Part shown: positions 1 through 64,000 of the stretch, in pieces | Layout: each line of letters starts with the position of its first letter | How positions within the stretch are numbered: the first letter of the stretch is position 1 | Position numbers and translations under genes: made by a program | Virus record (IMG/VR): IMGVR_UViG_3300030085_002431 | Location: 186,001 to 250,000 of that record | DNA length: 64,000 nt | Reading direction: 5' to 3' (one strand) | The notes under the pieces: model-generated | Seen by the model: the letters and a program-made list of their open reading frames with translations, nothing else | What the model was told of the DNA's origin: nothing | Databases searched by the model: none

Positions 1-7
1 CGAAGCA

Positions 8-1207
8 ATGGGTGCTATCTCATTGTATGGAAATACTGGTACATCACCATTCCGTGATTGTGCAAGAAGAACTGCTAATCCAACAAAACAGTCTGACCAA
101 TCACCAATGCCTCCTGGCATGATTGCACCAAATTGCATACCACCAGAAATTGAAGTTTTTGGTGATGGTGTTCTAGGACAAGTCCTTCCAATTGTTGGTA
201 AAGATGGTGGAATTTTAACTGTAAAGGTTATTAATCCAGGTAAGGGTTATTCAAAACCACCATCAATTAATATTATTGATAATACCAATCATGGTAATGG
301 TGCCAGATTACAAGCATCTATTGAAGATGGTAGAATAAGCAACGTTTATGTATTAAACCCAGGTTCTGGGTATTGTCCAGGAAATTATTCATCCATAGTA
401 TCTGATCCATCTTATGTTGTTTTTGCTGATAAGTATTCTGTATTTGAAGGTGATAGTGTAACATTTACTATTCAAACTGAAAATGTTCCTGATGGAAATA
501 AAGTAGAATGGTATTTTAGTGGAGATGTTTCAATAGATGACTTTGATTCTCCAACTGAACTGAGTGGTGAATTGGAAATCAAAAATGGTGAAGCAACTCT
601 TATAGCAAAAATTAGACAAGACAGTGTTACTGAACCTGTAGAAACACTATTTTTCGACTTATATGATAGTGGTGGAGATTATGTTGCAAGGACTAGGGTC
701 TTCCTCAATAATAGACTTTCACCAGTTTTAACACCAGAACCAGACGAACCAGTAGAGTCTCCACCAGGAACACCAGTTCCAAAAACTCCAGACGGTGGTA
801 CTTCTCCTGGAATTGGAACTGGTGGTGGTATTATTCCTGGAATTGGAACTGGTGGCACTGGTGGAACTGGAACTGGAGGTGGTGACCCTGGAATTGGAAC
901 TAATTTTGTTGGTATTATTACTAATATTATTGTTGATAGACCAGGATTTGGATATTCCACTGGTGATAGTGTTGAATTTGGTGGTTGTGTTTATAACCTT
1001 AAGGTCACTGAAACTGGTTCTATTGTTGGGGTTGAGTCTGCATCTTCATGTAAAAATGCTTACGAAGAAAATCCTGGAGAAGGTGTTATTACCACAACTA
1101 ATGGTCAAGCAGGAAGATTATTCGCAGTCTTAGAATTCACTCCTCTTACTAACAAAGTCACAGTTGTCGATGAGTTTGGTGTTATCTCAGTTGTTGATTG
1201 TGTCTAA
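8..1207 (+). CDS. Baseplate hub/gp5-like virion protein, C-terminal part (probably begins upstream of the window)
   Basis: Frame is open from the window edge. Repeated V.NPG.GY motifs typical of cyanophage structural proteins, a Calx-beta-like EGDSVTFT segment and a Gly/Thr/Pro linker. Lies before tail genes. Confidence 0.55.
   Translation: MGAISLYGNTGTSPFRDCARRTANPTKQSDQSPMPPGMIAPNCIPPEIEVFGDGVLGQVLPIVGKDGGILTVKVINPGKGYSKPPSINIIDNTNHGNGARLQASIEDGRISNVYVLNPGSGYCPGNYSSIVSDPSYVVFADKYSVFEGDSVTFTIQTENVPDGNKVEWYFSGDVSIDDFDSPTELSGELEIKNGEATLIAKIRQDSVTEPVETLFFDLYDSGGDYVARTRVFLNNRLSPVLTPEPDEPVESPPGTPVPKTPDGGTSPGIGTGGGIIPGIGTGGTGGTGTGGGDPGIGTNFVGIITNIIVDRPGFGYSTGDSVEFGGCVYNLKVTETGSIVGVESASSCKNAYEENPGEGVITTTNGQAGRLFAVLEFTPLTNKVTVVDEFGVISVVDCV
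805..901 (+). repeat. Gly/Thr-rich coding repeat (cctggaattggaact x3)
   Basis: Three copies encoding PGIGT within a low-complexity linker. Confidence 0.8.
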
Positions 1208-1233
1208 TAAATATCTAAAAATCCTTTTATAAA

Positions 1234-1785
1234 ATGACAGAACAACCAAAAGAGTGGTTTAGACAAGGATTCGGTTACAGAGAGCAATCTGGTGTCTACA
1301 TTGAAGGTAGAGAAGTTGGATACTCTCTAATAACTGATGAAGGTGTTGGGTATACTTATTACAAAGATGGTGGAAAGGAGGATGTTGTTCTAGAAACTTC
1401 ATTAGAAGTTTGTGGTAGGAGAGTAAAAGATAAAGAACCAGCAAAAGTAATCTATGCAAGAAATGGTGATATTCATTTTGAAGCACCAAATGGTCAGATA
1501 ACATTAAAGGCAAAGAACATAAGATTAGTTTCTCAAGATGGTGATGGTGAAGTTACCATTCAAGCAGGTAAAACCATCGAAATTGATGGTCCAACAGCTA
1601 GAGTCAAAGGAACCAATGTTGACATTACAGGAAAAAATTCTGTAAATATGATTGGAAATTATGTAGAATCTGCTGCTGGTGTGCAGCAATCAAGTGCATC
1701 ACTTGTTGATATTTTTCAAGGTTCTTTTATAGGTCAACTTCTAAATTCTCTCGGAAATCTTAAAAAATTCCTTCAACTTTTCTAA
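1234..1785 (+). CDS. Conserved baseplate-associated protein (gp5 C-terminal beta-helix-like)
   Basis: Repetitive G.I.I.A beta-strand pattern; ATAAATA late promoter at 1207-1213. Confidence 0.5.
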   Translation: MTEQPKEWFRQGFGYREQSGVYIEGREVGYSLITDEGVGYTYYKDGGKEDVVLETSLEVCGRRVKDKEPAKVIYARNGDIHFEAPNGQITLKAKNIRLVSQDGDGEVTIQAGKTIEIDGPTARVKGTNVDITGKNSVNMIGNYVESAAGVQQSSASLVDIFQGSFIGQLLNSLGNLKKFLQLF

Positions 1786-1788
1786 ACT

Positions 1789-2706
1789 ATGCCTGCACTA
1801 GCCTCTATTTCAACAATTGGTGATAAACTAATTGTCGGACAAGTTGATACTTCATTTTTGACTGCTACTGGTAGAGTTACACCAGGAACAGCAGTTCTAA
1901 ATGGACCTGTTTATATTGGTGCATCTCCTCAAATTGGTGTTGCTAGAGCAGCATGTATGATTGGTCCTCCTCTTCCTGGACTGTCAGTTCCTGCTTCACT
2001 TGAAGTTACAGGAGTTGCAAATGTCATTGGTGTTTTCAATGTCATAGCTGTTAGTACATTTACTGGTCTCACAACAAAACTTGGAACAACAATTAAGAAT
2101 GCTCTAAGTCTTAAGAATGGTGTTGACCTGAAAAATGCTGTCAATATTGGTAATGGTGTTTCTATTGATAACGCAAAAGCAGTTGTAAATGGTGCAGAGA
2201 CTGTTGCTGGTGTACTTTCTGCACCAGTTGCTAATATTCCATTGGTTAATGGATATTGTACTGGAAATAAATCAATTGGTTCTTTTGATATTCCTCATTG
2301 GAGAAAAGAAAATACTAGAATTCGTCATATAGTTGCTGAGGGACCAGAACCAGGGATATATGTCCGTGGACGTTTAACAGGAAACAATACAATTGAATTG
2401 CCAGAATATTGGGATGGTCTTGTTGACCCAGAATCAATCACCGTAACTCTTACACCTATTGGTTCTTCTCAAGATTTATTTGTTGATTCAATCCCTTGGG
2501 GAAGAAAGGTTATAATTAAATCTGGAAATGCATCTAATATTGATTGCTTTTATGAAGTTTGGGTAGCACGTTGGTTAGATCCAAGAGACCATAGCAAGAA
2601 ACTCCATGTAACTTATGAAGGAAAAACACCAGATGATTACCCAGGTGATGCCAAAGATTTCTTGGTTGGTGGATGGGACTATGACAGAAGAGAGTCTCAA
2701 TGGTGA
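1789..2706 (+). CDS. Virion structural protein with C-terminal chaperone-like domain
   Basis: FDIPH...H...EGPE...RG...IELPEYW..LV...ITV.LTPIG motif seen at C-termini of phage fibre/spike proteins. Confidence 0.55.
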   Translation: MPALASISTIGDKLIVGQVDTSFLTATGRVTPGTAVLNGPVYIGASPQIGVARAACMIGPPLPGLSVPASLEVTGVANVIGVFNVIAVSTFTGLTTKLGTTIKNALSLKNGVDLKNAVNIGNGVSIDNAKAVVNGAETVAGVLSAPVANIPLVNGYCTGNKSIGSFDIPHWRKENTRIRHIVAEGPEPGIYVRGRLTGNNTIELPEYWDGLVDPESITVTLTPIGSSQDLFVDSIPWGRKVIIKSGNASNIDCFYEVWVARWLDPRDHSKKLHVTYEGKTPDDYPGDAKDFLVGGWDYDRRESQW

Positions 2707-2708
2707 CC

Positions 2709-2716
2709 TATAAATA
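2709..2716 (+). promoter_or_regulatory. T4-type late promoter TATAAATA
   Basis: Exact T4 gp55 consensus 30 bp upstream of the 2746 start. Confidence 0.8.
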
Positions 2717-2745
2717 ATTTGAACATATTATCTTAATCTATATTC

Positions 2746-4467
2746 ATGTCCACGACACAAGATATTGTTAATGAGCTGAAAGAAGAACTTGAGTCTAAAA
2801 TCAAGCAACGTGAAGGTTGCCTAGACCAACTAAAGTTGGTTGACGTGACTTTGGACAAAATGGATAAAATAATTAAAAGAATTGATAGAGATGCACAAAG
2901 TCATATTGATGCATTAAATCCATATCTTACTGCAGTTGCGGATGCATATAAAGCAAGAGTTGATGCTGGTTGTAGAAGTAATCTTGAATGGGTAGTTGTA
3001 AGTGAGGAGACTAGACGTTCAAAAGCATTCGTCAGTGATAGAGAGATAACAGTATGGGAGTGTAAAGAAATTGAAAGCCTTGCGAGGCAAGAAAATTATC
3101 ATGGAATGAAGTACTACTCCAAACCATCAGATATAGATTATGGTTCATCTATAATTGGTGAGTTTTTTGGTTTGGTTTCTGCTGGTTCTACAGTCTTAGG
3201 AATTCATACCAGCTCTTTTGAAGCAGCTAATGCTGATGTTCTTGATTATGTCAATGGTATCGAAATTGGTCATGCCATTATTGATGATATTGAAAATCCA
3301 GAATTTTTCGATGCACAAGATATTCCAGTTGTTACTGGATTTGGGTTTACAGACTTTGTTGGTATTGTAACAACTCTTACTGGTGGTATTGATGCAGGCA
3401 GCAATGTTTTTAGACATTTTGGTGCTGGAATTACTACTGACGTGGTAAATTTGTTTAATGCAGGAGAAAGAATTGGTTTAAATGAACCGTTTGTGTCTGG
3501 AAATACAAATCCAGCAGATGTTTTTGCAGTTGGTTTTGCTACTGTTGTTGGATTTGGAACTTCGACTCAAATAATAGAATTTCAGGATCAATTTGGTATT
3601 CCACGACAGGATGAATTTGATATTCAAACTTTAATATTGTCGGAAAACGCAACGCAAGCTGTTGCTGAGCAAGAATTTACTGTTGGTATTCTGACTTCTA
3701 TCGGATGTTATTTCCTCGATACTGCGGCAAAGAAGACATCAGGAATCACTTCATTCTTTGCTATTAGGCAAGATGAAGACTTAGATGCTTCATTTGATTC
3801 TACGGCAAATCCACATAGCCCAGTAAAAATTGGAATTATAAAAGGTGGTAAGATGGGTGTAGGACATAGTGTATTCTATGTTAAAAATGGTGACCCATTT
3901 AAACAGGAAAAATGGAGACCAGAGACTGCACATGATGAGATTAAAATTAAAAAAGGAAAAGATATTCCTGCAGTTAAAGAACCAAAAGTTGGTGCAGGAA
4001 ATGCTCCATATAACGAAGGAAACTTCCAATGGCCAGTAAAGATTGAAACAGAAGAGGATGGAGGAAGTGGTCGTGGATGGAATTATGTTGACACTACATA
4101 TGCTACGAAGGGGCAGCAGGTAATTATCAGCAGTGAAGATGTTGGAGCAGGAAGTAGTTCTGGTTCATCTGTTGGAGTTGGGTATCTGGCAACAAGTGCT
4201 CAAAATCCATCATCGTCAACTTGTTCTGCTCTCGATGATGCTATTTCGCAAGCAGAAGCAGCAAGAGATAATGCCGTTGCTATTCATGAACCACTTGCTC
4301 GGGGAATTATGGCATTATCAGCAACATTAAGAGAAAATAGAGCAGGGAAGCAGATGCTTGCTTGGTCACTTCTTCAAGCATCTAGGTCTTTACGTGATGA
4401 TATTGAAAAATTGACAAAACAAGTTGCGAGTTTACAAAATACTGATTTATCTAAGTATGACGAGTGA
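2746..4467 (+). CDS. Virion structural protein with coiled-coil termini
   Basis: 573 aa ORF with late promoter, in structural cluster. Confidence 0.6.
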   Translation: MSTTQDIVNELKEELESKIKQREGCLDQLKLVDVTLDKMDKIIKRIDRDAQSHIDALNPYLTAVADAYKARVDAGCRSNLEWVVVSEETRRSKAFVSDREITVWECKEIESLARQENYHGMKYYSKPSDIDYGSSIIGEFFGLVSAGSTVLGIHTSSFEAANADVLDYVNGIEIGHAIIDDIENPEFFDAQDIPVVTGFGFTDFVGIVTTLTGGIDAGSNVFRHFGAGITTDVVNLFNAGERIGLNEPFVSGNTNPADVFAVGFATVVGFGTSTQIIEFQDQFGIPRQDEFDIQTLILSENATQAVAEQEFTVGILTSIGCYFLDTAAKKTSGITSFFAIRQDEDLDASFDSTANPHSPVKIGIIKGGKMGVGHSVFYVKNGDPFKQEKWRPETAHDEIKIKKGKDIPAVKEPKVGAGNAPYNEGNFQWPVKIETEEDGGSGRGWNYVDTTYATKGQQVIISSEDVGAGSSSGSSVGVGYLATSAQNPSSSTCSALDDAISQAEAARDNAVAIHEPLARGIMALSATLRENRAGKQMLAWSLLQASRSLRDDIEKLTKQVASLQNTDLSKYDE

Positions 4468-4523
4468 TGTTCTTCGTGGTGACCTATATAGTATAAGAAA
4501 AAGTACACCGAACTTAGAGTCTA

Positions 4524-7500
4524 ATGGCGGACAGATATCCCTTAGTAGCCAACTCTTCCACAAATAGGATAGAAGAGTTAGCAATAAATGATAATTTAAA
4601 TCTAAACAACAACGGAATTGTTGGTGCGTCTACAGTACGGGCAAGTAGTTTTATTGGTGACTTAGTTGGTACTGCAACAACTTCCACGCAATTAACAAGT
4701 GCTTCTAATATTTTAGATGGCATTCTGCCTACAGACAGATTAAGTGGTAATTATAATATTGGTGTATCGACAGCAGATACTCTAACAAATGCTGCAAATA
4801 TTTTAAGTGGAACTGTCCCTAGGGGTAGATTGGATGGTGAATATGATATTGATATAACAGGAACTGCTTCAACTGCAGGTGCATTATCCAATGCTTCAGC
4901 AATTAGTGGTGGTACAATTCCAGCATCTGTACTATCTGGTACTTACAACATTGATATTTCTGGTACGGCATATCGTTCAGTTGGTGCTGCATTATCAATT
5001 ACTGTTCAAAATCAAACTGATAATCAGAATCAATACGTTCTTTTTGCTAAACATACAAATACTGATGCTAGTGCGTTCGTAAATCCAGGTGGACTTACAT
5101 ATAATCCAGGACAAAACTACCTAGGCATTAATACAAGTTTACCAGAGTTTGAACTAGATGTTCTTGGTGATATTAGAGCATCTGGAATCAGTAGTTCAAA
5201 TGTTTCTTTTGCAAACACTGCAACTATTGGTTCACTTAAAGGACTGACTGCTATTGATTCAACCAGTATCAGTACGATTCAAGTATCACTTGGTCTTGAC
5301 CAGTTAAATGACCTGACTGTTATTGGTATTAGTACATTTGAGACTCTCATAGTTCAAAACCAAACGACACTTAATGATTTAAATGCAACTGGTGTCTCTA
5401 CTATTGCAAATGCAAATATAACAGAACTGACGGCAGGAAACTCCAACATTGGAATTGCTACTGCCACAGAACTCAGTGTAGGAATTGGAACTACGGCACA
5501 GACAGTAGTTAGTAGTACAAGAGAATTACAAAATATTGTTGGTGTTGATACTGTAACTTCACAAACTCTCCGTGATAATCTAGGTCTAACTCAATTAGAC
5601 AGCATTAATGTTACGGGTCTCAGTACATTTGCGGATATTGATGCAGATGAAGTAGGTGTCTCAACATTAACTGCAGGAACAGTAAATGCTACAACCTACT
5701 TAGGTAATGGTGCTGCACTTGCTGGAATCGTTACTCAAATCACCGCAGGGATTGGAGTTACACTATCACCATCTAATGGTGTAGGAAACGTACAAATCAA
5801 TGCTTACAGACCAGTTGGCAAGACAATCTTTGTTGCTAAGTCTGGTGATGACAATAATACTGGATTGACTGATAGTCATCCAAAACTAACAATTAAAGCT
5901 GCTGCAGCAGTTGCAGAAGCAGGTGATACTATTAAAGTATATCCTGGTCTTTATCAAGAAGCAAACCCAATTGTACTTAATAAGTTCGTTGCTGTTGAGG
6001 GTCTAGAACTAAGAAACTGCCAGGTAAGTGCATCAAATTCTGCTTTAGATCTCTTCCATGTTAATAATGGTTGCCATATTACTGACCTAAGTTTTGTTGG
6101 TCCTGATGCAACAGGTGGTGCTGCTGCTGTAGCATTCAACCCACTATCGGGTGTTTCTTCTGACAGATTCTTTGATGGTGCAAGACTCATCCGAATGAAT
6201 CTGGATTACATTGCCCGTGAAGCAGTTGGTTTCCTTACCAGTACAGATTATCTAGACCCACCATTTGAAGTAACACCAGGTGGTCCAACTGATTGTGCTG
6301 ATGATATCAAAGATGTCTTCAGAGCAGTGATGTTTGATATCACTAGAGGAGGAAACTCTAAGTGTGTTGGTGCTGGTAAGTCATACTTCTCTGAAGCAGG
6401 AGCACTTCTTCACGTTACTGGAACAGATGCAAATGGATATAGTGTAAAGGATGCAACGATTGCAGCAATGAATAAGGCTGTTGGAATTGCATTTTCTTGT
6501 ATTACTAATGTTTCTTGGACTGGTGGATATCAAAATGAATTCTATCAAGTAAAAGACGTTGGAATTTACGCAGACTCTGCAACTGGTTCTAACCAAGACT
6601 TTGGTTCATGTGCAAATGTTAAATCTGCAATCAATACTTGCGTAGGTATTGTTACAACAATCATTGGTGCTGGAACTACTGGAAACATTAACGCAGGAAT
6701 CAATACAACATATCCTGGTAACAATGGTCAAGGTGCTCCAACCGAAAATCATTCTTCATTCTCCCCTGGTGTTGGTCCAATTACTCAAGGTCCATACATC
6801 AGAAACTGCACAAACTTTATCGGTAACAGCATTGGTCTAAAGGTTGATGGTTTCAATGCAGAACCAGGAGACCTAGATGATATTGGTGTTACTGGTTCAA
6901 TGTCAGTTGACTCCTACACTCAATTTAATCAAGGTGGCATTGGTGTTTCAGTTTCTAATGGTGCATATGCTCAGTTAGTTTCACTATTCACTATTTGCAA
7001 TGAAGAAGCAGTTGTTTCAACTTCTGGTGGTCAACTCGACTTAACAAACTCCAACTCTTCTTTTGGAACTAAAGGTCTTGTTTCTAGAGGTGTTGGAAAT
7101 AATGGAACTAAGTCAATTTATACATTAACTGGTGTAGGACAAACAGAAGCACTGGCAAGACAAAATGAAGTTGTTGTTTCTGGAGTAGGAACATTTAGAC
7201 CATATGATGGTCAAGTCTTATACTTTGACCAACTATATCAGTCCGTCCAGGAAATTAGAGTGTTAGATGCAGGTAACAATTATACCACTGCACCTAGAGT
7301 TACTATTGATGCACCAGTAGGACAGAATGGAATTACGGCACAAGCAACTGCAACCGTAGAGAATGGAAGAATTGCAAGCATAACAGTTATTACTGCTGGT
7401 TCTCAATACGATACAACTCCAAGTGTTACTGTCGAAGGACCAGTTGGTGGTGGTGTAACCGCAACTGCAGAAGTAGCAGTAATGTCACCAATTTATTATA

Positions 7501-7886
7501 GAGTTACTGAAGCAACCTTACCTTCTGCAGGCATTACAACAATCACTCTTGCTAACAATCTAAATAATACAGTAAGTGCGGGAAGTACAGTTTATTTCTC
7601 CAGATTGAGTCAGCAACTTGCATCATCTCACTCATTTGAGTTTATTGGTTCTGGAACAAATATTCTCTTAGCAAAACCTGCTCTTGGTGGTGTAACAATC
7701 CAAGAAAATGAAATTGTGAAACTTGATGGTGGTGAAATCATCTTCACTAGCACAGACCAAGCAGGTAACTTCAGAATTGGAGATGGTATTGTCATTAATC
7801 AGGCAACTGGTTCATTGACTGGTACTGACTTCACGAAGGCACTATTCACGACCATGACCCCATTCATTCTCGCACTCGCAGACTAA
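4524..7886 (+). CDS. Tail fibre-like virion protein (pectin-lyase-like beta-helix and repeat modules)
   Basis: 1120 aa, Gly/Thr/Ser-rich; FVAKSGDDNN.G....P.LTI..A motif; PYIRNCT; AG.NYT..P.VTI repeats. Confidence 0.7.
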   Translation: MADRYPLVANSSTNRIEELAINDNLNLNNNGIVGASTVRASSFIGDLVGTATTSTQLTSASNILDGILPTDRLSGNYNIGVSTADTLTNAANILSGTVPRGRLDGEYDIDITGTASTAGALSNASAISGGTIPASVLSGTYNIDISGTAYRSVGAALSITVQNQTDNQNQYVLFAKHTNTDASAFVNPGGLTYNPGQNYLGINTSLPEFELDVLGDIRASGISSSNVSFANTATIGSLKGLTAIDSTSISTIQVSLGLDQLNDLTVIGISTFETLIVQNQTTLNDLNATGVSTIANANITELTAGNSNIGIATATELSVGIGTTAQTVVSSTRELQNIVGVDTVTSQTLRDNLGLTQLDSINVTGLSTFADIDADEVGVSTLTAGTVNATTYLGNGAALAGIVTQITAGIGVTLSPSNGVGNVQINAYRPVGKTIFVAKSGDDNNTGLTDSHPKLTIKAAAAVAEAGDTIKVYPGLYQEANPIVLNKFVAVEGLELRNCQVSASNSALDLFHVNNGCHITDLSFVGPDATGGAAAVAFNPLSGVSSDRFFDGARLIRMNLDYIAREAVGFLTSTDYLDPPFEVTPGGPTDCADDIKDVFRAVMFDITRGGNSKCVGAGKSYFSEAGALLHVTGTDANGYSVKDATIAAMNKAVGIAFSCITNVSWTGGYQNEFYQVKDVGIYADSATGSNQDFGSCANVKSAINTCVGIVTTIIGAGTTGNINAGINTTYPGNNGQGAPTENHSSFSPGVGPITQGPYIRNCTNFIGNSIGLKVDGFNAEPGDLDDIGVTGSMSVDSYTQFNQGGIGVSVSNGAYAQLVSLFTICNEEAVVSTSGGQLDLTNSNSSFGTKGLVSRGVGNNGTKSIYTLTGVGQTEALARQNEVVVSGVGTFRPYDGQVLYFDQLYQSVQEIRVLDAGNNYTTAPRVTIDAPVGQNGITAQATATVENGRIASITVITAGSQYDTTPSVTVEGPVGGGVTATAEVAVMSPIYYRVTEATLPSAGITTITLANNLNNTVSAGSTVYFSRLSQQLASSHSFEFIGSGTNILLAKPALGGVTIQENEIVKLDGGEIIFTSTDQAGNFRIGDGIVINQATGSLTGTDFTKALFTTMTPFILALAD

Positions 7887-7901
7887 GGAGGAACTTAACA
7901 A

Positions 7902-8255
7902 ATGGCACTCGCAGCCGCAGCAGTTAATAATTTTAAGACTGTTACGAAAGTTGTTCAAACAACTACTGACGTTATCTATGAAGCACCAGTTGGTTTTGTT
8001 GGTGTTATTCTGCTTGCACAATGTGCAAACATTGGTTCTGATGAAGAGACACTAACTTTCTTACATAATAGACAGGTTAGTGGTTCAACTGTAACTACGG
8101 AAATTATTAAAGATTTCCCAATTCCAGGAAACGACACCGCAAATGTTTTATCGGGTAAACTGGTACTAGAGACTGGAGACACCATTTCTGTTAGTGGAAG
8201 CAGTAATACAGATTTAAAATTTATCATCAGTATTCTTGAAACATTTAATCAGTAA
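7902..8255 (+). CDS. Small tail-fibre-associated protein
   Basis: IYEAP...KLVLETGD.I motif; strong SD (aggagg). Confidence 0.6.
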   Translation: MALAAAAVNNFKTVTKVVQTTTDVIYEAPVGFVGVILLAQCANIGSDEETLTFLHNRQVSGSTVTTEIIKDFPIPGNDTANVLSGKLVLETGDTISVSGSSNTDLKFIISILETFNQ

Positions 8256-8264
8256 TATTTAAAA

Positions 8265-10766
8265 ATGTCCGACTATTTAAGTAAAAGAGTAAAGAAGGTA
8301 TTTGGGGAGGGTCTCTCCAACTCTCGTTATGATTACTTGTCACTAGAACAAGCAGAACCTGACCTCGGAAATCCACTGGTTGGACCTTCTTCCATTGGTG
8401 CAAAACCAAACCCAACAGGGGTAGCATATATTCTTGCATCCTTTGCAACAACATCAAAGGCAGATAGATACTGGGTTCCACCATCGGAACTACAGGGTCT
8501 TGGTCTTGGATTGATTCCTGGTGCTTTCACAATTAGAGATGAAGGTGCTACAGTTGGTACTGCAAACAGTTTTACTACTCTAAATTTTGTCGGACAAGAT
8601 GTCGATTTAGATTATGTTGGACCGAATCCAGATGAGCAAACTGGTATTGCAACAGTAAGAATTAATTCCAAAGGTAGAGGAGTTATTAGTGCTATTCAAT
8701 ACCATAGTTCAACAACTCTAACCGATGGTGCTCCAGACTTTGTTTATGATGAGAATACAAACTCAGTTGGTATTGGAACAACTACACCAATTGTTACTCT
8801 GGATGTAAGAGGTACAGCATCCATAAGTGGGATAAGCACATTTAAATCTAATGTTAATTTAGATGATAACACTTCTTTAAGTATTGGAGTTAGTAGTGAT
8901 TTTACTATCACTCATGATGGAACAGATACAAATATTGTAAGTAATACTGGTAAGTTAAATCTAGACTCAGATGATTTAAATATTGCTGCAACTAGGACAG
9001 GTAAAGAATATATTACTGCTGTTGATGGAGCAGCAGTCTCCATTTTCCATAATGGTTTAAATGACACTGGTGCTGGTTCTACTCATAAGAGAATAGAAAC
9101 AACCAGATATGGAACTACATTTAAAGGTAGTGGCGTATTTGAAGAAGGACTTCACGTTGTAGATGATAAAGCAATTAGAGTTGGTACAGGAACTGACTTA
9201 ACCATCTACCATGACGGAACAGATACTTATATTGATAATGAAGAAGGTTCTCTCTATATTAGAGATACTTCCAATGGTGATGTTCGTATCCAAGCAAATT
9301 CTGGTGAAGACTCTGCTATCTTTAACGATGATGGTTCAGTAGAACTATACCATGATAATGTTAAGAAGTTTGAGACTACTGGTATTGGTGCAACTGTATA
9401 TGGTACGTTAGAATCAACGGCAGTAGATACAGAAACAGTCTCTGCTACTACTGTAAATTCATCTGATATCTTTGTATCTGGTCTTACGACTACTACAGAC
9501 TTTAGAACTAAGTATGCTAATGTATCCACAGCAGGTACAATTACAAACTTCTTTGCAACTCATGCAAATGTTGCGGGACTGACTACAACTACCAGATTTT
9601 ACTCTGGTAAGGCATCTATTGGTTCAACCCTCACTGCTACTCATATTGGTATAAACACAGAACCAGAATATCCACTCGATGTCAATGGTGAAGCAAGATT
9701 TGGAGATTTGATTTATGTTAGTAATGGAACTGGTATCACTGGAGAAGTACTCCTTTCTCAAGGAGGTAGTAACCCACCTGTATGGGGTCCTCCAACTAAC
9801 GTTACGGTTGGTTCTGCCCAGTCTGTTTACATCGATGACGTAACTGCTAACCAGACACATTTTCTCACATTCTCTACAGAGGCAGACGATACTGGATACA
9901 TCAAAGTAGATACAGAAGGTCTGTTCTACAATCCTTCATCAAATACACTTGGTATTGGTAGCACTGCTAATCATACCCTGGATGTTCTAGGTGATATTAA
10001 CTTTACTGGAACTCTTCTTCAAAATGGTGAACTTGGTGTATTCTCTCGATGGACTATCGATGATGTATCACAAGATATTTTCCGTTTTGCAGGAAATATT
10101 GGTATTGGAACAAGTACTCTAAGTCATAAGTTCACAGTTCTTGGTGATACTTTACTAGAAGGTGATACAACAATCCGTGGACAGATTGCAAATGGTCTGA
10201 CAGTATCTGGTATTGCAACTATTGACCAGTTCACTTCTGCGGATAGTAATATTGACCTCTTAACTGTAGGTGCGGGTGGAACTGTATTGACTGCAAGTGC
10301 TGATGGCACTGTAGCAGTTGGTATTGGAACCACAACTGCATCTCTAACAGTAGTTGGTGAAACTATCCTTGATGGTGTTACCCACTTTGACGGAACAATC
10401 ACCGAAAAGATTCATAATACTTATGGAACTGATATTCCATCTACAGGTGGAAAGATGACTCTAGATGTCAACACAGGAACAGTGGTTGTTGGAGTTCTCA
10501 CTGAGGCAGTAGGTGAGTGGGCATTTACTGGTGTGGACACTAGTGGTCCAAAAGCAACAACAATGACTCTAATTATTGACTCCGACTCACTACTTGGATA
10601 TGCAGAAACATGTAGTGTAAACGGTGGTGCTCCATTCGGTGTACGATGGGGTGGTGGTATTGCACCTCTGCCAACTAACAACGAGGATATTATTAGTTTC
10701 ACAATTGCAACCGACTCTAATGGTCAAATAAGAGTCTTCGGTTCCTCCTCACTCAACTTTAGCTGA
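8265..10766 (+). CDS. Tail fibre protein
   Basis: 833 aa; repeated VGIGT, LDV.G and DLTIYHDGTD modules. Confidence 0.75.
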   Translation: MSDYLSKRVKKVFGEGLSNSRYDYLSLEQAEPDLGNPLVGPSSIGAKPNPTGVAYILASFATTSKADRYWVPPSELQGLGLGLIPGAFTIRDEGATVGTANSFTTLNFVGQDVDLDYVGPNPDEQTGIATVRINSKGRGVISAIQYHSSTTLTDGAPDFVYDENTNSVGIGTTTPIVTLDVRGTASISGISTFKSNVNLDDNTSLSIGVSSDFTITHDGTDTNIVSNTGKLNLDSDDLNIAATRTGKEYITAVDGAAVSIFHNGLNDTGAGSTHKRIETTRYGTTFKGSGVFEEGLHVVDDKAIRVGTGTDLTIYHDGTDTYIDNEEGSLYIRDTSNGDVRIQANSGEDSAIFNDDGSVELYHDNVKKFETTGIGATVYGTLESTAVDTETVSATTVNSSDIFVSGLTTTTDFRTKYANVSTAGTITNFFATHANVAGLTTTTRFYSGKASIGSTLTATHIGINTEPEYPLDVNGEARFGDLIYVSNGTGITGEVLLSQGGSNPPVWGPPTNVTVGSAQSVYIDDVTANQTHFLTFSTEADDTGYIKVDTEGLFYNPSSNTLGIGSTANHTLDVLGDINFTGTLLQNGELGVFSRWTIDDVSQDIFRFAGNIGIGTSTLSHKFTVLGDTLLEGDTTIRGQIANGLTVSGIATIDQFTSADSNIDLLTVGAGGTVLTASADGTVAVGIGTTTASLTVVGETILDGVTHFDGTITEKIHNTYGTDIPSTGGKMTLDVNTGTVVVGVLTEAVGEWAFTGVDTSGPKATTMTLIIDSDSLLGYAETCSVNGGAPFGVRWGGGIAPLPTNNEDIISFTIATDSNGQIRVFGSSSLNFS

Positions 10767-10772
10767 TAAGAT

Positions 10773-11342
10773 ATGCCTACTTCATTTGGTGTTGCCAAAG
10801 CATTCCGTTCTGGTGAATTCCGTGACCCAGCAGTTACATATGGTGACTTTTTTGTTTTTAATTTCATTATGACTGCTGGTTCTGACTTGGATATCAGGGC
10901 AAAACTTCTCAATCCAACAGGTGTCAATGAGACTATTGGGTGGGGTAGGGATAATACAATGAGATATAATAATATTACCTTTGCATATTGGGGTGGAGAT
11001 AACACGGGTGGTGGTAGAGAAACCTTCTATCTTGACAGGTCACAATTTCTACAAGCATTTCCTACTGCAACATCTTTTGAGTTTGACTTAAGATGCTTTT
11101 GGAACGCAGTTTCTGGTGGTAATGTTATCACTAATATTGATGCATATCAAGGTGGTTCCATGGTTTTGAATACCAATACAAGAGTATGGGAAAATCCTAC
11201 AGCAGACAATGATTTCCCAGCATCTAAATCTGCATCAAAAGTAATTACTCTACAAACATCTAACGTAGAGACAGAAGGTCAGAGAGCATCTAGAGTGCAA
11301 GTCAACCTCAGTGCTGAAACCATTCAGTTCTTTGCCAACTGA
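10773..11342 (+). CDS. Hypothetical protein (fibre-associated)
   Basis: 189 aa ORF 6 bp after the fibre gene; DLDIR...WGGDNTGGGRE motif. Confidence 0.55.
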   Translation: MPTSFGVAKAFRSGEFRDPAVTYGDFFVFNFIMTAGSDLDIRAKLLNPTGVNETIGWGRDNTMRYNNITFAYWGGDNTGGGRETFYLDRSQFLQAFPTATSFEFDLRCFWNAVSGGNVITNIDAYQGGSMVLNTNTRVWENPTADNDFPASKSASKVITLQTSNVETEGQRASRVQVNLSAETIQFFAN

Positions 11343-11389
11343 GGAACTGGCACAAGGTGCTTGACCTTACAGTTTCACTGTGCTATTAT
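11332..11389 (+). promoter_or_regulatory. Palindrome-linked sigma70-like early promoter (copy 1)
   Basis: TTGCCA-N10-TGGCAC, then TTGACC-17-TATTAT with extended TG. Confidence 0.75.
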
Positions 11390-11416
11390 AAGAAGGAACA
11401 CCATTGGTTCACCTAA

Positions 11417-11596
11417 ATGATGATTACCCGAAACGCACTCACTGAGCTGCGTGAACTGCATGAAGATGTGGCAGAAAATTTTACTGACACATACTTTCCT
11501 ATCAGTGGAGAAACTTATTGGACTTGCGTTCAAGCACTTGCTGAAGCAAAACTTGCAGAACTGCGTGGAGAATTGAATGAGCTTGTTGAAGATTGA
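11417..11596 (+). CDS. Small hypothetical protein (59 aa, not in ORF track)
   Basis: MMITRNALTELRELHEDV...; directly follows the promoter. Confidence 0.65.
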   Translation: MMITRNALTELRELHEDVAENFTDTYFPISGETYWTCVQALAEAKLAELRGELNELVED

Positions 11597-11795
11597 TAAA
11601 GCATCTCTAGTTGAACCAAGAGTAAAAACTACCCCAACAAACGTCAATGAAGCACATGAAGCATTGTTTCATTGCACAATGACTCTTCCTGCCGCAGCAA
11701 AGCACTGTGGCATGACTCAGAAAGAGTTAAAGATGACGTTTTTTGAATATCTTAAGTATAATCCTGTTACCTTTGATCCCGAGGACTCTAAATAA
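11577..11795 (+). CDS. Small HTH-like protein
   Basis: TLPAAAKHCGMTQKELK resembles a helix-turn-helix; SD ggag upstream. Confidence 0.5.
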   Translation: MSLLKIDKASLVEPRVKTTPTNVNEAHEALFHCTMTLPAAAKHCGMTQKELKMTFFEYLKYNPVTFDPEDSK

Positions 11796-11817
11796 TACAA
11801 TCGTAGTAGATTGTATT

Positions 11818-12081
11818 ATGAAATACAAGATTACCAACAATTACTGTTTCCATAATGGTATTATCGTTGATATGTATTTCGTCCAAGGCATACCTTTCAC
11901 ATTTGATGATATTGATCCTGCACTCCAGGACGACCCATATGTGAACATTGAAGCAGAAAACACAACAGCATATTCAACAGAAGATCTATACAAATGGTCT
12001 GGATATTTAATGCAAGAGGAGTGTCATCCTCTTCTATATCCACTAGAATTAGAAAATCCTGAGGCACTTCCCCAGGACTGA
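11818..12081 (+). CDS. Hypothetical protein
   Basis: MKYKITNNYC start follows CTAAATA late promoter at 11788. Confidence 0.6.
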   Translation: MKYKITNNYCFHNGIIVDMYFVQGIPFTFDDIDPALQDDPYVNIEAENTTAYSTEDLYKWSGYLMQEECHPLLYPLELENPEALPQD

Positions 12082-12083
12082 TT

Positions 12084-12155
12084 GCCCCCGTAGCTCAGTG
12101 GTAGAGCAGGGCTTTTGTAAAGCTCAGGTCGCAAGTTCAAATCTTGTCAGGGGCT
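12084..12155 (+). tRNA. tRNA-Thr(UGU)
   Basis: Cloverleaf: acceptor stem, D arm TAGCTCAGTGGTAGAGC, anticodon loop TTTGTAA, T loop GTTCAAATC. Confidence 0.92.
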
Positions 12156-12194
12156 TAGGCGATACTGCCGAACCAATCCCTTCCGTGTGACTTT

Positions 12195-12222
12195 AGAAAC
12201 CCTCCCAAAAGGAGGGTTTCTT
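12195..12222 (+). terminator. Stem-loop terminator
   Basis: AGAAACCCTCC-caaaa-GGAGGGTTTCT; followed by late promoter CTAAATA at 12228. Confidence 0.7.
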
Positions 12223-12266
12223 AGTGTCTAAATAGAAAAAGATTAGTATTCTTACGCGGATATAAA

Positions 12267-15200
12267 ATGCCTCTTTCAAGATTAGAGAATTTCCTTAAGA
12301 ACGCAGAAGGCAATATTCTTTATGTTAACCCTTCGGACTTCGATGCTACCGATAGTTTTGAGAACCAAGGTAACTCACTAACGAGACCTTTCAAGAGTAT
12401 TCAGAGAGCACTTGTTGAAGCCGCAAGATTTTCATATCAAGCAGGTGATAACAACGATAAGATTGATAGGACAACTATTCTAGTTTATCCTGGTACTCAT
12501 TACATTGATAACCGTCCAGGTTTTTCTATCGAAGAAATCAATGGTTCTGCAGTATTTAAGGAACAAGTTGCACCAGGACAGTGGGAAGAAAGGAGTCTTC
12601 CAGAATTTGGTGAAACTACCAACTTTGATATTTTTGACCCAGCAAACGATTTAAGAAAATATAACGCAGTTGCTGGTGGTGCAGTTCTTCCTAGAGGTAC
12701 TTCAATTATTGGTCTGGACCTAAGAAAGACAAAAATTAGACCACTATATGTTCCAGACCCATATGATAATAATGTAGAAGAATCAAGTATCTTTAATGTT
12801 ACTGGTACTTGCTACTTTACTGCTTTCACTATTTTTGACGGTGACCCAACAAAGACTGTTTATAATAACTATTCTGAAAATAGAGTAGTACCAAACTTCT
12901 CTCACCATAAATTAACAACATTTACATATATTGATGGTGTAAACAAAGTTAAGTTAGGTAATTATCAAACATACCTAACTGACCTTGACATGTATTACTA
13001 TAAGGTCGCAAAGGCATATGGTGATATAACTGGTAGAGGTCTGGCAGATTTCCCAGTTGGAACTGATTTTGAACCATCTATTGATGAATTTAGAATTGTT
13101 GGTGCTCTAGAAGCAAACCCACTAGGAATTTCTAGTATTCGTGCTGGTAATGGAGATGGTACTGGTGATATTAATGTCATCACAGTTACTACGGCAGATA
13201 GATTAACTGGTTCTACAGCACCTCATAACTTATTTGTAAATAGTCCATTCCTCCTTAACGGAGTTGAGGTTGACCCAGATTCCTATAATGGTTCATTTAC
13301 TGTTAAGGAAGTCGTTGGAATTAACACATTTACCTTCACAACAAATCAATCACCATTAGAATTTTTACCAAATCCTACAGAAATTGATACTGCAACAGTA
13401 TCTGCTGGTTCTGATACTGTAAGTTCTGCTTCACCATACATTTTCAACGTATCTTTGCGTTCCGTCTTTGGCATGTGCGGTATGCACGCTGATGGTAGCA
13501 AGGCTGCTGGTTTTAAATCAATGGTTGTGGCACAGTATACTGGTGTCTCACTACAAAAAGATGATAATGCATTCATTCTTTATGATGAAGGTGCTTTTTA
13601 TGATGAGAATACTCTCCCAGAAAATAGCCCAGAGAGACCTCTCCATACCAATTCAAAAGCAATCTTCAAACCAGATTTTGAGAACTCTCACATAAGAGCA
13701 TCCAACAATGCTTTCATTCAGGCAGTTTCTATCTTTGCTATTGGTTACTCTCATCACTTCTTGACTGAAAGTGGTGGTGATATGTCAATCACCAACTCAA
13801 ACTCCAACTTTGGTAATACATCACTCGAATCTACTGGATTCAAACCAGATGCATTTAACAGAGATGACACTGGATTCATTACACATATCATTCCACCAAG
13901 AGAATTAGTTGCTGATGAAAACTCTGTTACTTGGTTGTCTCTTGATGCTGAAAAAATTATTAATGCTGTAGATACTAGCAAACTCTATATTGCTGGTGCG
14001 AGAAATGAAGAAGTTCCACCAGCATATCAAGTTGATGGTTACAGAGTTGGTGCTAGAGACGATGATGAATTAAATCTAACTATTACTATTGGTACTGCAC
14101 AAACCAATTACACAGCACCAATTTTAATGCCAGTAAGTGGTGGAAATGGTGTATCTGCAAGAAAATCATATCAAATCGTAAGATCAAATAATGAAAATGA
14201 CATTGTAAATGATACAATTTCATTAACACAAGGTCATCAACTAATTAATGGTGAAAAAGTAAGAATTTTTGCAGATAATGGTCAAACACCAGATGGTCTA
14301 GACAATGAAGGTATTTACTTTGCAATCACAACAGGTGTTGGTGCAAATCAAATTAAACTAGCACAATCTGTTAATGATGCACTTGCTAACCAACCTATCC
14401 TAGGAATTTCTAATAACGGTGGTGTCATTACTGTTGTTTCCAGAGTTTCTGATAAACTTCCTGGAGACTTAGGACATCCAATTCAGTTTGATGAAACAGA
14501 ATCAAACTGGTATTTACAATCGGATTCAAATAACAATATCAGAGAAGCAATTGTTGATATTGGTATTACAGAACTTGGTTCAGAAACTTCAACTTCATTC
14601 ATTAATAGAAAATTAGATAATCGTTCTATTGATGATAAGATTTATAAGGTTCGTTATGTTATTCCAAAGGAATATACAAATGCAAAACCACCAGAAGCAG
14701 GATATGTAATTCAAGAATCTGGTAATGTTGGTGTTAGTAGCATTTCATTTACTAATGATACTCTTACGGATTCTACCGAGCTTAGGAATGAAAAAGTTAT
14801 TTCATCTGCATCTGCAGGTCCTATCATTTCAAATGCCCAAGTAGTAACTTTAACAACTGAACTTCCTCATGGTTTAAGTTCTGGTGATACTGTAGAAATT
14901 AAAAACGTAAGGAGTGTTAACAACTCTTTAGCAACAGGAATTACTTCTTCCTTTAATGGAAGATATGAAATTGAGTCTGTACTTAACAGCAAGCAATTCC
15001 AGTATACAATTTCTGGTGTTTCAACTAATCCTGGTGCATTTTCTAATGATATTAACCAGAGAGCAACAAGACAACAGAGAGAAGCACTACCAACTTTCTC
15101 AAGGGCAGCATTTGATAATACATTCTTTATCTACAGGGCTGCACAGGTTAAGAGACATATACCAGGAGCAGATGGACAAGATGGTATTTACCATCTAATT

Positions 15201-18200
15201 TGTTTGCAGTCCAATGTTTCTCCACCATCATCAGTTGGATTTAATCTTGATAGTAAAGAATTTAATCAAGATGTTATTAATCTCTATCCACAGTTAGATA
15301 GAGATAATCTGAACACAAACCCCAAATCATCTACATCATACGCAAATCTACAAATTCTAGGTAGTGTTGTTACAAATGATAAGAGAAATTCAATTACTAG
15401 AGAAGCAATTGATTATTTCACTAAGAATAGTTCTGTAGGTATTGCAATTACTTCTGTAATTATTGCACCAAGTCCTAATCATTCTGGTGATACTGTAACT
15501 ATTGGAACAGAAGTTGAGCACGGACTCAACAAAATTAAAGAAATAACATTTACTAGTGGTGCTGGTTATACACCATCTACTATTTTCTATTCAGTACCAT
15601 TAAACCCAATATCTTCTAGTGGAGAGGGTGCGACAGCAAAAGTAACTACAAATGCTTCAGGTGAAGTTATTGATGTTTCCTTAGTAGACCCAGGTTCTGC
15701 CTATACGACTAACAATACATTAGAAATTCCTGGAGGAACAACTAATTCTATTGTAACAGTTAGCTCAGTAGTTACTAATGCTCAAGTAACAGCAGTCGAA
15801 ATTCATGGTTACAATGAAGATTCATTCAATGGAGTTTATAAGATTGAATCAGTAAGTGGTCCCAAAACACTTATATTGGATGCACCAACTGGAATTTCAA
15901 CATATAGAGAAAATACAACTGGTGAAAAGGGTTATGTAATACCATCTAATGATATTGTTGGACTTACTTCTGCATATATGACCAATGCAGAAACAGGAAT
16001 CACAACAGTTACCGTATCATCTGCTCATGGATTGCTTCCTGGTAATTCTATTAAAATCCTATTTGACTCGGGGTCTCTTCCCAGTGGAGATTATGTTGTT
16101 AATGACGTAGTTGGACTAACAACATTTACATATGTATCTACTGGTTCAACTTCCTATCTAGATTCTTCTAGTGGTTCAATCTTAAGAAAGACACTTGCAC
16201 CTAATGCTCTTAATCTTGGTTCTGGTGAAGAAAATCTAGGTTCCCGTGCAAGTGTATTTTATGATGGACTGACTGCAACAACAAACGTACAGTTCGATAC
16301 TACAAGTTCAACAATTAGTTTCTCAAATCCTGAAGGAGTAAAAAGAGGAGACTTCTTAGATATAAGAGGTGAAATTGTTAGAGTTGCAAGTACATCTAAC
16401 CCATTTGATGTTATTCGTGGTCAACTTGGAACTGTAAAAACAAGTGCTCAATCTGGATCTAAGGTAAGAAGGATTAAGATTCTACCTATTGAGGTAAGAA
16501 GACCATCATTCATGAGAGCATCTGGACATACTTTTGAGTATCTAGGTTTCGGTCCTGGTAACTACTCAACTGGTATGCCACAAAAACAGGATAGAATCCT
16601 TAGTGAAACTGAGGTAATTGTTTCTCAGTCTAAGGAACAAAGAGGTGGTCAGGTTGTTTACACAGGTATGAATGACCTGGGTGAATTCTTCTCTGGTAGT
16701 AAGAAACTAAGTTCTGCAACTGGTGAAGAAACAGTTATTGACGCACCAATTCTTACCTATACTGGTGATGACTCACAGGGTGAATCCAGTGCAGTTTCTA
16801 GTGGTATCTTCGATGAACTACTTGTAAGACAAAGATTAACTGTTGAAGGTGGTGAGAATAATAACCAGTCTTCACAGTTCTATGGTCCTGTTAACTTTAC
16901 TCAGAAAGTTACTAACTTATCTGAATATGGCATAGAAACCAAAGACTTATTCATCAAGGGTACTGCTGCACAGTCTAAACTAATAACAGTTGGTATTTCG
17001 ACTCCAACTTCAACTACTGTCAAATCACCAAGAGTTGGTGATATTCAACTATTATCAAACCCATCCGATGGTTATATTGGACATGTAAGGGTTGATAATG
17101 AATGGAAGTCTTTTGGATTAATTAGCAGAACTGCAGATGAATTAGATGTAAGAGTTGATAAACTTCATGTCAATACTACTTCAACTAGTAATTTTGATTT
17201 TGATGTTGATGGAAACTCTAGAGTTGAAAACTTAGTTGTCTCTGGTTCAATCGTATTCCAGCAACCACAGAGTCTTGGTAATGCAACATTTGAAGACATC
17301 ATTGTAAATAGAACTGCTAGATTCACATTGATTGGTTTAGACCCAGTTACGGGTCTTTCAACAAACTATAATATGATTATGAGTGGGGGCATCTCCCAGC
17401 TGAACGACCTTGATGTAACGGGAATCTCTACATTTGCTGGAAGAGCAGACTTTGAATCTAATATATTTGGTATTGGTGCTAAGTTTGGTAATATCAGAAT
17501 TGGTATTACCGATGATAACACAATTGATACAACAGCAGGTGATATTGTTCTAAACTCTGACAATGGAACTACTAATATTGTTGACAATCTAATTGTTAAC
17601 GGTGATAAAATTGAACTTGCTAAGGGAGATGGAGTTTCTCTTGGTGGAACTATCACATCAAGAAATGATGCTAGGGTATTCCAACTTGGCATGGGTAGTA
17701 CTGATGGTGAATCTAAGATTGTTCTACACTCAAATGATACAACATCTGGACTTTCCAAAGAAGGAATTACAGCACCAGAAGGTTCTCTTACCATTCATAG
17801 AACTGCTGATAATGAAACTACTAGTACTGTTGGTGATTCTCTAATTACACACCAAGGTGCATCTGATTTAGTTGTTTCTGGTGCAAGTTCTGGAAGTAGA
17901 ATTATTTTAAAGACTGATAATACAGAACGTGTAAATGTTGGTACATCAGGAACAATAACTTTCTCAAATACAAATAATGGAACTGCTCTACAGGGACACC
18001 ATGTAAGTCTTGTTCAGTCTGGTGATGGTGATTCTGCACTATCTTGGGTACATGATAAGAACAATATTAACCAGAGATGGTATGCTGGTATTGACGCAAG
18101 TGATAACTATGCTTGGAAACTTGCACATCCAGACCCAACACTAGCATTTAATTCTGAAGATTGGAATAACTCTCAGGAAACCAAACTAACTGTTGATGCT

Positions 18201-19988
18201 AATGGCGATACAGTTGTTGGTGGTGGTTTAACTATTGGTGGTGCATTCCTAAATTCTTCAGCATCTGTCGTAACACTCTTTAGGACACCTGTTCAAGCAA
18301 CTGTACTTAATTCTGCACATACAATTAATATCGGAAGTAATTCCAATACGTCATTTGTAAACATCAGAGGAACTAAGGAAGCAAATAGTACAACTACTGG
18401 TGCATTAACTGTTGGTGGTGGTGCTGGTATTGGTGGAAACCTATATGTTGGTGGTCATATGAATGACACAGACATTCAGGGAACTCTAGATGTAACTGGA
18501 AATGTTACTGTTGGAGGGAATGAGCTTTCTATTAATGCTTCAAATGGTGATATAACAACTCAAGGAAGAGGATCATTTGGTAGTGATTGTACTATTACTG
18601 GTTACCTTGATGTATCTAGTTACATTGAGGCTGATGGAAATGGTATTTTTGGTGGTAATGTTTCTGCTGCTAAACTTATTAAGAATAACCCAGGAGCAGG
18701 AAGCAACTTCTTAAGAGCAAATGGTGAAGATTCTAAATTAACCGACCAAGACTATATTAATTCTCTTGGATTTGTTCCTGGTCAACCAGTTACTTTGAGT
18801 GCATACCCAATTGGTAACTCTATTCTTCTTAAATCTATTGATAGTCAATTTAATGGAAGTAAGCGGGAGTTTAACCTCAAAGCACCAGATGATACGAATT
18901 TCATACCAATTGGTCCTGTAAACTTACTTGTTTCACTTGGTGGTGTTATCCAAGAAGCAGGTAGAGCCTATAATATCAAACAGTCAGGTGGTACATATAC
19001 AAATGTAATTAGATTCACTGATCCACCTCCATCAGGAATGGATTGCTACATTATTGCACTTGGTGGACAAGGTTCCTTAACTGCAAACCCAGAGTGGACG
19101 AAAAAGGGTCAACTCTTGGTAGGCAAGGGCGCCAATCAAGCAAATTTACTTCCTGTTGGTTCTAATGACAAAGTTTTAACAGCAGATTCATCTACTGCAC
19201 TTGGAGTGGCATGGAAGGATATTCCACCTGGTGTTGTTACTGGTGCTATTTTTTACTGGCCAAGTACAACTATTCCTGCTGGTTATCAAAAATGTGATGG
19301 TTCTGCTGCAAAAACACAAGAACTGAGAAACATTGTTGGAAATAATGTTCCAAACATGATTAACAGGTTTGTTCTCAGTGGAAACAGTGTTGGAGGAACT
19401 GGGGGTAAGTGGCAGCATAAACTTGAACAAGATGAAATACCATACCACCGTCATACAATTACTGAAGAGGGAGACCATAACCATACCAAAGGAAAGTATA
19501 AAGCTGGTCGATCTATTGCTGTATCGCATGACGGTCACACGCACCCTGGTTCTGTTGTATCTGGTGAGGGTGGACACGACCACACTATTAGTAAGGGTGG
19601 AAAGCACTCTCATGGTTATGATGACCCTGGACATGACCACGCATACTCAGAAACAGCATTTAGTTCAAACCGTAAACTAGATGGTCAAGGAGAGAAAGCA
19701 TATAAACTTTCCAAAGATGGTTCTAGAACAGGTAAAGATGGAGTTGGAATTAAAATCAAGGCTGAAAACACTGGTCACGATCACAATATAGAGGCTAATA
19801 CTGGCAAGCACGGACATAAGGTTTCTGTTGACAAAGGTGGTGGCCATGACCATGACGTTACTATTCAACCTCATGGAAAGCACAGTCATGGTGGGAACAC
19901 TGGGTATTTTGGCAGAAATACCAACGATATTGTACCAATCCCTATTGTACCTCAATACATCTACTTAATTCCTATTATCAAAACTTAA
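12267..19988 (+). CDS. Giant virion structural/tail fibre protein with C-terminal tail-collar domain and His-x-His-rich tip
   Basis: 2573 aa; MPLSRLENFLKN N-terminus typical of cyanophage virion proteins; collar-like GAIFYW....P.GY..CDG near the C-terminus; many H.H repeats. Confidence 0.8.
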   Translation: MPLSRLENFLKNAEGNILYVNPSDFDATDSFENQGNSLTRPFKSIQRALVEAARFSYQAGDNNDKIDRTTILVYPGTHYIDNRPGFSIEEINGSAVFKEQVAPGQWEERSLPEFGETTNFDIFDPANDLRKYNAVAGGAVLPRGTSIIGLDLRKTKIRPLYVPDPYDNNVEESSIFNVTGTCYFTAFTIFDGDPTKTVYNNYSENRVVPNFSHHKLTTFTYIDGVNKVKLGNYQTYLTDLDMYYYKVAKAYGDITGRGLADFPVGTDFEPSIDEFRIVGALEANPLGISSIRAGNGDGTGDINVITVTTADRLTGSTAPHNLFVNSPFLLNGVEVDPDSYNGSFTVKEVVGINTFTFTTNQSPLEFLPNPTEIDTATVSAGSDTVSSASPYIFNVSLRSVFGMCGMHADGSKAAGFKSMVVAQYTGVSLQKDDNAFILYDEGAFYDENTLPENSPERPLHTNSKAIFKPDFENSHIRASNNAFIQAVSIFAIGYSHHFLTESGGDMSITNSNSNFGNTSLESTGFKPDAFNRDDTGFITHIIPPRELVADENSVTWLSLDAEKIINAVDTSKLYIAGARNEEVPPAYQVDGYRVGARDDDELNLTITIGTAQTNYTAPILMPVSGGNGVSARKSYQIVRSNNENDIVNDTISLTQGHQLINGEKVRIFADNGQTPDGLDNEGIYFAITTGVGANQIKLAQSVNDALANQPILGISNNGGVITVVSRVSDKLPGDLGHPIQFDETESNWYLQSDSNNNIREAIVDIGITELGSETSTSFINRKLDNRSIDDKIYKVRYVIPKEYTNAKPPEAGYVIQESGNVGVSSISFTNDTLTDSTELRNEKVISSASAGPIISNAQVVTLTTELPHGLSSGDTVEIKNVRSVNNSLATGITSSFNGRYEIESVLNSKQFQYTISGVSTNPGAFSNDINQRATRQQREALPTFSRAAFDNTFFIYRAAQVKRHIPGADGQDGIYHLICLQSNVSPPSSVGFNLDSKEFNQDVINLYPQLDRDNLNTNPKSSTSYANLQILGSVVTNDKRNSITREAIDYFTKNSSVGIAITSVIIAPSPNHSGDTVTIGTEVEHGLNKIKEITFTSGAGYTPSTIFYSVPLNPISSSGEGATAKVTTNASGEVIDVSLVDPGSAYTTNNTLEIPGGTTNSIVTVSSVVTNAQVTAVEIHGYNEDSFNGVYKIESVSGPKTLILDAPTGISTYRENTTGEKGYVIPSNDIVGLTSAYMTNAETGITTVTVSSAHGLLPGNSIKILFDSGSLPSGDYVVNDVVGLTTFTYVSTGSTSYLDSSSGSILRKTLAPNALNLGSGEENLGSRASVFYDGLTATTNVQFDTTSSTISFSNPEGVKRGDFLDIRGEIVRVASTSNPFDVIRGQLGTVKTSAQSGSKVRRIKILPIEVRRPSFMRASGHTFEYLGFGPGNYSTGMPQKQDRILSETEVIVSQSKEQRGGQVVYTGMNDLGEFFSGSKKLSSATGEETVIDAPILTYTGDDSQGESSAVSSGIFDELLVRQRLTVEGGENNNQSSQFYGPVNFTQKVTNLSEYGIETKDLFIKGTAAQSKLITVGISTPTSTTVKSPRVGDIQLLSNPSDGYIGHVRVDNEWKSFGLISRTADELDVRVDKLHVNTTSTSNFDFDVDGNSRVENLVVSGSIVFQQPQSLGNATFEDIIVNRTARFTLIGLDPVTGLSTNYNMIMSGGISQLNDLDVTGISTFAGRADFESNIFGIGAKFGNIRIGITDDNTIDTTAGDIVLNSDNGTTNIVDNLIVNGDKIELAKGDGVSLGGTITSRNDARVFQLGMGSTDGESKIVLHSNDTTSGLSKEGITAPEGSLTIHRTADNETTSTVGDSLITHQGASDLVVSGASSGSRIILKTDNTERVNVGTSGTITFSNTNNGTALQGHHVSLVQSGDGDSALSWVHDKNNINQRWYAGIDASDNYAWKLAHPDPTLAFNSEDWNNSQETKLTVDANGDTVVGGGLTIGGAFLNSSASVVTLFRTPVQATVLNSAHTINIGSNSNTSFVNIRGTKEANSTTTGALTVGGGAGIGGNLYVGGHMNDTDIQGTLDVTGNVTVGGNELSINASNGDITTQGRGSFGSDCTITGYLDVSSYIEADGNGIFGGNVSAAKLIKNNPGAGSNFLRANGEDSKLTDQDYINSLGFVPGQPVTLSAYPIGNSILLKSIDSQFNGSKREFNLKAPDDTNFIPIGPVNLLVSLGGVIQEAGRAYNIKQSGGTYTNVIRFTDPPPSGMDCYIIALGGQGSLTANPEWTKKGQLLVGKGANQANLLPVGSNDKVLTADSSTALGVAWKDIPPGVVTGAIFYWPSTTIPAGYQKCDGSAAKTQELRNIVGNNVPNMINRFVLSGNSVGGTGGKWQHKLEQDEIPYHRHTITEEGDHNHTKGKYKAGRSIAVSHDGHTHPGSVVSGEGGHDHTISKGGKHSHGYDDPGHDHAYSETAFSSNRKLDGQGEKAYKLSKDGSRTGKDGVGIKIKAENTGHDHNIEANTGKHGHKVSVDKGGGHDHDVTIQPHGKHSHGGNTGYFGRNTNDIVPIPIVPQYIYLIPIIKT

Positions 19989-20005
19989 TTTTATAATTTT
20001 TTATT

Positions 20006-20611
20006 ATGGATAGTATACAAACTCAAATGTTTCTCCCGTCACAAGTTGTTTCGGGAGATATTGAAAATTTCTCAAAACAAAGTCATCTGTTAATAGATTG
20101 GATTTACAATTACAGGGATAGATTTCCAAGAAGTGCAGAAATAAGCAATGAAAATGGATGGCAAAGTTATGATAAAAAGTTTTATAGAACAGAAGAAACT
20201 TTTGAACCATGGTTAAAACTATTAGTTCAAGAAATTGCAGATTTAGTTGATTCTTATCGTCTCAATTGTGCGATTGACTTGACTTCTTTATGGTTTAATA
20301 TCAATAGTCAATATTCTTACAATGTAAAGCATTCACATCCTGGTGCTCTACTATCTGGAGTTTTGTGGGTAAAAGTTCCAAAAGATTCTGGTAAATTTCA
20401 TTTTGTTTTACCCGATTCTTACTTCCAACCTGAATTGATAGAAAACACAGAAGAGTCTTATGCTAATGAAATGAATTTATTTGGAACTTATCCAGTAGAT
20501 GATAGAGAGGGTAGGTTGATGATATTCCCTTCTAATATGCCACATCGAGTAACGATGAATAAATCTACTGAAGATAGAATATCCATATCTTTTAATCTAA
20601 TTGCAAAATGA
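20006..20611 (+). CDS. Putative 2OG-Fe(II) oxygenase (TIGR02466-like)
   Basis: W.NIN...HSHP...SGVLWV..P...G.L.IFPS...H.V..N...EDRISISFN. Confidence 0.85.
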   Translation: MDSIQTQMFLPSQVVSGDIENFSKQSHLLIDWIYNYRDRFPRSAEISNENGWQSYDKKFYRTEETFEPWLKLLVQEIADLVDSYRLNCAIDLTSLWFNINSQYSYNVKHSHPGALLSGVLWVKVPKDSGKFHFVLPDSYFQPELIENTEESYANEMNLFGTYPVDDREGRLMIFPSNMPHRVTMNKSTEDRISISFNLIAK

Positions 20612-20635
20612 TAAATAATCAAAACACAATAAGTT

Positions 20636-21484
20636 ATGGCAAGAACAGAAATTGAAATAATTAAGGATGGAAAGGTTGTAGAAAACGACCTGGACACTGG
20701 TTGTGTTTCCGCAGATAAATTAGCAACTGATGCGGTTCTTACTGCAAAAATCAAAAATAAGCAAGTTACTCAAGAAAAACTAGCTGATGATATTTCCTTC
20801 TTTCCCACAGGGGGTATTATTATGTGGTCTGGTCAAGCATCAACTATTCCAGGTGGTTGGAAATTGTGTGATGGCAATAATGGAACACCAGACTTAAGAG
20901 GTAGATTTATTGTTGGTGCTAGTGCAAGTGGTGGATACGATCCTGGTGCAACGGGAGGTTCAAACGAAGTAACTTTAACAGAAGCACAACTTGCCACACA
21001 TAAACATGATATAACATCTAACGGAGCCCACGGACATACTACTGGTGGTAGTTCGTCAACTGATAGTGCTGGAGCTCATTCTCATGGTGGTGGGACATCA
21101 CGTCAAGATAGAAACCATACTCATAGTGGTTCAACTACTGAAAATGGATATCATCATCATCCCCCTGTTACTCAAGTTGGTTTTGATAATGAAGGTAATG
21201 GTAATCCACTAAGAATTCTTGCTGAAGATGGTCCTCCATGGGCTGGAACAGTATGGGATTCTGGTGGTGGATCACATGGACACCAATTTACAACTGCTGG
21301 TATTAGTAACGACCACGCTCATACTATTACTACTGATAATCATTCCGGCCATTCACATCCTGTTAGTCTATCAATCGCAGAAAATGGTGCTCACCAACAT
21401 CCATGTGAAAATGTAGGGAGTAGTCAACCACATGAAAATAGACCACCATATTATGCTTTAGCATTCATCATGAAAGTGGCATAA
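20636..21484 (+). CDS. Tail collar / short tail fibre protein
   Basis: GGIIMWSG...IPGGWKLCDG.NGTPDLRGRF collar motif; H.H repeats; HENRPPYYALAFIMK end; ATAAATA at 20611. Confidence 0.85.
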   Translation: MARTEIEIIKDGKVVENDLDTGCVSADKLATDAVLTAKIKNKQVTQEKLADDISFFPTGGIIMWSGQASTIPGGWKLCDGNNGTPDLRGRFIVGASASGGYDPGATGGSNEVTLTEAQLATHKHDITSNGAHGHTTGGSSSTDSAGAHSHGGGTSRQDRNHTHSGSTTENGYHHHPPVTQVGFDNEGNGNPLRILAEDGPPWAGTVWDSGGGSHGHQFTTAGISNDHAHTITTDNHSGHSHPVSLSIAENGAHQHPCENVGSSQPHENRPPYYALAFIMKVA

Positions 21485-21518
21485 ATACAAACGTAATCAT
21501 TCGATATCATTCAAAAAC

Positions 21519-21695
21519 ATGGAAGCGACTAAGATGAGAGAAACTCTCACATTGAGAGCAACAGAAATTCGTGATGAACTTCTGGAACTAGAAAAGACAT
21601 TCAATCAAAAGAAAGAACAGTTTCTTAAACTCACTGGTGCTTTAGAAGCTCTTGATCAATTAGATGCAGATGTCCCATCAACGGCAACAGAGTGA
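21519..21695 (+). CDS. Small coiled-coil protein (58 aa, not in ORF track)
   Basis: MEATKMRETL...FLKLTGALEAL; late promoter ATAAATA at 21481. Confidence 0.6.
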   Translation: MEATKMRETLTLRATEIRDELLELEKTFNQKKEQFLKLTGALEALDQLDADVPSTATE

Positions 21696-21726
21696 TTGTA
21701 AAGCAATCCTCTAGGTCATGTCAATG

Positions 21727-21755
21727 TTGACAAACGGATTATCTAGTGGTATTCT
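21727..21755 (+). promoter_or_regulatory. sigma70-type promoter
   Basis: TTGACA-17 bp-TATTCT. Confidence 0.8.
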
Positions 21756-21761
21756 AATTAA

Positions 21762-21865
21762 GTCTTGAGATGTTCTTTGCGTCTTTGAGAACTCAAGACC
21801 CGTCTTTGGTGATGGACGGTTTTTTACATAAACTGAGGAGGGGTTGGTGTCCCTCCTCTTTTTTT
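21762..21865 (+). ncRNA. Candidate small RNA (three hairpins, own promoter and terminator)
   Basis: Promoter at 21727-21755; hairpins at 21762-21799 and 21800-21819; GC stem plus T7 terminator at 21835-21865; no complete ORF inside. Confidence 0.6.
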
Positions 21866-21922
21866 GTGCCAATTTTAAAGGTGTCTACCAAACCACCCAC
21901 GCACCACCAAATGCCCTATACT
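21866..21922 (+). promoter_or_regulatory. Palindrome-linked early promoter (copy 2)
   Basis: GTGCCA-N10-TGTCTA, C-rich spacer, TATACT. Confidence 0.65.
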
Positions 21923-21948
21923 ACTAAGGTATTCAACGGACAGACCCG

Positions 21949-24081
21949 ATGGCAGTTAATCTTGAAGTCAAAGGTTCCCTGGCAAAGTGCCTGGCAACTG
22001 AAAACCTCATCATTGAACATAAGAAAGTTCCTACTGCATCTTTCGATGTTGACCGTCGTGTGCTGACTCTCCCTAACTGGGACCGAGCATCTGCAACTGT
22101 CTATGACCTTCTTGTTGGTCATGAAGTCGGTCATGCTTTGTTTACTGACAATGTTGACTGGACTGTTGAATACCCTGATGTTCCCAAAGATTTTGTGAAT
22201 GTCCTTGAAGATGTTCGTGTCGAACGTCTTATGAAGAAAAAGTTTGCTGGTCTTTCCAGAACTTTTTACAATGGATACAATGAACTGAATGATGAGGACT
22301 TCTTCTCTACTCGGGATGAAGACCTTGACAAGTGTTCTTTCATTGACCGTATCAATCTGTATTTCAAGATTGGTGCGTTCCATAACATTGCATTCTCCGA
22401 TGAAGAGAATGAATTCCTCACCCGTGCATCTCAGACAGAATCTTTTGATGATGTACTGCGTCTGTCCAAGGATGTTACTGACTTTGTAAAAGCAACAAAG
22501 CAGGAACCGATGCAATCTCCCCTCCCTCAGCAGGGACAGGGAGAGGAAGGTGAGGATGAGGAGCAGGACTCCCCTGAAACCTCCCCTGAGGGGTCTCAGG
22601 CACCCCAGGAGGACGGTCAGCAGGAACCCGTCAAGAACGGCAGCATCCCTGAGGAGAAGCAATCATCTCCTGGTGGTGGTGGCAGTCAACAGCAGGACAA
22701 TGAACTTGAGTCTAAAACTCAAGATTCTTTTGATGAGCAACTTGAAAGTCTCACTAACAAATACAGAAGTGAGGATACTTATTATGTTGAACTTCCTACC
22801 TTTGACCTGGATAAACTGATTATCACTAATGAGTATATTCATAACTACTGCGATAACTGGTATGAAAGTGCCGAAGAAAATCGTTCTTGGGTTGGTGAAG
22901 GTACTAAGATTGCCATGCGTCAGTATGCTACCTTCAAAAAATCTGCTCAGAAGGAAGTCAACTACATGGTGAAAGAGTTCGAGTGCCGTAAGTCTGCTGA
23001 CCAGTATGCTCGTTCCTCCACTGCTCGTACTGGTGTCCTTGATACAGCAAAACTTCACACTTACAAGTACAATGAAGACCTCTTCAAGAAAGTCTCTGTT
23101 GTTCCTGATGGCAAGAATCACGGTCTGATTTTCATCATTGACTGGTCTGGTTCTATGTGCAACTTTATCTTGGATGCATATAAGCAACTTTGCAGTCTGA
23201 TGTGGTTCTGTAAGAAAGTGAATATTCCTTTCGAGGTGTATGCTTTCACTCTTGAACCTTCTGCTTACATTGAGACACAACCTAACCACCCAGATACTTA
23301 CAATCGAAAAGAAGGATTGTTGGTTCCCGAATCATCTTTCCGTCTTCTCAATCTGTTTACCAGCAAGGTAAACAATCCTACTCTGGAAAAGCAGATGGGT
23401 ACTGTTTGGAAGACTGTTTACAGTCACCAATATCGTCAGTATGAGTCACCCAACATTCTGGATTTGTCTGGAACTCCTCTGGGAGAAACTATCATGGCTC
23501 TCCATCAGGTGATTCCTGCATTCCAATCTGCTAACAAACTTCAGAAGGTGAATTGTGTCTTCCTTACTGATGGTGAAGGTTATCAAAATGCCATCACTGT
23601 CAAGAAGAAAAGGTTCTATGATGATGAAGAAATCATTGGAACTACTCGTAAACCGCACGTTGCTATCCGCAATCGTAAACTTGGACGTGTTTATCCTGAA
23701 TTTGATTGGAATCATTTCCCAATGTATTCCAAGATTCTTTTGAACACTGTTCGTGATGCATTCCCTTCAGTGAATCTCATCAACTTCCGTATCACTCCTG
23801 CCCGTGAGTTTTCTAACTGCTGGCACTGGTACGGTAACGGTTCCTCCGACCTGTATGAGAAACTGAAAATGGTTTATCGTAAGCAACAGTGTGTGCAATT
23901 TGATGACACTGGTTATGACCAGTTCAATGTCCTTGCTGCATCCGCACTTAACCAAGATGATGAATTCATCGTCAAGGAAAATGCGACCAAGGCACAAATC
24001 AAAAAGAGTTTCACTAAGATGCTCGGAAGCAAGAAAACTAACAAAAAGATTCTTGGTTCCTTCATCGAACTCATTGCCTGA
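21949..24081 (+). CDS. HExxH metallopeptidase-like / vWA (CobT-like) protein, partner of the AAA+ ATPase
   Basis: HEVGH; N.LED.R; acidic linker; MIDAS DWSGSM, GTPL and FLTDGE motifs. Confidence 0.8.
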   Translation: MAVNLEVKGSLAKCLATENLIIEHKKVPTASFDVDRRVLTLPNWDRASATVYDLLVGHEVGHALFTDNVDWTVEYPDVPKDFVNVLEDVRVERLMKKKFAGLSRTFYNGYNELNDEDFFSTRDEDLDKCSFIDRINLYFKIGAFHNIAFSDEENEFLTRASQTESFDDVLRLSKDVTDFVKATKQEPMQSPLPQQGQGEEGEDEEQDSPETSPEGSQAPQEDGQQEPVKNGSIPEEKQSSPGGGGSQQQDNELESKTQDSFDEQLESLTNKYRSEDTYYVELPTFDLDKLIITNEYIHNYCDNWYESAEENRSWVGEGTKIAMRQYATFKKSAQKEVNYMVKEFECRKSADQYARSSTARTGVLDTAKLHTYKYNEDLFKKVSVVPDGKNHGLIFIIDWSGSMCNFILDAYKQLCSLMWFCKKVNIPFEVYAFTLEPSAYIETQPNHPDTYNRKEGLLVPESSFRLLNLFTSKVNNPTLEKQMGTVWKTVYSHQYRQYESPNILDLSGTPLGETIMALHQVIPAFQSANKLQKVNCVFLTDGEGYQNAITVKKKRFYDDEEIIGTTRKPHVAIRNRKLGRVYPEFDWNHFPMYSKILLNTVRDAFPSVNLINFRITPAREFSNCWHWYGNGSSDLYEKLKMVYRKQQCVQFDDTGYDQFNVLAASALNQDDEFIVKENATKAQIKKSFTKMLGSKKTNKKILGSFIELIA

Positions 24082-24147
24082 CCACCTGGGAGGGTGTCCA
24101 CTCGGACCCCTCCACCCCCCTCAGACCTGCTACAATTACTAGGTAAT
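24079..24147 (+). promoter_or_regulatory. Palindrome-linked early promoter (copy 3)
   Basis: TGACCA-N10-TGTCCA, TGcTACAAT, ATTAC-tag-GTAAT. Confidence 0.7.
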
Positions 24148-24160
24148 CAACAGAGAACAC

Positions 24161-25252
24161 ATGACTGACCAAGCACTTGCTCTTCTTAAAGAAAAGTATG
24201 GCACTGAGTTCGGTGCTAATGCTGTGAAAGAAGTTGCTAAGGAATTGAATACTTCTTATGCTACTCTCTCTAAGTATCTGAACCAGTACAAGGTTGGTCG
24301 TGGTAAGTGGTCCCTGGAGCAAACTGTCCAGGAATTGGAAGAAACTCTTGCCTCCTCTGTTCCAACAATGACTTCTGTAGAGCAAAACCTTATCCCTCAG
24401 AAAGATGATTCCTTCGTCCAGTTTGGTAACTTCAGTGATATTAAAAAGGTTATTGCATCCCGCATGTTCTATCCTACGTTCATTACGGGACTCTCTGGAA
24501 ACGGTAAAACGTTCGGTGTGGAACAAGCATGTGCCCAACTCGGACGAGAACTGATTCGTGTGAACATTACAATTGAGACCGATGAAGATGACCTTATTGG
24601 TGGTTTCCGTCTTGTTGATGGTGAAACCGTCTGGCACAATGGCCCAGTCATTGAGGCCCTGCAACGGGGTGCTGTGTTGCTCCTTGACGAAATCGACCTC
24701 GCAAGCAACAAAATTCTCTGTCTTCAATCTATTCTCGAAGGAAAAGGTGTTTTCCTCAAGAAGATTGGCAAGTTCATTGCACCCTCAGAAGGTTTCCAAG
24801 TATTCGCAACCGCAAATACAAAGGGCAAAGGTTCCGACGACGGACGATTCATTGGAACTAACGTGCTCAACGAAGCATTCCTTGAACGATTCCCCGTCAC
24901 CTTTGAGCAGTCTTATCCGACAGTAGCCATTGAGTCTAAAATCTTGACTAAAGTGGCAGAGTCTCTTAACATTCCTATGGTTGGTGAGCACACTGACTTC
25001 ATTAAGCATCTGTGCGATTGGGCAGACATCATCCGCAAGACCTTCTATGATGGTGGTGTTGATGAGGTTATCTCTACCCGTCGTCTTGTTCACATTATCA
25101 AAGCATACTCTATCTTTGGTAAGAAAGACAAAGCAATGAAGGTATGTCTGAATCGTTTCGATGATGAAACCAAAGCAACCTTTGTCGAACTCTATGACAA
25201 GATTGATGCTAACTTTGAAGTCCAGGAAGATGCTCAAGTTCCTGCCAACTGA
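24161..25252 (+). CDS. cobS: CobS/MoxR-type AAA+ ATPase
   Basis: Walker A GLSGNGKT, Walker B LLLDEID, ATANTKG, NEAFLERF, ISTRRL; standard T4-like cyanophage cobS. Confidence 0.85.
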   Translation: MTDQALALLKEKYGTEFGANAVKEVAKELNTSYATLSKYLNQYKVGRGKWSLEQTVQELEETLASSVPTMTSVEQNLIPQKDDSFVQFGNFSDIKKVIASRMFYPTFITGLSGNGKTFGVEQACAQLGRELIRVNITIETDEDDLIGGFRLVDGETVWHNGPVIEALQRGAVLLLDEIDLASNKILCLQSILEGKGVFLKKIGKFIAPSEGFQVFATANTKGKGSDDGRFIGTNVLNEAFLERFPVTFEQSYPTVAIESKILTKVAESLNIPMVGEHTDFIKHLCDWADIIRKTFYDGGVDEVISTRRLVHIIKAYSIFGKKDKAMKVCLNRFDDETKATFVELYDKIDANFEVQEDAQVPAN

Positions 25253-25338
25253 TTAGTCTATCGTGTGGGTTTGCAGGTTTTTCTACAAACCCACATATAT
25301 AGATATGTGTCAAATCCCCCACTACCTTCCACACTCAA

Positions 25339-25479
25339 ATGTCCACGTTACTCTACGAACTAGACGCAGATTCGATTTACGAGCAAATTATTGAGAATTT
25401 TGATGAAGTTCATGATGTAGAAGATGATGATGACTATCGTGAAGATAGAATGGAACAGATGATTTCTCGTCACGGATGA
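25339..25479 (+). CDS. Acidic microprotein (46 aa)
   Basis: MSTLLYELDADSIYEQ...DDDDYRED; below ORF-track cutoff. Confidence 0.55.
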   Translation: MSTLLYELDADSIYEQIIENFDEVHDVEDDDDYREDRMEQMISRHG

Positions 25480-25488
25480 AGGAGAGTC

Positions 25489-25632
25489 ATGCAAACAATT
25501 ATTTCCGAGGAACTAACAAAGCATGATGACCTTGAAGCATTTGCTGAATATCTTGGTATAGATTACGAAGATTTCTATGAAATGCTTGTTTTAGAGAATT
25601 TTTATGAGTATGATTACGACGATTTGTCTTAA
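25489..25632 (+). CDS. Acidic microprotein (47 aa), paralog of 48212-48361
   Basis: SD aggag; TKHDDLEAFAEYLGIDYEDF. Confidence 0.65.
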   Translation: MQTIISEELTKHDDLEAFAEYLGIDYEDFYEMLVLENFYEYDYDDLS

Positions 25633-25680
25633 GAAACATTGCAACTTTGTTGCATCTTGAACACTTTTATCTAAAATACT

Positions 25681-25947
25681 ATGTCTATTTCCGTCATCTA
25701 TGATATCGATTTAGTCGATGAGAACTATGACGAGGACTTCAAGCAGTTCTATGTCAAAGCAATTGTCGAAGATATGGCACTTGATTATATGGGTGACTAT
25801 TGGAACCCACCTGAATATGGACCCGCAGTTTGTGAAGCAAACTTTATCCTGGAGAAAGAGGAACTACTCCCACACGACCCAAACAATCTAATCGAGTTCA
25901 TTGAAGCACTTGAGTTAGATTGGGAAATCGTAAGAGACGACTACTGA
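25681..25947 (+). CDS. Hypothetical acidic protein
   Basis: 88 aa ORF with PPEYGPA motif. Confidence 0.6.
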   Translation: MSISVIYDIDLVDENYDEDFKQFYVKAIVEDMALDYMGDYWNPPEYGPAVCEANFILEKEELLPHDPNNLIEFIEALELDWEIVRDDY

Positions 25948-25955
25948 CTTAACAA

Positions 25956-26156
25956 ATGAAAGACCAAAACACTATTGTCGATACTGAATCCAAACAAGAT
26001 AAATGGAATCGTGGACTAGATTTGTTTATTGAATCGGTCATGAAACCAGACTCTTCACTACGACAATGTGCTCATAATCAAAAGTGTTACCATGAATTGA
26101 TGGATGTTAGGAATGACGTTCTCGATTACTTAAAGACACTAAGATGGAACAATTAA
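25956..26156 (+). CDS. Conserved cyanophage/cyanobacterial small protein
   Basis: KWNRGLDLFIESV.KPD..LRQCAHNQ.CY.EL motif. Confidence 0.65.
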   Translation: MKDQNTIVDTESKQDKWNRGLDLFIESVMKPDSSLRQCAHNQKCYHELMDVRNDVLDYLKTLRWNN

Positions 26157-26395
26157 ACGGTTATTATTACGGTTTACTATTATTCTTTGGAGTTCTATTT
26201 TACATAGTAGGAACTCAACCTAACGCAGCAAGATATGTAGTTCTTGTACAAAAATATGCTGAAACAAAGTATAGAATGACTAAGTGGTGGTTAGTAAATA
26301 ACCCCAGAAATCCAATAGTCAAATACTTTATGTGGAGACGTTCTCTCAAGTTAGCAGAAGAGGTGAGAAAACGTATAGAAGAGAATAATAAATAA
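26144..26395 (+). CDS. Small membrane protein
   Basis: N-terminal hydrophobic helix; overlaps upstream stop. Confidence 0.55.
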   Translation: MEQLNGYYYGLLLFFGVLFYIVGTQPNAARYVVLVQKYAETKYRMTKWWLVNNPRNPIVKYFMWRRSLKLAEEVRKRIEENNK

Positions 26396-26426
26396 ATCGG
26401 AATGACCTTATTCTTTATTTTTTATC

Positions 26427-26624
26427 ATGCATTACAAACCGTATAGCCCTGAATGGCATAGATATAGGTATTTGAAAGAGGCACTGGACAAGTATCTTGA
26501 TGATTATGTTGAGAATGACGTAATCATGGATGATATTCTTGATGTGCTGGAGAGTCGTTCTGATTCAGCATATGCTGAATACAACAAAATTACAGAATTA
26601 GAATCGAAACTGCGAAGAGGGTAA
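26427..26624 (+). CDS. Hypothetical protein
   Basis: MHYKPYSPEWHR; ATAAATA upstream. Confidence 0.6.
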   Translation: MHYKPYSPEWHRYRYLKEALDKYLDDYVENDVIMDDILDVLESRSDSAYAEYNKITELESKLRRG

Positions 26625-26627
26625 GGT

Positions 26628-26939
26628 ATGCTGTCTACGAAGTACAGACTCCGTTTAGAATTTATTTGTAAGAAAATTGCAAATAAAGAAGAAGTTCAAC
26701 TAGAAGATATGATTTGGGCAGAGAAACTTGCCAAATCTCATACCACTGCTAGAGACTGGTTAAACAAAGCACGTCGTCAATCCAACGGGATTGAGGAGGG
26801 TAGTATTGACGATTTTATGAATAGGATGGGATTAGGAGACCCCGACCCTTCCAATCATAAAACGGGGTTTGATGGTGCTGATGAAATCGTAGACTGGTTC
26901 CAACGTGATAAACCTGATGATTGGAGGCAACGTGACTGA
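26628..26939 (+). CDS. Conserved cyanophage hypothetical protein
   Basis: MLSTKYRLRLE...PDDWRQRD. Confidence 0.7.
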   Translation: MLSTKYRLRLEFICKKIANKEEVQLEDMIWAEKLAKSHTTARDWLNKARRQSNGIEEGSIDDFMNRMGLGDPDPSNHKTGFDGADEIVDWFQRDKPDDWRQRD

Positions 26940-27135
26940 CGATATTATTGTTAATATGGATGGTGGTGTCGGTGGTTCATGGAATGGAGATGAAGTGACC
27001 AAAATGAATATTGCCAAGAATTTGGTAGAAAAAATTGAAGAACTTTTGGATGGCAAAGCACACTACGTTGAGTGCTGTGACCGTACCACACAACACAACA
27101 AAATTGTAATCGAATATAATCACACGAACAAATGA
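26932..27135 (+). CDS. Hypothetical protein (GTG start)
   Basis: SD ggagg before GTG; overlaps both neighbours. Confidence 0.5.
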   Translation: MTDDIIVNMDGGVGGSWNGDEVTKMNIAKNLVEKIEELLDGKAHYVECCDRTTQHNKIVIEYNHTNK

Positions 27136-27371
27136 TTCAAGCATTAGTTTATGGTAACGGTAGTCAAGAATCTGAAAGAGCAAAGATGGTTCTTGAAGCA
27201 TGTGGTCAGGAGGTAAGAGAGTTCTTCCTTGGTGTCCACTTTAGTGACAAACAGTTTCGTGATGAGTTTGGTAGTGAAGCAGAATATCCACAAGTTTCTA
27301 TTGGTTTAGACCATCGTGGCACTTTGAAAGAAACCCTAAAGTACATGAGTGATAACGGAATGTTCTTATGA
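27132..27371 (+). CDS. Glutaredoxin-like protein (lacks CxxC)
   Basis: F..EFG..A.YPQV.I...H.G fold motif; active-site position reads SQES. Confidence 0.65.
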   Translation: MIQALVYGNGSQESERAKMVLEACGQEVREFFLGVHFSDKQFRDEFGSEAEYPQVSIGLDHRGTLKETLKYMSDNGMFL

Positions 27372-27565
27372 ACTATGATGAGTTTGTAAGTCGTGATATT
27401 CAATACTATAAAAGCATGGTTATTTTAGTTGACACCAAGATAAAGTATGGTATGAAGTTCACTGATGAAGAACTCATAATAAAAGATTTAATAATGCAAG
27501 TTGAAGAAAATAATAAAATCAACCAATTGAGGAATAAATATGAAAAACTCTGGGAATCAGAGTGA
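27368..27565 (+). CDS. Hypothetical protein
   Basis: ATGA overlap with upstream gene. Confidence 0.55.
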   Translation: MNYDEFVSRDIQYYKSMVILVDTKIKYGMKFTDEELIIKDLIMQVEENNKINQLRNKYEKLWESE

Positions 27566-27619
27566 CACCCTATGAACTGTCCCTTAGTCCTAGACTAGAG
27601 GGCAGTTTTTTGCTATAAT
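27562..27619 (+). promoter_or_regulatory. Palindrome-linked early promoter (copy 4)
   Basis: GTGACA-N10-TGTCCC, TAGACT-17-TATAAT. Confidence 0.75.
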
Positions 27620-27625
27620 GACTGT

Positions 27626-28000
27626 ATGCCCAAGAAAGCAACCCCTGCATCTAAGACAAGTGCAAACAAACGTGCAACTAAATCGACTGCAACAACTTCT
27701 AGTGACCCTAAGTCAAAAGGAACTGGAAGAGCAACCTCTGCTGCTAAGAAAGCACCTGCAAAGAAGAAAAGAGCAACTAAAAGAAAGCAACCAAAACCAA
27801 CTCTAAAGAATCTAAAAGTTTCTGCAGCTGAAGGAAAAAGATTTCCTTGGCCTTCTTTCCCTTACAAGGTTGTTCATAGAGATGGGAAAGATTTGCAGGA
27901 TATAAAGACCTGCTACTTTGAATGCGAAGAGCATATGAAAAAGTATCTTGTTAGATACGGATTCAAGAAAAACGAATACCACATGTTTACCAATGTCTGA
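27626..28000 (+). CDS. Lys/Ala/Thr-rich basic protein
   Basis: Histone-H1-like N-terminus plus FP.K...KTCYFEC.EH domain. Confidence 0.6.
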   Translation: MPKKATPASKTSANKRATKSTATTSSDPKSKGTGRATSAAKKAPAKKKRATKRKQPKPTLKNLKVSAAEGKRFPWPSFPYKVVHRDGKDLQDIKTCYFECEEHMKKYLVRYGFKKNEYHMFTNV

Positions 28001-28307
28001 AACAGAAACTACAACCGAACAAACAATTCACCCAAAATTGAAACAATCACTAGGTCCAAACAATACTGTTGAAAAGGACATTCCAGAAGATGTTGTTTGG
28101 ATTGATGATGCGTTTTATGTCAAGAAAACACGATTCGGTCTTTATACTTCTATCCTAAAGAATCCTCTGGGTGCCAACTTCATTACTGGTGCTACAGAAG
28201 ATGGTGTTATCACAATGACGAGATGGCATCTGATGTGTATTCAGGACGGTTCTATTGATGATTACACTAGAGTTGTAAACAATGGTATTGTCGGTGGCAA
28301 ACTCTAA
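27993..28307 (+). CDS. Conserved cyanophage hypothetical protein
   Basis: WIDDAFYV..TRFGLY...TRWHL...VGGKL. Confidence 0.65.
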   Translation: MSETETTTEQTIHPKLKQSLGPNNTVEKDIPEDVVWIDDAFYVKKTRFGLYTSILKNPLGANFITGATEDGVITMTRWHLMCIQDGSIDDYTRVVNNGIVGGKL

Positions 28308-28432
28308 CAATAATTTGCCGTTGACATTGGCATTCATTGGAGTTATACTGCTGACACTATCAGTAATTCTTGCTGGGTATTTTCATGGTGACATGCATCT
28401 ACTCACTACACTGAAAAATGCAAAGGAGTTTT

Positions 28433-28678
28433 ATGACTAAACGAGAATTTACAGGAAAAGGTGGAGAAACCTGGGAATGGGAAGAAACCCCTGAAGTCGT
28501 TGCAGCAATCAAAAAACTGCATGAGTCATCTAAAGCAGTTCAAGAAATCAACAGCAAACCTAAGTTCAAAGGGAACTATCAAGGTCCACTTTATGCACCT
28601 CATCCTGAGTTAAAAAAACCCAAGAGAATTGTTAATACCCAAAAAGTAGTAATTACAGAAAAGGAAGGTGAAGAATGA
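28433..28678 (+). CDS. Hypothetical protein
   Basis: SD aggag; YQGPLYAPHP motif. Confidence 0.55.
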   Translation: MTKREFTGKGGETWEWEETPEVVAAIKKLHESSKAVQEINSKPKFKGNYQGPLYAPHPELKKPKRIVNTQKVVITEKEGEE

Positions 28679-28926
28679 ATCCAACTAAACCACTAACACC
28701 CGAAGAAGTTGCAGATGCAGCAGAACAATTCTTTCCTCTGTTTGATATTGTGCATCGTCAAATGCCAGAAAATTCAAACGTTGAAGATACTTTGAAAGTT
28801 ATGGAGTCTGTTTGTGGTCTTGCTCATAAACTGAGAATGCAGTCTGATAACGATAAGGCAGGTCCGTTTGGTTTTAATAAAAAGGTAGAAACCGATGAAG
28901 ATTCTTCATCTAACGAAGAAACCTGA
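28675..28926 (+). CDS. Hypothetical protein
   Basis: ATGA overlap; EDTLKVMESV...GPFGF. Confidence 0.6.
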   Translation: MNPTKPLTPEEVADAAEQFFPLFDIVHRQMPENSNVEDTLKVMESVCGLAHKLRMQSDNDKAGPFGFNKKVETDEDSSSNEET

Positions 28927-29476
28927 TTCCTATGATTTCAGAGAATACATCTATGTATGGGATAATTTCCTATCAGATGAATTCTCTGATTTTTTGGATG
29001 AAGAGATTTATATGCATACCAACTGGAGATACTGTAACTGCGTAGATACTCCAGAATGTTCTCATACAATATGGGGTAGAACTTATAAAGATTGGAGACC
29101 AGAGTATATAAATGACCTAACTGAAGTTCTTGAAAGTAAAACTGGTATTCTAATTCCATCTCCAGAATACGTTGGATTGAATGGGCAAACAATGGGAATG
29201 AATGCTTGTTTACATCAAGACTGTGCTTCATTAGAAGCAAACAAAACAGCATCATTTCTTTATTACATTGGTACAGATGATGCAGATGGAGACTTAATCA
29301 TTTACAATAATGAGAGAGAACCTATTGAAAGAATTGAGTTTGTAAAAAACAGAATGGTTCTTTTTGATGGAAGCATTCCACACTCTGCTGATGGACCAAC
29401 GAGTATGACATTACGAATGTCATTAGTGTATAGAGGTTACTATGAAAACAATAACGGGAATGCGAGTAGTAGGTAG
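28895..29476 (+). CDS. 2OG-Fe(II) oxygenase
   Basis: WDNFL; HQD...F..NR.VLFDG.IPH....P.....R.S. Confidence 0.8.
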   Translation: MKILHLTKKPDSYDFREYIYVWDNFLSDEFSDFLDEEIYMHTNWRYCNCVDTPECSHTIWGRTYKDWRPEYINDLTEVLESKTGILIPSPEYVGLNGQTMGMNACLHQDCASLEANKTASFLYYIGTDDADGDLIIYNNEREPIERIEFVKNRMVLFDGSIPHSADGPTSMTLRMSLVYRGYYENNNGNASSR

Positions 29477-29654
29477 CATTGGTGTTATCGTTGCTTACTT
29501 TGTAATTCTCCATGTAAATATTCTAGCAGGTGTAATAATTAATTTTATTGCTGACCTGATTTCAATTCCATACTTTGTAAAAACAAAAGCATGGGATGTT
29601 GTACTAATGCTATCTTTCCTTCTTGCTATTAGCATGAGCAAGTTAATGACATGA
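29442..29654 (+). CDS. Small ~3-TM membrane protein (paralog of next gene)
   Basis: R.VGS...YF...IPYF...K.WDVV. Confidence 0.65.
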   Translation: MKTITGMRVVGSIGVIVAYFVILHVNILAGVIINFIADLISIPYFVKTKAWDVVLMLSFLLAISMSKLMT

Positions 29655-29869
29655 ATGCAAACACCTTAAGAATTGTAGGAAGTGCCAGTCTTTTGATTGG
29701 ATACTTCCTTCTTTTGTATTTGGATGTTAGGATTGGATGTACGTTCCGACTGGTTGGTGGTTGCATGATGATTCCATTTGCAGTTTCAATCAAGACTTGG
29801 GATGTAGTAGGACTACAATCATTCTTTGCAGTGATTGACGCAACAAAAATTATTCAACTATCAATATGA
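29651..29869 (+). CDS. Small ~3-TM membrane protein (paralog of previous gene)
   Basis: R.VGS...YF...IPFA...K.WDVV. Confidence 0.65.
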   Translation: MNANTLRIVGSASLLIGYFLLLYLDVRIGCTFRLVGGCMMIPFAVSIKTWDVVGLQSFFAVIDATKIIQLSI

Positions 29870-30375
29870 CAGACTGGTTAGAACTATACGAAGCACTTCC
29901 AGGTGAAGAACTAGATAAAATTGCAGTTCTTCGGGTTATGGAATGTACCAACGGTATTATTCAGTATGCACACCGAGATGATGCTGATTATAAACTTTCC
30001 ATTGAAGAAACCCGAAAGGCAATGAACTTCAGTATGGGAAGCATCAAGAGGATGACAATCGAACTCACTGATGAAACCATTACCTTTGAACCTGAGACAG
30101 AAATTCTGATGCGTAAAGCACGGGAACTCTACATCAGTGGTGCTAAGAAAGGAAATGATGAGGACTACTCTGAGTTTCTGGCAATCTCTGCTGCTACAGC
30201 AAGAGCATGTGGTTTGGAGAGACTTGTGCAAGCTGTTAAGACTCTCAAAGAAAAGCAGACCGAAATCCCCTCTCGGTGTATAGTATGGGGACTAGAATAC
30301 CTTCTTCAATTTTTTGACGATGAACATATTCGTGACTTCTTCGGATCCAAAGGACTCAGCGACTTATCTTCCTGA
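29866..30375 (+). CDS. Hypothetical protein
   Basis: 169 aa; ATGA overlap. Confidence 0.6.
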   Translation: MTDWLELYEALPGEELDKIAVLRVMECTNGIIQYAHRDDADYKLSIEETRKAMNFSMGSIKRMTIELTDETITFEPETEILMRKARELYISGAKKGNDEDYSEFLAISAATARACGLERLVQAVKTLKEKQTEIPSRCIVWGLEYLLQFFDDEHIRDFFGSKGLSDLSS

Positions 30376-30835
30376 CAAACATATTGTCAAGATGCCGTTG
30401 GAGTGTTGCCAAATGCTTGCGGTCATTGCGTCGGACAGGTGGGGGCATGGGTACGGCACCCTCCCTAAGGCAGACGGAACCCCCTACAGGACCGAGAAGG
30501 GGGCATTCAGGAACCATCCCTGCACTGCCTGGGCACGGGACACCGTGGACAATGCCTGGTGGATGCTGATGTGGGGTCTGCACCTCTGCGATGAGTACAA
30601 GCATAGATATAACAAGACTCACTCTTGTTACAATACTTTACTTCATGCTCAAAATATCTTCCCAAATGGTAATATAACTAAAGTAACTCCCTTTGCACGG
30701 GCAATGCCTGATGAATATAAATTTGACTCAAGCATTGATACTTTTACTGCTTACAAGAATTACATTAGCAGCAAACCTTGGGTTGCATCTAATTATCTTC
30801 GTGACCCATCCAGAAAACCAGATTGGGTAAATTAA
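30320..30835 (+). CDS. Pyrimidine-dimer DNA glycosylase (DenV)-like family protein
   Basis: MNIF...DKHIVKMPLE..QML...NHPC..W...LC.EY..RY.K.H...AMPDEYK. Confidence 0.7.
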   Translation: MNIFVTSSDPKDSATYLPDKHIVKMPLECCQMLAVIASDRWGHGYGTLPKADGTPYRTEKGAFRNHPCTAWARDTVDNAWWMLMWGLHLCDEYKHRYNKTHSCYNTLLHAQNIFPNGNITKVTPFARAMPDEYKFDSSIDTFTAYKNYISSKPWVASNYLRDPSRKPDWVN

Positions 30836-31080
30836 TGCGTAACTTAATACGAGAGTTCTTTAAACCATCAGAGGATAAAATTTTGGCAAATCAGAATGCT
30901 TTTTACCTTGCAGACAAGGTAATTGAACTTCAAGAACAAGTTGCATTATTAAAAGAGGAGAATTCTTCATTGCGAGAAGAATTGTCAGAAGTTGAACGCA
31001 AACTTAACGCCATACAACCTGTGGTGTATAATATAACAAGTAGAGAGGACCTCTCAAATTATACCTTAGGAGACAAATGA
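30835..31080 (+). CDS. Coiled-coil hypothetical protein
   Basis: TAATG overlap; heptad pattern. Confidence 0.5.
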   Translation: MRNLIREFFKPSEDKILANQNAFYLADKVIELQEQVALLKEENSSLREELSEVERKLNAIQPVVYNITSREDLSNYTLGDK

Positions 31081-31733
31081 AAATCTTTTTAGATACTGCC
31101 GATGTTGACCTGATTCAGGAGGCATACTCCACAGGTCTAATCAATGGTGTTACCACCAACCCTACAATCATCAAAAGAAGTGGCAGAGACTTCGTTGAAG
31201 TAATTAAAGAGATTCAGAGTAAGTTTCCTAACCTTGAATCTATTTCTGCTGAAGTAGTTGCTGATACTGCTGAAGAAATGATTGACCAGGCAAACCAATT
31301 CCAAGGAATGTGGAATGTTACAATCAAAGTTCCTTGCACTGTTGAAGGTCTGAAGGCATGTACTGCACTTGCAGTAAATGGATACAAAGTTAATGTAACT
31401 CTTGTATTCTCTGTTGCTCAGGCAATTCTTGCAGAGAAAGCAGGTGCTACTTATATCTCACCTTTTGTTGGTCGTTGGGAAGATAATTCTGTAGATGGTC
31501 TTGGTCTAATCAAGAACATCCGTGAAGTTTACACTGGTGATAACCGATTCACCACAACTCAAATCCTTGGTGCATCTGTTCGTGATGTTCGTCAAGTTGA
31601 GCAGTGTGCTCTGTTTGGTGCAGATGTTGTGACTATTCCACCTCTTGTCTTCTGGTCCATGTATAAGAATGTAATGACTGAAAAGGGTCTGGCAACATTC
31701 CAAAAGGATTGGGAAGACGCAAATGGAATCTGA
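31077..31733 (+). CDS. talC: Transaldolase (TalC/FSA type), auxiliary metabolic gene
   Basis: IFLDTA, GVTTNPT, IKVP, NVTLVFS, YISPFVGR, ASVR motifs. Confidence 0.95.
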   Translation: MKIFLDTADVDLIQEAYSTGLINGVTTNPTIIKRSGRDFVEVIKEIQSKFPNLESISAEVVADTAEEMIDQANQFQGMWNVTIKVPCTVEGLKACTALAVNGYKVNVTLVFSVAQAILAEKAGATYISPFVGRWEDNSVDGLGLIKNIREVYTGDNRFTTTQILGASVRDVRQVEQCALFGADVVTIPPLVFWSMYKNVMTEKGLATFQKDWEDANGI

Positions 31734-31938
31734 TAATGAAAACGTCCCTTATGTTGAACTTGAACTAGACATTAGGGACGTTCGTGCTATATTTCAATCT
31801 ATATCTGGAACGTTAGATACGTTTGCGGATAATAAAGATGAACCAGAAGAATATGAAACTCGTTTGGTTGCATTAGAGGATTTTCTGAGACGAGTTATCT
31901 TAGAATATAATTTCAAGGTGGAATCTACTGAGGAGTAA
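31723..31938 (+). CDS. Hypothetical protein
   Basis: Overlaps talC stop. Confidence 0.55.
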   Translation: MESDNENVPYVELELDIRDVRAIFQSISGTLDTFADNKDEPEEYETRLVALEDFLRRVILEYNFKVESTEE

Positions 31939-31942
31939 ACTA

Positions 31943-32134
31943 ATGTATGAAGAACTAAATTGTTTTGAAGAAGCACTAAAACACTTTGGAACTCGTGTTG
32001 AAGTCATTTGTGCTATGGAACTTGGTGGTAGAATTACTGCTGAAGATGCCTATCAAATGGTTAAAGATGAGTTGAAGGAAGTTAAAAAGTGTAGAAAACA
32101 ATATAAAAAGGAAGGTATCTGTGGAAACGAATGA
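31943..32134 (+). CDS. Conserved cyanobacterial-type small protein
   Basis: FEEAL.HFGTRVEVICAME.GG.I..EDAYQ. Confidence 0.65.
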   Translation: MYEELNCFEEALKHFGTRVEVICAMELGGRITAEDAYQMVKDELKEVKKCRKQYKKEGICGNE

Positions 32135-32291
32135 AGACTCTTTGAAGATTCATCAAAATGAAGATGGGTCTTTTGCTATTGAGTGGGATAAAAATGACCC
32201 ACGATGGAATTTCATGAACGGATTGACAAGTCAAGAAATTACTGATATCGTAGTGAAAGCAATTAAGGAGCAACTTGATGGCGACGGTTAG
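32121..32291 (+). CDS. Small hypothetical protein (GTG start, not in ORF track)
   Basis: LKIHQNEDGSFAIEWDKNDPRW.FMNGLT. Confidence 0.55.
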   Translation: METNEDSLKIHQNEDGSFAIEWDKNDPRWNFMNGLTSQEITDIVVKAIKEQLDGDG

Positions 32292-32352
32292 TGCGGATGG
32301 TTATTCTGTGAATATCAACATGGAACACGGTGAATTTCAAAAATTGGGTGAA

Positions 32353-32760
32353 ATGAGCACACTTAATGATAAGTGGATTTATGAGTCCCCAGATGGGGGT
32401 AAGACAATCTATCGTCGTAAAGTTGGTTCCTCGCATGAAAGTCGTGAACTTTATGTTCAGGGAAAGTCTGAACATTATTATGATTATGACCGTAATGGGA
32501 ATACTGAGAATCCATTTACTCCTAGACCTATCTCCAGTGAAATTGAAACTACATGGGCAGAGATGGATGCAATGGAACCTCTAACTCCCACTCCTCTTAG
32601 TACACCCAAAAAAGTATGGATTGCTGAGATGGATACTGATGTGACTGTAAAAGTTCCTAGAGAAGCACTCAAGTCTCTTAATTGGAAAGAGGGTGATTCA
32701 CTTCAATGGTCTACTAATTCTGATGGTTCTTTGAGTTTGAGAAAACCTTATTCAGTATGA
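32353..32760 (+). CDS. Hypothetical protein with C-terminal AbrB/MazE-like domain
   Basis: IYESPDGGKT N-terminus; VKVP.E.L..LNWKEGD.L.W....DGS..L.K C-terminus; start codon uncertain. Confidence 0.6.
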   Translation: MSTLNDKWIYESPDGGKTIYRRKVGSSHESRELYVQGKSEHYYDYDRNGNTENPFTPRPISSEIETTWAEMDAMEPLTPTPLSTPKKVWIAEMDTDVTVKVPREALKSLNWKEGDSLQWSTNSDGSLSLRKPYSV

Positions 32761-33914
32761 ATGACAATTTAACAGAGAATAACTATATTATTATTCCTAA
32801 TTTTATATCATATTCAAGAGCAAAAAGTTTAGCAAAACAATTTAATATCTATTGTGCGGAAAATAATGTAGACAGTGATTTACAAGTACAAAATTGTTCT
32901 GCAAAATATGACTTTATACCATTTGTTGAACTTTTGGTAGAAAAAAATGTAGAAGTTAGTCAGTTAGTGGGAGAGCACGTTCTACCAACATATTCTTACG
33001 CTAGAAATTATAGAAATGGTAACGTACTTGCTGGGCATGTAGATAAACCTGGATGTGATATTTCACTAACCGTAAACTTAGAGTGTGATAAAGTATGGGA
33101 TATATGGATTGATACACCACATGGTAGAGAATATGTTTCTCTAAACTCAGGTGATGCTATGTTATACCTTGGTATGAAAGCACAACATGGTAGGGAACCA
33201 TTTGATGGAAAATCATGCACTCAAGTATTTTTGCATTATGTAAGAAGCAATGGACCTTATTTTAGATGTTACTTTGATAAGGACTATGCAAAATCTAATG
33301 ATGAAATTAAAACCAATTCAATTGTCTCTGAGATTGATTCTAAAATAAGTAAAAGTCCTATTGTTGATTATATCAGAGTCTATGAAGGAGTATTCACATC
33401 AGAAGAGTGTAAAACTATTTTGAATGAATATAAGAATGATAGTGGATGGGAAACTAGTAAAGTTGGTTTCAATGGCACAGAGGATAGTGATTATCGCAAA
33501 TGTGATATACTGAATATCTCAAACCAAAAGGTTATAGAAAAAAATCAAAGTGTAAGACTGGGCATTGATAATTTAATTCACAGAAAAGCAATTGGTGTTG
33601 CACAAAAATATGTCACAGAATTTCCATCATGCTGCTTAAGAACTGACAGTGGATATGATTTACTAAGATATAAGACTGGGGGATTTTTTAAGCAACATAC
33701 TGACAGTTATCTGGAACAACCAAGAGCATTGGCAATGTCTATAAATCTAAATGATGACTATGAAGGTGGCAGTCTGGCATTCTTTGATGAAGAGGTAACT
33801 ATTAAGGGTGGACTTGGGTCTGTAATCATATTCCCTGCCAATTACATGTATCCACATCAAATTATGGAAGTAACCAAAGGGACAAGATATGCTATTGTCA
33901 CTTGGTTGAGTTAA
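32757..33914 (+). CDS. Tandem two-domain 2OG-Fe(II) oxygenase (prolyl-4-hydroxylase-like)
   Basis: HVD...H.R in domain 1; HTD...LNDDYEGG...FP...YPH....VTKG.RY in domain 2. Confidence 0.85.
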   Translation: MNDNLTENNYIIIPNFISYSRAKSLAKQFNIYCAENNVDSDLQVQNCSAKYDFIPFVELLVEKNVEVSQLVGEHVLPTYSYARNYRNGNVLAGHVDKPGCDISLTVNLECDKVWDIWIDTPHGREYVSLNSGDAMLYLGMKAQHGREPFDGKSCTQVFLHYVRSNGPYFRCYFDKDYAKSNDEIKTNSIVSEIDSKISKSPIVDYIRVYEGVFTSEECKTILNEYKNDSGWETSKVGFNGTEDSDYRKCDILNISNQKVIEKNQSVRLGIDNLIHRKAIGVAQKYVTEFPSCCLRTDSGYDLLRYKTGGFFKQHTDSYLEQPRALAMSINLNDDYEGGSLAFFDEEVTIKGGLGSVIIFPANYMYPHQIMEVTKGTRYAIVTWLS

Positions 33915-33941
33915 TGATATAATCTGTAAAACAAGATAATT

Positions 33942-34169
33942 ATGGCACTATCTAAATCGGTTGAAAATGCACTTAAAGATGCGGAGAACTCTTTGAGAGA
34001 TGCTCTTGCATTTGCAGCAAGAGCAGAGAAACCATATATTGCAAAACACATTGCTGATATGGTTCATCAGATTGATACTCTCGTTAGTACTGATGCTCTT
34101 ATAGATAAATTGGAAAACAGAAATCCTGGTGACAAAGGAATGTGGGGTCCAATGGTTGACTTTGAGTAG
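33942..34169 (+). CDS. Conserved cyanophage hypothetical protein
   Basis: MALS.SV...L..A...LR.ALAFAAR.EKP. Confidence 0.65.
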   Translation: MALSKSVENALKDAENSLRDALAFAARAEKPYIAKHIADMVHQIDTLVSTDALIDKLENRNPGDKGMWGPMVDFE

Positions 34170-34255
34170 TGTAAAGCAATCCCAAAGACAATCTAAAGAA
34201 CGACCCGTTTCTCCCCGACTTGTGTTAGGATACTTACACACAAACAGAGGAAACT

Positions 34256-34462
34256 ATGACTCTACCCAAAGACAAGCAAATCAAACAAGACCATATTGAG
34301 TCTATGAAAATTGCGGTAGAGCAATATGATATTCGTGCAATTCATCCCGAAAGAATGGAAGAGTTTGCTGAGTACCTTGTGCAAAAACTAAAAGAACAAA
34401 ATACAACTGTGGAACCTGTACAACCCAAACCTTGGAGAAACGGAAATCCACTATCTGAATAA
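34256..34462 (+). CDS. Hypothetical protein
   Basis: SD gagg; AIHP..MEEFA. Confidence 0.6.
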   Translation: MTLPKDKQIKQDHIESMKIAVEQYDIRAIHPERMEEFAEYLVQKLKEQNTTVEPVQPKPWRNGNPLSE

Positions 34463-34632
34463 AATAGAAAAATGACTACTTGCATCCTTGAACTACAGAA
34501 TCAAATTCTAAGACTAGAAGAAAGAGTTTTATCTCTTGAAGAAGAGTCTGTTATTCTACAATTACAATACGACCTTCAGAAAGACGTTCTGGATGCAGCA
34601 TTTGACCTCTGACTAAATAGTCAGAGGTATTT

Positions 34633-36453
34633 TTGTATCTGATGCTTGACGAAGCAAGGAAAAGAGAAAAACTTGCTAACATGGCATTGTTGGCATCTCT
34701 TGGGTTGACTGCTGCTCAAAGTCAAAAAGACTTCTTGAGAACAGGTCACATTGAAGGTCCAGGTTCTGCTTTAATGCAGAGATTTGGGCAGAAGAGACGT
34801 GAGGCAGAAAGAAACCTAGACCACGGTGCTATTTCTCAAGCAGCAAGAAACATCAAAGATAGTGGAGCAAGGAACAAGAAAGTGAAACAGCAAAAGAAAT
34901 CACTCAAAGAGTTCATGCATCTTTCTGAGATGCGTAAGGAAGATAAGGTAAAGGGTAAGGGTAGAACTCCGTTATATAAAACTACTACTAAAAAACGTAT
35001 TGAACCAGATGAAACTGGTCATCTAAAAGTAAGAAGAATTAATAGAACAGTATTAGATTCCCCTGCTGACATGGGTAGATTCAAGCAGGGAATGAAAGAC
35101 CCAACAGCACTTGGACCTGGCATTGATTCTGGTGGTGGTAGACATCCACATGGTGGTGGAGGTTCTGGTGCTAAGAAACCAGGAATTTTGAGAGGTAAGA
35201 AGAGAGTTCCTGGTGAAAAGAAACCAAGAAATAAAATGGTGGATGGTCCTGCACCAGCAGAAAAGGTTGCAAATAGAAGAGCAGCAAAGAAAGCTCAAGA
35301 TAGAATGAATCGTGGACGTAGAGCATTTGAGGGATTCTCTAATTGGAGAGATGATTACTCACCACTAGAAGTTGAGTCATTTGATTTAATTACTAACAAA
35401 CCTCTACAACCAACAGAGGGCATTGGAAGTAAAATTCTCGATGAAAAGTGCTGGCCTGGATATGAAAAGAAAGGCATGAAAACAATGTTTGGTAAGAGGT
35501 ATCCAAACTGCGTAAAAAAGAAAACAAGAAAGGAAGAGGTTGAACTTACTGAAAGAGCACCACTTACCCCACCACCCCCAGTACCATCTTCTAGTTCTTC
35601 TAGTGGTAAGGCAACACTGTCTTCTTTCGGTCACGGTCGTCAATATGGTTCTTCATCAAGTAATACATCAAGACCTGCATCAAGACCTGCATCAAGACCT
35701 GCACCACGTCGTGCTCCACTTACCCCACCACCTCCAGTACCTAAACCAAAGTCTACAGGGGGTGTAGGAACTACTGATGATAACAAGAATGCAACAAGCA
35801 TAAAGGTACAACCATATCAAGCTAAAAAAGGTGATAGTTACGATAGGGAGCAACTTCAGCAACTTAAGGATACGAAGTGGTATCCAGATGGTCAGAAGCG
35901 TAAACCTAAATCTCGTGATGTGTATATAAAGAGAACTCCTGGAGATGGATTACCTCCAGTCAAAATTGATAAAGCAGGGCAACCCGTTCCAGGACAATAT
36001 GGTGTAGTGGGGTATAATGAAGAAGTTGAACTTGATGAGGTGACTCGTAGAGAAATCTCTCTTACTGGTGATGAAGATAAGAAGTTCAAATCACTTTTAG
36101 ATAAAGCAAGGCAGTCAAAGAAGAAACCAGACTCTAATTATAAAAAGGAAGGTGGTCCTGTAAGATTATCTTACTTTGAACGCAAGAAAAAGTTCTTCAA
36201 TAAAGAAGAATTAGAACTTGAAGAAGCAAAGGAAGCAAAGTCTTGTCCTTCTGGTAAGTATTGGTGCTACGACTCAAAAAAGTGTAAGACCATCCCTACG
36301 GGATGGTATGTAGGACGTGGTGGATACCTTGAGAAAGAGGAAGAAACAAAGAAAAAGAATGGCAATGGTAATGGAAATGGTGACCATGGTAGTAATGGTG
36401 GAAGTGATGGTGGCGGGAGCAATGGAGGTGGCAACGGAGGAGGTGGAGAATGA
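34633..36453 (+). CDS. Lys/Gly-rich late protein, probable internal head (poly)protein
   Basis: CTAAATA at 34613; modules separated by EEVELDE-like motifs; KCWPGY...PNCVK module; Gly/Asn tail. Confidence 0.6.
   Translation: MYLMLDEARKREKLANMALLASLGLTAAQSQKDFLRTGHIEGPGSALMQRFGQKRREAERNLDHGAISQAARNIKDSGARNKKVKQQKKSLKEFMHLSEMRKEDKVKGKGRTPLYKTTTKKRIEPDETGHLKVRRINRTVLDSPADMGRFKQGMKDPTALGPGIDSGGGRHPHGGGGSGAKKPGILRGKKRVPGEKKPRNKMVDGPAPAEKVANRRAAKKAQDRMNRGRRAFEGFSNWRDDYSPLEVESFDLITNKPLQPTEGIGSKILDEKCWPGYEKKGMKTMFGKRYPNCVKKKTRKEEVELTERAPLTPPPPVPSSSSSSGKATLSSFGHGRQYGSSSSNTSRPASRPASRPAPRRAPLTPPPPVPKPKSTGGVGTTDDNKNATSIKVQPYQAKKGDSYDREQLQQLKDTKWYPDGQKRKPKSRDVYIKRTPGDGLPPVKIDKAGQPVPGQYGVVGYNEEVELDEVTRREISLTGDEDKKFKSLLDKARQSKKKPDSNYKKEGGPVRLSYFERKKKFFNKEELELEEAKEAKSCPSGKYWCYDSKKCKTIPTGWYVGRGGYLEKEEETKKKNGNGNGNGDHGSNGGSDGGGSNGGGNGGGGE
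35668..35703 (+). repeat. 12-bp tandem repeat tcaagacctgca x3 (SRPA)
   Basis: Seen directly; flanked by duplicated APLTPPPPVP. Confidence 0.85.
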
Positions 36454-37217
36454 CTAGAAAGTTTCTCCATGAAATGCTAGACGAGGCAAGAAGTAAAGAC
36501 CAGCAAATCAAAGGTCAGCAGGCAATGCTCGACCAAAAGATTAAAGCAGAGTATGATTCTATAACTAAAGACATTCCTCGGAAAAAGAAAAAAGTAACTA
36601 CAGGAACTGGTGCTTCACCATATCAGGTTTATAAAGCACCTCCTGCTGGTAACTATGTTCCTGCACCAAAGAGAGTTTCTGAAGACTATAAGAATCTTCC
36701 TAGAGATAGAATGGCAAAACAATATGACAGGAAGAAAGATAAGAACTATGATGAGTTCCATAAGCAAAATCCTATGGGCATAGGACCAAGGGTTTCCAGA
36801 GGAAAGAGTGACACTCAGATTGACCAACATGGCAATAGTAAAGAAACTAAGGCAATTAGTGGACAATTAAAGAACAATCCTAGATTCTATGATTCTAGTC
36901 ATGAACAATGGCAGAGAATGCAATCCAAGTTCAAGAGTAAAAAGAACTCTGATGCTACTGGTGAAGTAGCAAGAAGATTAAATCCTAAATCTTATGGTGA
37001 AGAATATAAAAATTTTCCTTCCGATAAAGTAGAGAGAAAACTTAAAAAGGTTGTGGATTCTATTGAGAAGAATCCAAAAGACCTCGGTTTTAAAAATACT
37101 CTTAAGAAGAGGAGAATTGGCAATCTAAAAGCAGAACTTTCTACTGACGAAAGGGAAAGAGAATCTCAATCTAAGTTCATAAGTAAAATAAATAAAAGAA
37201 AAGAAAGCAGACAATGA
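36450..37217 (+). CDS. Lys-rich late protein, probable internal head protein
   Basis: MLDEAR motif shared with upstream gene; internal E.YKN.P.D repeat. Confidence 0.55.
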   Translation: MTRKFLHEMLDEARSKDQQIKGQQAMLDQKIKAEYDSITKDIPRKKKKVTTGTGASPYQVYKAPPAGNYVPAPKRVSEDYKNLPRDRMAKQYDRKKDKNYDEFHKQNPMGIGPRVSRGKSDTQIDQHGNSKETKAISGQLKNNPRFYDSSHEQWQRMQSKFKSKKNSDATGEVARRLNPKSYGEEYKNFPSDKVERKLKKVVDSIEKNPKDLGFKNTLKKRRIGNLKAELSTDERERESQSKFISKINKRKESRQ

Positions 37218-37369
37218 AACCTACTCCAAGAGAAGCAAAAGTAATCCACGAGCACTACGAGAAGGTAGTTGAGCATCTCCTAGCAGAAGGATATGCAGAA
37301 GATAAAGAAGCAGCAGATAAGATTATCGAGGGAATGAGTGCTGCATGGTATAGTCTAATTGTAGACTGA
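37214..37369 (+). CDS. Small hypothetical protein (51 aa)
   Basis: HLLAEGYA....AA..II.GMS..W; ATGA overlap. Confidence 0.6.
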   Translation: MKPTPREAKVIHEHYEKVVEHLLAEGYAEDKEAADKIIEGMSAAWYSLIVD

Positions 37370-37437
37370 GGACGGTCTGGTAACTGTCCACAGACGTTGC
37401 CAGAGACCCCAACCCATGCTATGATTACTAGGTAATC
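37369..37437 (+). promoter_or_regulatory. Palindrome-linked early promoter (copy 5)
   Basis: AGGACG-N10-TGTCCA, TTGCCA-17-TATGAT, ATTAC-tag-GTAAT. Confidence 0.75.
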
Positions 37438-37453
37438 GAGAGAGGAACGACCA

Positions 37454-37684
37454 ATGCATTTCGTTGAGTTTACTCAATCTTCCGCAATCGCAAAGGTTGC
37501 GTTTGACCATGATAATGGTGAAATTGGTGTTGCTTTTACTGCTGACCCCGACAAGTTTTACTTCTTTGAGTGTGACGATACGGATGGGTTTGTGACTAAA
37601 CTTGAAGAGACAGTGAACAAAAACGAATCACTGGGACGGTTTATCTCCGAATTACGGAAAGACGGAACTCTAGTTTCCGTCTGA
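37454..37684 (+). CDS. KTSC-domain-like small protein
   Basis: SSAI..V.FD......V.F......Y.F...SLGRFI. Confidence 0.55.
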   Translation: MHFVEFTQSSAIAKVAFDHDNGEIGVAFTADPDKFYFFECDDTDGFVTKLEETVNKNESLGRFISELRKDGTLVSV

Positions 37685-37691
37685 CCTAAAC

Positions 37692-37763
37692 GGGACTGTC
37701 GCATATTGGTTAATGCTCACTGCTTATAACGGTGTAAACTGGGTTCAATTCCCAGCAGTCCTA
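37692..37763 (+). tRNA. tRNA-Ile(UAU)
   Basis: Acceptor GGGACTG/CAGTCCT; anticodon stem CACTG/CGGTG with loop CTTATAA; T loop GTTCAATTC. Confidence 0.85.
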
Positions 37764-37766
37764 CTG

Positions 37767-37940
37767 AGGAACTTGAGACGTTCCCGACCAAAGGTGCCCA
37801 GCGGTTCGGATATACCGAAACCCTGTAGTTGGGAATCAGCCCCCTTTGGATATTTGCGGAGGACCTGCATCTTACTCCGTTACAAACTGTCAGTATGTTG
37901 GGTCTAGTGCCCCATAGCAAGCATACGGATAAGTGTAATG
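37767..37940 (+). ncRNA. Large structured RNA between two tRNAs (possibly manA motif)
   Basis: Pairings GGAAC/GTTCC, CCAAAGG/CCTTTGG, CCCAGC/GTTGGG, GGTTCGG/CCGAAACC, CTTACTCCGT/ACGGATAAG, GTATGTTG/CAAGCATAC; family identity from memory only. Confidence 0.6.
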
Positions 37941-37943
37941 TAT

Positions 37944-38027
37944 GGGAGTGTGGCGGAATCGGTAGACGCACCAGACTTAAAATCTGTTGGGAGTAATCCC
38001 GTGGGGGTTCAAGTCCCCCCACTCCTA
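37944..38027 (+). tRNA. tRNA-Leu(UAA)
   Basis: GGGAGTG/CACTCCT; loop CTTAAAA; long variable arm. Confidence 0.92.
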
Positions 38028-38042
38028 CTATTTCATTTTATT

Positions 38043-38624
38043 ATGATTACAACTGAACAATTCAAAGAAATCTGCGAGACTCAAGTTGATTGGAATAAAG
38101 TCTTTGGCACTTTCCGAGATGTTTCTGAAGACCCTGGACTGAAGAGTAACTCTGATAACTTCTTCCGTTCAAAAGCATTTGAACTTGCTGTTTGTTGCTG
38201 TTCCCCATTCAAATATGTGGATGAGGATGGTGTAGACTTTCACATGGAATATAATGGTGAAACTATTCGCATCGAACAGAAGGCACTGAAGGGTTTCTTT
38301 TATGGGAATGGTAAGTGTAAACAAGTTAAGATGAAAAACTATCGGGGTGATGTCAGTGAGGCAACATTCAACCGATACAAAACAGAAAACAAATTTGACT
38401 TCGTGATGATTGTTGATTACAAGAATCATAAAGTTGCCATCGCATCAAGAGAGACAGCACAGAAGTGTTATGTCAGTAAAGGTGATGGAGTGTTCTCCAT
38501 GTTCACACCAAGTGATATGACTATTTTGAATCTAGACTTAGATTACTTTTCTTTTCCATCTTCTCAAATTCGTCTATCTGATGTGATAAATGATACTATA
38601 GTTAATTGGATTAGAGAAAGATGA
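38043..38624 (+). CDS. Putative PD-(D/E)xK nuclease-like protein
   Basis: E...GVDF....IRIEQK pattern; true start follows tRNA-Leu. Confidence 0.45.
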   Translation: MITTEQFKEICETQVDWNKVFGTFRDVSEDPGLKSNSDNFFRSKAFELAVCCCSPFKYVDEDGVDFHMEYNGETIRIEQKALKGFFYGNGKCKQVKMKNYRGDVSEATFNRYKTENKFDFVMIVDYKNHKVAIASRETAQKCYVSKGDGVFSMFTPSDMTILNLDLDYFSFPSSQIRLSDVINDTIVNWIRER

Positions 38625-38778
38625 TTAACCTATTCAAACTAAGCATTGCTAGAGGACGTTGGGGTGCTCTGAGCAGAGTAGATAAAGAATTGGTAAGAAA
38701 TGCTTCCTTTGGCAAATTGATGGGAGCATGTTATATTAGAAGTAGTAGATTATCTTCCTGGAGTTGTAATACCTTAGA

Positions 38779-39621
38779 ATGAAACAATTTCCACTTAAAA
38801 CATGTCTGCGGTATCCAGGTGGCAAGAGTAAAGCACTGAAAACTCTTGCTCCCTGGTTTCCTAGTGACTTCAAAGAGTTTCGTGAACCATTTCTAGGTGG
38901 GGGTAGTATCTCCCTGCTCATCAGTCAGAACTATACGAGTTGCCCTATCTGGGTGAATGACAAGTATTTTTATTTGTATAATTTCTGGGTTCAACTTCGG
39001 GATAATGGTCTTGTATTAACAGAGAAACTGAGAAACATCAAACAAGAAGCTCTTGGTGATGATGAAGCACATAAAGAACTGTTCAAAAGGTATCAGAGTG
39101 ACATTGAAACTCTGGAACCCATTGAGCAGGCAGTTGCTTTCTTCGTGATGAATAAGTGTTCTTATTCTGGTTTGACTGAGAACTCCACTTTCTCTGTTCA
39201 GGCATCACGTTCTAACTTCTCTCTTGTTGGTATTGATAAACTGCCAAAGTATTCTTATATTATTAGAAACTGGAAGATTACTAACATTGACTATGCTGAA
39301 GTAATGAATGCTCCAGGTGAAGATGCTTTTGTATTCCTCGACCCTCCTTACGACATTAAAGACTTTCTTTATGGTACTGGTCGTAAACTTCATAGTTCTT
39401 TCAGTCATGAAAGGTTTGCTGATGATGTGGACTCGTGCCCGCATCGGTTCATGATTACATATAACGTGAATGACTGGTTGTTGAACCGTTACAAGGAGTA
39501 TAATCTCAATGAATGGAAACTCCGTTATTCAATGGTACACAGGGGTCAGAAGGGCACACAGGACAATGTGAAGACTGAATTGCTGGTTACTAACTATGAC
39601 CTGCCTGAGGTTGAAGTATAA
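38779..39621 (+). CDS. dam: DNA adenine methyltransferase (D12/Dam family)
   Basis: LRYPGGKS, EPFLGGGS, VND, FLDPPY. Confidence 0.9.
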   Translation: MKQFPLKTCLRYPGGKSKALKTLAPWFPSDFKEFREPFLGGGSISLLISQNYTSCPIWVNDKYFYLYNFWVQLRDNGLVLTEKLRNIKQEALGDDEAHKELFKRYQSDIETLEPIEQAVAFFVMNKCSYSGLTENSTFSVQASRSNFSLVGIDKLPKYSYIIRNWKITNIDYAEVMNAPGEDAFVFLDPPYDIKDFLYGTGRKLHSSFSHERFADDVDSCPHRFMITYNVNDWLLNRYKEYNLNEWKLRYSMVHRGQKGTQDNVKTELLVTNYDLPEVEV

Positions 39622-39647
39622 ATATACTTACGACCTGCTGAACGATA

Positions 39648-40382
39648 ATGAACCTCAACGACATTAACAATTTAACTAATAATATTCTTTCTGAGTCAAC
39701 ACACCAGAAAGATGATTTCTTGAATCGTTGGCCTTACACTTCACCATATTTGGAAGAGAAGAAGAGTTACAAGTACAAGAATTGTGGATGTGGTAAGAAC
39801 CCATGTGAAACTTATGGTGATAAAGCAGAACCAGTATCTGAAGGTGCAACCCATAAAGGTCTCGAAAAGGTAGCAAGCAAGTTAGAGGGTGCAAGTAAAG
39901 CACATGCAAAACAAGCAGCAAAGATTAGAGACCATGTTGAAGACATGAAGGAAGAGAATCTTGCTGAAATTGCACCTGCTCTTGCTGGTGTTCTAAAAAT
40001 GGGAGCAAAAGCAGCAGGAAAAGCAGCACTAAGAAAAGGTGCGATGAAGGTAGCAAACAAAGTTACTCAGAATCCTTCTGATGATGAGGAGATGAGTGAA
40101 GAACTCAATCCTAAACTCAAAGCAATTGATGCTAAGAATAAGGCAAGAGTTGAAGCAGAAGGTCGTGCCGCAGCAGCAGAAAGACAAAAGAGACGTGAAT
40201 CTGCCGATGCTTACAGAAAACATAAGAATGAAGTAATGGCAAAAGGTGGAAGACCTGTTGATGCACTTGATTCTTGGATGAGAAAGAAATTAGGTATGGA
40301 ACATGTTGAGACTGTATCTAAACTCATCGAATCCAATCAATTCTCTGAAGAAGAACTACTTAAAATTATTGAATCAATGTGA
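39648..40382 (+). CDS. Late protein, probable internal head protein
   Basis: TATAAATA at 39617; several L/V-x-E motifs; CGCG.NPC.TYG module. Confidence 0.55.
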   Translation: MNLNDINNLTNNILSESTHQKDDFLNRWPYTSPYLEEKKSYKYKNCGCGKNPCETYGDKAEPVSEGATHKGLEKVASKLEGASKAHAKQAAKIRDHVEDMKEENLAEIAPALAGVLKMGAKAAGKAALRKGAMKVANKVTQNPSDDEEMSEELNPKLKAIDAKNKARVEAEGRAAAAERQKRRESADAYRKHKNEVMAKGGRPVDALDSWMRKKLGMEHVETVSKLIESNQFSEEELLKIIESM

Positions 40383-40397
40383 ACTAATATCATTATT

Positions 40398-40976
40398 ATG
40401 AATTTTGAAATAATAAATGAAGACCTTTATTCGGTCACAGATTGTTTATCTTCGACCGATTTTTCATTGATTGATGATGAATTCAATTGTAGATATAATA
40501 ATTGGTTATTTACCAAAAAAGAAACTGATAGACCAGATTGGTATCCTTTAAGGGGATTTTTAGAAAAGAATGATACTGAGGATTGGAATCTAGGATATAA
40601 TTTTCAATTAATTAGAGTAGGAACAACAATAAAATTACATTGTGAGCATTTGTTGAAAAAAAAGTTGCTCTTTAAAAGAGTGCATACAAACATACAATTT
40701 TTTGGACAAGAATCTACATTTCATCAAGACACTGAAGAAAGAGAAAGTGGTAAAGATTGGTCTTTTTTAATTTTTGTTGATACTCATTGGAATACTGAAC
40801 ATGGTGGTGATTTTATTTGTATGTTAGAAAATGGTAAGTACAAAAATATTCCATTTATTCCTAATAACGGTGCTTTATTTAATTCTGTATTGGAACATAG
40901 AGGTGCTGCACCAAATGCACTTTGTTTACACAAACCAAGAAAAACTGTACAATTCTTATTTAATGAAATAGATTAA
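40398..40976 (+). CDS. 2OG-Fe(II) oxygenase
   Basis: FHQD...W....GG...PN.G.LF.S..EH.G..P. Confidence 0.8.
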   Translation: MNFEIINEDLYSVTDCLSSTDFSLIDDEFNCRYNNWLFTKKETDRPDWYPLRGFLEKNDTEDWNLGYNFQLIRVGTTIKLHCEHLLKKKLLFKRVHTNIQFFGQESTFHQDTEERESGKDWSFLIFVDTHWNTEHGGDFICMLENGKYKNIPFIPNNGALFNSVLEHRGAAPNALCLHKPRKTVQFLFNEID

Positions 40977-40983
40977 TTTTGTT

Positions 40984-41580
40984 ATGGATTTTATTTTAGA
41001 AACTTACATTAAAGATATTTCTATCTGTGACCGTTTAGTTGACTTTTTCAATAATTCAGAGTATTCTAGATTAAGAAAGAGACCAGGGACTACAAGTGGT
41101 GGAATTACTCCTACACAAAAAGAGTCTACGGATCTTTCAATTTTTCCTCAAGAATTTAGTGAACCAGAATTAAGTCCAATTGGTGATTACATCCCACAAT
41201 TATTTGGTTGTGTAGATGAATATGTTGCAAAATATGCATGGTGTAACGCATCTACAGCTCAATTTGGAATCCTAGAAAGAATTAATATTCAGTTCTACAA
41301 ACCTGGAGAGGCATTTCATGGATGGCATTTTGAACGTGGTAGTTCTGATTTCCCTGCTTGCGGAAGACATCTAGTTTGGATGACATATTTGAACGATGTT
41401 GATGATGGTGGTGGTACAGAATTCTTTTATCAAGAAAAAGTAACCACTGCAAGAAAAGGAAAAACTGTTATTTGGCCAGCAGATTGGACACATACACATA
41501 AAGGTGAAGTTTCCAACACTGAGCACAAATATATAATTACTGGTTGGTTAAATTACGACCTTACTTCTATAAAGATGTAA
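40984..41580 (+). CDS. 2OG-Fe(II) oxygenase
   Basis: WHFE...R.LVWMTYLNDV..GG.TEF...WPA.WTH.HKG...KYIITGW. Confidence 0.88.
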   Translation: MDFILETYIKDISICDRLVDFFNNSEYSRLRKRPGTTSGGITPTQKESTDLSIFPQEFSEPELSPIGDYIPQLFGCVDEYVAKYAWCNASTAQFGILERINIQFYKPGEAFHGWHFERGSSDFPACGRHLVWMTYLNDVDDGGGTEFFYQEKVTTARKGKTVIWPADWTHTHKGEVSNTEHKYIITGWLNYDLTSIKM

Positions 41581-41588
41581 TAAGTATT

Positions 41589-41673
41589 GGAGAGGTGGTC
41601 GAGTGGTTTATGGCACTGGTCTTGAAAACCAGCGATGTGCAAGCATCCGTGGGTTCAAATCCCACCCTCTCCG
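41589..41673 (+). tRNA. tRNA-Ser(UGA)
   Basis: GGAGAGG/CCTCTCC; loop CTTGAAA; long variable arm. Confidence 0.93.
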
Positions 41674-41702
41674 TTGACAGCACTAGCATTTTATGTTATA
41701 CT
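41674..41702 (+). promoter_or_regulatory. sigma70-type promoter
   Basis: TTGACA-17-TATACT with extended TG. Confidence 0.85.
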
Positions 41703-41708
41703 GTCTAG

Positions 41709-41779
41709 GTCAAGCAAATTACTTGACTGCGGTATTCCCCTTTGATGGATTCAGGAATAGCGGCGATAGGAATCCATCA
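41709..41779 (+). ncRNA. Hairpin plus H-type pseudoknot in the leader of tRNA-Val/Pro
   Basis: GTCAAG/CTTGAC; TATTCC/GGAATA crossed with TGATGGATTC/GAATCCATCA. Confidence 0.55.
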
Positions 41780-41782
41780 TAT

Positions 41783-41857
41783 GCTTGAATAGCTCAGAGG
41801 TAGAGCATCTCCTTTACACGGAGGCGGTCGGGGGTTCGATCCCCTCTTCAAGCACCA
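41783..41857 (+). tRNA. tRNA-Val(UAC)
   Basis: GCTTGAA/TTCAAGC; loop TTTACAC; encoded CCA. Confidence 0.92.
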
Positions 41858-41931
41858 CGGGACTTAGTTCAGTTTGGTAGAACGCTGCTTTTGGGAAGCA
41901 GAGGTCACAGGTTCAAATCCTGTAGTCCCGA
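41858..41931 (+). tRNA. tRNA-Pro(UGG)
   Basis: CGGGACT/AGTCCCG; loop TTTGGGA. Confidence 0.92.
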
Positions 41932-41963
41932 TTCCCTTCGGGGAACCTATCATATTCTTTATC

Positions 41964-42134
41964 ATGAAAATCAACTTATGGTATTCTAAGAGTATGTCGC
42001 AATGGCGGTGGACTCTTACAGAAGAGTTTAAGAATGGAGTTACTAAACTGGAACAGCATTCTGGTCAACACCCATTTCTTAGAGATGCTATGAATGATGT
42101 CGCTAACACAGTAGAATATCTTTTGGATAAATGA
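41964..42134 (+). CDS. Small hypothetical protein
   Basis: MKINLWYS..M.QWRWTL...LR.AM.DVA.TVEY. Confidence 0.65.
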   Translation: MKINLWYSKSMSQWRWTLTEEFKNGVTKLEQHSGQHPFLRDAMNDVANTVEYLLDK

Positions 42135-42838
42135 ACGTTATTAGTTTTCCTTCACCTTTTATTGCACAGTCTTCCATTGATGAAAAACTCCATTTGGAGT
42201 TGAAGTGTATGTACACTGAGATGGTACAAAAAGACCTGAGTCCGAATAAACAAAATTTTGCTGATGGTGACTTTAAAAGATTTAGTTCTAAAGCAAATAA
42301 TTACGAATCAGAAGTCTGGGGTGCTGGTGAATTAGAAGACTATAACGGTCGATTAGCAAAGCAACTTCAAAAAGCTTTCAATAAGGTAATTGAACATCAA
42401 CAATTTCCTCAGATATGTGTAGCTAGTAAAATTGATAAAGTATGGTGGGAGTTTTATGAACCCTATGGGTGTCGTCCAGTAGTTAATTATCCATGTTCTG
42501 ATTTTACAGGAATTTATGTAGTTGATTGTCAACAACATGATGTGATTAACTTCACTAGTCCTTTGATTTCTGTGACTTCAGGAAAGACACATTCTCCAGA
42601 AATAAAAGATGGAGATGTTCTTATTGCTCCTAGTGAACTTTTGATATCATCAAAGACATTTACTAAAAAATCTCTACTGTTCTATTTCACCATTGATTGC
42701 CAGTGGCAAGACTATGATGTTAAAACAAAAGAAGAACTATTTGGTCTTGAACAACAAAGTTCTGCTTTCAAACAAAAGTCTAGAAAAAGACTTTCTGGTT
42801 CAGTTGATGACCGTGTTAGACTGGGTGGGTATTTTTAG
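42131..42838 (+). CDS. Degenerate 2OG-Fe(II) oxygenase-like protein
   Basis: F.SP...GIY...P....GD.LI.PS.L fold motifs; metal-binding His residues not evident. Confidence 0.5.
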   Translation: MNVISFPSPFIAQSSIDEKLHLELKCMYTEMVQKDLSPNKQNFADGDFKRFSSKANNYESEVWGAGELEDYNGRLAKQLQKAFNKVIEHQQFPQICVASKIDKVWWEFYEPYGCRPVVNYPCSDFTGIYVVDCQQHDVINFTSPLISVTSGKTHSPEIKDGDVLIAPSELLISSKTFTKKSLLFYFTIDCQWQDYDVKTKEELFGLEQQSSAFKQKSRKRLSGSVDDRVRLGGYF

Positions 42839-42850
42839 GGTATGTACTAA

Positions 42851-42922
42851 TCCTCTTTAGCTCAGCGGTAGAGCGAACGACTGTTAATCGTTTGGTCCCT
42901 GGTTCGATCCCAGGAAGGGGAG
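42851..42922 (+). tRNA. tRNA-Asn(GUU)
   Basis: TCCTCTT/AAGGGGA; loop CTGTTAA. Confidence 0.92.
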
Positions 42923-42925
42923 TCT

Positions 42926-43007
42926 GTCGATGTGGCGGAATTGGTATACGCGCTGGGTTTAGGTTCCAGTGGAGCAATCCATGAAGGTTCAAGTCCTTTC
43001 ATCGACA
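42926..43007 (+). tRNA. tRNA-Leu(UAG)
   Basis: GTCGATG/CATCGAC; loop TTTAGGT; variable arm. Confidence 0.92.
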
Positions 43008-43017
43008 CTTCTTCATT

Positions 43018-43209
43018 ATGAAATTCTCTGAATATACATTTGGGGGTCGTCCTATTACTCCCATAAATCTTCTTCTTCTCATTAGTGAAATGGAAGGTAC
43101 TTACCAACATCTCAAATATATGGGATTTGAGGAAGATATGAATATTATTGATGAAATGAAGAAAAAGTACTATAAAATGTACTTCAAACTTAATAAAAAA
43201 GAAAAATGA
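43018..43209 (+). CDS. Hypothetical protein
   Basis: LISEMEG.YQHLKYMGF.EDM. Confidence 0.6.
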   Translation: MKFSEYTFGGRPITPINLLLLISEMEGTYQHLKYMGFEEDMNIIDEMKKKYYKMYFKLNKKEK

Positions 43210-43757
43210 TTAATAGGTGTTTTCCCAAAGATTTTTATATTAAGTTTGAAATTCCAAACTATGATGAACTTCTAGAATTTTGTGAAAAGAAAACTGAAGT
43301 AAACAATGAAAAGTTTACTTGGGGTGCTGATTGCAACCTGGATAGAGTTCCACTTAATGCTGAAGAGACTTCTTCTATTATTGGACCGTCTGTTCAACAA
43401 TTTGCTAAAATTCTAGGAAAAGACTTTGGATGTTATTCATCAGACCCTTGGATAAATCACTATACAAGAGGTTCTTATCAAGAGGTTCATTCTCATTCAG
43501 AAAATGATTTTGCTTCAGTATTTCTGTTGAATGATGGAGAAGAGTTTTCTCAGTTTTACTTCTATAATGAAGTGTCAATGGCAGAATCTAGATGGAGTCA
43601 TGCTGTTCCTGAGATTGCTAATAGCCAAATATATCCTATCTTAACAGAAGGTGAAGTAATTTTCTTTCCTGGTTGGTTACAACATGGTGTTACACCACAT
43701 AAAAGTGATATTGTAAGAAAAACTCTTGCATGTAATTATAATTTTGCATTTAACTAG
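43206..43757 (+). CDS. 2OG-Fe(II) oxygenase (TIGR02466-like)
   Basis: WIN.Y..G.YQE.HSH...EG..IFFP.WL.HGV.PH...RKT. Confidence 0.85.
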   Translation: MINRCFPKDFYIKFEIPNYDELLEFCEKKTEVNNEKFTWGADCNLDRVPLNAEETSSIIGPSVQQFAKILGKDFGCYSSDPWINHYTRGSYQEVHSHSENDFASVFLLNDGEEFSQFYFYNEVSMAESRWSHAVPEIANSQIYPILTEGEVIFFPGWLQHGVTPHKSDIVRKTLACNYNFAFN

Positions 43758-43830
43758 GGGGGTTTAGCTCAGTTGGTAGAGCACCTGCTTTGCAAGCAGG
43801 AAGTCAGGGGTTCGAGTCCCCTAACCTCCA
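43758..43830 (+). tRNA. tRNA-Ala(UGC)
   Basis: GGGGGTT/AACCTCC with G3:U70; loop TTTGCAA. Confidence 0.93.
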
Positions 43831-43846
43831 TGTAAAGAACAGAACT

Positions 43847-44302
43847 ATGAAAATAGAAGTAGAAGGTTCTCCTGTTCTCAGAAAGAAATCAAAAAGAGTT
43901 TCAAATATAAACAACGATATCCGAAAGTTTTGTGCTGAGATGGCACAGACAATGAGAGATGCAAAGGGTATTGGAATTTCAGCACCCCAGGTGGGGGTAT
44001 CTAAACGCATCATAATTGTTAATGATGGAGGAAATGATTGGGTATTGATTAACCCAGAAATTATTTGGGATGATGGTAAAAGAGTTTCTTTTAATGAGGG
44101 TTGTTTAAGTGTTCCTGGTGAATATGCAGATATTCTCAGACCAGACAGGATTAGGGTGAAATATAGAGAACTATCTGGGAGACCTCAGACTGTAGACTTA
44201 GACGGTTTATTGTCAAGGATAGTGCAACATGAAATTGACCACTTAAATGGCATTCTTTTCACAGATTACTTGACTGATAGAGGAAGTGCGATTACTATAT
44301 AA
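43847..44302 (+). CDS. def: Peptide deformylase
   Basis: GIGISAPQVG, EGCLS, QHEIDHLNG; short C-terminus. Confidence 0.95.
   Translation: MKIEVEGSPVLRKKSKRVSNINNDIRKFCAEMAQTMRDAKGIGISAPQVGVSKRIIIVNDGGNDWVLINPEIIWDDGKRVSFNEGCLSVPGEYADILRPDRIRVKYRELSGRPQTVDLDGLLSRIVQHEIDHLNGILFTDYLTDRGSAITI
44270..44298 (+). promoter_or_regulatory. sigma70-type promoter for tmRNA (inside def 3' end)
   Basis: TTGACT-17-TACTAT. Confidence 0.7.
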
Positions 44303-44304
44303 AG

Positions 44305-44545
44305 TGTTCAAGAGGTTGCGAAGTCTGTTGTTTTGGACAGGGGTTCGATTCCCCTCACCTCCATTCATGGGGGTGCCATGGTTTCGACAGGGCAAAAAGG
44401 TCGTAATTGTTGACGGGACATAAACATAGATGCAAACACATCTGAAACCGCAGCAAATAACATTGTTGCATTCTCCCGCAGCACCGTTGCTGCCTGAATG
44501 GGGGATGGGGGATAAGTCTTCCTTCTAATCCAATAGACTCTTGGG
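44305..44545 (+). ncRNA. ssrA: Circularly permuted (two-piece) tmRNA, cyanobacterial type
   Basis: T arm GGGGTTCGATTCCCC plus CACCTCCA (to 44363) precedes the 5' piece GGGGGTG..GGTTTCGAC (from 44369); G3:U70; tag ORF 44453-44497 ANNIVAFSRSTVAA*. Confidence 0.9.
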
Positions 44546-44565
44546 GGTGAGATGCCCCTCTTTTT
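44543..44565 (+). terminator. Intrinsic terminator after tmRNA
   Basis: GGGGGT-gaga-TGCCCCT followed by CTTTTT. Confidence 0.7.
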
Positions 44566-44606
44566 GTATAAATACTCCAGAGTTAATTAAACTTAGGATA
44601 CTTTTT

Positions 44607-44774
44607 ATGAAATCTTTAGTCGCAAAGGGTGCATCCAACGTAGCACCATTCGCAGCAGCATCTGCGGTCGCAATCTTTAGTGCCATTATTGGATTTGGTT
44701 TCTATCATGGGGCATTCCACATGAATGGAAACAGCACCCATTGCCATGCAGAAGGAGTATGCCATAACCACTGA
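44607..44774 (+). CDS. Small membrane protein with His/Cys-rich C-terminus
   Basis: TATAAATA at 44567; one TM helix; ends HCHAEGVCHNH. Confidence 0.55.
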   Translation: MKSLVAKGASNVAPFAAASAVAIFSAIIGFGFYHGAFHMNGNSTHCHAEGVCHNH

Positions 44775-44895
44775 TTATGAGTAAAACTATTATTATTGCC
44801 TTGATTGCATCTGCTGTCAGTATTACTACCTGGGAATGGATGCACATTGTTTATGGAGTTGATGAACTACCACAACAAACTATAGGAGTAAAGAA

Positions 44896-45111
44896 ATGAG
44901 CAGATTTAGAGACCTATTTGAAGGTGCAGCACCAGCACCACCAGAAGTTTTTGATGCACCTGCTGAATCAGCAGAACTAACCCCACCTCCAGCACCTGGA
45001 ACCATTAAAGAAGAGGTATTTGGGGAAGCAGCAGCACCTCCAGCAGTAGAGGTAACTGAACCAGAAGCAGCACCAGAAGCAACACCAGAACCAAGAACAT
45101 TTGGTATGTGA
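44896..45111 (+). CDS. Pro/Ala/Glu-rich small protein
   Basis: SD aggag; MSRFRDL. Confidence 0.55.
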   Translation: MSRFRDLFEGAAPAPPEVFDAPAESAELTPPPAPGTIKEEVFGEAAAPPAVEVTEPEAAPEATPEPRTFGM

Positions 45112-45178
45112 TGACAGTTGGGTAACTGTCCACTGATACCCCCACTACAACCGAGACGTGCTATGATTACTAGGTAAT
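45111..45178 (+). promoter_or_regulatory. Palindrome-linked early promoter (copy 6)
   Basis: ATGACA-N10-TGTCCA, TGcTATGAT, ATTAC-tag-GTAAT. Confidence 0.75.
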
Positions 45179-45181
45179 CAA

Positions 45182-45382
45182 ATGAAGGGCATGTCTCGGA
45201 TTTTTATTGAAGGGAAACAGTACGAACACATCAACGATGACATCCATGATGGGTGGTGGTTGATTCCTGAAGATGATGTTTTTGAGTCTATGGATGATGT
45301 TCTGGAAGATGAATTTGAATCCAAACTTGAAACTGAGGAAACAGATTGGTTTGGTGGTGAAGACCCACTAGCACAACTCTGA
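45182..45382 (+). CDS. Highly acidic small protein
   Basis: About one third Asp/Glu; first gene after the promoter cassette. Confidence 0.6.
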   Translation: MKGMSRIFIEGKQYEHINDDIHDGWWLIPEDDVFESMDDVLEDEFESKLETEETDWFGGEDPLAQL

Positions 45383-45411
45383 TTTAACTTTTCGTCCTTA
45401 ATTTTTTTATC

Positions 45412-45792
45412 ATGGCAACTCGTTCACGCATCGGTATTCAAATTGGTAACGATATTCTTTCTGCTTATCATCATTGGGATGGTTATCCTGAGTGGTTGGG
45501 TCGGATTCTCAAGACACACTACAATACGAAGGAGAAAGTAGCAGAACTCATTGACGGTGGTGATATGTCTGTTGCTTGGGGTGATGACAACAAACCTGAG
45601 TATTATGCTGACCGTGGTGAGGATTGTCCTCCTTCTTATATGTCTATGGATGAGTATCTCACCAAAGATAATAATGAAGAATATGCGTACATGTTCACTA
45701 GTGCTGGATGGGTTTGCTATAATATGAATGAGTTTGACGACTCAAAGCAACCTGAATTGGTTGAAATCTCTGATGTTCCTCTTGCTGCTTAA
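45412..45792 (+). CDS. Conserved phage hypothetical protein
   Basis: MATRSRIG...Y.HWDGYP...G..L..HY...ELIDGGDMS. Confidence 0.75.
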   Translation: MATRSRIGIQIGNDILSAYHHWDGYPEWLGRILKTHYNTKEKVAELIDGGDMSVAWGDDNKPEYYADRGEDCPPSYMSMDEYLTKDNNEEYAYMFTSAGWVCYNMNEFDDSKQPELVEISDVPLAA

Positions 45793-46397
45793 TGTTTGGA
45801 TGGAAAGTTGATAGTAATACGCAAAGATTTTCGGTATTTCCTACCTTAATCTATGTCATTGATATTCCTGAGGTTGTGGAAGACCTCGGGGATATTCTTT
45901 CTGCTGTAAAGTGGAGGATGCCAGATGATGATAGGAGTGGTTCGGAATCTTTCTTTGTTCTGGATGAACATCAGCACCTGAAGGATTTATTTACTGAGAG
46001 AGTAAATACTGCGGTGTCTGAATTGCAATATACTGTTCCATTAAAACTTACAACAAGTTGGTTTTTTAGGTTAAAACCTGGAGCAAAACATCCTAAACAT
46101 AAACATACCAATTCTTTTTGGAGTGCAAGTTTTTACTTTGAAAAAGGTGAAAGAGAAGCACTAAATATATCCGCACCTGCCCATGCTATCAATGTTCCAG
46201 TGAACACACAAGATATGGGGATAGTTCCATATGGAAGATTATCTTTCCCTGCGGAATGTGGTAAACTAATTTTGTTTCCCAGTCATATGGAACACTGGGT
46301 AAATGAAAACACCTTCAATAAAACTAGACACGTTCTGGCAATGAATTTCATGCCAGATGGAGAAACTGGTTTCCTAGATTCAACTTTCACCTATTAA
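45792..46397 (+). CDS. 2OG-Fe(II) oxygenase (TIGR02466-like)
   Basis: SW....PG..H..H.H.NS..S..FY...G.LILFPS...H.V..N.....R. Confidence 0.85.
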   Translation: MFGWKVDSNTQRFSVFPTLIYVIDIPEVVEDLGDILSAVKWRMPDDDRSGSESFFVLDEHQHLKDLFTERVNTAVSELQYTVPLKLTTSWFFRLKPGAKHPKHKHTNSFWSASFYFEKGEREALNISAPAHAINVPVNTQDMGIVPYGRLSFPAECGKLILFPSHMEHWVNENTFNKTRHVLAMNFMPDGETGFLDSTFTY

Positions 46398-46398
46398 A

Positions 46399-46599
46399 AT
46401 GACTACCAAACGTAAAATGGTCTGCGTTGACCCTCGTTCTAATGCTGCTCGTCTCCGTTTTGTGACTGAGATGAGTAAACTTCACTCTTGTTATATTGAT
46501 AATGAACTTAATGGTATTCTTTACCTGACTTCTATCAATGGCAAGTATCGTTTCAGTATGAATAAGAAAGAAGATAAGAACTGGGCAGTTGTAAAGTGA
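46399..46599 (+). CDS. Hypothetical protein
   Basis: V.P.S..A..RF...M..LHSC...L.SIN..Y.F...D..W. Confidence 0.6.
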   Translation: MTTKRKMVCVDPRSNAARLRFVTEMSKLHSCYIDNELNGILYLTSINGKYRFSMNKKEDKNWAVVK

Positions 46600-46757
46600 T
46601 TGACGAGCAAACTAGACTTATACTTGCTTTGTATCAAGTAGATAATTTAGTTGAACTTACTAAAGATAATGAATATAAACATTATCTCTACTGTAAGTTG
46701 TCATCTATTAAATGTGAATTAGAGAGACAACTACACAACATGGTCAATCCACCAAAG

Positions 46758-46816
46758 AAGACACTTGAGTAAGTGGCACACAGGGGGTTGCAAGACCCCC
46801 TTTTTGATGCCATACT
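46758..46816 (+). promoter_or_regulatory. Palindrome-linked promoter with embedded terminator (copy 7)
   Basis: AAGACA-N10-TGGCAC; GGGGGT-tgcaag-ACCCCC-TTTTT encloses the -35; CATACT -10. Confidence 0.7.
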
Positions 46817-46840
46817 AACGGAGTAGTCAACAAGGACCAC

Positions 46841-47005
46841 ATGAATCGTCCCGAAGTTCTTCTCACTGCTGCTGATTATCTTGAGGATATTAAAGCACGG
46901 TGGGAGATTCACCAGTATGAAGTAACTAAACTGCGTGAAGACATTGCAACTTGTTTCAATGCAATCACCGATGCTGCTTACTACACATCTACTGGACAAT
47001 TCTGA
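46841..47005 (+). CDS. Small hypothetical protein (54 aa)
   Basis: SD aagga; lies between two promoter cassettes. Confidence 0.6.
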   Translation: MNRPEVLLTAADYLEDIKARWEIHQYEVTKLREDIATCFNAITDAAYYTSTGQF

Positions 47006-47050
47006 TAGTGTCACAGGGGAGGTTGCGGACCTCCCTTTTTCATGTATAGT
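46993..47050 (+). promoter_or_regulatory. Palindrome-linked promoter with embedded terminator (copy 8)
   Basis: TGGACA-N10-TGTCAC; GGGAGGT-tgcgg-ACCTCCC-TTTTT; TATAGT. Confidence 0.7.
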
Positions 47051-47073
47051 TAAAGAGTCAAAGCAAACGAGAC

Positions 47074-47340
47074 ATGTTCTCAAACCTCTCTAAAATCAAA
47101 CCGAAATTTCGTACCTCTGGTCGAGTTTCTGGTAACTTTGGACGCAACAAAGTAAAAGCAGGTTCCTCTATGAAGGGAATCGGTGAAACTAATGCAAAGG
47201 TTCTAAAAATGACGACGCAAGAAGAGTATCTTCAACGTCTCCGTGATGCTTATGGCACTACTACAAATCCACGGATGAGGGAGTTCATCTATCTCGAAAT
47301 CCGTAAGATTATGGTACAACGGGGACAATGGGTAAAGTGA
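47074..47340 (+). CDS. Basic hypothetical protein
   Basis: SNLSKIKPK.RT.G..SGNFG. Confidence 0.65.
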   Translation: MFSNLSKIKPKFRTSGRVSGNFGRNKVKAGSSMKGIGETNAKVLKMTTQEEYLQRLRDAYGTTTNPRMREFIYLEIRKIMVQRGQWVK

Positions 47341-47513
47341 TTTATTCCTATGCAGAACTTGAATCGACTTATTATCAATTCAAGAATCTGATTGATAGAG
47401 AACGTAAACTTCATGAAATGGACATGATGATTAACCCCGAGCATCTTGATTTGCTTGAGTATGAAATCATGCCATTGATGGAGGAGATTGTTTTCTACGA
47501 CCCCACTCCTTGA
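47328..47513 (+). CDS. Hypothetical protein
   Basis: Overlapping start; ends DPTP. Confidence 0.5.
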   Translation: MGKVIYSYAELESTYYQFKNLIDRERKLHEMDMMINPEHLDLLEYEIMPLMEEIVFYDPTP

Positions 47514-47599
47514 ATACATAATTATCATGCTTGACAAAAAACAAGCATGATAGTATTATCAAACCATAATCAACTACTTTATTAGATTATCACTGTAAG

Positions 47600-47827
47600 A
47601 TGACTTACGATAACAAAACTCTTCAAGAGTACGAGAAAGAACTCAAAACTCAAAAGAAGAAGTTCGACAAGATGACCAAGCAATACAAGAAGTGTACTAG
47701 TAATTATCAAGCAGAAATGCTCTATGATGATTTGACTATCTTGAGTGAAGATATTCGACAACTACAACTTATTGTTAAAGAATTGCGTGAGGAAAAACGA
47801 CTTGCAAAAGTTCTTGAAGATGCCTGA
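47600..47827 (+). CDS. Coiled-coil hypothetical protein
   Basis: TTGACA-type promoter upstream (~47531). Confidence 0.55.
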   Translation: MTYDNKTLQEYEKELKTQKKKFDKMTKQYKKCTSNYQAEMLYDDLTILSEDIRQLQLIVKELREEKRLAKVLEDA

Positions 47828-48137
47828 TTTGTATAGTGAAGTTCTGAAATACGAACGTAACTTTCCATCTTATTTCGTTATGTCAAAATACACAAAAGAA
47901 TCATTTGCGGAAGAAATCTCCCGCAATTCTCAACTTCGGGATGATTTTCTGCAAGAATATGTTGATGATATTGTCTTCAACCTATCAATCAAAGAGTTGA
48001 GAAAAAGTTATTCAAACACTCTTTTGAATCTTCTGTATCAAGATTGTGATGCAGACCAAGAGGTTCAAATTGTTGAAGAAGTTGCAGACGTTCATCCACA
48101 CATTCTCAGAAGATTTGGAGTAGATGTGACAGTGTAA
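47820..48137 (+). CDS. Hypothetical protein
   Basis: MPDLYSE start overlaps upstream gene. Confidence 0.55.
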   Translation: MPDLYSEVLKYERNFPSYFVMSKYTKESFAEEISRNSQLRDDFLQEYVDDIVFNLSIKELRKSYSNTLLNLLYQDCDADQEVQIVEEVADVHPHILRRFGVDVTV

Positions 48138-48183
48138 CCACTGACACAAAACACTTTACAAACTAGTCACCATCTGCTAAGAT
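48126..48183 (+). promoter_or_regulatory. Palindrome-linked early promoter (copy 9)
   Basis: GTGACA-N10-TGACAC, TTTACA-17-TAAGAT. Confidence 0.7.
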
Positions 48184-48211
48184 GTATTCATCAAGTCAAG
48201 GAGATTCCCCC

Positions 48212-48361
48212 ATGGTTGACACCTGCACTCGTCACGATGATTATGAGACTTTTGCTGTAAAGTATCTGGGAGTTGACTATGAAGATTTTGTAAATCTTCA
48301 GTTGGGTTGCTCCGAAGATGATGATGATTTCACTGAGTATTATTACAATACTTCTCGGTGA
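48212..48361 (+). CDS. Acidic microprotein (49 aa), paralog of 25489-25632
   Basis: SD aggag; TRHDDYETFAVKYLGVDYEDF; terminator hairpin follows. Confidence 0.65.
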   Translation: MVDTCTRHDDYETFAVKYLGVDYEDFVNLQLGCSEDDDDFTEYYYNTSR

Positions 48362-48392
48362 TAATTAGTAGGGGTTAATTACCCCTCTATTT

Positions 48393-48466
48393 GTCTTGTT
48401 AGCTCAGATGGATAGAGCAACTGCCTTCTAAGCAGTCGGTCGAAGGTTCGAGTCCTTCACAAGACG
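48393..48466 (+). tRNA. tRNA-Arg(UCU)
   Basis: GTCTTGT/ACAAGAC; loop CTTCTAA. Confidence 0.92.
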
Positions 48467-48481
48467 TTATTTTTTAGAAAG

Positions 48482-49084
48482 ATGCTTAATAGACCTGTTG
48501 TAATTAAAAGAGTATTAAAACCTGATTTTTTTTATGATGTGAATAAAACGATTCACCATCACATGAGATGGGCAATCAATAATTATTCAGAAGGTCCAGG
48601 TGATAGTGCCAATGACCCAGTTTCCTGGGGAGTAGTACATAAAAATTGTGAACCAATAATATATAAGGCAGCAACTATAATTAAACTTAAAATTTTACGT
48701 CATATCAGACAAAAAATTCAAATATGTAAGATACACTATAATGCTCAGACTTCTGGGCAAGCATCAAAATTCCATCACGACTTTGACCAAGAACTTTGTT
48801 GGACATTTGTTTTATTTACAGAAAAACATTGGGATACACAATGGGGTGGTGAGTTTGTTTGTCAGCATCCACTAAGTAAAGAATATTTTCATACCCCATA
48901 TATTCCAAATAGTGGTGTGTTGATACCTTCAAGTTGGCAACATTATGGACAATCTCCTTCCGCAATAACTGACAAGGTAAGAACTACACTTGCAATTTGT
49001 TATATGGAAGCAGAAACTTTAGAAGATGAACTTGAACACTATAAATCTAAAGGAGAAATTGATACTCTTCACGAGTTCGTGTAA
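48482..49084 (+). CDS. 2OG-Fe(II) oxygenase
   Basis: FHHD...W...WGGEF...PN.GVL.PS.W.H.G..P.....R. Confidence 0.8.
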   Translation: MLNRPVVIKRVLKPDFFYDVNKTIHHHMRWAINNYSEGPGDSANDPVSWGVVHKNCEPIIYKAATIIKLKILRHIRQKIQICKIHYNAQTSGQASKFHHDFDQELCWTFVLFTEKHWDTQWGGEFVCQHPLSKEYFHTPYIPNSGVLIPSSWQHYGQSPSAITDKVRTTLAICYMEAETLEDELEHYKSKGEIDTLHEFV

Positions 49085-49090
49085 ATACTT

Positions 49091-49588
49091 ATGACGGTAT
49101 CAAAAACTCCTATGGAATATCTTCGGATACAACCTGGAAGAACGGTTCTAGTTCTTAATGCAACTTACGAACCAATAAATTTAACGGACTGGAAAAGAGC
49201 AGTTGTGTTACTCATGAAAGAGAAAGCACAACTGCTTTCTAATACTGTAATAAGACTTGTCAATTATATTAAACTACCATATAGTCTGATGATGAATCAT
49301 AAACCATCAAGGTCTATGATTTACAAACGTGATGGAAATAAGTGCCAATACTGTGGTTCAACAAAAGAACTTAGTATTGACCATGTTCATCCAAGAAGTA
49401 AGGGGGGAAGAGATACTTGGGAAAATCTAGTAACAGCATGTACAAAATGCAATATCAAAAAAGGTAATAAATTATTAGAGGAGTCTGGAATGGTTTTAGT
49501 TAGAAAACCTAGGGCACCATTAAATAAGATTGAATTATCTTTGAACAAATCAAAAAACTCTGAGTGGACACAGTATTTTTATGCCTAA
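49091..49588 (+). CDS. HNH endonuclease (McrA-like)
   Basis: LVLNA.YEP; RD...CQYCG....IDHV.P.SKGG...WENLV.AC..CN.KKG. Confidence 0.92.
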   Translation: MTVSKTPMEYLRIQPGRTVLVLNATYEPINLTDWKRAVVLLMKEKAQLLSNTVIRLVNYIKLPYSLMMNHKPSRSMIYKRDGNKCQYCGSTKELSIDHVHPRSKGGRDTWENLVTACTKCNIKKGNKLLEESGMVLVRKPRAPLNKIELSLNKSKNSEWTQYFYA

Positions 49589-49747
49589 ACTAAGTAACGA
49601 GTTTTATACAGTTGAATATGAACTTCAGGGTGAAAAGAAGTTTGCGTGTTATTTTAGTTTAGAATCAGCACAAGAAGCAATGATGAAGATGATTAAACGT
49701 GGTCAAGTCGTCAATGGATTAGAAACAAAATCCTTAAATGACACCGT

Positions 49748-49805
49748 GTGACACCTGTAGAACCGTCTACAACACCTCCCAAAACCTCTTGGGGGGTGTT
49801 ATTGT
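49748..49805 (+). promoter_or_regulatory. Palindrome-linked promoter with stem-loop (copy 10)
   Basis: GTGACA-N10-CGTCTA; AACACCTCCCAA/TTGGGGGGTGTT hairpin; TATTGT. Confidence 0.6.
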
Positions 49806-49827
49806 ATGTGCATACAAACAAAGGGTG

Positions 49828-49998
49828 ATGACCTATTCTGAATTGCTTCAAGTTATTATTCGCATGTCACCTGAACAACTGAAGCAAGATGCTACAGTGT
49901 ATGATATTTCAGGTGATGAGTATTACCCAATCTACGATGTTAAGTACAACGTAGATGACCACATTCTTGACCCTGACCATCCTTATTTCACTTTTTGA
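49828..49998 (+). CDS. Small hypothetical protein
   Basis: MTY.ELL....M..EQL.QD.TVY...DEY. Confidence 0.6.
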   Translation: MTYSELLQVIIRMSPEQLKQDATVYDISGDEYYPIYDVKYNVDDHILDPDHPYFTF

Positions 49999-50170
49999 TG
50001 GACCCTCGAATTATTACTCGACTGGAACTTATTGTTGACCGTCTTGAATCTGCTTGGTTGACATGTCAAAAGTATCAATCAGACGGTGGATATGCAGAAT
50101 CTGCTGGTTATAGTTGCTCTGCAATGGAAGGCAGTGCCAAACAACTTCGTGACATTATTTCTGAAATCAA

Positions 50171-50461
50171 ATGAACTACACACTCAAAGAACTCCAGCAA
50201 CGTGTGAACAAACTGATTGAACAACAGGGAGAAGATGCACACTGTGCCGCATGGATTTACACCAAGCACGATTGTCATCTAAAGGATGAAGATGGTGAGT
50301 TTGACTATAACAATAACGTAGAAGATCCTGATGTTGTTGAACGTATCTTCGATGATGTTGGCAACGTTGATTACATCTATCAGGTGATTCAAGAATGTGT
50401 TGATGAAGTTGTAGAAGAACAAAGTAAAGAAAGCATCTGTGATGCTTGGTCTTTTGATTGA
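50171..50461 (+). CDS. Hypothetical protein
   Basis: MNYTL.ELQ.RV..LIEQQGEDA.CAAWIYT. Confidence 0.65.
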   Translation: MNYTLKELQQRVNKLIEQQGEDAHCAAWIYTKHDCHLKDEDGEFDYNNNVEDPDVVERIFDDVGNVDYIYQVIQECVDEVVEEQSKESICDAWSFD

Positions 50462-50482
50462 AAACTAACTACTTTTTTTATT

Positions 50483-50782
50483 ATGTCTGCATCTGTTGAA
50501 GTAATCGAAGAATTTATCCGCAATCAAATTGCAAAACCTACTGCTAATCCTACGATTGTTCGTAGTTGGTGGAGGTATGCGAATGAGAGTGGTTATTTTC
50601 ACATGCCACCATCTCATGCTCCTGGTTTCTGCCGAAATGCAAAACAGGCAGGAAAGAATATCAATGAAGAATTTGGTTTTGATGTAATCAAAATGCACTT
50701 CTATGGTATTTGGAAGAACAATGAGACCAAGAACTTCTCACCATGGGAGAAGGACCATGCCAGTTGTGAAGGTGTCCACTAA
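50483..50782 (+). CDS. Hypothetical protein
   Basis: 99 aa ORF in operon. Confidence 0.5.
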   Translation: MSASVEVIEEFIRNQIAKPTANPTIVRSWWRYANESGYFHMPPSHAPGFCRNAKQAGKNINEEFGFDVIKMHFYGIWKNNETKNFSPWEKDHASCEGVH

Positions 50783-50813
50783 ACCCCCCACTGGGGTCAA
50801 AACCGTGTATTCT
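50757..50813 (+). promoter_or_regulatory. Palindrome-linked early promoter (copy 11)
   Basis: ATGCCA-N10-TGTCCA, C-tract, TATTCT. Confidence 0.7.
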
Positions 50814-50836
50814 AAGAGAGTCAAAGGAACAGACCA

Positions 50837-51250
50837 ATGAACACCAACCTCACTCAAGAGAAAATCATCGACCTGATTGAACAGTTCTGCGATGTTCTTC
50901 GCACTAACTACCAAACCTATTCAATCGAGATGCACCGTCGTCACATCACTGCGGGAGATGATGAGACTGGTTATCATCAGAAGTGCATTGATGCTCTCTC
51001 TGAGGGTGAAGGTGTAGATAACTACGTCTACACAAAGGGCAGAAAGTATGCTAAAATTGTGCATGTAGTTTCATCCAGTGGTCAACAATCTGCCCACGCA
51101 TTTGTTGACTTGAAGACTGGAGATGTCTACAAATCTGCCTCTTGGTCTGCACCTGCAAAGGGTATTCGTTACAACCTCGTTGATGAGAAATCTCGTCACG
51201 CAATGTATCAACGTGCAGACTGGGCAGGTTCTTACCTCTACGTCAAGTGA
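50837..51250 (+). CDS. Conserved phage early protein
   Basis: GRKY.KI...S.HAFVD.KTG.VYK.ASW.APAK..RY...ADWAG.YLY. Confidence 0.75.
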   Translation: MNTNLTQEKIIDLIEQFCDVLRTNYQTYSIEMHRRHITAGDDETGYHQKCIDALSEGEGVDNYVYTKGRKYAKIVHVVSSSGQQSAHAFVDLKTGDVYKSASWSAPAKGIRYNLVDEKSRHAMYQRADWAGSYLYVK

Positions 51251-51259
51251 TTGTACCGA

Positions 51260-51535
51260 ATGAGTTACACTCCGCAAGTTGATGACTATGTAAAATGGAC
51301 AGATTCCCTCGGTAGAGTTACTGAGGGATGGGTCTATTTTGTAGATAGTGCTTACATTACAATCGAAGTTGGTGTAAAGTGTAAGACTGATGAAAACATC
51401 AAAGATTGCCCTTTGCATCAAAAAATTCATACTCTTATTTGTTGCTTTCCAGAAAATTGGGAAGAATTAGAGTATGTTACCAATCGTAGAGATGAAGAGA
51501 AAACATCCTATGATAAAATCCCCTCACGTTACTAA
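51260..51535 (+). CDS. Hypothetical protein
   Basis: Y.PQV.DYV.W....EGWVYF....YITIE. Confidence 0.65.
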   Translation: MSYTPQVDDYVKWTDSLGRVTEGWVYFVDSAYITIEVGVKCKTDENIKDCPLHQKIHTLICCFPENWEELEYVTNRRDEEKTSYDKIPSRY

Positions 51536-51823
51536 TGCACGAATCTACTCTTGACTTATTCTGCCAACATGCAGATGAAATTATTGCTGATGAATACGCA
51601 AAAGAAATTGAACTAAAGGCAGCAGAACTTGAACTGCCCGTTGATTATTATATGCAGGAGTTTATGTGATGTTTACTGTTGATGAATTGAGGTATTTGCA
51701 AAATGTTTTATCTGTTGCCAGTTCTTATACTATTGCTAGAAATGAGCAAATCGACCTCCCCACAGTAAAGCATAAAGAACTAGAAAATAAAATTAGAAAT
51801 AAAATCACACAAATGACTGTCTA

Positions 51824-52165
51824 ATGTTTAACTGGGAATCTACAGTTCGACTTGCAAGTGGTTATCTTAAAAAGGTAAATCTCACTGGATATAATACAGT
51901 AGAAGATGCTAATGCTGCTGCAAGAGGTCAAACAGGTGGAGGTGAAGTTCTTATCACTCAGAGAGTGAATGATATATCACCACCACCAATGTATGTTAGA
52001 CATGAACCCGAATGTCATAAAGTATATGAAGAAGTTGACCATTCTTATATGGATCAACTAGAAGAAGATATGTATTTGTATCTTTGTGAAGTCGCAATTA
52101 GACGAGGTGAAGAACCACCATCAGTCGAAGATTTTTATATTTGGTTAGAAGATAATTTTAATTGA
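51824..52165 (+). CDS. Hypothetical protein
   Basis: 113 aa ORF. Confidence 0.55.
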   Translation: MFNWESTVRLASGYLKKVNLTGYNTVEDANAAARGQTGGGEVLITQRVNDISPPPMYVRHEPECHKVYEEVDHSYMDQLEEDMYLYLCEVAIRRGEEPPSVEDFYIWLEDNFN

Positions 52166-52170
52166 ACCCT

Positions 52171-52228
52171 GTGCCACCTGAGGTGGTGTCCACTACCCTG
52201 CCCATTGCCGTGGGTGGGGTGCTATATT
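52171..52228 (+). promoter_or_regulatory. Palindrome-linked promoter with stem-loop (copy 12)
   Basis: GTGCCA-N10-TGTCCA; ACCCTGCCCA/TGGGTGGGGT; TGcTATATT. Confidence 0.7.
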
Positions 52229-52252
52229 TGTTTCACAAACGAGGTCAAACGA

Positions 52253-53488
52253 TTGTTCACACTTCTCCCCTACCAGCAACGTGCCCTCGATGCAGTGCAA
52301 ACTAATCGCAAGGGTTCTGTATTTGTTCCTACTGGTGGTGGCAAAACTGTTATCATGATGGAAGATGCAAAGCAACGTATTGCACGGGCATCTAAACCCC
52401 TCACCTTCCTGATTGTTGCTCCTCGCATTCTCCTCGCAAACCAACTTTGTGGTGAGTTTGAAGAGTACCTAGATAATAAAGATATTCACTATATGCACTG
52501 CCATAGTGGAGAAACTCACCACTTCAAGAGTACAAATCCAGAACTCATCAAACTGTTTGCAAATACTGCAAAAGTTGGTGGTGAGCATTGCTTCATTTTT
52601 ACTACCTACAATTCTATTCATAAAGTCAATGATTCAAAGATTGACGTTGATGTTGTTTACTTTGACGAAGCACATCACTGCGTCAAGAAAAACAACTTTG
52701 TGGGTATTGCTCAGACTAGTGCAGACGCAAATAATTCTTATTTCTTTACTGCTACTCCTAAGTATCATGGTGGAGTTGAATCCATGAACAATACCTCTGT
52801 TTATGGTAACAACATCATCTCTATTCCTGCTCAAGAATTGATTGATGCAGGTAGCATTATTCCCCCTAAAGTTGTATCCTATGAATCACAAGACACCCGC
52901 AGTCGTGAAAATGCTGCGTGGGTCGATGGTAAGAATGTCATTGGCATTTTGCGTGGGATTACTGACACCGATGCTCCTAAAGTTCTTGTTGCATCTCCAA
53001 GCAGCAAGTGCATCTGGGAAATGTTCACTGAAACCGATGTTCTTATTCAACTGAAAGACATGGGTTACACCATCATGCACATCACATCTAAGCATGGTGC
53101 TTACATCGACAAAACCAAAGTTTCCCGTGAAGTATTCTTTGAGAAGATGTCTGAGTTCGGTGCTGACCCTGATAAAAAGTTCATTGTCTTCCACTATTCT
53201 ATTCTGTCCGAAGGTATGAACGTGCATGGTCTGACTCATTGCATCATGCTCCGCAATCTTCCTGTGATTGAGATGGCACAGACTGTCGGTCGTGTTATCC
53301 GTATGCACCGAGATGACCGCAAAGCAATCGCAGAAGGTAAAATGAAAGCAGGTGAGTTTGCTTTCTATAAGAAACCCTGTGGTCACGTTGTTATTCCTAC
53401 CAACAACAACTATGGAGACCGTATCATCAAGCAACTGCAAAACGTTGTTGATACTATCTTTGTCAAGGGTGAAGTTCCGATTGCATAA
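52253..53488 (+). CDS. SF2 DEAD/DEAH-box helicase (type III restriction Res-like)
   Basis: L.PYQ; PTGGGKT; DEAHH; TATP; LSEG; QTVGRVIR; TTG start with SD gagg. Confidence 0.88.
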   Translation: MFTLLPYQQRALDAVQTNRKGSVFVPTGGGKTVIMMEDAKQRIARASKPLTFLIVAPRILLANQLCGEFEEYLDNKDIHYMHCHSGETHHFKSTNPELIKLFANTAKVGGEHCFIFTTYNSIHKVNDSKIDVDVVYFDEAHHCVKKNNFVGIAQTSADANNSYFFTATPKYHGGVESMNNTSVYGNNIISIPAQELIDAGSIIPPKVVSYESQDTRSRENAAWVDGKNVIGILRGITDTDAPKVLVASPSSKCIWEMFTETDVLIQLKDMGYTIMHITSKHGAYIDKTKVSREVFFEKMSEFGADPDKKFIVFHYSILSEGMNVHGLTHCIMLRNLPVIEMAQTVGRVIRMHRDDRKAIAEGKMKAGEFAFYKKPCGHVVIPTNNNYGDRIIKQLQNVVDTIFVKGEVPIA

Positions 53489-53513
53489 ATTATTATGTGT
53501 CACGCATAATATA

Positions 53514-53678
53514 ATGCCATTTACGAAGAAGTTTCCCCGTTCTGGGGATACTAAGCACATTAGAGTTCCAGTTGTTTATTCTGACTTAGTGTTAGAGTTA
53601 ATGGAAGTCTATGACAGTAAGTTTGAGATAGATAAGGGCAAACATTTACTCCGAAAGTATATCAACTCAGTCAAGTAG
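53514..53678 (+). CDS. Small ribbon-helix-helix-like protein
   Basis: TKHIRVP beta-ribbon followed by helices. Confidence 0.45.
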   Translation: MPFTKKFPRSGDTKHIRVPVVYSDLVLELMEVYDSKFEIDKGKHLLRKYINSVK

Positions 53679-53679
53679 T

Positions 53680-53738
53680 ATGCCAGTCCTGGAACTGGTC
53701 TAATCCCCCTTGCCCTTCTTAGGGTGAGGGGTTATAGT
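53680..53738 (+). promoter_or_regulatory. Palindrome-linked promoter with stem-loop (copy 13)
   Basis: ATGCCA-N10-TGGTCT; CCCCTTGCCCT/AGGGTGAGGGG; TTGCCC-17-TATAGT. Confidence 0.7.
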
Positions 53739-53758
53739 GTATTCATACACAGGAACGC

Positions 53759-54349
53759 ATGAAACTTACCACCAACGAAGTTGCAGCAAAACTGAAAGTT
53801 ACTGATTTTTCTGCATTTCAAAAACCTGGCAAGAATAAGGGTGCCCGTGGTCAACTGCTGGAGACTGCTCTGGGTATTAGTAATTCCTCTGACTTGACTG
53901 ATTTGATTGACGGTGAACTGAAATCTTTCACTCAGGGAGAATCTATTGCTGTCACTCAAATTAAACATTGCCTGCATGAAATTATCAGGGATGAAGTTGG
54001 ATTTTATGATAGCAAAGTTGGTGAGAAACTGAGACAAACCATTTATGTTGGTTTCACACGTTCTAATGATTATATTGGAACTGCAACAATTAGTTTCGAC
54101 AGTTGCCCTAAGCATTTCTGTGAACTCGCAGAAGATTATGAATATATTTGTAATGAAATCCGCAATCGTTACAATAACAGTCAAGAACTGAGTACGATTA
54201 CTGGTCCTAATAAATTGCTTCAAATCCGTACTAAAGCAAGCAAGAATAAGTGGGGACAATACACTCCTTTGGTGTATAATGATAAAGTTATGAAAGATAA
54301 AAATATGGCATTTTATCTCTGCACACAATTCGGTAAAACTATTATTTGA
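53759..54349 (+). CDS. MutH/Sau3AI-family endonuclease
   Basis: KNKG..GQLLE..LG...S....D...GELK; E...VT; EDYE.I; LQIRTK; AFY, all diagnostic of the MutH/Sau3AI fold. Confidence 0.8.
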   Translation: MKLTTNEVAAKLKVTDFSAFQKPGKNKGARGQLLETALGISNSSDLTDLIDGELKSFTQGESIAVTQIKHCLHEIIRDEVGFYDSKVGEKLRQTIYVGFTRSNDYIGTATISFDSCPKHFCELAEDYEYICNEIRNRYNNSQELSTITGPNKLLQIRTKASKNKWGQYTPLVYNDKVMKDKNMAFYLCTQFGKTII

Positions 54350-54353
54350 GAAC

Positions 54354-55175
54354 ATGAGAAAACCATTCCTTAAATGGGCAGGTGGTAAAACTAAAGTCCT
54401 GCAACATATTTTGCCCCTTATTGGTAATGTTGACCACTTCATTGAACCATTCGCAGGTTCTATGTCTGTGGGGTTAAATGTACCTGCAAAAGTGTGTGTT
54501 CTGAATGATGTTAATGGGCACATCATCCAACTTTACCAGCATCTTATTGGTGAGGGTGAGGACTTTATTAACTACTGCGAATCCTTTTTTGTGGATGGTA
54601 ATGTATCTGATTTGTATTATGAGAGAAGAACACTATTCAATGAAACTGAGGATAGTAGAGAAAGGTCTGCATTGTTTGTTTATTTGAATCGACATGGATT
54701 CAATGGACTGACAAGATATAATAAGAGTGGTGAATATAATGTTCCTTTTGGTAAGTATAAAAAACCATACTTTCCGAGAGACGAAATGATGGAATTTAGA
54801 TATAATATGCAGAGAAAAATGCTTCTTAGAATGACAGCATTTGATTTTGCAGACCCAGTGTTGTATAAGAATCTTTCTGCTGGTAGTGTAGTTTATTGTG
54901 ACCCACCTTATATTCCGTTGAATGAAACTTCCAACTTCACGGCATATTCTACTGATGGGTTTACTAATAACGACCAAATTAGATTGAAGCAACTTGCACT
55001 TAATCTGAGAAGACAGGGAGCAAAAGTAATCATTAGTAATCACGATGTACCTGCTGCCCGTGAATTGTACTCTGACGCATCTAGAATCATCGAAATTAAC
55101 GTGAGTCGCAGTGTGAGTGCTAAGGGTGGTTCTAGAGGTAAAGTGGGGGAAATCCTAGCAGTTTATGAACCCTGA
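54354..55175 (+). CDS. dam: Dam-like DNA adenine methyltransferase (likely GATC)
   Basis: FLKWAGGK, EPFAGS, YLNRHGFNGL.RYN..G.YNVPFG.YK, YCDPPY; close to enterobacterial Dam motifs. Confidence 0.92.
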   Translation: MRKPFLKWAGGKTKVLQHILPLIGNVDHFIEPFAGSMSVGLNVPAKVCVLNDVNGHIIQLYQHLIGEGEDFINYCESFFVDGNVSDLYYERRTLFNETEDSRERSALFVYLNRHGFNGLTRYNKSGEYNVPFGKYKKPYFPRDEMMEFRYNMQRKMLLRMTAFDFADPVLYKNLSAGSVVYCDPPYIPLNETSNFTAYSTDGFTNNDQIRLKQLALNLRRQGAKVIISNHDVPAARELYSDASRIIEINVSRSVSAKGGSRGKVGEILAVYEP

Positions 55176-55176
55176 T

Positions 55177-55233
55177 GTGCCACATGTTCTAGTGGCACAG
55201 TAAATGAGCACAGACCCCAAAATTTGCTATTCT
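55177..55233 (+). promoter_or_regulatory. Palindrome-linked early promoter (copy 14)
   Basis: Perfect GTGCCA-N10-TGGCAC; TGcTATTCT; near-identical to 58740-58793. Confidence 0.75.
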
Positions 55234-55259
55234 ATAGAAGTCGTCAGGGGATTGCCCAC

Positions 55260-55445
55260 ATGGTCACTAAAACACTCACATTTGAAGAAGAGACCGATTT
55301 GGTTTCATCCCTTTACTCTGCCGTTGCTTATTTTAAGCAGTTGGAAGAAGAATCCATCAATAACAAAGATTATTGGAAGAAACGGATACAAGAAGCACAA
55401 AACGTTGCTGATAAATTTTACGCAGAACTGAAGGCATCACTGTGA
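55260..55445 (+). CDS. Hypothetical protein
   Basis: First gene after the cassette. Confidence 0.55.
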   Translation: MVTKTLTFEEETDLVSSLYSAVAYFKQLEEESINNKDYWKKRIQEAQNVADKFYAELKASL

Positions 55446-55645
55446 ACGCACTGACTGAAATGGAAACTATTCTCAACCTCCAGGATTGTCTGACGGAGAA
55501 GCAACTTACTGCTCTCCGTGACATGGTAGAGTTTTATCGAGATTTTCAAGAAGAGTTGTATGATTATCCTGCTGAAGAAAATCTTTTCACAGGATCACAA
55601 CTCGAACTGTTTCAAATCTTCGATGTCAATCGTATTGACAGTTGA
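55442..55645 (+). CDS. Hypothetical acidic protein
   Basis: GTGA overlap. Confidence 0.55.
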   Translation: MNALTEMETILNLQDCLTEKQLTALRDMVEFYRDFQEELYDYPAEENLFTGSQLELFQIFDVNRIDS

Positions 55646-55881
55646 GATTTGAAATCATATAATTACTTCTGAAGTTTATTTTCAAGACTAAAACAATCAA
55701 TGGAGAACGCAGTCAAGAACCAGATGCACACATCCGTAAATGTTACCATCTATTTTAATGCTGAAATGGATGATTTGGATGTGAAAGATTTTGTAGAATC
55801 TTCTCTTGAAAAGTATTGTCATCCTGATCATATTGTTCAGGATTATGAATACTGGCACTCCAATGAGTCTTGAGTGACGCA

Positions 55882-55950
55882 AGGACAGTTCTAACACTGT
55901 CCACTAAACCCCCCATGGCACCCTTCTGGGTGCTATCATTACGAAGTAAT
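55882..55950 (+). promoter_or_regulatory. Palindrome-linked early promoter (copy 15)
   Basis: AGGACA-N10-TGTCCA; GCACCC/GGGTGC; TATCAT; ATTAC-gaa-GTAAT. Confidence 0.75.
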
Positions 55951-55963
55951 CAATCAAAGGCAC

Positions 55964-56365
55964 ATGTCTGTCACAACCCGACTCAAGGATTCCACCATTG
56001 ATGTCATTCATGAACTGGTTGAAAATAACTATCATGATGGTGACATTTATGAGTTCATCAACACCTACGGTGAAGATGCACTGGAAACTTGCTACGAGGA
56101 TTATGTAGAACTCGGAGAATCTTATTCCTTCGAGGCAGTTGATGTTTTCTGTGAAGAGTTTTCAATCGAAGAGATTGGTAACTTCCAAGATGCTTATTAT
56201 GGTGAATATGAAACACCTGCAATTTTTGCAGAGCAATTCACTGATGACACAACTGCAATGGAACTTCCTAACTATGTTGTTGTTGATTGGGAAGCAACTT
56301 GGGAGTGCAATCTTCGGCATGATTTTATCTGGTCCGAAGGATTTGTTTTCAACCGCAACTTCTGA
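55964..56365 (+). CDS. ArdA-like acidic antirestriction / DNA-mimic protein
   Basis: Very acidic; F.DAY.GEY.....FAE........LP.Y...DWE..W..L resembles the ArdA C-terminal domains. Confidence 0.6.
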   Translation: MSVTTRLKDSTIDVIHELVENNYHDGDIYEFINTYGEDALETCYEDYVELGESYSFEAVDVFCEEFSIEEIGNFQDAYYGEYETPAIFAEQFTDDTTAMELPNYVVVDWEATWECNLRHDFIWSEGFVFNRNF

Positions 56366-56572
56366 TTGATGCAATTTTTAATTACTGAGATTGAGTTTGA
56401 TTTCACTGATGCTTTTGACGGTGAACCAAGTGCAGAATCTAAAAAAGAATTATATGATGATGTACTTGGTGAAGTGTGGGAAGCACATGATGAAGAAGAT
56501 TTAATTGATGAAATATCTGCTTGCACGGGTTGGTGCATTAACTCTATTGATTACAAACACATTCTAAAATGA
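56366..56572 (+). CDS. Hypothetical acidic protein
   Basis: T.IEFDF...WEA.DE.DL..EI...TGWCI..IDY. Confidence 0.65.
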   Translation: MMQFLITEIEFDFTDAFDGEPSAESKKELYDDVLGEVWEAHDEEDLIDEISACTGWCINSIDYKHILK

Positions 56573-56781
56573 TGACTCTCTCCAAAGACAAACTGCAACA
56601 CATTAAAGAGAACTATGCACAACTAATCCTTGACGGGATGGATATGCGTTCCCTTGAAGCATTTGCAATGGAATCTATTCTCCAAAACATGGAAATGTGG
56701 GATGAGAAAGATATTAAGGAAGAAGTTCTTGATTACTATGGGGAAGAAACCTGGAACGATTTGCTAGAAGTAGATGACTAA
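56569..56781 (+). CDS. Hypothetical acidic protein
   Basis: Y...ILDGMD...L..FA; ATGA overlap. Confidence 0.6.
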   Translation: MMTLSKDKLQHIKENYAQLILDGMDMRSLEAFAMESILQNMEMWDEKDIKEEVLDYYGEETWNDLLEVDD

Positions 56782-57097
56782 TGCCTGGGCACTTTTGTGG
56801 GACGAAATTTATCCTAACGGTGAAATGAACAAACCAAAACCATTTCAATCTAATCAATTTGAGGTTGAGAAACAACGAGCAATGTCTAACATTGAAGATG
56901 TAACTAACTCTCAAGAGGATTGGGAAGATTTCTGGTATAATTCTGAATCTGAGGGTAAAGATGTTCTTGAAGAAAATGTAGAGGAGGATAATACTCCCAA
57001 AACATTTTCTTATGATGGTTGGATTCCCAAAGAAAAGTTTGGTATTAAAAATACAAAACAGTTCTTTGAGAAAAATGGAAAACCATTTATGGGTTAA
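56774..57097 (+). CDS. Hypothetical protein
   Basis: Overlaps upstream stop. Confidence 0.5.
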   Translation: MTNAWALLWDEIYPNGEMNKPKPFQSNQFEVEKQRAMSNIEDVTNSQEDWEDFWYNSESEGKDVLEENVEEDNTPKTFSYDGWIPKEKFGIKNTKQFFEKNGKPFMG

Positions 57098-57150
57098 TCT
57101 CAACAGTTTCACATAAACAGTCGATGAGACTGCACGGCATGACCTAAGAC

Positions 57151-57178
57151 ACCTGCATGACCAAAATGCAGGTTTTTT
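57151..57178 (+). terminator. Intrinsic terminator
   Basis: ACCTGCAT-N7-ATGCAGGT-TTTTT. Confidence 0.7.
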
Positions 57179-57300
57179 AGTTTTTGACACCTTTCAAACT
57201 CTAGTCATAGCAAGGGTTCTCATTTGTGACACATGTGAGAATTGCTGTCCTGGTCACTTCCCGCATAAATTAAAGAGTAAAGAATTTTTTATTTTATTGT

Positions 57301-57654
57301 ATGGAAGACAATGATTTAAGTCAATTTCCTTCACAACTTTTCTGTGAATCTGAATTACTTGGTGTTAGTTTCACGTTTGGTCCTAATCCTAATCCCTATA
57401 GGAGAAGTCCAAAGATGTATTATATTGAATTAAAGGATAAATCATTTAACTCAGAATTTCCTGATGATTATACTGAGGTTAATTATGAAACAATTCATCC
57501 AGATAATTTTGATGAAGTTGTCAGATGTAGGGAGAAATTAAAATCAGAGTGGTGGAAAAGATATCAATATATTGATGAAAATCCAGATATATTTGGTGCT
57601 GGTGCTGATTTTGGGGAAACTGATATTAACCTCGAAACGGATGAAATTGGTTGA
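57301..57654 (+). CDS. Hypothetical protein
   Basis: 117 aa ORF. Confidence 0.5.
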   Translation: MEDNDLSQFPSQLFCESELLGVSFTFGPNPNPYRRSPKMYYIELKDKSFNSEFPDDYTEVNYETIHPDNFDEVVRCREKLKSEWWKRYQYIDENPDIFGAGADFGETDINLETDEIG

Positions 57655-57669
57655 GTCTTAAGTGACTCA

Positions 57670-57726
57670 AGGACAGTTCTAGCACTGTCCACTAAACCCC
57701 CCACACGGGGCAAAATCGTGTATTGT
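57670..57726 (+). promoter_or_regulatory. Palindrome-linked early promoter (copy 16)
   Basis: AGGACA-N10-TGTCCA; near-identical to copy 15; TATTGT. Confidence 0.7.
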
Positions 57727-57752
57727 ATAAGAGTCAAAGAGATTCGCACTAA

Positions 57753-58004
57753 ATGCAACTCACATCCAAAGATGGTCACATGGTTGTTGATTTTTATTCC
57801 CTGAAGTTTGCTGATGGGACTGAGCACAATCGTTTGGCACTTAAGGTTGTTACTTTCTGTGGTAAAACCCAATCGAAAAGTTACATCAACATCAAAGATG
57901 TAAAACGTGAGGTAGAATCTCGTATTGAGGGTTATGGTTACAAACAAACCCGAATCAATAAAGAACCTCAATTCTTTAACTCAGCAATGGCATGTGCCTG
58001 CTGA
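57753..58004 (+). CDS. Hypothetical protein
   Basis: MQL.SK.G.MVVDFY...EV.SR...YGY. Confidence 0.65.
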   Translation: MQLTSKDGHMVVDFYSLKFADGTEHNRLALKVVTFCGKTQSKSYINIKDVKREVESRIEGYGYKQTRINKEPQFFNSAMACAC

Positions 58005-58010
58005 TATTAA

Positions 58011-58128
58011 CTGGGCAGTACAGTATTTAACGTAAGACCCAGCATGAGATGGCATACCCGTTACGGTCACTGTGCTGACGTTCCTGAGTGAACTTCCGTG
58101 GGTCGGTTAATCCTGTCAGCAACATCTC
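58011..58128 (+). ncRNA. Candidate structured RNA (pseudoknotted 5' leader)
   Basis: CTGGG/CCCAG; GAGATG/CATCTC; ACCC/GGGT; ACGG/CCGT; TCACT/AGTGA; loop GCTGAC pairs with GTCAGC. Confidence 0.55.
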
Positions 58129-58164
58129 TTTAGTACACAAACACAAACCACATTTAATTTCATT

Positions 58165-58335
58165 ATGTCTGCAACTGTTGAATTTTCTCGTGATGTCATG
58201 CTGGGTATGCTCCGCAAGGGCAAAAACGGCAAGGAAATCATGGACATTCTCAACGTGATTGCTCCTGAGTCTGATGGTGATTCTGCTGCCTCTGATTATG
58301 GTCAGGGCAACGGATTCGACCCGATTGACTTCTGA
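58165..58335 (+). CDS. Small protein (56 aa, not in ORF track)
   Basis: MSATVEFSRDVMLGMLRKG...; followed by GGGGAGTTA/TAACTCCCC hairpin. Confidence 0.65.
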   Translation: MSATVEFSRDVMLGMLRKGKNGKEIMDILNVIAPESDGDSAASDYGQGNGFDPIDF

Positions 58336-58385
58336 TTGAGTCGGGGAGTTAATAACTCCCCACATTTGTTTTTTTGTTTTATATC

Positions 58386-58724
58386 ATGAATCAAACTGAA
58401 CCCACCGAATTGCAATGCTCCCAAGTTTTTTGGGTAGTTGGTGCTGCTCAAAGACTTGCTAATCTTGGTTTACTCGATGAAGTACCGATTGGGATTGCAA
58501 TGGAGAAGAATGATGAATGGATTGAACTAGATAAAACTCGGCATTTTCTTTTTGAAAATGACTTTGAGATAGCATCAATCTTTTATGCTCTTGTTACTAA
58601 TGACGGGAAACTAGAAGATAATTATGATGAGAGTACTTTTGACAATATGACTCAAGTTCTCATTGATTACAAAGACAATCGAATCGAGTTGGTTCGATGT
58701 GCATTAGAGCACTGTCTTGTGTGA
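58386..58724 (+). CDS. Hypothetical protein
   Basis: WVVGA..RLA.LG. Confidence 0.55.
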   Translation: MNQTEPTELQCSQVFWVVGAAQRLANLGLLDEVPIGIAMEKNDEWIELDKTRHFLFENDFEIASIFYALVTNDGKLEDNYDESTFDNMTQVLIDYKDNRIELVRCALEHCLV

Positions 58725-58739
58725 GTCTAGTGCTCATGT

Positions 58740-58807
58740 GTGACACATGTACTAGTGGCACAGTAAATGAGCACAGACCCCAAAATCTGCTATCATTACA
58801 AAGTAAT
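58740..58807 (+). promoter_or_regulatory. Palindrome-linked early promoter (copy 17)
   Basis: GTGACA-N10-TGGCAC; TGcTATCAT; ATTAC-aaa-GTAAT. Confidence 0.75.
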
Positions 58808-58821
58808 CAATCAGGGACCGC

Positions 58822-59502
58822 ATGGACCGCAAGCAAGTCATCGAAAAGATTCAAGCAATCCTGAAACTTCAGGAAGGTACGACTTTCGATGGTGAAGCAG
58901 ATAATGCTGCTAAGATGATTGATATGCTGTGCAAAAAGTACGGTGTAACTATCGACGAAGCAACCGAAGTTCAGGTTGAAGATGAGATTTTCCTGAAGTT
59001 CAAGAAAATCAATGTTGCTTATGCAACTCTTCTCAATGCGATTGCATATTTCTATGATGCAAAAGCATATCTCAAAACCGATGTGAATGGAAACAAAACC
59101 ATTCAAGTTATTGGTTCTGAGGCACAACAGATTCAAGTGCGAATCTATTTCGATTATCTTGTAGATTGCATGGAGAAAGAAACTGAAACTGCACACAAAG
59201 CAGAGAAGATTATTGCTCAACTTCAGGGTAATAAACTCTCTCGCAGTTTCAAAACTAACTTCCGCAAAGGTTTTGCTGAGCAAGTTATGAACCGTCTGCA
59301 AGATAAGAAGAAACAAGAGGGTCGAGTTCATGAGCACAAAGCAGTGACCGATAAGGCACTCTCAACCCGTCGATTTAACACTTCTCGACGTATGAATGGT
59401 GCGAGTGGTTACGGTGGCAATGCTGGGGCATCTGCGGGTGGTTCAGTGTCACTTAACCGTCAGGCATCAGGTGCTTCACAAAAGCAAATTGTTGGGGTAT
59501 AA
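58822..59502 (+). CDS. DUF2786-like protein
   Basis: I.KI..IL.L......EA..A...I..L..KYG N-terminus; F..GFA..V..RL; G...G..V.L.R C-terminus. Confidence 0.7.
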   Translation: MDRKQVIEKIQAILKLQEGTTFDGEADNAAKMIDMLCKKYGVTIDEATEVQVEDEIFLKFKKINVAYATLLNAIAYFYDAKAYLKTDVNGNKTIQVIGSEAQQIQVRIYFDYLVDCMEKETETAHKAEKIIAQLQGNKLSRSFKTNFRKGFAEQVMNRLQDKKKQEGRVHEHKAVTDKALSTRRFNTSRRMNGASGYGGNAGASAGGSVSLNRQASGASQKQIVGV

Positions 59503-59528
59503 TATACCCCTCTCTTTTTTTATCCAAA

Positions 59529-60020
59529 ATGAATCAAGAAATTAAAGTCTATGATGATTTTCTGAGTAAAGAAGATCATGATAGACTTGTTCATTTATTT
59601 TCTGGATTAGGTGAGTATTCTAAATTCCCATGGGAATGTGTGGATAATGATAGACCAAATCTAATTAAATTTACTCATGATTTTTGGTCTCATGGTCCGA
59701 TGGGTAATTATAGTGAATGGATTGGACCTCTTACATATGCGTTAGATATTAAATCTTTAGTGTTTGCTTTTGCTTCCTTATATCCAAAAGGTAGTGAACT
59801 TGTTGAATTTGATTATCATGTAGATATTGATTTTGCATGTACGACTTGTGTGTATTATGTAAACACATGCGATGGATATACTAAATTTGAAGATTGTGGA
59901 ACTGTGGTAGATAGTGTTGCCAATAGATGTTTAGTTTTTCCGAGTCAATTAAGGCACACAGGTACAAATGTGACTGATACTAATAAACGGTTAATCATCA
60001 ATATGAATTTCTTCAACTAA
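59529..60020 (+). CDS. 2OG-Fe(II) oxygenase
   Basis: YDDFL; HVD...YYVNT.DGYT.F....V.SVANR...F.....H.GT..T....R..IN.NF. Confidence 0.85.
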   Translation: MNQEIKVYDDFLSKEDHDRLVHLFSGLGEYSKFPWECVDNDRPNLIKFTHDFWSHGPMGNYSEWIGPLTYALDIKSLVFAFASLYPKGSELVEFDYHVDIDFACTTCVYYVNTCDGYTKFEDCGTVVDSVANRCLVFPSQLRHTGTNVTDTNKRLIINMNFFN

Positions 60021-60487
60021 TGAGTGATATATTATTATTAACACCATCAAGACATTCTTTCAGCACGGATGATAATGATTATTGCTTTATTTTTGTGCAT
60101 GACTTAGCAATCAAGGCATCACCATCACATCTGAAAGAAGTAAATTTTGATGATATAGAATATGCTGGTGCGGAGTATTATCCACAACGAGCAGGATGGA
60201 ATTGCCAATGTTGTAGTGGGAAGAAATATGCAAATGCAAATATCTATTTTCCAGGATTATTAGTTGAAGGATTAAGTAAAAAATCAAAATATAAGTTAAT
60301 TGATGGTCGGCACAGATTAGATAAGATGAGGTTTAATGGCATGACCAAATCAAAGTTTTATGTGTTTGATTATAGTGAGGTGAAGGAGTTAATTTATCAC
60401 TGTAATACACAAGATGAAAAGGATGAAATACTGAATAACGTTGCGGAGGAATGTATGCACCTGAGAGACACCATGGACCTTCTCTAA
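60020..60487 (+). CDS. ParB/Srx-like domain protein
   Basis: P.L.......Y.LIDGRHRL. Confidence 0.55.
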   Translation: MSDILLLTPSRHSFSTDDNDYCFIFVHDLAIKASPSHLKEVNFDDIEYAGAEYYPQRAGWNCQCCSGKKYANANIYFPGLLVEGLSKKSKYKLIDGRHRLDKMRFNGMTKSKFYVFDYSEVKELIYHCNTQDEKDEILNNVAEECMHLRDTMDLL

Positions 60488-60521
60488 CCTACCTGAAATC
60501 TGTCTAGACTAGTATATCTCA

Positions 60522-60591
60522 AAACCACTTGTTCAACTGGCACAAACACGACCCCAAACCCCTGAAAAATTTGCTATCATTACTATGTAAT
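60522..60591 (+). promoter_or_regulatory. Palindrome-linked early promoter (copy 18)
   Basis: AAACCA-N10-TGGCAC; TGcTATCAT; ATTAC-tat-GTAAT. Confidence 0.65.
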
Positions 60592-61107
60592 GAGAAAGGG
60601 AGTTCAACTTGAGCACTGCTGACAAACTTGAGAAAGCATTTTATTTGAATCTGATTCGATTGGTTGATGAAGTTCAGGGCAATGTTAAATTGCAATCACA
60701 AGTTACCTACAAACAAAAAAGTGCCTGGGTAAAACAAACTAAGTCTCAGAAAACAAAAAAAGATGCACTTTCTAAAATCAAATGACTAGCATCAGAACAA
60801 CCTACGACATCAAAACAAGAGAGAAACTTTACACTGTGATTCATAATCACAAAGTTATTCTCACTCCACACATTACCAACGCAATTCTCTACGTTCACAA
60901 ATGCAAGTAATTGACATCAACATCATGCAATTCTGCCAAGAGCAAGAAGCAGATTTAGAAATGGTTCTTGATTATCTTAACTCTCAAATTGATAATCCTA
61001 CACAGGAACAAATTGATGAGGCATGTAAGATATATGATGATTATCTTGAAGATGTAGACTTTATCAATTCTCTCTGATATAATAACCAAGTAATCCAATT
61101 AAACATA

Positions 61108-61380
61108 ATGCTTAAGGCAATTACATCACTATTACTATCAGTTACCTTATGGGTACAAGTTCCACAATGGAATGATGATTGGAGTAATTGTGCAGTAGAT
61201 GTTCCTGACACTAGTTGTCATTGGTACATTGTAAATGCCGATAATACTTTTGGTGAAGGATTCGATTGGGAAACTGCACCATGGTATTCGATTGAAGGAT
61301 TACAAGACATTGCTAATCTTCATGATGAGGTAATTAGTAATGGTCACACTTATACAGTTGAAGCATTACAAAATCAATGA
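61108..61380 (+). CDS. Secreted/membrane-anchored hypothetical protein
   Basis: N-terminal hydrophobic stretch; WVQVPQW.DDW..CAVDVPD..CHWY. Confidence 0.65.
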   Translation: MLKAITSLLLSVTLWVQVPQWNDDWSNCAVDVPDTSCHWYIVNADNTFGEGFDWETAPWYSIEGLQDIANLHDEVISNGHTYTVEALQNQ

Positions 61381-61682
61381 CGAAAAGGGTAAAGGATTTA
61401 ATTAGTGAACTCGAACTATTAAATCCGAATGAATCTATCTTTGCTTTATATTATACAAAGGAGGATGTAAAACAATTAGATTACTATTGTACTGATTGTT
61501 ATCCTTATACTGATGAACTAGCAGAGAAGACAATTACTAAACTAACTGAAGATGGTGATGTAAAGAATACAGTAGACAAGTTAGTTACTAATACAATGAG
61601 AGATGATACTAGTTATCTCGTACAAGAAGAATGTAGATTAGATAGTATTGACAAGGTATTAAATGACTCTCCGAGTTACTAA
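61377..61682 (+). CDS. Hypothetical protein
   Basis: ATGA overlap. Confidence 0.55.
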   Translation: MTKRVKDLISELELLNPNESIFALYYTKEDVKQLDYYCTDCYPYTDELAEKTITKLTEDGDVKNTVDKLVTNTMRDDTSYLVQEECRLDSIDKVLNDSPSY

Positions 61683-61684
61683 AA

Positions 61685-62680
61685 AGTGCATCTGTGGAAA
61701 AACTTGTGGAAAAACAATCATTAAATAAATGGTTAAAAAAACATAGTTGCGTGTTTTATGTTTTCCACAGAAGGTGTTGAAAAAGTATATAAATACCCTG
61801 TTTTATCTTCGTTATTATGTTCTAAACCCCTCTGGTTATTGTTATCTAAGACCGCAGTATATCATGAGTTGACAAAAAAGTCAAGAAAATTTCTGAAACT
61901 TTTTGAGTCTCACACATATTATTCGTCTGATATAAGACTCAACAAAACTGTAAGATTTTATGAGTCCTCTGAGTCTCACTGATTCGTCCATTCTTATGCG
62001 AAACTCACTGGTCTCAGAGAACTTATGAGTCTCAGACCACTCGAAAATTCGTCCACTGGACACAGTAGTCTCATTGTTTTGCGTGTAGACTACTAGGGTG
62101 GTTTTGAGGGAGGGAAGTATTACACAGCACTATGTGATAATAATTACACAGTGAGTTTGTATTAGTTTTCCACAGGCAAAGTATTAGTTATCCACAGACC
62201 CTGTGGAAAAGTATTATAAACCTGTGGAAAACTTTATACCTGGGGGAGGGGTTTATATTACTAATACACAGTGAGTTTCTGATTGTTTATAAACACCAGT
62301 ACTACTCACAAACACTCCGAGGGTTTCTAATACTTTACAGATTGCCCTTCGTGTATTATAATAAAACAGTGTTGTGTAATTATAATTAAGTAGTACTGTT
62401 TAATTCTTATACCCACGGGGGGGTTATTAATAACAATTACTTAGTGAGTTCGTTATTGTTATTATACAGCACTAAATGACAGTAACCCTCGGGGGGGTTA
62501 GGTTTTTTATAAAAACCGATGGGTCCCCCTAACCTACAAAAGTATGCATCCACGAGACCTTTACCCCGCATATAAAAATTTTTCCGAGGGGAAAAACGGG
62601 TCTCCGAGGTCCGTTCAAGAAAAAAAATTCCGAGGGGAAAAAATAGGTTAAAAACCCTGTGAGTGCTATATAACGGAGAA
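61685..62680. other. Gene-free repeat-rich region, candidate replication origin with DnaA-box cluster
   Basis: TT(A/T)TCCACA or its complement at 61693, 61705, 61761, 62166, 62188, 62202, 62223; GAGTCTCA repeats; AT-rich tracts. Confidence 0.6.
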
Positions 62681-62695
62681 TAAAAATTTCTAAGA

Positions 62696-62839
62696 ATGAC
62701 CGAAGAAGAGAAGGAGTTACTCATCGAGTGCATTCAATTCCGTTTACAGCACGACAAGTCTTTAAATAGTAATGAAGTATTACGTGAAGATTTGGAAGAA
62801 TTGCTCTTTAAAGTAGAGGATATTGATGACTACGTATGA
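62696..62839 (+). CDS. Small hypothetical protein
   Basis: MTEEEKELLIECIQFR; 47 aa. Confidence 0.5.
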   Translation: MTEEEKELLIECIQFRLQHDKSLNSNEVLREDLEELLFKVEDIDDYV

Positions 62840-62984
62840 CATAAAAGTCAAAGGTTTAACAGTAATGGAGAGAGTTACTCCAGAGCAACTCACACAGAGT
62901 ATGAAAGATGCTCAAATGATTGTGTGGTTGAGAGGGGGTAAAATGGAAGACGTTGAGTATGTAATAAATACAAAGTCTTCTTGA
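62826..62984 (+). CDS. Small hypothetical protein
   Basis: MTTYDIKVKG; SD gagg. Confidence 0.5.
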   Translation: MTTYDIKVKGLTVMERVTPEQLTQSMKDAQMIVWLRGGKMEDVEYVINTKSS

Positions 62985-63013
62985 GACGAAAAAAAACCCC
63001 GTCCGCAACGTAG

Positions 63014-63042
63014 TTGCATTTGATGTGAAGGGGTGATATAAT
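63014..63042 (+). promoter_or_regulatory. sigma70-type promoter
   Basis: TTGCAT-17-TATAAT with extended TG. Confidence 0.75.
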
Positions 63043-63066
63043 TATAGAGTTGGAATTTACATTTTT

Positions 63067-63819
63067 ATGGCCAAAGGATTTACAGTAAAAGCAAAGGCAC
63101 CGACAGTTAATAAGAACGTTGACGAATTCGACCTTGCAGCAGCAAAGGAGATGATTAAAGGTAAGGCAGTTGTATTTTGTCTACCTGGACGAGGATGTTC
63201 ATATACGTTTATGAAGAGTTTTGTACAATTGTGTTTTGACCTTGTACAAGCAGGTGCGAGTATTCAGATTAGTCAAGACTATAGTTCCATGGTGAACTTT
63301 GCACGATGCAAGTGTCTTGGTGCTAATGTATTGCGTGGACCGAATCAGAAACCTTGGGATGGTAAACTGCAATATGATTATCAGTTGTGGATTGACAGTG
63401 ATATTGTCTTCGACACCGAGAAGTTCTATCGTCTTGTAGCAATGGATAAGGACATTGCAGCAGGTTGGTACATGACTGAGGATGGTCGTACTACGAGTGT
63501 TGCTCACTGGTTGGAAGAGGATGACTTCCGTACCAATGGTGGAGTGATGAATCACGAAACTGCTGAGACCATGCCGAAGCGTAAAAAACCGTTTACCGTT
63601 GACTACACTGGTTTCGGATGGGTTCTGATTAAGAACGGAGTCTTCGAGAGTCTTGAGTACCCCTGGTTTGCTCCTAAGATGCAGCAATTTGAATCGGGAG
63701 AGGTTCAGGATATGTGTGGTGAGGATGTCTCCTTCTGCCTGGATGCCAAGGAAGCAGGGTTTGAAATCTGGTGCGACCCGAAGATTCGTGTTGGTCATGA
63801 AAAGACCCGAGTTATCTGA
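63067..63819 (+). CDS. Conserved cyanophage GT-A fold glycosyltransferase-like protein
   Basis: LWIDSDI (DxD), GFGWVLI, GED..FC, VGH.K. Confidence 0.75.
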   Translation: MAKGFTVKAKAPTVNKNVDEFDLAAAKEMIKGKAVVFCLPGRGCSYTFMKSFVQLCFDLVQAGASIQISQDYSSMVNFARCKCLGANVLRGPNQKPWDGKLQYDYQLWIDSDIVFDTEKFYRLVAMDKDIAAGWYMTEDGRTTSVAHWLEEDDFRTNGGVMNHETAETMPKRKKPFTVDYTGFGWVLIKNGVFESLEYPWFAPKMQQFESGEVQDMCGEDVSFCLDAKEAGFEIWCDPKIRVGHEKTRVI

Positions 63820-63825
63820 GTCATT

Positions 63826-63848
63826 GACCCCTACGGGGGTCTTTTTTT
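63826..63848 (+). terminator. Intrinsic terminator
   Basis: GACCCC-tacg-GGGGTC-T7. Confidence 0.85.
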
Positions 63849-63852
63849 ATGG

Positions 63853-63881
63853 TTGACGGAGGGTCTTGGAGGTGTTATAGT
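63853..63881 (+). promoter_or_regulatory. sigma70-type promoter
   Basis: TTGACG-17-TATAGT with extended TG. Confidence 0.75.
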
Positions 63882-63948
63882 GTATTCAAGCCACTGATGG
63901 GTGGTGAAAAAAACCGTAAAAAACAACCGTTTAGGAGACACCAAAATT

Positions 63949-64000
63949 ATGGCAGCACGTCGTGGCAGTGGAAACACCAAACTTGACCCAGTTCCTAAAA
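63949..64000 (+). CDS. Small basic protein (truncated by window end)
   Basis: SD aggag; MAARRGSGNTKLDPVPK. Confidence 0.55.
   Translation, partial: MAARRGSGNTKLDPVPK

What the first reader, a model, noticed from the sequence alone, without database searches (positions are those of the whole stretch)
21727..21865. Stand-alone ~105 nt small RNA with two UUGGUG-loop hairpins
Seen: a near-consensus promoter (TTGACA-17-TATTCT), a long hairpin, a second hairpin CCGTCT-ttggtgat-GGACGG, and a terminator GAGGAGGG-gttggtgt-CCCTCCTC-T7. Both of the last two loops display TTGGTG, and no complete ORF lies between promoter and terminator. Inference: an sRNA with repeated loop motifs, such as a protein-sponge or decoy RNA. 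From memory, paired UGGYG elements describe the cyanophage wcaG motif, but I cannot confirm the match.
Basis: partly seen in the sequence, partly recalled or inferred. Interest (0 to 1): 0.65.

Follow-up and report, generated by a model that had tools for sequence, protein, structure and literature searches.

The report
Conserved small RNA gene in cyanophages
The flagged stretch is a real, conserved gene for a roughly 100-nucleotide structured RNA, found only in an uncultured group of T4-like cyanophages and in no catalogued RNA family; its function is still unknown.

Summary
Window 21727-21865 holds a sigma-70-type promoter, two adjacent hairpins and a strong intrinsic terminator. Both 3' loops display UUGGUG.

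Comparative data show this is a gene, not chance. I recovered about 80-90 distinct variants from viral and metagenome contigs.
- Promoter geometry is fixed: 17-nt spacer and 6 nt from the -10 to the RNA's 5' G in 91 of 91 variants, while the spacer sequence drifts.
- All three helices keep pairing through compensatory changes (97.5-99.8% of cells paired; slid controls 40-67%).
- Lengths are 94-103 nt with no conserved reading frame.
- GGUG is kept in the hairpin-2 loop, and again in the terminator loop or the linker.
- Among all terminator-like hairpins in two complete genomes, only this RNA's carry GGUG loops.

Rfam (wcaG included) gives no match, and neither do GenBank phages or bacterial genomes.

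The element is a clade-specific addition of about 130 nt (promoter, hairpin 1, hairpin 2) in front of an ancestral terminator. It lies upstream of the cobT-like peptidase gene of psbA-carrying myoviruses.

Best reading: an independently transcribed early phage sRNA that acts in trans through its exposed GGUG motifs. The target is unknown and transcription is not shown. The main rival is a cis-acting leader or antitermination element.

The parts
21727..21755 (+). Promoter of the small RNA: -35 TTGACA (21727-21732), 17-nt spacer, TG at 21747-21748, -10 TATTCT (21750-21755). The predicted start is at or near G21762.
   Evidence: In 91 distinct relatives the -35 is TTGACA in 86, the spacer is 17 nt in 91, the -10 fits TAnnnT in 90, and the distance from the -10 to the RNA's 5' G is 6 nt in 91. 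The spacer sequence itself is not conserved.
21762..21799 (+). Hairpin 1: an imperfect stem of about 13 bp capped by a 9-nt loop (UGCGUCUUU here; family consensus UGUAnCUUU), closed by CUU/GAG.
   Evidence: Fold. Of 52 distinct hairpin-1 sequences, 51 fold to the same stem-loop, with stems that differ and compensate.
21800..21819 (+). Hairpin 2, directly abutting hairpin 1: 6-bp stem CCGUCU/GGACGG and an 8-nt loop UUGGUGAU (21806-21813). In this genome it is followed by U6 (21820-21825), so a shorter form of about 64 nt is possible.
   Evidence: Stem pairs covary (C-G/U-A 43:27; C-G/U-G/U-A at the closing pairs). GGUG is present in the loop in every protein-anchored relative that has the element.
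21820..21834 (+). Single-stranded linker. It has diverged in this genome. In most relatives it carries UAGUGU or (A/G)GGUGGAACA.
   Evidence: Alignments A3 and A5.
21835..21865 (+). Intrinsic terminator and 3' end of the RNA: 9-bp G-rich stem (21835-21843 with 21850-21858), loop UUGGUG (21844-21849), then U7 (21859-21865).
   Evidence: Six of seven stem pairs show compensatory change. Of 28 terminator-like hairpins in the whole genome, only this one and hairpin 2 have GGTG in the loop. The stem and linker are homologous to the terminator at the same place in ordinary marine cyanomyoviruses.
21695..21732 (-). Divergent promoter-like module ('unit B') on the minus strand: -35 TTGACA (21724-21719), 18-nt spacer, -10 TACAAT (21700-21695), then a conserved leader (CACTCTGTTG...) running leftwards from about 21694 into the end of the 58-aa ORF. 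Its -35 forms a palindrome with the small RNA's -35 (21719-21732).
   Evidence: 11 of 12 match. More than 100 distinct variants are conserved in relatives, usually 72-75 nt from the small RNA and divergent. In some loci it is in the opposite orientation, reading toward the peptidase gene. There are three more copies in this genome.
21519..21695 (+). Upstream neighbour: a 58-aa ORF (phrog_580, unknown function).
   Evidence: It is present upstream in only some relatives.
21867..21948 (+). Spacer between the terminator and the peptidase gene. It holds a weak TGnCAATTT (21867-21875), a C/A-rich tract (21887-21911) that contains CACCAA complementary to the loops, and a -10-like TATACT (21917-21922).
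   Evidence: In 69 of 87 relatives a TGnTAnnnT motif follows the terminator directly, and in 62 of 87 the peptidase ATG lies 32-36 nt after the RNA. The extra 50 nt or so is specific to the window's subclade.
21949..24081 (+). Downstream neighbour: the 710-aa cobT-like 'peptidase' gene (HExxH motif and a VWA-type DxSxS motif), followed by a cobS/MoxR-like ATPase gene at 24161-25252.
   Evidence: phrog_459 at E = 1.8e-248 and phrog_249 at E = 1.4e-133. Best GenBank phage relatives are Synechococcus phages at 47% identity or less.

Best explanation
The stretch is a gene for a non-coding RNA of about 98-104 nt, carried by one uncultured clade of T4-like, psbA-carrying cyanomyoviruses.

A sigma-70-type promoter, and therefore probably early transcription by unmodified host RNA polymerase, would start the RNA at the first base of hairpin 1. 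The RNA would end at a strong intrinsic terminator. That terminator is the ancestral one found in front of the cobT-like peptidase gene.

The RNA displays three conserved single-stranded pieces: the hairpin-1 loop UGUAnCUUU, the hairpin-2 loop with UGGUG(G/A)U, and a second GGUG in the terminator loop or the linker.

I think it most likely acts in trans as a regulatory RNA. The G-rich GGUG motifs would serve as duplicated seeds that pair with CACC/CCACC-containing RNA, most likely of the host.

Shown: conservation, structure, promoter and terminator signals, non-coding nature, single copy, and clade restriction. Inferred: that it is transcribed as a discrete molecule, that it is early, that it acts in trans, and what it binds.
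For: - Promoter geometry is invariant in 91 distinct variants while the spacer sequence drifts.
- Three helices are supported by covariation. On 26 sequences 99.8% of cells pair, with 6 pairs showing compensatory change. On 71 sequences 97.5% pair, with 9 such pairs. Slid controls give 40-67%.
- Of 52 different hairpin-1 sequences, 51 fold the same way.
- There is no conserved frame, and lengths are 94-103 nt.
- GGTG occurs a median of 3 times per element against 0.8 expected.
- GGTG loops occur in no other terminator-like hairpin of two complete genomes.
- In a set found through the protein, not the RNA, 24 of 40 clade loci carry the element, and all keep GGUG in the hairpin-2 loop.
- The downstream gene keeps a promoter-like TGnTAnnnT of its own right after the terminator (69 of 87). 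It has the same arrangement in relatives that lack the RNA.
- In some loci a homing-endonuclease-like ORF or a second promoter module separates the RNA from the peptidase gene, yet the RNA unit stays intact.
Against: - No transcript is shown. The only RNA-library signal is one 202-nt assembled contig (21696-21897). It also covers the promoter and runs past the terminator, so it may be DNA carry-over or read-through.
- No target was found. Duplex scoring against translation-start regions of two complete phage genomes gave nothing beyond what the number of tests would yield. CACCA and CCACC are depleted in phage start regions, not enriched.
- No host genome could be searched.
- The strict position upstream of one gene also fits a cis-acting role.
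- Part of the sequence set was retrieved with patterns that require the hairpin-1 loop and TGGTG. Conservation of those two pieces is therefore partly built in for that subset. The protein-anchored set and the terminator loop are free of this bias.
Confidence: 0.45

Rival explanations
1. It is a cis-acting leader of the peptidase-cobS operon. The promoter plus two adjacent hairpins would modify transcription at the terminator that follows. This could be a conditional attenuator. It could also be a factor-independent antitermination RNA of the kind known from phage HK022 (put sites: two stem-loops just downstream of an early promoter that make the polymerase read through terminators; recalled from memory).
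For: The element lies in the same orientation directly upstream of the peptidase gene in most loci. The clade-specific insertion (promoter, hairpin 1, hairpin 2) sits upstream of an ancestral terminator, where a bare promoter could not drive the downstream gene. Hairpins 1 and 2 abut with no spacer.
Against: - RNAalifold or visual inspection did not show a conserved alternative (antiterminator) pairing.
- The downstream gene keeps its own promoter-like motif after the terminator in 69 of 87 variants.
- Relatives without the element have the same terminator-promoter-gene arrangement.
- In the L106 group a complete second promoter module lies between the RNA and the gene, and in L088 and L100 a whole ORF does.
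- The terminator loop carries a conserved, RNA-specific GGUG in most lineages, which is not expected for a mere terminator to be read through.
Confidence: 0.2
2. It is a discrete small RNA, but it works as a protein decoy or sponge, or as the RNA partner of a protein. The repeated exposed GGUG motifs would bind a host or phage RNA-binding protein rather than pair with RNA. One candidate partner is the neighbouring VWA/peptidase-MoxR pair.
For: Each molecule has two to three single-stranded GGUG copies, and their position can move between the terminator loop and the linker while the number is kept. No RNA target was detected in the phage. Synteny with the VWA-domain gene persists.
Against: No candidate binding protein was identified. 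The hairpin-1 loop is also highly conserved but carries a different sequence. Relatives have the peptidase and ATPase genes without the RNA, and common descent alone explains the synteny.
Confidence: 0.15
3. There is no separate function. The stretch would be tandem terminators of the upstream genes plus promoters of the neighbouring genes, and the 'RNA gene' would be an accident of packing signals into an intergenic gap.
For: The linker and terminator are homologous to a generic terminator-promoter cassette of cyanomyoviruses. In the window, hairpin 2 also looks like a terminator.
Against: Hairpin 1 and hairpin 2 are not terminators in most variants, because no U-run follows them. Yet they are conserved in structure with compensatory changes, and in loop sequence, across about 80 variants. 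The promoter keeps an exact 6-nt distance to hairpin 1 in 91 of 91 variants. Upstream genes differ between loci while the unit stays the same.
Confidence: 0.04

Closest known systems
wcaG RNA motif (Rfam RF01761; Weinberg et al. 2010, PMC2864571)
   Same: Both are structured RNAs found in T4-like cyanophages and aquatic metagenomes.
   Different: The Rfam covariance model gives no match, even at E <= 10. wcaG is described as a 5'-UTR candidate riboswitch of exopolysaccharide and high-light genes. This element has its own promoter and terminator and precedes a cobT-like peptidase gene.
Phage-encoded trans-acting small RNAs in general (reviewed in PMC12197685; for example the sRNA of bioRxiv 10.1101/2024.10.31.621285)
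   Same: It shares the architecture: a short non-coding unit with its own promoter, a 5' hairpin, exposed conserved loops and an intrinsic terminator, carried by a phage.
   Different: It has no sequence or model similarity to any described family. It is found in lytic T4-like cyanophages, for which the non-coding RNAs listed in the literature I read are CfrI, PhotoRC-II, wcaG, manA, glnA and abiF (PMC9964418). The target and the expression are unknown.
Small RNAs with repeated loop motifs: CsrB/RsmZ (GGA loops that titrate CsrA) and RoxS/RsaE (several C-rich loops that pair with G-rich ribosome-binding sites). Recalled from memory.
   Same: The same short motif is shown two or three times in unpaired positions of one small RNA.
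   Different: The motif here is GGUG(G), not GGA or CCCC. No CsrA-type partner is known in cyanobacteria (from memory). No binding partner was tested.
HK022 put RNAs (cis-acting antitermination). Recalled from memory.
   Same: The order is the same: promoter, then two adjacent stem-loops, then a terminator, then genes.
   Different: There is no sequence similarity to test against. The downstream gene has its own promoter-like motif. The terminator loop itself is conserved.
Generic terminator-promoter cassette of cyanomyoviruses, at the same position upstream of the peptidase gene
   Same: The linker, G-rich terminator stem, U-run and following -10-like motif are homologous (weak R1 matches, all ending about 30 nt before the gene).
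   Different: Ordinary marine cyanomyoviruses and phage DSL-LC02 lack the promoter, hairpin 1, hairpin 2 and the GGUG loop.

Membership tests
wcaG RNA motif (RF01761) | A match to the family covariance model at or above its gathering score | tested here: not met
   There is no wcaG match on the window at the gathering score. There is none at E <= 10 in 21500-22100. There is none in 13 related loci.
wcaG RNA motif (RF01761) | A location in the 5' UTR of exopolysaccharide-related or high-light-induced genes (PMC2864571) | tested here: not met
   The downstream gene is the cobT-like peptidase (phrog_459), followed by a cobS-like ATPase.
Independent small-RNA gene (promoter to intrinsic terminator, non-coding) | Its own promoter, conserved in sequence and position | tested here: met
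   The -35 is TTGACA in 86 of 91 variants. The 17-nt spacer and the 6-nt distance to the RNA 5' end hold in 91 of 91. The spacer is not conserved.
Independent small-RNA gene (promoter to intrinsic terminator, non-coding) | An intrinsic terminator at the 3' end | tested here: met
   A 9-bp G-rich stem plus U7. The stem covaries in relatives.
Independent small-RNA gene (promoter to intrinsic terminator, non-coding) | A conserved secondary structure with compensatory changes and no conserved reading frame | tested here: met
Independent small-RNA gene (promoter to intrinsic terminator, non-coding) | A discrete transcript of the predicted size | not testable with these tools
   Only assembled contigs of RNA libraries were served. 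One 202-nt contig lies at 21696-21897, which shows neither ends nor transcription.
Riboswitch or transcription attenuator leader | Mutually exclusive terminator and antiterminator structures, conserved across members | tested here: inconclusive
   The consensus folds show only the three hairpins. No alternative pairing was seen, but no dedicated search for one was run.
Riboswitch or transcription attenuator leader | The downstream gene depends on the leader's promoter | tested here: not met
   A TGnTAnnnT motif follows the terminator in 69 of 87 variants. Relatives lacking the element keep the same gene start region. Other units are inserted between the element and the gene in some loci. This rests on sequence only.
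CsrB/RsmZ-type protein sponge | Multiple GGA motifs in hairpin loops and a CsrA/RsmA partner | tested here: not met
   The loops carry GGUG, not A(N)GGA. No partner was searched for.
Known cyanobacterial or cyanophage RNA families in Rfam (Yfr1, Yfr2 family, PhotoRC, manA, glnA, abiF and others) | A match to any family model | tested here: not met
   In the window only tRNAs and tmRNA reach the gathering score. At E <= 10 the element region gives only chance-level matches to mir-627 and a snoRNA.

The most novel reading that the evidence does not exclude
The RNA is a decoy for the 3' ends of tRNA-like molecules. Its exposed UGGUG(G) motifs, and UGGUGGA in many variants, are complementary to ...CACCA-3' and ...UCCACCA-3' acceptor ends. 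Those are the ends of many tRNAs, tRNA-Ala and tmRNA (recalled from memory). The loops would read CCA ends the way the T-box UGGN bulge or the RNase P P15 loop does. An early phage RNA could thereby capture or shield uncharged tRNA or tmRNA during takeover. Nothing here tests it. The one indirect check found no co-occurrence with a phage tmRNA gene: a complete genome that carries the RNA has no tmRNA gene.
Probability: 0.03. Interest if true: 0.9.

Novelty: new member of a known kind. Interest (0 to 1): 0.5.

Why it matters
No trans-acting small RNA of a lytic cyanophage has been characterised. The non-coding RNAs listed for T4-like cyanophages in the papers I read are an antisense RNA and Rfam cis-regulatory motifs.

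This family is compact and structurally well defined. It has about 80-90 natural variants that already serve as a mutational map. It is restricted to an uncultured clade of psbA-carrying myoviruses that occurs in many public aquatic metagenome contigs.

If it is an early riboregulator, it gives a direct handle on how these phages reprogram picocyanobacteria at the RNA level. If it is instead a cis-acting antitermination device, it would be the first in a T4-like phage.

In either case it merits an Rfam entry (alignments A3 and A5, model R1). It also shows how a new RNA gene can form by placing a promoter and two hairpins in front of an existing terminator.

Tried and rejected
1. wcaG or any other Rfam family: no match.
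2. Paralogues in the same genome: none. blastn-short finds only the element itself. The R1 model finds one strong hit plus weak terminator-only hits. The weak hits in the window (46935-47041) and in L111 are generic terminator cassettes.
3. GenBank phage isolates: no DNA match to the window region or to a typical family member. The nearest peptidase (phage DSL-LC02, 47%) has a 70-nt gap without the element.
4. A host-derived origin: a pattern scan of one genome per bacterial and archaeal species gave two hits in unrelated MAGs. That is about the chance number, and their model scores were 16 bits and none.
5. Expression: runs holding the phage are marine metagenomes from 7 studies. The RNA runs were available only as contigs and were uninformative.
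6. The downstream CACCAA tract as a conserved partner of the loops: it is confined to the window's subclade.
7. Pairing between the hairpin-1 loop and the 'unit B' leader, or between hairpin 2 and the peptidase start region: inspection of variants showed no consistent covariation.
8. Targets among phage translation-start regions in two complete genomes: the best conserved candidate is a 242-aa gene at genome position 178077, paired with hairpin 2. It is no better than expected from about 300 tests. CACCA and CCACC are depleted in phage start regions.
9. A link to the phage tmRNA: a complete genome that carries the RNA lacks a tmRNA gene.
10. A small peptide: there is no conserved frame or start codon.

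Full report
**What is in the window.** The 253-nt gap lies between a 58-aa ORF (21519-21695, phrog_580) and a 710-aa cobT-like 'peptidase' gene (21949-24081, phrog_459), which is followed by a cobS-like ATPase gene.
- -35 TTGACA at 21727-21732;
- a 17-nt spacer with TG at 21747-21748;
- -10 TATTCT at 21750-21755;
- hairpin 1 at 21762-21799;
- hairpin 2 at 21800-21819, loop UUGGUGAU, followed by U6;
- a 15-nt linker;
- a terminator at 21835-21858, loop UUGGUG, followed by U7.

The RNA from 21757 to 21865 folds at -37.9 kcal/mol, z = -3.68. The promoter scan scores the promoter 10 of 12 and lists both 3' hairpins as terminator-like.

On its own this is suggestive only. TTGGTG is a frequent hexamer here (109 copies against 46 expected). 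The genome has 26 TTGACA-N16-18-TAnnnT sites, and I estimate about 14 would arise from base composition.

**The genome.** The window is 186001-250000 of a 250,613-bp single-contig viral record that CheckV rates as complete. It encodes psbA and high-light-inducible-like proteins, ten tRNAs and a cyanobacterial-type tmRNA. Its peptidase is closest to those of Synechococcus phages, at 47% identity or less. It is therefore a divergent, uncultured T4-like cyanomyovirus. Its DNA is held by marine-metagenome runs from seven studies.

**Relatives.** The peptidase protein and short DNA patterns brought in related loci from IMG/VR and JGI/ENA metagenomes.

The first informative one was L003, found through the protein (60% identity). 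It has the same unit at the same place: TTGACA-17-TATGAT, the same 6-nt distance to GUCUUGAG, and compensatory changes in all three stems.

I built alignment A3 (26 distinct sequences) and model R1. R1 then found 99 copies in 100 sources, giving 71 distinct rows in alignment A5.

Part of this set was fished with patterns that demand the hairpin-1 loop and TGGTG. I therefore also made a set anchored on the protein alone (alignment A4). Of 40 loci whose peptidase is at least 51% identical to the window's, 24 carry the element. All of these have GGUG in the hairpin-2 loop.

**Structure.**
- On A3, 99.8% of cells form standard pairs, and 6 of 19 pairs show changes on both sides. Sliding the 3' partners drops pairing to 42-67%.
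- On A5, 97.5% pair, 9 pairs are compensatory and 112 cells changed on both sides. Slid controls give 40-59%. A5 is fitted to the model, so it leans towards this structure.
- Hairpin 1 is too variable in register for a column-wise count. Folded one by one, 51 of 52 distinct hairpin-1 sequences give the same design: a bulged stem of 11-14 bp whose sequence differs widely (ACAAC/GUUGU, GCAAC/GUUGC, ACAUC/GAUGU, GGUC/GACC and others), with a constant 9-nt loop UGUAnCUUU.

**Promoter.** In 91 distinct combinations of upstream region and RNA:
- the -35 is TTGACA in 86;
- the spacer is 17 nt in all 91;
- the -10 fits TAnnnT in 90;
- the -10 ends 6 nt before the RNA's first G in all 91;
- most spacer positions are poorly conserved, and no spacer position is as conserved as the hexamers.

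This is the signature of a working promoter that starts the RNA at the foot of hairpin 1. In T4-type phages sigma-70-like promoters are the early class. That is established knowledge for T4 and an inference here.

**Non-coding.** Lengths run from 94 to 103 nt. Which frame is free of stops differs among variants, and half of them have no ATG at all.

**The repeated motif.**
- GGTG occurs a median of three times per element, against 0.8 expected from its own composition.
- It is always present in the hairpin-2 loop: UUGGUGGU, UGUGGUGG, AGUGGUGU, or GGUGGUGGAA in a lineage with a longer, covarying stem.
- The second copy is in the terminator loop in the main clade and in the very divergent L106 group (GUGGUG, GUGGUA).
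- In another subclade the terminator has a UUCG-type loop, and the second copy sits in the linker as (A/G)GGUGGAACA.
- A scan of all terminator-like hairpins found GGTG loops only in this RNA: 2 of 28 in the window's genome and 1 of 13 in a second complete genome.

**Origin.** Ordinary marine cyanomyoviruses give only weak R1 matches (10-20 bits). All of them end about 30 nt before the peptidase start. Their sequence there is a stop codon, a short linker, a G-rich terminator, a U-run, a -10-like TATAAT and then the gene. The linker and terminator are recognisably the same as in the RNA. The promoter, hairpin 1 and hairpin 2 are absent. The same holds for clade members without the element and for phage DSL-LC02. 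The RNA gene thus looks like an addition of about 130 nt in front of a pre-existing terminator.

**Independence from the neighbour.**
- Directly after the terminator, 69 of 87 variants have TGnTAnnnT, an extended -10-like motif. The peptidase ATG follows 32-36 nt after the RNA in 62 of 87 variants, and 86-87 nt after it in the window's subclade, which has an extra C/A-rich tract.
- In L088/L089 and L100 a homing-endonuclease-like ORF sits between the RNA and the gene.
- In the L106 group a second complete promoter-leader module does.
- Upstream genes differ between loci.

Together these favour a self-contained unit over a leader, though they do not exclude some read-through.

**What it is not.**
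- Rfam 15 gives nothing at the gathering score, nothing at E <= 10, and no match at the element in 13 related loci. The wcaG lead therefore fails.
- GenBank phages have no DNA match.
- A pattern scan of one genome per prokaryotic species gave two chance-level hits outside cyanobacteria.
- The element is single-copy in its genome.

**Function.** I could not determine it.
- Expression could not be tested. RNA libraries were served only as contigs. One 202-nt contig at 21696-21897 covers the promoter as well, and so proves nothing.
- A duplex screen of the four exposed segments against start regions of two complete genomes, with orthologue pairing, gave no hit beyond expectation.
- The complementary words CACCA and CCACC are under-represented in phage start regions. 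This fits a host target or plain AT-richness.
- A link to the phage tmRNA is not supported.

I commit to a trans-acting early small RNA that uses duplicated GGUG seeds (0.45). The rivals are a cis-acting leader or put-like antitermination element (0.2), a protein decoy or RNP partner (0.15), and no separate function (0.04).

**Verdict.** The feature is real and conserved, and it is a new RNA family of a familiar kind.

Noticed in passing
window 21724-21660 minus strand; also genome positions +124851, +39910 and -89344 (G000); L096, L097, L102 and L106: This is a recurrent promoter-plus-leader module: TTGACA, 17-18 nt, TA(A/G)(A/G)AT, then immediately (C/A/G)A(C/G)TCTGT..GG.TT.AAG. It is conserved in more than 100 variants. 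Next to the small RNA it is usually divergent, and the two -35 boxes form a palindrome. In some relatives it is flipped and reads toward the peptidase gene. One of the other copies in this genome sits 60 nt upstream of a 146-aa GIY-YIG-like ORF. It may be an early-promoter type or the front end of mobile endonuclease cassettes.
   Followed up: partly
L044, L056, L059, L062, L064, L066, L069, L048 and others (promoter spacer of the small RNA): In about 27 of 91 variants the promoter spacer contains a perfect 10-11-nt complement of the RNA's 5' arm (for example ACCCTCAAGAC with GTCTTGAGGGT), and it covaries with that arm (ACC/GGT, CCC/GGG, TCC/GGA). The -10 box thus lies in the loop of a potential hairpin in any read-through transcript, or in a cruciform. 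This feature is absent from the window's own copy.
   Followed up: partly
window 21887-21913: A C/A-rich tract (ACCAAACCACCCACGCACCACCAAATG) lies in an AT-rich genome between the terminator and the peptidase gene. It contains CACCAA, which is complementary to the loops, and looks like a relic of an older 5' UTR and start codon (compare ...CACACCAGATGCCC in L042-type loci). It occurs only in the window's subclade.
   Followed up: partly
window 44274-44558; tRNAs at 12084, 37692-38027, 41589-43830 and 48393: The phage carries a cyanobacterial-type (permuted) tmRNA gene (133.6 bits) and ten tRNA genes. A complete relative that has the small RNA has no tmRNA gene.
   Followed up: partly
L088:737-1500, L089 and L100:1110-1500: Homing-endonuclease-like ORFs (one with a CxxCH...H HNH-type motif) are inserted between the small RNA and the peptidase gene. 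The gap appears to be an insertion hotspot.
   Followed up: no
L066:8153-8189: An abiF RNA motif (RF03085, 50.7 bits) lies next to a tRNA gene in a related phage contig. The same motif is reported for cyanophage S-CREM1 (PMC9964418).
   Followed up: no
window 46990-47050; L111:4060-4125; upstream of the peptidase gene in L004-L038: A generic intergenic cassette recurs in these cyanomyoviruses: a stop codon, A(C/G)TGTC(A/C)AC, a G-rich hairpin, a T-run, then (T)GTATAnT. That is a terminator immediately followed by a -10-like box.
   Followed up: partly
window 12267-19988: A single 2573-aa ORF lies on the + strand, a few kb upstream. It is followed by a 2OG-Fe(II) oxygenase-like ORF and a tail-fibre-like ORF.
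   Followed up: no
whole window: TTGGTG is strongly strand-biased (80 copies on + and 29 on -) and more than twice as frequent as shuffles predict. The likely cause is Val/Gly codon usage of the mostly +-strand genes. This is a caveat for reading single TTGGTG occurrences as signals.
   Followed up: no

Follow-up and report, generated by a model that had tools for sequence, protein, structure and literature searches.

Phage T4 forms two small stable RNAs, RNAC (species 1) and RNAD (species 2), which are annotated immediately after tRNA-Arg in its tRNA cluster, are expressed (Northern blot in PMC9697503) and still await a functional explanation (PMC3014915). Among cyanophage RNAs, the manA motif (Rfam RF01745) is a multi-stem orphan RNA of about 170 nt with a proposed pseudoknot, found in T4-like cyanophages and marine metagenomes, where it is located in 5' UTRs of protein genes for mannose/fructose metabolism, nucleotide synthesis, IbpA (ibpA) and photosynthesis (PMC2864571). 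ROOL and GOLLD are orphan structured RNAs which often lie next to tRNA genes in phage genomes, are several-fold larger and occur in other host groups. In addition, tRNA-like small RNAs such as mascRNA and tmRNA precursors use the tRNA-processing machinery (RNase P and RNase Z) to define their ends. Genome papers on cyanophages list only Rfam families as non-coding RNAs, i.e., CfrI, PhotoRC-II, wcaG, manA and glnA. The RNA gene described here is missed by all of these families, and GenBank records leave it unannotated or cover it with spurious hypothetical proteins.

Genomic context

The window, i.e., the whole 64-kb stretch of DNA analysed, originates from a cyanomyovirus-like phage and encodes baseplate and tail-fibre proteins, a CobS-like protein, 2OG-Fe(II) oxygenases and eleven tRNA/tmRNA genes. 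At the DNA level it has almost no relative in GenBank, the best record covering 2 % of a 20-kb query. ARAGORN and Rfam place tRNA-Ile (anticodon UAU) at 37692-37763/4 (+) (Rfam tRNA, 57.7 bits) and tRNA-Leu (anticodon UAA) at 37944-38028 (+) (58.6 bits). The 179 nt in between (37765-37943, +) are enriched in GC (0.51-0.52 versus 0.33-0.42 in the flanks), with the first helix starting 4 nt after the tRNA-Ile discriminator and the last helix ending 3 nt before tRNA-Leu. A sequence-only reading had proposed a structured RNA of about 175 nt with at least six helices at this position, closely abutting both tRNAs. This observation is confirmed, all six complementary pairs being present in the sequence, even though one helix had to be replaced and several were added (see below).

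The tRNA region contains further features. A phage-encoded, circularly permuted (two-piece, cyanobacterial-type) tmRNA is located at 44274-44588 (+) (Rfam cyano_tmRNA, 133.6 bits; ARAGORN tag peptide ANTSETAANNIVAFSRSTVAA); a 92 % identical stretch in the S-CAM1 and S-CAM3 records is annotated as hypothetical protein or sits under a tRNA-Arg label. The gap between tRNA-Ser and tRNA-Val (41675-41782, +) holds a near-consensus promoter (TTGACA-N17-TATACT) followed by hairpins, suggesting transcription of the tRNA cluster in several units; this gap has only weak similarity elsewhere (S-SKS1 and a marine single-cell virus). A promoter-like site (TTGCCA-17-TATGAT with an extended -10 TG) at 37397-37425 (+) lies upstream of the small ORF 37454-37684 preceding tRNA-Ile and may drive the unit ORF, tRNA-Ile, RNA and tRNA-Leu, but is not above chance in the promoter scan.

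Search for known RNA families

The sequence-only reading considered that the element could be manA and argued that its context would then favour a trans-acting over a cis-regulatory role. This interpretation is only partly supported: the context agrees with release of a free RNA by tRNA processing, but the identification as manA fails, and the argument on the mode of action of manA therefore does not apply. At gathering thresholds, Rfam 15 yields only tRNAs and the tmRNA in the 64-kb window. With permissive filters and E<=10 on 37600-38100, nothing meaningful overlaps the element and manA does not appear, and the same holds at E<=0.5 for 11 homologous loci. In one of these loci wcaG was found elsewhere, so the search does detect cyanophage motifs; in S-N03, a wcaG RNA (70.1 bits, 2464-2561 (+) of the fetched locus) lies about 800 nt downstream of the family member. 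Weak YrlA and mascRNA hits lie on true tRNAs, and no hit to ROOL, GOLLD or tmRNA models overlaps the element. ARAGORN and the Rfam tRNA model call only the flanking genes, and no cloverleaf or T arm is present. The core sequences are absent from the first 200 of the 438 supplementary alignment files of the paper defining manA, a subset that may or may not include manA.sto. Also contrasting the 5' UTR location of manA, the element is followed within 1-4 nt by a tRNA in almost all copies.

A riboswitch or other cis-regulatory metabolite sensor is likewise very unlikely. Size (about 170 nt), occurrence in cyanophages, multiple stems, a pseudoknot and invariant internal loops would agree with such a role, but no riboswitch model matches and no ORF, Shine-Dalgarno sequence or terminator lies downstream to be regulated. 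Full-text literature searches for the core sequences and for cyanophage tRNA-cluster RNAs revealed no description of such an RNA; Ocean-VI, a marine motif not in Rfam, is a different, AT-rich element.

Distribution and conserved genomic position

The element belongs to an apparently undescribed family. By blastn it was found once per record in 32 GenBank phage records, comprising (i) T4-like Kyanoviridae (S-T4, S-PRM1, S-SM2, S-CAM9, S-N03 and relatives, S-8S55, Syn1, S-RIM44), (ii) the unrelated Aurunvirus myoviruses S-TIM5, S-TIM54, S-TIM61 and S-TIM66, and (iii) the siphovirus S-SKS1, as well as Sf-CH5 and Sf-CH8, the records of which carry no taxonomy below Viruses. All listed hosts are marine Synechococcus. 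Pattern scans extended the family by 96 IMG/VR contigs (first 3'-core pattern), 47 further members (looser 3'-core pattern), about 20 more through the first hairpin, and more than 120 marine metagenome contigs including TARA and GOS; three of these scans provide lower bounds only. In total, at least 150 IMG/VR contigs and well over 250 marine cyanophage and metagenome sequences carry the element. A covariance model (R1) built from 61 sequences scores the copy in the window at 156.8 bits (E 1.6e-33) as the only hit in 64 kb and confirms 97 and 59 copies in two sets of fetched loci. Of three pattern hits in cellular genomes, two are chance matches in GC-rich coding DNA, while the third, an 878-nt MAG contig carrying tRNAs, is a true member and probably phage-derived.

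Nearly every copy lies on the strand of the tRNAs. Flanking pairs include Met/Leu, Asn/Thr, Asn/Val, Arg/Asn, Ile/Leu, Thr/Asn, Arg/Gly, Gly/Asn and Asn/Leu, i.e., the element is not tied to one tRNA. In three collections it ends 1-4 nt before a same-strand tRNA (45 of 47 members from the looser scan); the tail is 2-4 nt in the first viral scan and 1-4 nt in the second, and amounts to 3 nt (UAU, 37941-37943) in the window. Spacers between tRNAs in the same loci are 0-4 nt. On the 5' side, either a tRNA lies 2-4 nt upstream or, in the eight loci examined without a preceding tRNA, a consensus sigma-70 promoter ends 8-9 nt before hairpin 1, placed such that transcription would start at this hairpin. 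At least five different promoter sequences are involved: TTGACA-17-TATAAT occurs in three different sequence contexts (one scored 12/12), the others being TTGACA-17-TATTCT and TTGCAA-17-TATAAT. Together with conserved G.U pairs (e.g., one G.U in 77 of 77 sequences), promoter position and tRNA borders fix the strand and both boundaries and show a discrete RNA gene. Exceptions without a downstream tRNA are the S-TIM5 group, where petE follows, and S-N03; hence RNase P cannot be the universal 3'-end maker.

This arrangement could also indicate a cis-acting leader controlling or assisting transcription, folding or the timing of RNase P processing of the following tRNA, without function as a free RNA. 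The tRNA starting 1-4 nt after the last helix is indeed the most constant feature of the context, and promoter-driven copies form element-plus-tRNA units. However, the downstream tRNA can be Leu, Thr, Val, Asn, Gly, Pro, Arg or Ala, other tRNAs in the same clusters have no such leader, the S-TIM5-like phages have petE instead, there is no terminator or alternative pairing with the tRNA, and the near-invariant internal loops suggest recognition by an outside partner. A cis-acting leader is therefore regarded as unlikely, though it remains the strongest of the rival explanations.

The element is not coding, since indels are not in multiples of three and no ORF is conserved, including those overlapping it in the window. 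Hypothetical protein CDSs drawn across the RNA and adjacent tRNAs in GenBank records of S-TIM5, S-TIM54, S-SM2, Syn1 and S-RIM44 lie on differing strands (1464-1748 (-) in fetched loci L003/L004, 1433-1639 (+) in L005, 1397-1579 (+) in L009 and 1463-1579 (+) in L010) and are almost certainly annotation artefacts.

A selfish or mobile insertion targeting tRNA clusters, or a decaying pseudo-tRNA without function of its own, appears very unlikely. Occurrence between many different tRNA pairs and in unrelated phage lineages, mosaic modules and decayed copies would agree with such an origin. Among the latter, fetched locus L213 (about 11486-11560) retains P1 and part of P2 fused to the P8/P7 3' strand by an internal deletion, whereas in L311 and L115 the 5' half of a tRNA-Leu is fused to hairpin 2 of a type-B RNA. 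By contrast, there is one copy per genome, no terminal repeats or target duplications were noticed on reading the aligned ends, dedicated consensus promoters are present, and strand-specific compensatory changes and G.U pairs show selection on the RNA fold.

Secondary structure

Single-sequence folding energy does not distinguish the element from shuffles (z = -1.2 for the whole element, -0.7 for the opposite strand, -2.2 for the 3' domain alone) and is weak evidence. Comparative evidence is decisive: on a MAFFT alignment of 61 sequences, 96.6 % of cells pair and 16 pairs show changes on both sides, which was reached by none of 500 shuffles, while slid controls pair at 31-45 %. Covariance-model alignments yielded 97.8 % (78 distinct sequences) and 92.6 % (51 distinct sequences). 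Covariation supports eight helices and a pseudoknot, although for the pseudoknot this support comes from the type-B sequences only (see below).

In the window, the type-A 5' domain starts with hairpin P1 (37768-37784), formed by GGAAC (37768-72) and GUUCC (37780-84) with an almost invariant 7-nt loop, UUGAGAC (37773-79), and supported by the covarying pairs GGGAC/GUCCC and GGAAG/CUUCC. P2 (37788-37849) pairs CCAAAGG (37788-94) with CCUUUGG (37843-49), shows compensatory changes and paired deletions (CCA-AGG/CCUU-GG), and encloses P3 (37797-37833). In P3, CCCAGC (37797-802) pairs with GUUGGG (37828-33), and in its inner hairpin P3a GGUUCGG (37803-09) pairs with CCGAAACC (37815-22). This hairpin is the variable module of the family, with at least seven length classes (9-38 nt) and the compensatory sets CCCAGC/GUUGGG, CUCAUC/GGUGAG and CCUAUC/UGAUAG for P3 as well as GGUUCGG/CCGAAACC, GGCUCAG/CUGAAGCC and GGCGCGG/CCGUUGCC for P3a. 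Hairpin P4 (37855-37869; UGCGG at 37855-59 with CUGCA at 37865-69, loop AGGAC with a conserved GG) is the best-covarying helix, all five pairs showing changes on both sides (16-36 cells each for the inner four).

The linker J4/5 (UCUUACUC, 37870-37877) leads to the conserved 3' domain (37878-37940), a single long hairpin of 63 nt which is almost invariant. Its 7-bp closing helix P5 pairs CGUUACA (37878-84) with UGUAAUG (37934-40) and is 99-100 % paired, with the variants CGGUGCA/UGUACCG, CGGUGUA/UGCAUCG, CACUACA/UGUAGUG and CGUUAUA/UGUAACG. P6 pairs UGUC (37888-91) with GAUA (37928-31), with rare variants G.U to A-U and C-G to U.G; P7 pairs UAUGUU (37894-99) with AGCAUA (37920-25) and swaps U-A with A-U (28-32 cells); P8 pairs GGGU (37900-03) with GCCC (37909-12). 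P5-P8 are preferred in the minimum-free-energy fold, also of the domain alone, and were recovered independently by RNAalifold on six sequences with a different 5' domain (type B). Some members (fourteen fetched loci, that of S-N03 among them) carry an extra hairpin, which in those read lies in the 3' bulge between P8 and P7 (e.g., ...GUCCUCAAUCAGGCGCUUGGUUGAGAA... and ...AGGUGUUAUCGACGCC...). This second variable module lengthens the tRNA-to-tRNA spacer to about 190-250 nt.

Of the six helices of the sequence-only reading, GGAAC/GTTCC, CCAAAGG/CCTTTGG, CCCAGC/GTTGGG and GGTTCGG/CCGAAACC are supported by compensatory changes and GTATG/CATAC by the U-A/A-U swap. The sixth, CTTACTCCGT/ACGGATAAG (tested as CTTACTCC/GGATAAG), has 14 unpaired cells and no double change, is incompatible with the better supported P5 and P6, and is replaced by these. 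P4, P8 and the pseudoknot had been missed.

About a quarter of the members, including Sf-CH5 and S-SKS1, have a type-B 5' domain, in which two other hairpins replace P1-P3. Retained are (i) a P4-like hairpin with GG in its loop, (ii) the linker U(A/G)CUCC, (iii) the 3' hairpin, and (iv) a GAG in the loop of the first hairpin. In 42 distinct type-B sequences, loop GAG(U/C) pairs with linker (A/G)CUC in 168 of 168 cells; the variable pair is C-G in 24, U-A in 11 and U-G in 7 cases without any C-A combination, and one independent A-U to G-C change occurs at another position. In type A, including the window, GAG of the P1 loop (37775-77) and CUC of the linker (37875-77) are invariant, such that the pseudoknot is inferred there from three invariant pairs; it would stack on P5 and place the 3' end of the RNA at the junction. 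The type-A hairpin never occurs in phage context without the 3' domain, apart from the one internally deleted copy; the two domains are therefore parts of one RNA rather than two genes.

Alternative pseudoknots were rejected. For pairing of P1-loop GAGAC with linker GUCUU, the variants GUCCU and GACUU and loop variants are not compensated on reading the alignments, and pairing of P4-loop GGA with a discriminator plus CCA (T-box-like) or with UCC of the linker shows no covariation. For the linker as an anti-Shine-Dalgarno-like seed, no complementary GGAGUAAG sites and no further occurrence of the complement GGAGTAAG were found elsewhere in the window. No partner or target of the RNA was found.

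Proposed biogenesis and function

The most likely explanation (probability about 0.6) is a gene for a compact non-coding RNA, with the pseudoknot inferred in the present copy, that is transcribed on the tRNA strand either inside a tRNA operon, as here, or from its own sigma-70 promoter. RNase P cleavage at the 5' end of the tRNA following 1-4 nt downstream would set its 3' end, while its 5' end would result from 3' processing of the preceding tRNA or from transcription initiation; since the cyanophage tRNAs here lack encoded CCA, an RNase Z-type cut is expected. The product would be about 135-200 nt long (179-180 nt here), with a swappable 5' domain tied by the loop-linker pseudoknot to the base of the almost invariant 3' hairpin. 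It most likely accumulates as a stable RNA and acts in trans, using the invariant internal loops of the 3' hairpin to bind a conserved protein or RNA of the host or phage, plausibly in translation or tRNA metabolism. The comparative data directly establish the family, its structure, its strand and its boundaries, whereas processing by RNase P and RNase Z, accumulation and stability, trans action and the nature of the partner are inferred from sequence context. Conservation of the internal loops of P5-P8 and of the linker across phage lineages sharing almost nothing else suggests recognition by one conserved partner.

A special case of trans action would be a tRNA mimic or decoy titrating a host tRNA-targeting nuclease, a modification enzyme or a defence system. 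The 7-bp P5 is followed by one mostly-U base plus 1-3 nt, the same layout as a tRNA followed by another tRNA, the 7-nt loop on the 5-bp stem of P1 has the Y-U-NNN-R-N pattern, and the element is carried with phage tRNAs; P5 and P1 would imitate the acceptor and anticodon arms. Nevertheless, this possibility is unlikely, since tRNA and tRNA-like models do not recognise the element, a T arm is lacking, CCA is encoded in the tails of only two phages (S-SM2 and S-8S55), the linker 5' of P5 is engaged in the pseudoknot such that P5 is not a free acceptor end, and type-B RNAs lack the P1-type loop.

More speculatively, and rather unlikely on present evidence, the RNA may be the first widely distributed, structurally defined member of a class of phage tRNA-operon passenger RNAs with a dedicated function in host takeover, e.g., a pseudoknotted decoy or regulator binding a conserved Synechococcus factor of tRNA maturation, translation or anti-phage defence, its end being deliberately manufactured by RNase P. 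If so, it would offer a tractable way into the 50-year-old question of what RNAs such as T4 RNAC and RNAD do.

Irrespective of function, the family is abundant in ocean metagenomes and shared by unrelated phage lineages infecting marine Synechococcus, and its almost invariant core implies a conserved molecular partner. It provides a new orphan fold with good covariation, a natural case of an RNA whose 3' end would be made by RNase P cleavage of a neighbouring tRNA, and a comparative handle on the unexplained small RNAs of phage tRNA clusters. Its inclusion in RNA family databases should prevent phage annotation from calling ORFs across it.

Comparison with known RNAs

Compared to manA, size, multi-stem architecture and occurrence in T4-like cyanophages and marine metagenomes are similar, but the covariance model does not match and the RNA sits between tRNAs, or between a promoter and a tRNA. 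ROOL and GOLLD share the orphan status and the proximity to tRNA genes, but differ in size and host groups. With mascRNA and tmRNA precursors, the RNA shares a 7-bp terminal helix and the (here inferred) use of the tRNA-processing machinery, but has neither cloverleaf nor T loop.

The closest analogues, not homologues, are T4 RNAC and RNAD. In both cases, non-coding RNAs of about 120-180 nt are placed in a myovirus tRNA cluster on the tRNA strand, separated from the neighbouring tRNA or RNA by 1-6 nt. Model R1 finds no hit in the T4 region at E<=1, and no homology in sequence or structure is detectable. As read from the sequence, RNAC ends in a tRNA-like T arm plus acceptor-like stem and RNAD ends in ...CACCA, whereas the cyanophage RNA ends in a 7-bp helix with, in the first viral scan, a 2-4 nt tail, has no T arm and, apart from the CCA/CCAC tails of S-SM2 and S-8S55, no encoded CCA. 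It is thus a separate family within a loosely defined and poorly understood group of phage tRNA-cluster RNAs, differing from the T4 RNAs also by its pseudoknot and by its position upstream of a tRNA rather than at the end of the cluster.

Follow-up and report, generated by a model that had tools for sequence, protein, structure and literature searches.

The 64,000-nt stretch of IMG/VR record IMGVR_UViG_3300030085_002431 that was analysed (positions 186,001 to 250,000 of the 250,613-bp record, hereafter the window) was read across positions 41400–42300. The features are all located on the plus strand. A tRNA-Ser(UGA) gene without an encoded CCA occupies 41589–41673 (ARAGORN; Rfam tRNA model, 57.9 bits) and ends one base before a sigma-70-type promoter (41674–41702), which consists of TTGACA (41674–41679), a 17-nt spacer with TG at 41694–41695, and TATACT (41697–41702). 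This is the best promoter-like site between 41000 and 43200, with 11 of 12 matches to the consensus. Six bases after the −10 hexamer, at the predicted transcription start, begins a hairpin (P1, 41709–41727) with the arms GUCAAG (41709–41714) and CUUGAC (41722–41727) and a 7-nt loop, to which G41708 and U41728 could add a wobble pair. The linker UGC (41728–41730), which together with C41727 forms the motif CUGC, is followed by the 5′ arm of stem 1 (41731–41738, GGUAUUCC), loop L1 (CCUU, 41739–41742), the 5′ arm of stem 2 (41743–41752, UGAUGGAUUC), a single A at the junction of the two stems (L2, 41753), the 3′ arm of stem 1 (41754–41761, GGAAUAGC), loop L3 (41762–41769, GGCGAUAG), and the 3′ arm of stem 2 (41770–41779, GAAUCCAUCA). 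The upper part of stem 1 pairs TATTCC (41733–41738) with GGAATA (41754–41759), and stem 2 is made up of 10 perfect pairs between TGATGGATTC and GAATCCATCA at the DNA level. The 5′ arm of stem 2 lies in the loop of stem 1 and its 3′ arm lies downstream of stem 1, which gives the topology of a classical H-type pseudoknot. After a 3-nt spacer (UAU, 41780–41782) begins tRNA-Val(UAC) (41783–41857) with an encoded CCA (41855–41857), which directly abuts tRNA-Pro(UGG) (41858–41931). Taken alone, P1, stem 1, and stem 2 are worth −6.0, −6.0, and −12.4 kcal/mol, respectively. The minimum-energy fold of the region contains only P1 and stem 2 and is unremarkable (z = −1.04), but this says little because the folding program cannot form pseudoknots, and the case for the structure therefore rests on comparison.

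The element belongs to a widespread family. An exact 21-mer of the window has no match in viral contigs, whereas a short-query BLAST search at a loose E-value found matches of about 80% to 41723–41779 in intergenic DNA of Synechococcus phages S-SKS1, ACG-2014f, S-B43, and others, and in a marine single-cell virus. Inspection of four of these loci showed the same layout with different stem sequences. A gapped pattern built from the shared words matched at least 120 viral contigs, and the scans together place the element in well over 120. A BLAST search with a common variant of the element identified the cultured carriers as many ACG-2014f isolates, S-SCSM2R, S-SM2, SynMITS9220M01, RB11-B, S-H68, S-B05, Bellamy, S-B43, and S-SKS1. 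In most of these records nothing is annotated at the site, and in four a protein gene is annotated over it. AT-rich uncultured carriers are also T4-like cyanophages, with dam, hsp20, regA, and gp62 as neighbors. Among 185,579 prokaryote species the strict pattern hit nine records, of which only three short MAG contigs are true copies by the covariance model, most likely mis-binned phage DNA, and the rest are chance matches; this pattern search gave no evidence for a host copy that the phage might mimic. As the scans were seeded with conserved words, these numbers do not include more divergent members and their contexts.

An alignment of 110 distinct cores was used to count base pairs for the pseudoknot. 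In total 92.3% of cells form standard pairs, compared with 22–47% when the 3′ partners are slid by 1–3 columns, and none of 500 shuffles reaches the observed covariation score. Changes on both sides are seen in 12 of 18 pairs (372 cells), comprising six of eight pairs in stem 1 and six of ten in stem 2, where the three pairs UUC/GAA were fixed by the search pattern. Many pairs are G-U, which would be A-C mismatches on the other strand, indicating that the plus-strand RNA is the folded molecule. A lack of covariation in homologs had been set beforehand as the outcome that would refute the structure, and both stems covary. The preliminary description of a 6-bp hairpin and a compact H-type pseudoknot, located behind a TTGACA-17-TATACT promoter and ending 3 nt before tRNA-Val, is thus confirmed as an observation, apart from one detail of stem 1. 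The lower part of this stem had been drawn as CTGC-gg paired with GCGG, which the covariation does not support. Alignment column 8 instead pairs with column 38 (41731 and 41761) as GC in 77 sequences, UA in 30, and UG in 3, with none unpaired, whereas columns 9 and 37 (41732 and 41760) form a conserved non-standard purine-purine contact, unpaired in 105 of 110 sequences and mostly G opposite G. Stem 1 is therefore eight positions long, and CUGC is a near-invariant linker. L1 is 3–4 nt long over a stem 2 of 8–10 bp, and L3 is 8 nt long over the eight positions of stem 1; judged by textbook rules alone these lengths are plausible but at the minimum, and L1 grows with stem 2 in the longer of two size classes.

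Because the first pattern fixed the conserved words, two further scans were run that each left one half of the element free. With only the 3′ half specified, 119 of 120 hits were real, and all of these kept the loop CCUU and the linker CUGC, with one near-exception; the closing pair of stem 1 was C-G or U-G. With the 5′ half specified and C41–G46 left free, L3 read GGC, then G (rarely U or A), A, U (rarely C or A), A, and G, with the variants GGCUAUAG, GGCGACAG, GGCAAUAG, and GGCGAAAG, giving the family consensus GGC-N-A-N-A-G. The single A of L2 was fixed by the search patterns. A stem of five or more pairs ending at the linker is present in 73% of 114 distinct upstream contexts, compared with 10% of shuffles, and the sequence of this P1 stem differs between lineages (GUUGA/UCAAC, GGUGGUU/GACCACU, GUCAG/CUGAC, and GCCAG/CUGGC). 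In the minimal members P1 is usually capped by GAAA or GAGA. In some lineages the P1 loop carries a conserved insertion of 100–250 nt, which is not recognized by Rfam either, while the closing stem and the pseudoknot are retained.

About 100 of 125 copies are preceded by a promoter scoring 9–12 of 12 (TTGACA-17-TATAAT), with the −10 hexamer ending 5–6 nt before the first paired base of P1, so that P1 starts at or next to the predicted +1. In some lineages this promoter lies within the 3′ end of the upstream protein gene. The element is normally single-copy, with one copy in the window's own virus record, one each in S-SKS1, ACG-2014f, S-B43, and two large IMG/VR records, and one in 48 of 50 further viral records; a second, slightly divergent copy exists in a few genomes, in front of tRNA-Pro. 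Of 117 distinct contexts, 61 have a tRNA starting 1–5 nt after stem 2. Counted over all 125 copies, of which 65 are tRNA-linked, this is tRNA-Arg(UCU) 49 times, tRNA-Pro(UGG) 14 times, and Thr and Val once each. Nine contexts have another consensus promoter within 80 nt, in 42 the element mostly precedes a protein gene, and in five the contig ends. In the copies linked to a coding sequence the start codon is mostly 5–30 nt past stem 2, in some up to about 110 nt. The spacing to the tRNA, on the same strand, is like that between tRNAs inside the arrays (0–4 nt), and 116 of 125 copies have no tRNA within 300 nt upstream, indicating that the element takes the first slot of the array. The window is one of the few cases with a tRNA (Ser) just upstream, but here the promoter separates the two. 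The downstream proteins have no common theme and include DUF6561, a Phd-like antitoxin, PstS-like and PurM-like proteins, a HAD phosphatase, and small unknowns. The phrog_552 protein that follows the element in S-SKS1-type loci is absent from the window's own genome, and no partner protein was found among the neighbors. The public RNA runs with related sequence are marine metatranscriptomes in the form of contigs, which mostly cover tRNAs and show no starts, ends, or levels. One 240-nt contig of a relative spans the pseudoknot core, but it also runs upstream of the predicted start into the promoter region and may be DNA or read-through, and thus proves neither the start nor transcription.

No Rfam 15 family, including manA, wcaG, glnA, preQ1, SAM-II/V, guanidine-III, c4, the ribozyme classes, and tRNA, reaches its gathering score on the element in the window or in 20 homologous loci. 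At E = 10 the only matches overlapping the element in the window are sX4 (14.2 bits against a gathering score of 70) and, on the minus strand, sn2343 (13.4 against 60), which we take as chance, and an expanded member of the family gave no match up to E = 5. ARAGORN and Rfam do not identify it as a tRNA. It is not an intrinsic terminator, as no terminator-like site was found in 41000–43200, and only S-SKS1-type copies have UUUU after stem 2. Tandem repeats next to a toxin endoribonuclease gene, as in type III (ToxI-like) antitoxin RNAs, are not seen, given one copy per genome and no toxin family among the neighbors that were scanned. Literature searches on cyanophage pseudoknots and tRNAs, on manA and wcaG, and on the conserved words as text found no description of the element, although an unnamed listing among the 10,006 candidate structured RNAs from IMG/VR (PMC10690425) cannot be excluded.

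Several known RNAs can be compared with the element. The stable RNAs of the phage T4 tRNA gene cluster (species 1 and 2; rnaC, rnaD) are small structured RNAs of unknown function that are co-transcribed with the tRNAs and cut out by the tRNA-processing enzymes, and the carriers here are also T4-like phages. The T4 RNAs are longer and are not known to be pseudoknots at the head of the array, whereas the element has its own promoter and also occurs away from tRNAs. The cyanophage motifs manA (RF01745) and wcaG (RF01761), which are covariation-supported and of unknown mechanism (PMC2864571), occur in the same phages and the same genome islands. In ACG-2014f and S-B43 the order is pseudoknot, tRNA, manA RNA, tRNA, and in S-SKS1 a wcaG RNA lies about 600 nt downstream. 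Neither model scores on the element, inspection of the model alignments rejected homology with either motif, and at about 70 nt the element is much smaller than manA (192 positions) and has a different architecture. The c4 antisense RNA of phages P1/P7 (RF01695) is a phage small RNA of about 77 nt whose mature end is made by RNase P, but it is an antisense repressor with two target-pairing loops, is not a pseudoknot, and its model gives no match. H-type pseudoknot aptamers (preQ1-II, SAM-II/SAM-V, guanidine-III, and SAM/SAH) are two-stem pseudoknots with short loops, covarying stems, and near-invariant loops and junction. None of these models matches, and stem 2 of the element is unusually long (9–10 bp). 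The ompA 5′ hairpin and flaviviral xrRNAs provide examples of a base-paired 5′ end and of a compact, exonuclease-resistant pseudoknot at the start of a transcript, which corresponds to the nuclease-blocking idea of the preliminary description. However, xrRNAs thread a single-stranded 5′ end through a ring formed by a three-way junction, whereas here the 5′ end is inside a hairpin and there is no three-way junction, and stabilizing hairpins do not need invariant loops.

The anatomy, the conservation, the covariation, and the fixed register with a strong promoter and usually with a tRNA are established by our comparison, whereas expression, processing, stability, binding, and function are inferred from sequence. 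The functional options offered in the preliminary description, a small ncRNA released by RNase P, a nuclease-blocking element, or an unrecognized ribozyme or aptamer associated with phage tRNAs, are partly supported: the association with phage tRNAs is real but not exclusive, release by RNase P fits the anatomy best, the nuclease-blocking element and the aptamer remain rivals, and the ribozyme has no support. That the element is a large conserved family, usually single-copy and at the head of the tRNA array, was not foreseen. In the reading we favor, with a probability of roughly 0.5, host RNA polymerase would start at G41709 from a near-consensus early promoter, and the first 19 nt would fold into P1, so that the triphosphate 5′ end is base-paired from its first nucleotide. 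Nucleotides 41731–41779 would fold into the pseudoknot with the two stems stacked and joined by one A, the loop CCUU crossing the deep groove of stem 2 and the A-containing L3 running along the shallow groove of stem 1. RNase P would then cut at the 5′ end of tRNA-Val (41783) and free an RNA of 71–74 nt (74 nt including the 3-nt tail). With both ends held in helices this RNA should resist end-dependent nucleases, be long-lived, and accumulate early in infection, and it would probably act as an independent folded unit that binds a protein or small ligand through its near-invariant loop and linker nucleotides. Release of small phage RNAs and of RNAs flanking tRNAs by RNase P is established for P1/P7 c4 RNA and the T4 tRNA cluster. 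The single copy, the dedicated promoter, the nine contexts in which a second promoter makes the RNA its own transcription unit rather than the leader of the next gene, and the tolerance of large P1 insertions, as seen for peripheral domains of folded functional RNAs, favor a self-standing RNA. In about a third of contexts, however, the element lies 10–30 nt (in some cases up to about 110 nt) in front of a protein gene with no tRNA or terminator to define a 3′ end, and there looks like a 5′ UTR, and the near-invariant loops could serve fold stability alone.

The main rival, which is possible but less likely, is a cis-acting 5′ leader, in which the paired 5′ end and a mechanically stable pseudoknot protect the downstream tRNA precursor or early mRNA from 5′-end-dependent attack by RNase E or RNase J, or tune its processing or translation, with the released fragment being only a by-product. 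The position at the very 5′ end of a transcription unit and the copies directly upstream of start codons fit this view, 5′-terminal hairpins, for example the ompA leader, are known stabilizers, and the loops could reflect a very stable triplex-like fold. On the other hand, a genome has many early promoters yet only one copy, rarely two, of the element, tRNA precursors are processed quickly and hardly need 5′ protection, nine contexts have a second full promoter before the next gene, and a plain hairpin would be enough, leaving the near-invariant loops unexplained. A ligand-binding aptamer, acting as a riboswitch or as a trans-acting sensor that binds a metabolite or signaling nucleotide and alters downstream expression or sequesters the ligand, is unlikely. 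The conservation pattern is that of the H-type aptamers, some copies lie in 5′ UTRs, and P1 of the minimal members often carries a GNRA loop, a common tertiary-contact module. However, no expression platform is present, as there is neither a terminator-like site nor a sequestered ribosome-binding site (the AGGAA in L3 and stem 2 lies about 27 nt or more from the start codons), and the downstream genes, tRNA-Arg, Pro, Val, or Thr or unrelated proteins, do not belong to one pathway. A self-cleaving or otherwise catalytic RNA that helps mature the adjoining tRNA is very unlikely. Theta (minimal HDV-like) ribozymes of gut phages directly abut tRNAs on their 3′ side and are proposed to process their 3′ trailers (PMC10879173), and the element is likewise compact, close to the tRNA, and has invariant unpaired nucleotides. 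But no hammerhead, twister, pistol, hatchet, HDV, or other Rfam ribozyme model matches, only A41753 lies where the nested double pseudoknot of HDV-like ribozymes has P3/L3 and P1.1, and the element of marine cyanophages lies 5′ of the tRNA, where RNase P already acts, and also occurs without any tRNA. A DNA-level site such as a protein-binding palindrome or replication origin, or a chance fold, would suit the single copy and the ordinary fold energy but is disfavored by the plus-strand G-U compensations and the fixed register to +1 and to the tRNA 5′ end, and the more than 120 copies rule out chance.

A further possibility, also unlikely on present evidence but not excluded, is that the element is a new class of functional RNA with an activity of its own beyond a stable by-product or protective leader, either as a phage-made decoy or sponge RNA whose near-invariant pocket captures a host protein or a small signaling molecule early in infection, or as a new small ribozyme or aptamer class tied to phage tRNA arrays. 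T4-like cyanophages kill a large share of marine Synechococcus and Prochlorococcus, and their non-coding RNAs are barely explored. Structured small RNAs embedded in phage tRNA clusters are known, whereas this covarying pseudoknot RNA of about 70 nt, with near-invariant loops, a dedicated strong promoter predicted to be early, and more than a hundred natural variants, appears to be undescribed, being absent from Rfam 15 and unannotated in most isolate records that carry it. Such a profile has in the past led to riboswitches, ribozymes, and protein-sponging RNAs, and cultured phage-host pairs that carry the element exist (S-SKS1 on WH7803 and S-SM2 on WH8017), so that these hypotheses are open to direct testing. 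The finding also suggests that cyanophage tRNA arrays work as processing cassettes that release other structured RNAs, this one and manA. If so, the cis-regulatory label given to manA would need another look.

In the window, tRNA-Val carries an encoded CCA that directly abuts the first base of tRNA-Pro (positions 41855-41858), whereas tRNA-Ser upstream has no encoded CCA. The same tRNA-rich island, with 11 tRNA or tmRNA genes in the window, also contains a permuted (two-piece) tmRNA of the cyanobacterial type at 44274-44588 (+), which scores 133.6 bits on the cyano_tmRNA model and for which ARAGORN reads the tag peptide ANTSETAANNIVAFSRSTVAA. In the tRNA arrays of loci L005-L124 (numbered loci from the comparison of the pseudoknot element), gaps between neighboring tRNAs cluster at 71-79 nt in addition to the usual 0-4 nt, and these longer gaps may represent tRNAs that were missed by ARAGORN or further tRNA-sized RNA units. 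In two contigs, L046 (at about 2022-2110) and L108, the tRNA that normally follows the element is interrupted or displaced and a zinc-finger-like protein of about 155 amino acids (MNSCL.C.SPTK...) lies there instead, possibly the product of an inserted mobile endonuclease gene.

Comparison of the loci also shows variation in the element itself. In one lineage the P1 loop, upstream of the pseudoknot, holds a conserved domain of about 150-250 nt with shared blocks such as GAGGGAUAUGUGGUUCUACUGCCC and GGGGUUCAGGUGUAAGCGAUUCCCAGUAGGUAAAUUUGGG, as seen in L010 (at about 6775-6945) and also in L035, L041, L042, L053, L059, L067, L072, and L118. This insertion gives a predicted RNA of about 300 nt, and Rfam has no match to it. 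A second type of copy, found in L084 at 559-614 (-) and in L148 (phage S-SM2) at about 1200-1254, has GGCGACAG in loop L3. This type lies directly after the stop codon of a small conserved protein (ending ...HGVLSLVGRA), with no obvious promoter, and is followed by tRNA-Pro(UGG) and then by a Phd-like antitoxin gene. In the S-SM2 record the annotated tRNA-Pro coordinates lie about 54 nt downstream of where the tRNA sequence reads. Full-scoring copies of the cyanophage element (60-80 bits) are also carried by short contigs in MAGs labeled Verrucomicrobiota, Neomarinimicrobiota, and Acidimicrobiales (L126, L127, and L129); these contigs are probably phage DNA binned into bacterial genomes.

The manA RNA (RF01745), which is listed as cis-regulatory, is found right after the pseudoknot and its tRNA in two of the loci, at 1555-1913 of L002 (ACG-2014f) and at 1558-1916 of L003 (S-B43), where it sits between two tRNAs with only 1-2 nt on each side. 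This layout suggests that manA is cut out as a free RNA by the tRNA-processing enzymes, rather than acting as a 5' UTR.

What the first reader, a model, noticed from the sequence alone, without database searches (positions are those of the whole stretch)
44270..44565. Phage-encoded circularly permuted (two-piece) tmRNA with its own proteolysis tag
Seen: a T arm and acceptor 3' strand (..GGGGTTCGATTCCCCTCACCTCCA, ending 44363) come before the 5' strand GGGGGTG (44369), separated by only TTCAT. The acceptor stem has the Ala identity pair G3:U70. CAGGGCAA can pair with TTGTTTTG (P2). The tag frame 44453-44497 reads ANNIVAFSRSTVAA-stop; resumption one codon earlier is possible. It has its own TTGACT-17-TACTAT promoter and a terminator. 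Established: marine picocyanobacteria use permuted two-piece tmRNAs with ANNIV/ANKIV-type tags ending in AA. Inference: the phage captured a host-type ssrA to keep ribosome rescue working during infection, or to alter degradation targeting. Standard annotation would miss it, and no smpB is present in the window.
Basis: partly seen in the sequence, partly recalled or inferred. Interest (0 to 1): 0.85.

Follow-up and report, generated by a model that had tools for sequence, protein, structure and literature searches.

The report
Cyanophage-encoded two-piece tmRNA gene
An uncultured marine T4-like cyanophage carries a real, structurally intact copy of the split "two-piece" ribosome-rescue RNA (tmRNA) of its cyanobacterial hosts; such genes have already been listed in a few related phages, so this is a well-supported new member of a known but little-studied class.

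Summary
ARAGORN calls a permuted tmRNA at 44274-44588, and Rfam cyano_tmRNA scores 133.6 bits (gathering score 70; E 4e-36). No smpB is in the window. The gene is about 92% identical to unannotated segments of phages S-CAM1 and S-CAM3, and Buchholz et al. 2022 (Table S1) already list permuted tmRNAs in those phages. The phage copies fall on one side of a long branch apart from 116 host copies, with 13 compensatory base pairs and a covarying pseudoknot, so this is an old, selected phage lineage and not a recent capture. Metatranscriptome contigs cover only the coding piece and end within 2 nt of the predicted RNase P site. The tag is uncertain: marine cyanomyovirus copies carry an in-frame 21-nt insert that forms a conserved hairpin, and the canonical resume context precedes codon 44432. 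The most likely function is ribosome rescue with host SmpB during infection. In some relatives a tRNA-Tyr gene sits inside the tmRNA's intervening sequence.

The parts
43847..44302 (+). Peptide deformylase gene directly upstream; its last codons overlap the tmRNA promoter-like site
   Evidence: Pfam PF01327, E 7.8e-47. The PDF-tmRNA adjacency also occurs in the divergent relative L009, whose PDF is 62% identical.
44270..44298 (+). Sigma-70-like promoter site, TTGACT-17-TACTAT
   Evidence: Consensus scan. The two hexamers are conserved while the spacer varies in S-CAM1, S-CAM3 and L018. Other family members lack it and instead follow a tRNA directly. No transcription start was mapped.
44305..44363 (+). 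Acceptor piece: P2 5' strands 44314-44335, T-arm 44339-44355, acceptor 3' strand CACCTCC 44356-44362, discriminator A 44363. The 5' end is inferred from the -10 position; CCA is not encoded.
   Evidence: Rfam alignment. Covarying pairs in P2, the T-stem and the acceptor stem.
44364..44368 (+). Intervening sequence TTCAT, removed on maturation
   Evidence: It is 5-6 nt in phage copies, 5-30 nt in the hosts sampled by a pattern that allowed 2-30 nt, and holds a whole tRNA-Tyr gene in L147, L156 and L159.
44369..44560 (+). Coding piece: acceptor 5' strand GGGGGTG 44369-75, D-loop analogue 44376-88, P2 3' strands 44388-44408, PK1 region 44409-26, tag region, downstream pseudoknot, 3' hairpin
   Evidence: Rfam. 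Metatranscriptome contigs X15 and X16 lie on 44369-44544, with no RNA contig on 43832-44359.
44427..44444 (+). Hairpin HP-a (UAGAUG-CAAACA-CAUCUG), partly formed by the phage-specific 21-nt insert 44432-44452; it contains candidate resume codon GCA 44432
   Evidence: 6/6 pairs in 17/17 unique sequences; a double compensatory swap in AG-345-P14. The insert is absent from hosts, L011/L014, S-CRM01 and S-CBWM1.
44432..44497 (+). Longest candidate tag frame, ANTSETAANNIVAFSRSTVAA-stop. Stop TGA at 44495-97.
   Evidence: ARAGORN and translation. A at -4 and the 5-nt spacing from PK1 are conserved only for 44432. The Rfam alignment and hairpin homology favour 44453.
44450..44469 (+). Hairpin HP-b (GCAGCAA-AUAACA-UUGUUGC) across the ANNIVA codons
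   Evidence: 7/7 pairs in 17/17 unique sequences, with compensatory changes A-U to U-A and G-C to A-U.
44472..44540 (+). Helix enclosing the tag's 3' part (UCUCCC pairing with GGGGGA after the stop) and the downstream pseudoknot (stem GGGGGA/UCCUUC; loop AGUCU 44515-19 pairing with AGACU 44535-39)
   Evidence: fold_alignment. The pseudoknot pairing is kept at 5 bp or more in 16/16 unique sequences through 8 sequence combinations.
44543..44567 (+). 3' terminal hairpin GGGGGTG-AGA-TGCCCC(T) plus T-run; the last helix of the Rfam model, which also resembles an intrinsic terminator

Best explanation
This is a functional phage-encoded two-piece tmRNA of the picocyanobacterial type, carried by an uncultured T4-like cyanomyovirus with a roughly 250-kb genome. 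Proposed mechanism: the gene is transcribed from its own sigma-70-like promoter. Host RNase P cuts 5' of G44369. The 5-nt trailer after A44363 is trimmed and CCA is added by host enzymes. The two pieces stay joined through the acceptor stem and P2. Host AlaRS charges the RNA through G3:U70, and host SmpB and EF-Tu deliver it to ribosomes stalled on broken mRNAs. Translation then resumes on the tag frame, most likely at 44432, otherwise at 44450 or 44453, and ends at TGA 44495. The likely benefit is to keep ribosomes recycling while host transcription and RNA pools collapse, as part of a translation-support module with a tRNA array and peptide deformylase. Shown here: sequence and structure membership, purifying selection on structure, a separate phage clade, presence as RNA in the sea, and absence of smpB. 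Inferred: processing enzymes, charging, SmpB use, tagging, and the fitness benefit.
For: ARAGORN and two Rfam models call it. G3:U70, discriminator A and a host-identical T-loop and D-loop analogue are invariant. There are 13 pairs with compensatory double changes among 16 unique phage copies. The pseudoknot covaries, as do hairpins HP-a and HP-b. The 25 phage copies fall on one side of a long branch against 116 host copies. Homologues occur in at least 33 IMG/VR contigs and in isolates S-CAM1, S-CAM3, Sf-FS3, S-SSM7, S-SSM6a and AG-345-P14. RNA contigs cover only the coding piece, end within 2 nt of G1, and give zero depth on the adjacent PDF gene. The gene sits among 10 tRNA genes and next to PDF. 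No smpB is found in the window or in any cyanophage record, so a host partner is required.
Against: There is no direct evidence of aminoacylation, SmpB binding or tagging. The RNA evidence comes from assembled contigs, not reads; strain variation at 44368 could also end a contig there, and the tool warns that gaps in coverage prove nothing. PK1 is not convincingly foldable in the window's own sequence. Many sister copies have tags that do not end in AA (...LATA...LVTA), so the proteolysis half of the function may be relaxed or changed. Only about 20 of the roughly 314 cyanophage records matched carry a homologue, so it is dispensable for the group.
Confidence: 0.75

Rival explanations
1. Tag reprogramming: rescue still works, but the selected novelty is a phage-specific tag (a 7-residue N-terminal extension, a shortened or altered C-terminus) that changes which protease or adaptor sees tagged proteins. 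This could spare tagged proteins or route them to faster amino-acid recycling. It can hold alongside the best explanation.
For: Host tags are uniform 16-mers, ANKIVSFSRQTAPVAA or ANNIVRFSRQAAPVAA. Phage tags differ in length and ending...SRSTVAA...SRTRELATA...ELVTA...AVAV. The 21-nt insert is in frame in all 17 unique sequences.
Against: The insert is constrained as an RNA hairpin with compensatory changes that alter the encoded residues (TS to TD), so selection acts on the RNA and not clearly on the peptide. The window's own tag still ends in VAA like the host's. Whether the insert is translated is unknown.
Confidence: 0.3
2. SmpB decoy: the RNA titrates host SmpB and blocks host trans-translation, as proposed for the TLD-only RNA of mycobacteriophage DS6A.
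For: No phage smpB. The tRNA-like domain is identical to the host's at the D-loop analogue and T-loop, where SmpB is expected to bind. Hudson et al. 2014 (PMC4131195) describe the DS6A precedent.
Against: A decoy would not need an open tag frame, a conserved resume context, tag hairpins or a covarying downstream pseudoknot, yet all of these are maintained across the family.
Confidence: 0.07
3. Passenger or relic: a host ssrA picked up by chance, an attP-type integration remnant, or host contamination of the assembly, with no function for the phage.
For: tmRNA genes are common integration sites and fragments occur in prophages (Buchholz et al. 2022). The flanks of the gene differ between phage genomes.
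Against: The gene is full length, not a 3' fragment. The same lineage occurs in several cultured lytic cyanomyoviruses and in dozens of viral contigs with phage flanks. It is separated from all sampled hosts by a long branch. Compensatory changes show continued selection. It is present as RNA.
Confidence: 0.03

Closest known systems
tmRNA genes of Synechococcus phages S-CAM1 and S-CAM3 (listed as 'Permuted' in Table S1 of Buchholz et al. 2022, PMC9004378)
   Same: About 92% identical over 44300-44565. Same T-stem, acceptor stem, 5-nt spacer, 21-nt insert...AANNIVAFSRSTVAA tag and promoter hexamers.
   Different: Different genomic neighbourhood: there the gene sits between small hypothetical genes and tRNA-Arg/tRNA-Val, here between PDF and a 55-aa ORF. 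Insert codons differ (SETA against SDSA). Those records do not annotate the gene.
Chromosomal two-piece tmRNA of marine picocyanobacteria (Rfam RF01851 cyano_tmRNA; Prochlorococcus, Synechococcus, Cyanobium)
   Same: Permuted order, G3:U70, identical T-loop and D-loop analogue, P2, the ANNIV...SR...VAA tag core, the helix around the tag end, the downstream pseudoknot and the 3' hairpin.
   Different: T-stem GGGG/CCCC against GCGG/CCGC. Acceptor pair 5:68 G:C against C:G or U:A. No 5' hairpin, which is replaced by a promoter. A 21-nt insert forming hairpin HP-a. The tag's C-terminal part is 2 residues shorter. A long separating branch. It is encoded by a virus that has no smpB.
Alpha-type two-piece tmRNA of OM43 phage Melnitz and pelagimyophages (Buchholz et al. 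2022)
   Same: A permuted tmRNA in a marine T4-like myophage with no integrase. The same functional speculation applies: maintain the hijacked translation machinery or tag proteins.
   Different: Melnitz's is of the alphaproteobacterial type and carries a glutamine riboswitch. The window's is cyano-type, and no riboswitch reaches Rfam's gathering score anywhere in the window.
One-piece tmRNAs of mycobacteriophages (Bxz1 group) and Bacillus phage G; TLD-only RNA of phage DS6A (Hudson et al. 2014, PMC4131195)
   Same: Phage-borne ssrA homologues that rely on host SmpB.
   Different: Those have standard, non-permuted gene order. DS6A lacks a tag frame, whereas the window's gene keeps one.

Membership tests
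Cyano-type permuted (two-piece) tmRNA (Rfam RF01851 / RF04321) | Covariance-model score above the curated threshold | tested here: met
   RF01851: 133.6 bits against gathering score 70, full model 1-288. RF04321: 91.1 bits against 47.
Cyano-type permuted (two-piece) tmRNA (Rfam RF01851 / RF04321) | Circularly permuted order: T-arm and acceptor 3' strand upstream of the acceptor 5' strand | tested here: met
   CACCTCC-A ends at 44363, spacer TTCAT, GGGGGTG from 44369. ARAGORN flags it tmRNA*.
Cyano-type permuted (two-piece) tmRNA (Rfam RF01851 / RF04321) | Alanine identity: G3:U70 in a 7-bp acceptor stem, discriminator A | tested here: met
   The G:U pair is invariant in 16/16 unique phage copies. 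Neighbouring pairs covary (5:68, 6:67).
Cyano-type permuted (two-piece) tmRNA (Rfam RF01851 / RF04321) | P2 helix joining the two pieces | tested here: met
   TTGTTTTG/CAGGGCAA and the outer P2 strands, with several compensatory pairs.
Cyano-type permuted (two-piece) tmRNA (Rfam RF01851 / RF04321) | Tag reading frame that starts with an Ala codon and ends at a stop, with a hydrophobic ...AA end | tested here: met
   The frame is open from 44432, 44450 or 44453 to TGA 44495-97 and ends ...STVAA. Which Ala codon is used is unresolved.
Cyano-type permuted (two-piece) tmRNA (Rfam RF01851 / RF04321) | Pseudoknots flanking the tag | tested here: inconclusive
   The downstream pseudoknot is well supported by covariation. 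PK1 upstream of the tag is plausible by eye in subtype-B relatives but not convincingly formed in the window's own sequence (reading).
Cyano-type permuted (two-piece) tmRNA (Rfam RF01851 / RF04321) | Maturation into two RNA pieces with CCA added | tested here: inconclusive
   RNA contigs span only 44369-44544, end within 2 nt of G1, and none lies on the acceptor piece or spacer. These are contigs, not reads, and CCA addition cannot be seen.
Cyano-type permuted (two-piece) tmRNA (Rfam RF01851 / RF04321) | Works with SmpB in trans-translation | not testable with these tools
   No smpB in the window or in any cyanophage record. Use of host SmpB is inferred.
Phage-encoded tmRNA (class catalogued by Hudson 2014 and Buchholz 2022) | The gene lies in a bona fide phage genome, not a host fragment | tested here: met
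   The window matches cyanomyovirus genomes throughout at under 80% identity. Flanks are PDF, 2OG oxygenases and a tRNA array. An identical locus sits in a 250,613-bp IMG/VR contig.
attP-type ssrA fragment of temperate phages or genomic islands | Only the 3' part of ssrA is present, serving as a recombination site | tested here: not met
   The full-length gene matches model positions 1-288. The phage copies fall on one side of a long branch apart from the host genes.
TLD-only minimal tmRNA (phage DS6A type) | No tag reading frame | tested here: not met
   The tag frame and downstream domains are present and conserved.

The most novel reading that the evidence does not exclude
Marine cyanomyoviruses maintain their own long-diverged tmRNA lineage. 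In it, a 21-nt duplication-like insert has created an extra conserved hairpin at the resume site and a tag extended by 7 residues (21-31 aa in total). Many lineages have also replaced the C-terminal AA degron (...LATA, ...LVTA). Under this reading the phage separates ribosome rescue from host-type proteolytic targeting, or redirects it. In some genomes the gene has also become a processing cassette with a tRNA-Tyr nested in its intervening sequence.
Probability: 0.3. Interest if true: 0.7.

Novelty: new member of a known kind. Interest (0 to 1): 0.5.

Why it matters
Picocyanobacteria are major ocean primary producers, and their myoviruses are known for carrying host-derived genes that keep the infected cell working. 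A virus-maintained ribosome-rescue RNA, sitting with tRNAs and peptide deformylase, extends that idea to translation quality control. Because S-CAM1 and S-CAM3 are cultured and carry a copy about 92% identical, the open questions can be tested directly: whether it is processed in two pieces, which resume codon is used, what the altered tags do, and whether it affects burst size. There are practical points too. Several GenBank and RefSeq cyanophage records annotate this locus as a hypothetical protein or not at all. The phage-specific signatures (T-stem, pair 5:68, 21-nt insert) could also be used to tell viral from host tmRNA reads in metatranscriptomes.

Tried and rejected
1. I first read the third-position variation around the tag start (GCA/GCT, GCG/GCA, ATC/ATT, GTT/GTA) as evidence of coding. 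fold_alignment showed these are paired compensatory changes in hairpin HP-b, so they say nothing about translation of the insert.
2. A two-molecule MFE cofold of the predicted pieces did not give the canonical tmRNA fold. It is uninformative, since pseudoknotted tmRNAs are rarely recovered by MFE.
3. In one search I gave wrong minus-strand coordinates for L009. That row is meaningless, and the alignment was redone.
4. Supplements of the 2025 tmRNA database paper held no phage listing. Four cyanophage papers that mention tmRNA do so only in reference lists or to report none found.
5. Host loci (8 kb around ssrA) contained no smpB, so they could not serve as a positive control. The whole-phage-collection search served as the control instead.
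6. The Rfam model's 5' hairpin is aligned onto the promoter region of the window with poor pairs. Relatives that follow a tRNA do have that hairpin, so I treat it as absent here.
7. A glutamine riboswitch, reported next to some marine phage tmRNAs, was not found at Rfam's gathering score anywhere in the window.

Full report
**Observation**

- The T-arm and acceptor 3' strand (...GGGGTTCGATTCCCCTCACCTCC-A) end at 44363.
- Five bases (TTCAT) follow, and GGGGGTG begins at 44369.
- The two strands form a 7-bp acceptor stem with G3:U70 and discriminator A. CCA is not encoded.

ARAGORN calls a permuted tmRNA at 44274-44588. Rfam's cyano_tmRNA model matches end to end at 133.6 bits (gathering score 70, E 4e-36), and the general tmRNA_permuted model scores 91.1 bits. 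A TTGACT-17-TACTAT site lies at 44270-44298 and a hairpin plus T-run at 44543-44567.

**Genome and neighbourhood**

- The window is 38% GC. It matches many T4-like cyanomyoviruses, but only patchily and below 80% identity.
- An identical locus lies in a 250,613-bp IMG/VR contig (L013), so the source is an uncultured large cyanomyovirus.
- The sequence is present in many marine metagenome runs.
- The gene directly upstream is a peptide deformylase (Pfam E 8e-47). Its stop codon lies just past the -10 hexamer.
- The window holds ten tRNA genes, most of them within 3 kb upstream, and several 2OG-Fe(II) oxygenase paralogues.
- A PDF, tmRNA, 55-aa ORF arrangement recurs in a relative whose PDF is only 62% identical (L009).
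- No SmpB-like frame exists in the window (best E about 0.7).
- The same E. coli SmpB query finds phage-borne SmpB down to about 34% identity in 68 phage records, and none of them is a cyanophage. A host SmpB must therefore be the partner. This is inference.

**Is it known?**

Only the tmRNA segment, not its flanks, is about 92% identical to phages S-CAM1 and S-CAM3. There it is unannotated or overlaid by a "hypothetical protein".

Weaker homologues that still pass Rfam's threshold occur in AG-345-P14, Sf-FS3, S-SSM7, S-CRM01 and S-CBWM1; S-SSM6a gave the same BLAST match as S-SSM7 but was not scanned with Rfam.

Buchholz et al. 2022 (PMC9004378) surveyed 18,146 phage genomes with ARAGORN and found 53 two-piece tmRNAs, 50 of them from marine or aquatic phages. 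Their Table S1 lists S-CAM1, S-CAM3, S-CBWM1, S-SSM6a and AG-345-P14 as "Permuted".

Earlier inventories knew only mycobacteriophage and Bacillus phage G examples (PMC4131195). I found no paper that analyses the cyanophage copies further. The class is therefore catalogued but uncharacterised, and the window adds a new member.

**Evidence that it is a maintained, working gene**

Pattern scans brought in at least 33 viral contigs with the same family and 120 picocyanobacterial loci.

The viral copies share signatures that the hosts lack:
- T-stem GGGG/CCCC, sometimes GGAG/CUCC, against GCGG/CCGC in hosts.
- Acceptor pair 5:68 G:C against C:G or U:A in hosts.
- A 5-6 nt intervening sequence.

A consensus fold of 16 unique phage copies gives 57 pairs. 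Thirteen of them have compensatory double changes, spread over P2, the T-stem, the acceptor stem, a hairpin within the tag and the pseudoknot stem.

The loop-to-downstream pairing of the pseudoknot after the tag is kept at 5 bp or more in all 16 copies through eight different sequence combinations.

In a maximum-likelihood tree, the 25 insert-bearing phage copies fall on one side of a long branch (SH-aLRT 93) against all 116 host copies. This is an old phage lineage under selection for tmRNA structure. It is not a recent capture, a relic or a contaminant.

**RNA evidence**

Four marine metatranscriptome runs hold part of the stretch. When they were laid on 43700-45000:
- Two runs from one sample each give a 178-nt contig on 44369-44544, with one mismatch and depths of 22.9 and 4.7. 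The contig ends within 2 nt of the predicted RNase P site.
- Other runs give shorter contigs inside the coding piece.
- No RNA contig lies on the PDF gene, the promoter, the acceptor piece or the spacer.

The silent PDF gene argues against DNA carry-over. The pattern fits a stable, processed coding piece.

Caveats:
- These are assembled contigs, not reads.
- Strain variation at 44368 could also break a contig there.
- The tool warns that gaps in coverage prove nothing.

**The tag**

Hosts have uniform 16-residue tags, ANKIVSFSRQTAPVAA or ANNIVRFSRQAAPVAA.

The marine cyanomyovirus copies carry an extra 21 nt (44432-44452) between the PK1 region and the ANNIV codons. This insert is absent from hosts, from a second viral type (L011/L014), and from S-CRM01 and S-CBWM1.

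The insert helps form a hairpin, HP-a (44427-44444). HP-a is fully paired in all 17 unique sequences, and AG-345-P14 shows two adjacent compensatory swaps (UAUCUG/CAGAUA against UAGAUG/CAUCUG). A second hairpin, HP-b (44450-44469), is likewise fully paired and covaries.

Three Ala codons could be the resume codon.

In favour of 44432 (ARAGORN's choice, 21-residue tag ANTSETAANNIVAFSRSTVAA):
- The upstream context AUAGAU, with A at -4, is conserved in every phage and host copy.
- The 5-nt spacing from the PK1 region matches the hosts.
- The insert is always exactly 21 nt and in frame.
- From my own knowledge of E. coli tmRNA, A86 at -4 and nearby upstream bases set the frame.

- The Rfam alignment places the resume codon there.
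- HP-b is homologous to the resume hairpin of L011/L014.

I put about 60% on 44432. Because compensatory changes in HP-a alter the encoded residues, selection on the insert acts at the RNA level.

The C-terminal ends also vary among phage copies...STVAA here, but ...RELATA...ELVTA and ...AVAV elsewhere. This suggests that degron constraints are relaxed or changed in some lineages.

**Expression architecture**

In the window, S-CAM1, S-CAM3 and L018, the two promoter hexamers are conserved while the spacer varies. In other members the gene follows a tRNA directly and keeps the 5' hairpin of the Rfam model, so it is presumably co-transcribed and released by tRNA processing.

In L147, L156 and L159 a complete tRNA-Tyr gene sits inside the intervening sequence. 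In those genomes, cutting out the tRNA would also free both tmRNA pieces.

**Mechanism and rivals**

Best explanation (confidence 0.75): a working two-piece tmRNA that depends on host RNase P, 3' trimming, CCA addition, AlaRS, SmpB and EF-Tu. It sustains ribosome rescue during infection, alongside phage tRNAs and PDF.

Rivals:
- Tag reprogramming (0.3). This can hold alongside the best explanation.
- An SmpB decoy (0.07). A decoy would not need the conserved tag frame, resume context and pseudoknot.
- A passenger or relic (0.03). The clade structure, the covariation and the RNA evidence argue against it.

**Verdict**

The finding is real and well supported. I rate it a new member of a known kind, of moderate interest. 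The testable details that appear unreported in the papers I could search are the insert hairpin, the variant tags and the nested tRNA.

Noticed in passing
L147:13505-13863 (IMGVR_UViG_3300007956_000001); also L156, L159 and the 5'-truncated L157: A complete tRNA-Tyr(GTA) gene is nested in the intervening sequence of the permuted tmRNA gene, between ...CACCTCCA and GGGGGTG.... ARAGORN calls both genes and Rfam still scores the tmRNA at 112 bits. I found no report of a tRNA inside a tmRNA intervening sequence.
   Followed up: partly
L161 (AG-345-P14), L162 (Sf-FS3), L163 (S-SSM7), L005/L015/L018, L011/L014, L164 (S-CRM01), L165 (S-CBWM1): Many cyanophage tmRNA tags do not end in the usual Ala-Ala: ...RELATA, ...RQLATA, ...DELVTA, ...TAVAV, ...AVSCA, ...LVAAL. 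S-SSM7's candidate tag is 31 residues long. The proteolysis signal may be altered or relaxed in phage lineages.
   Followed up: partly
L002:3997-4137 (S-CAM3 gp053), L163:1486-1704 (S-SSM7 SSSM7_025), KU686192-KU686199: Public cyanophage records annotate short 'hypothetical protein' genes on top of the tmRNA locus, or leave it blank. These look like misannotations of an RNA gene.
   Followed up: partly
window:43847-44302: A phage peptide deformylase lies immediately upstream. Its 3' end overlaps the tmRNA promoter-like site, and the adjacency is kept in L009 despite only 62% PDF identity. This may be a translation-support module together with the tRNA array.
   Followed up: partly
window:44607-44774: A small conserved ORF (55 aa) lies just downstream. 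It has a hydrophobic N-terminal half and a Cys/His-rich end (HCHAEGVCHNH). It also follows the tmRNA in L009, L147 and L149 (76-87% identity). It has no Pfam match. One metatranscriptome contig (X18, 44594-44808) covers it.
   Followed up: partly
window:12084-48467: The 64-kb window holds ten tRNA genes (Thr, Ile, Leu x2, Ser, Val, Pro, Asn, Ala, Arg), seven of them between 41588 and 43830. An HNH endonuclease gene (49091-49588) lies near tRNA-Arg.
   Followed up: no
window:20006-20611, 28895-29476, 40398-40976, 40984-41580, 43206-43757, 45792-46397, 48482-49084: At least seven 2OG-Fe(II) oxygenase-family paralogues are scattered through the window, some weak and below Pfam's threshold. Transaldolase (31077-31733) and a pyrimidine-dimer glycosylase (30320-30835) are also present.
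   Followed up: no
L074 (CALRJS020000007.1, labelled Sphingobacterium thalpophilum MAG): A contig filed under a Bacteroidota MAG carries a picocyanobacterial tmRNA that groups with Synechococcus UW140-type sequences in the tree. It is probably a mis-binned cyanobacterial contig.
   Followed up: no
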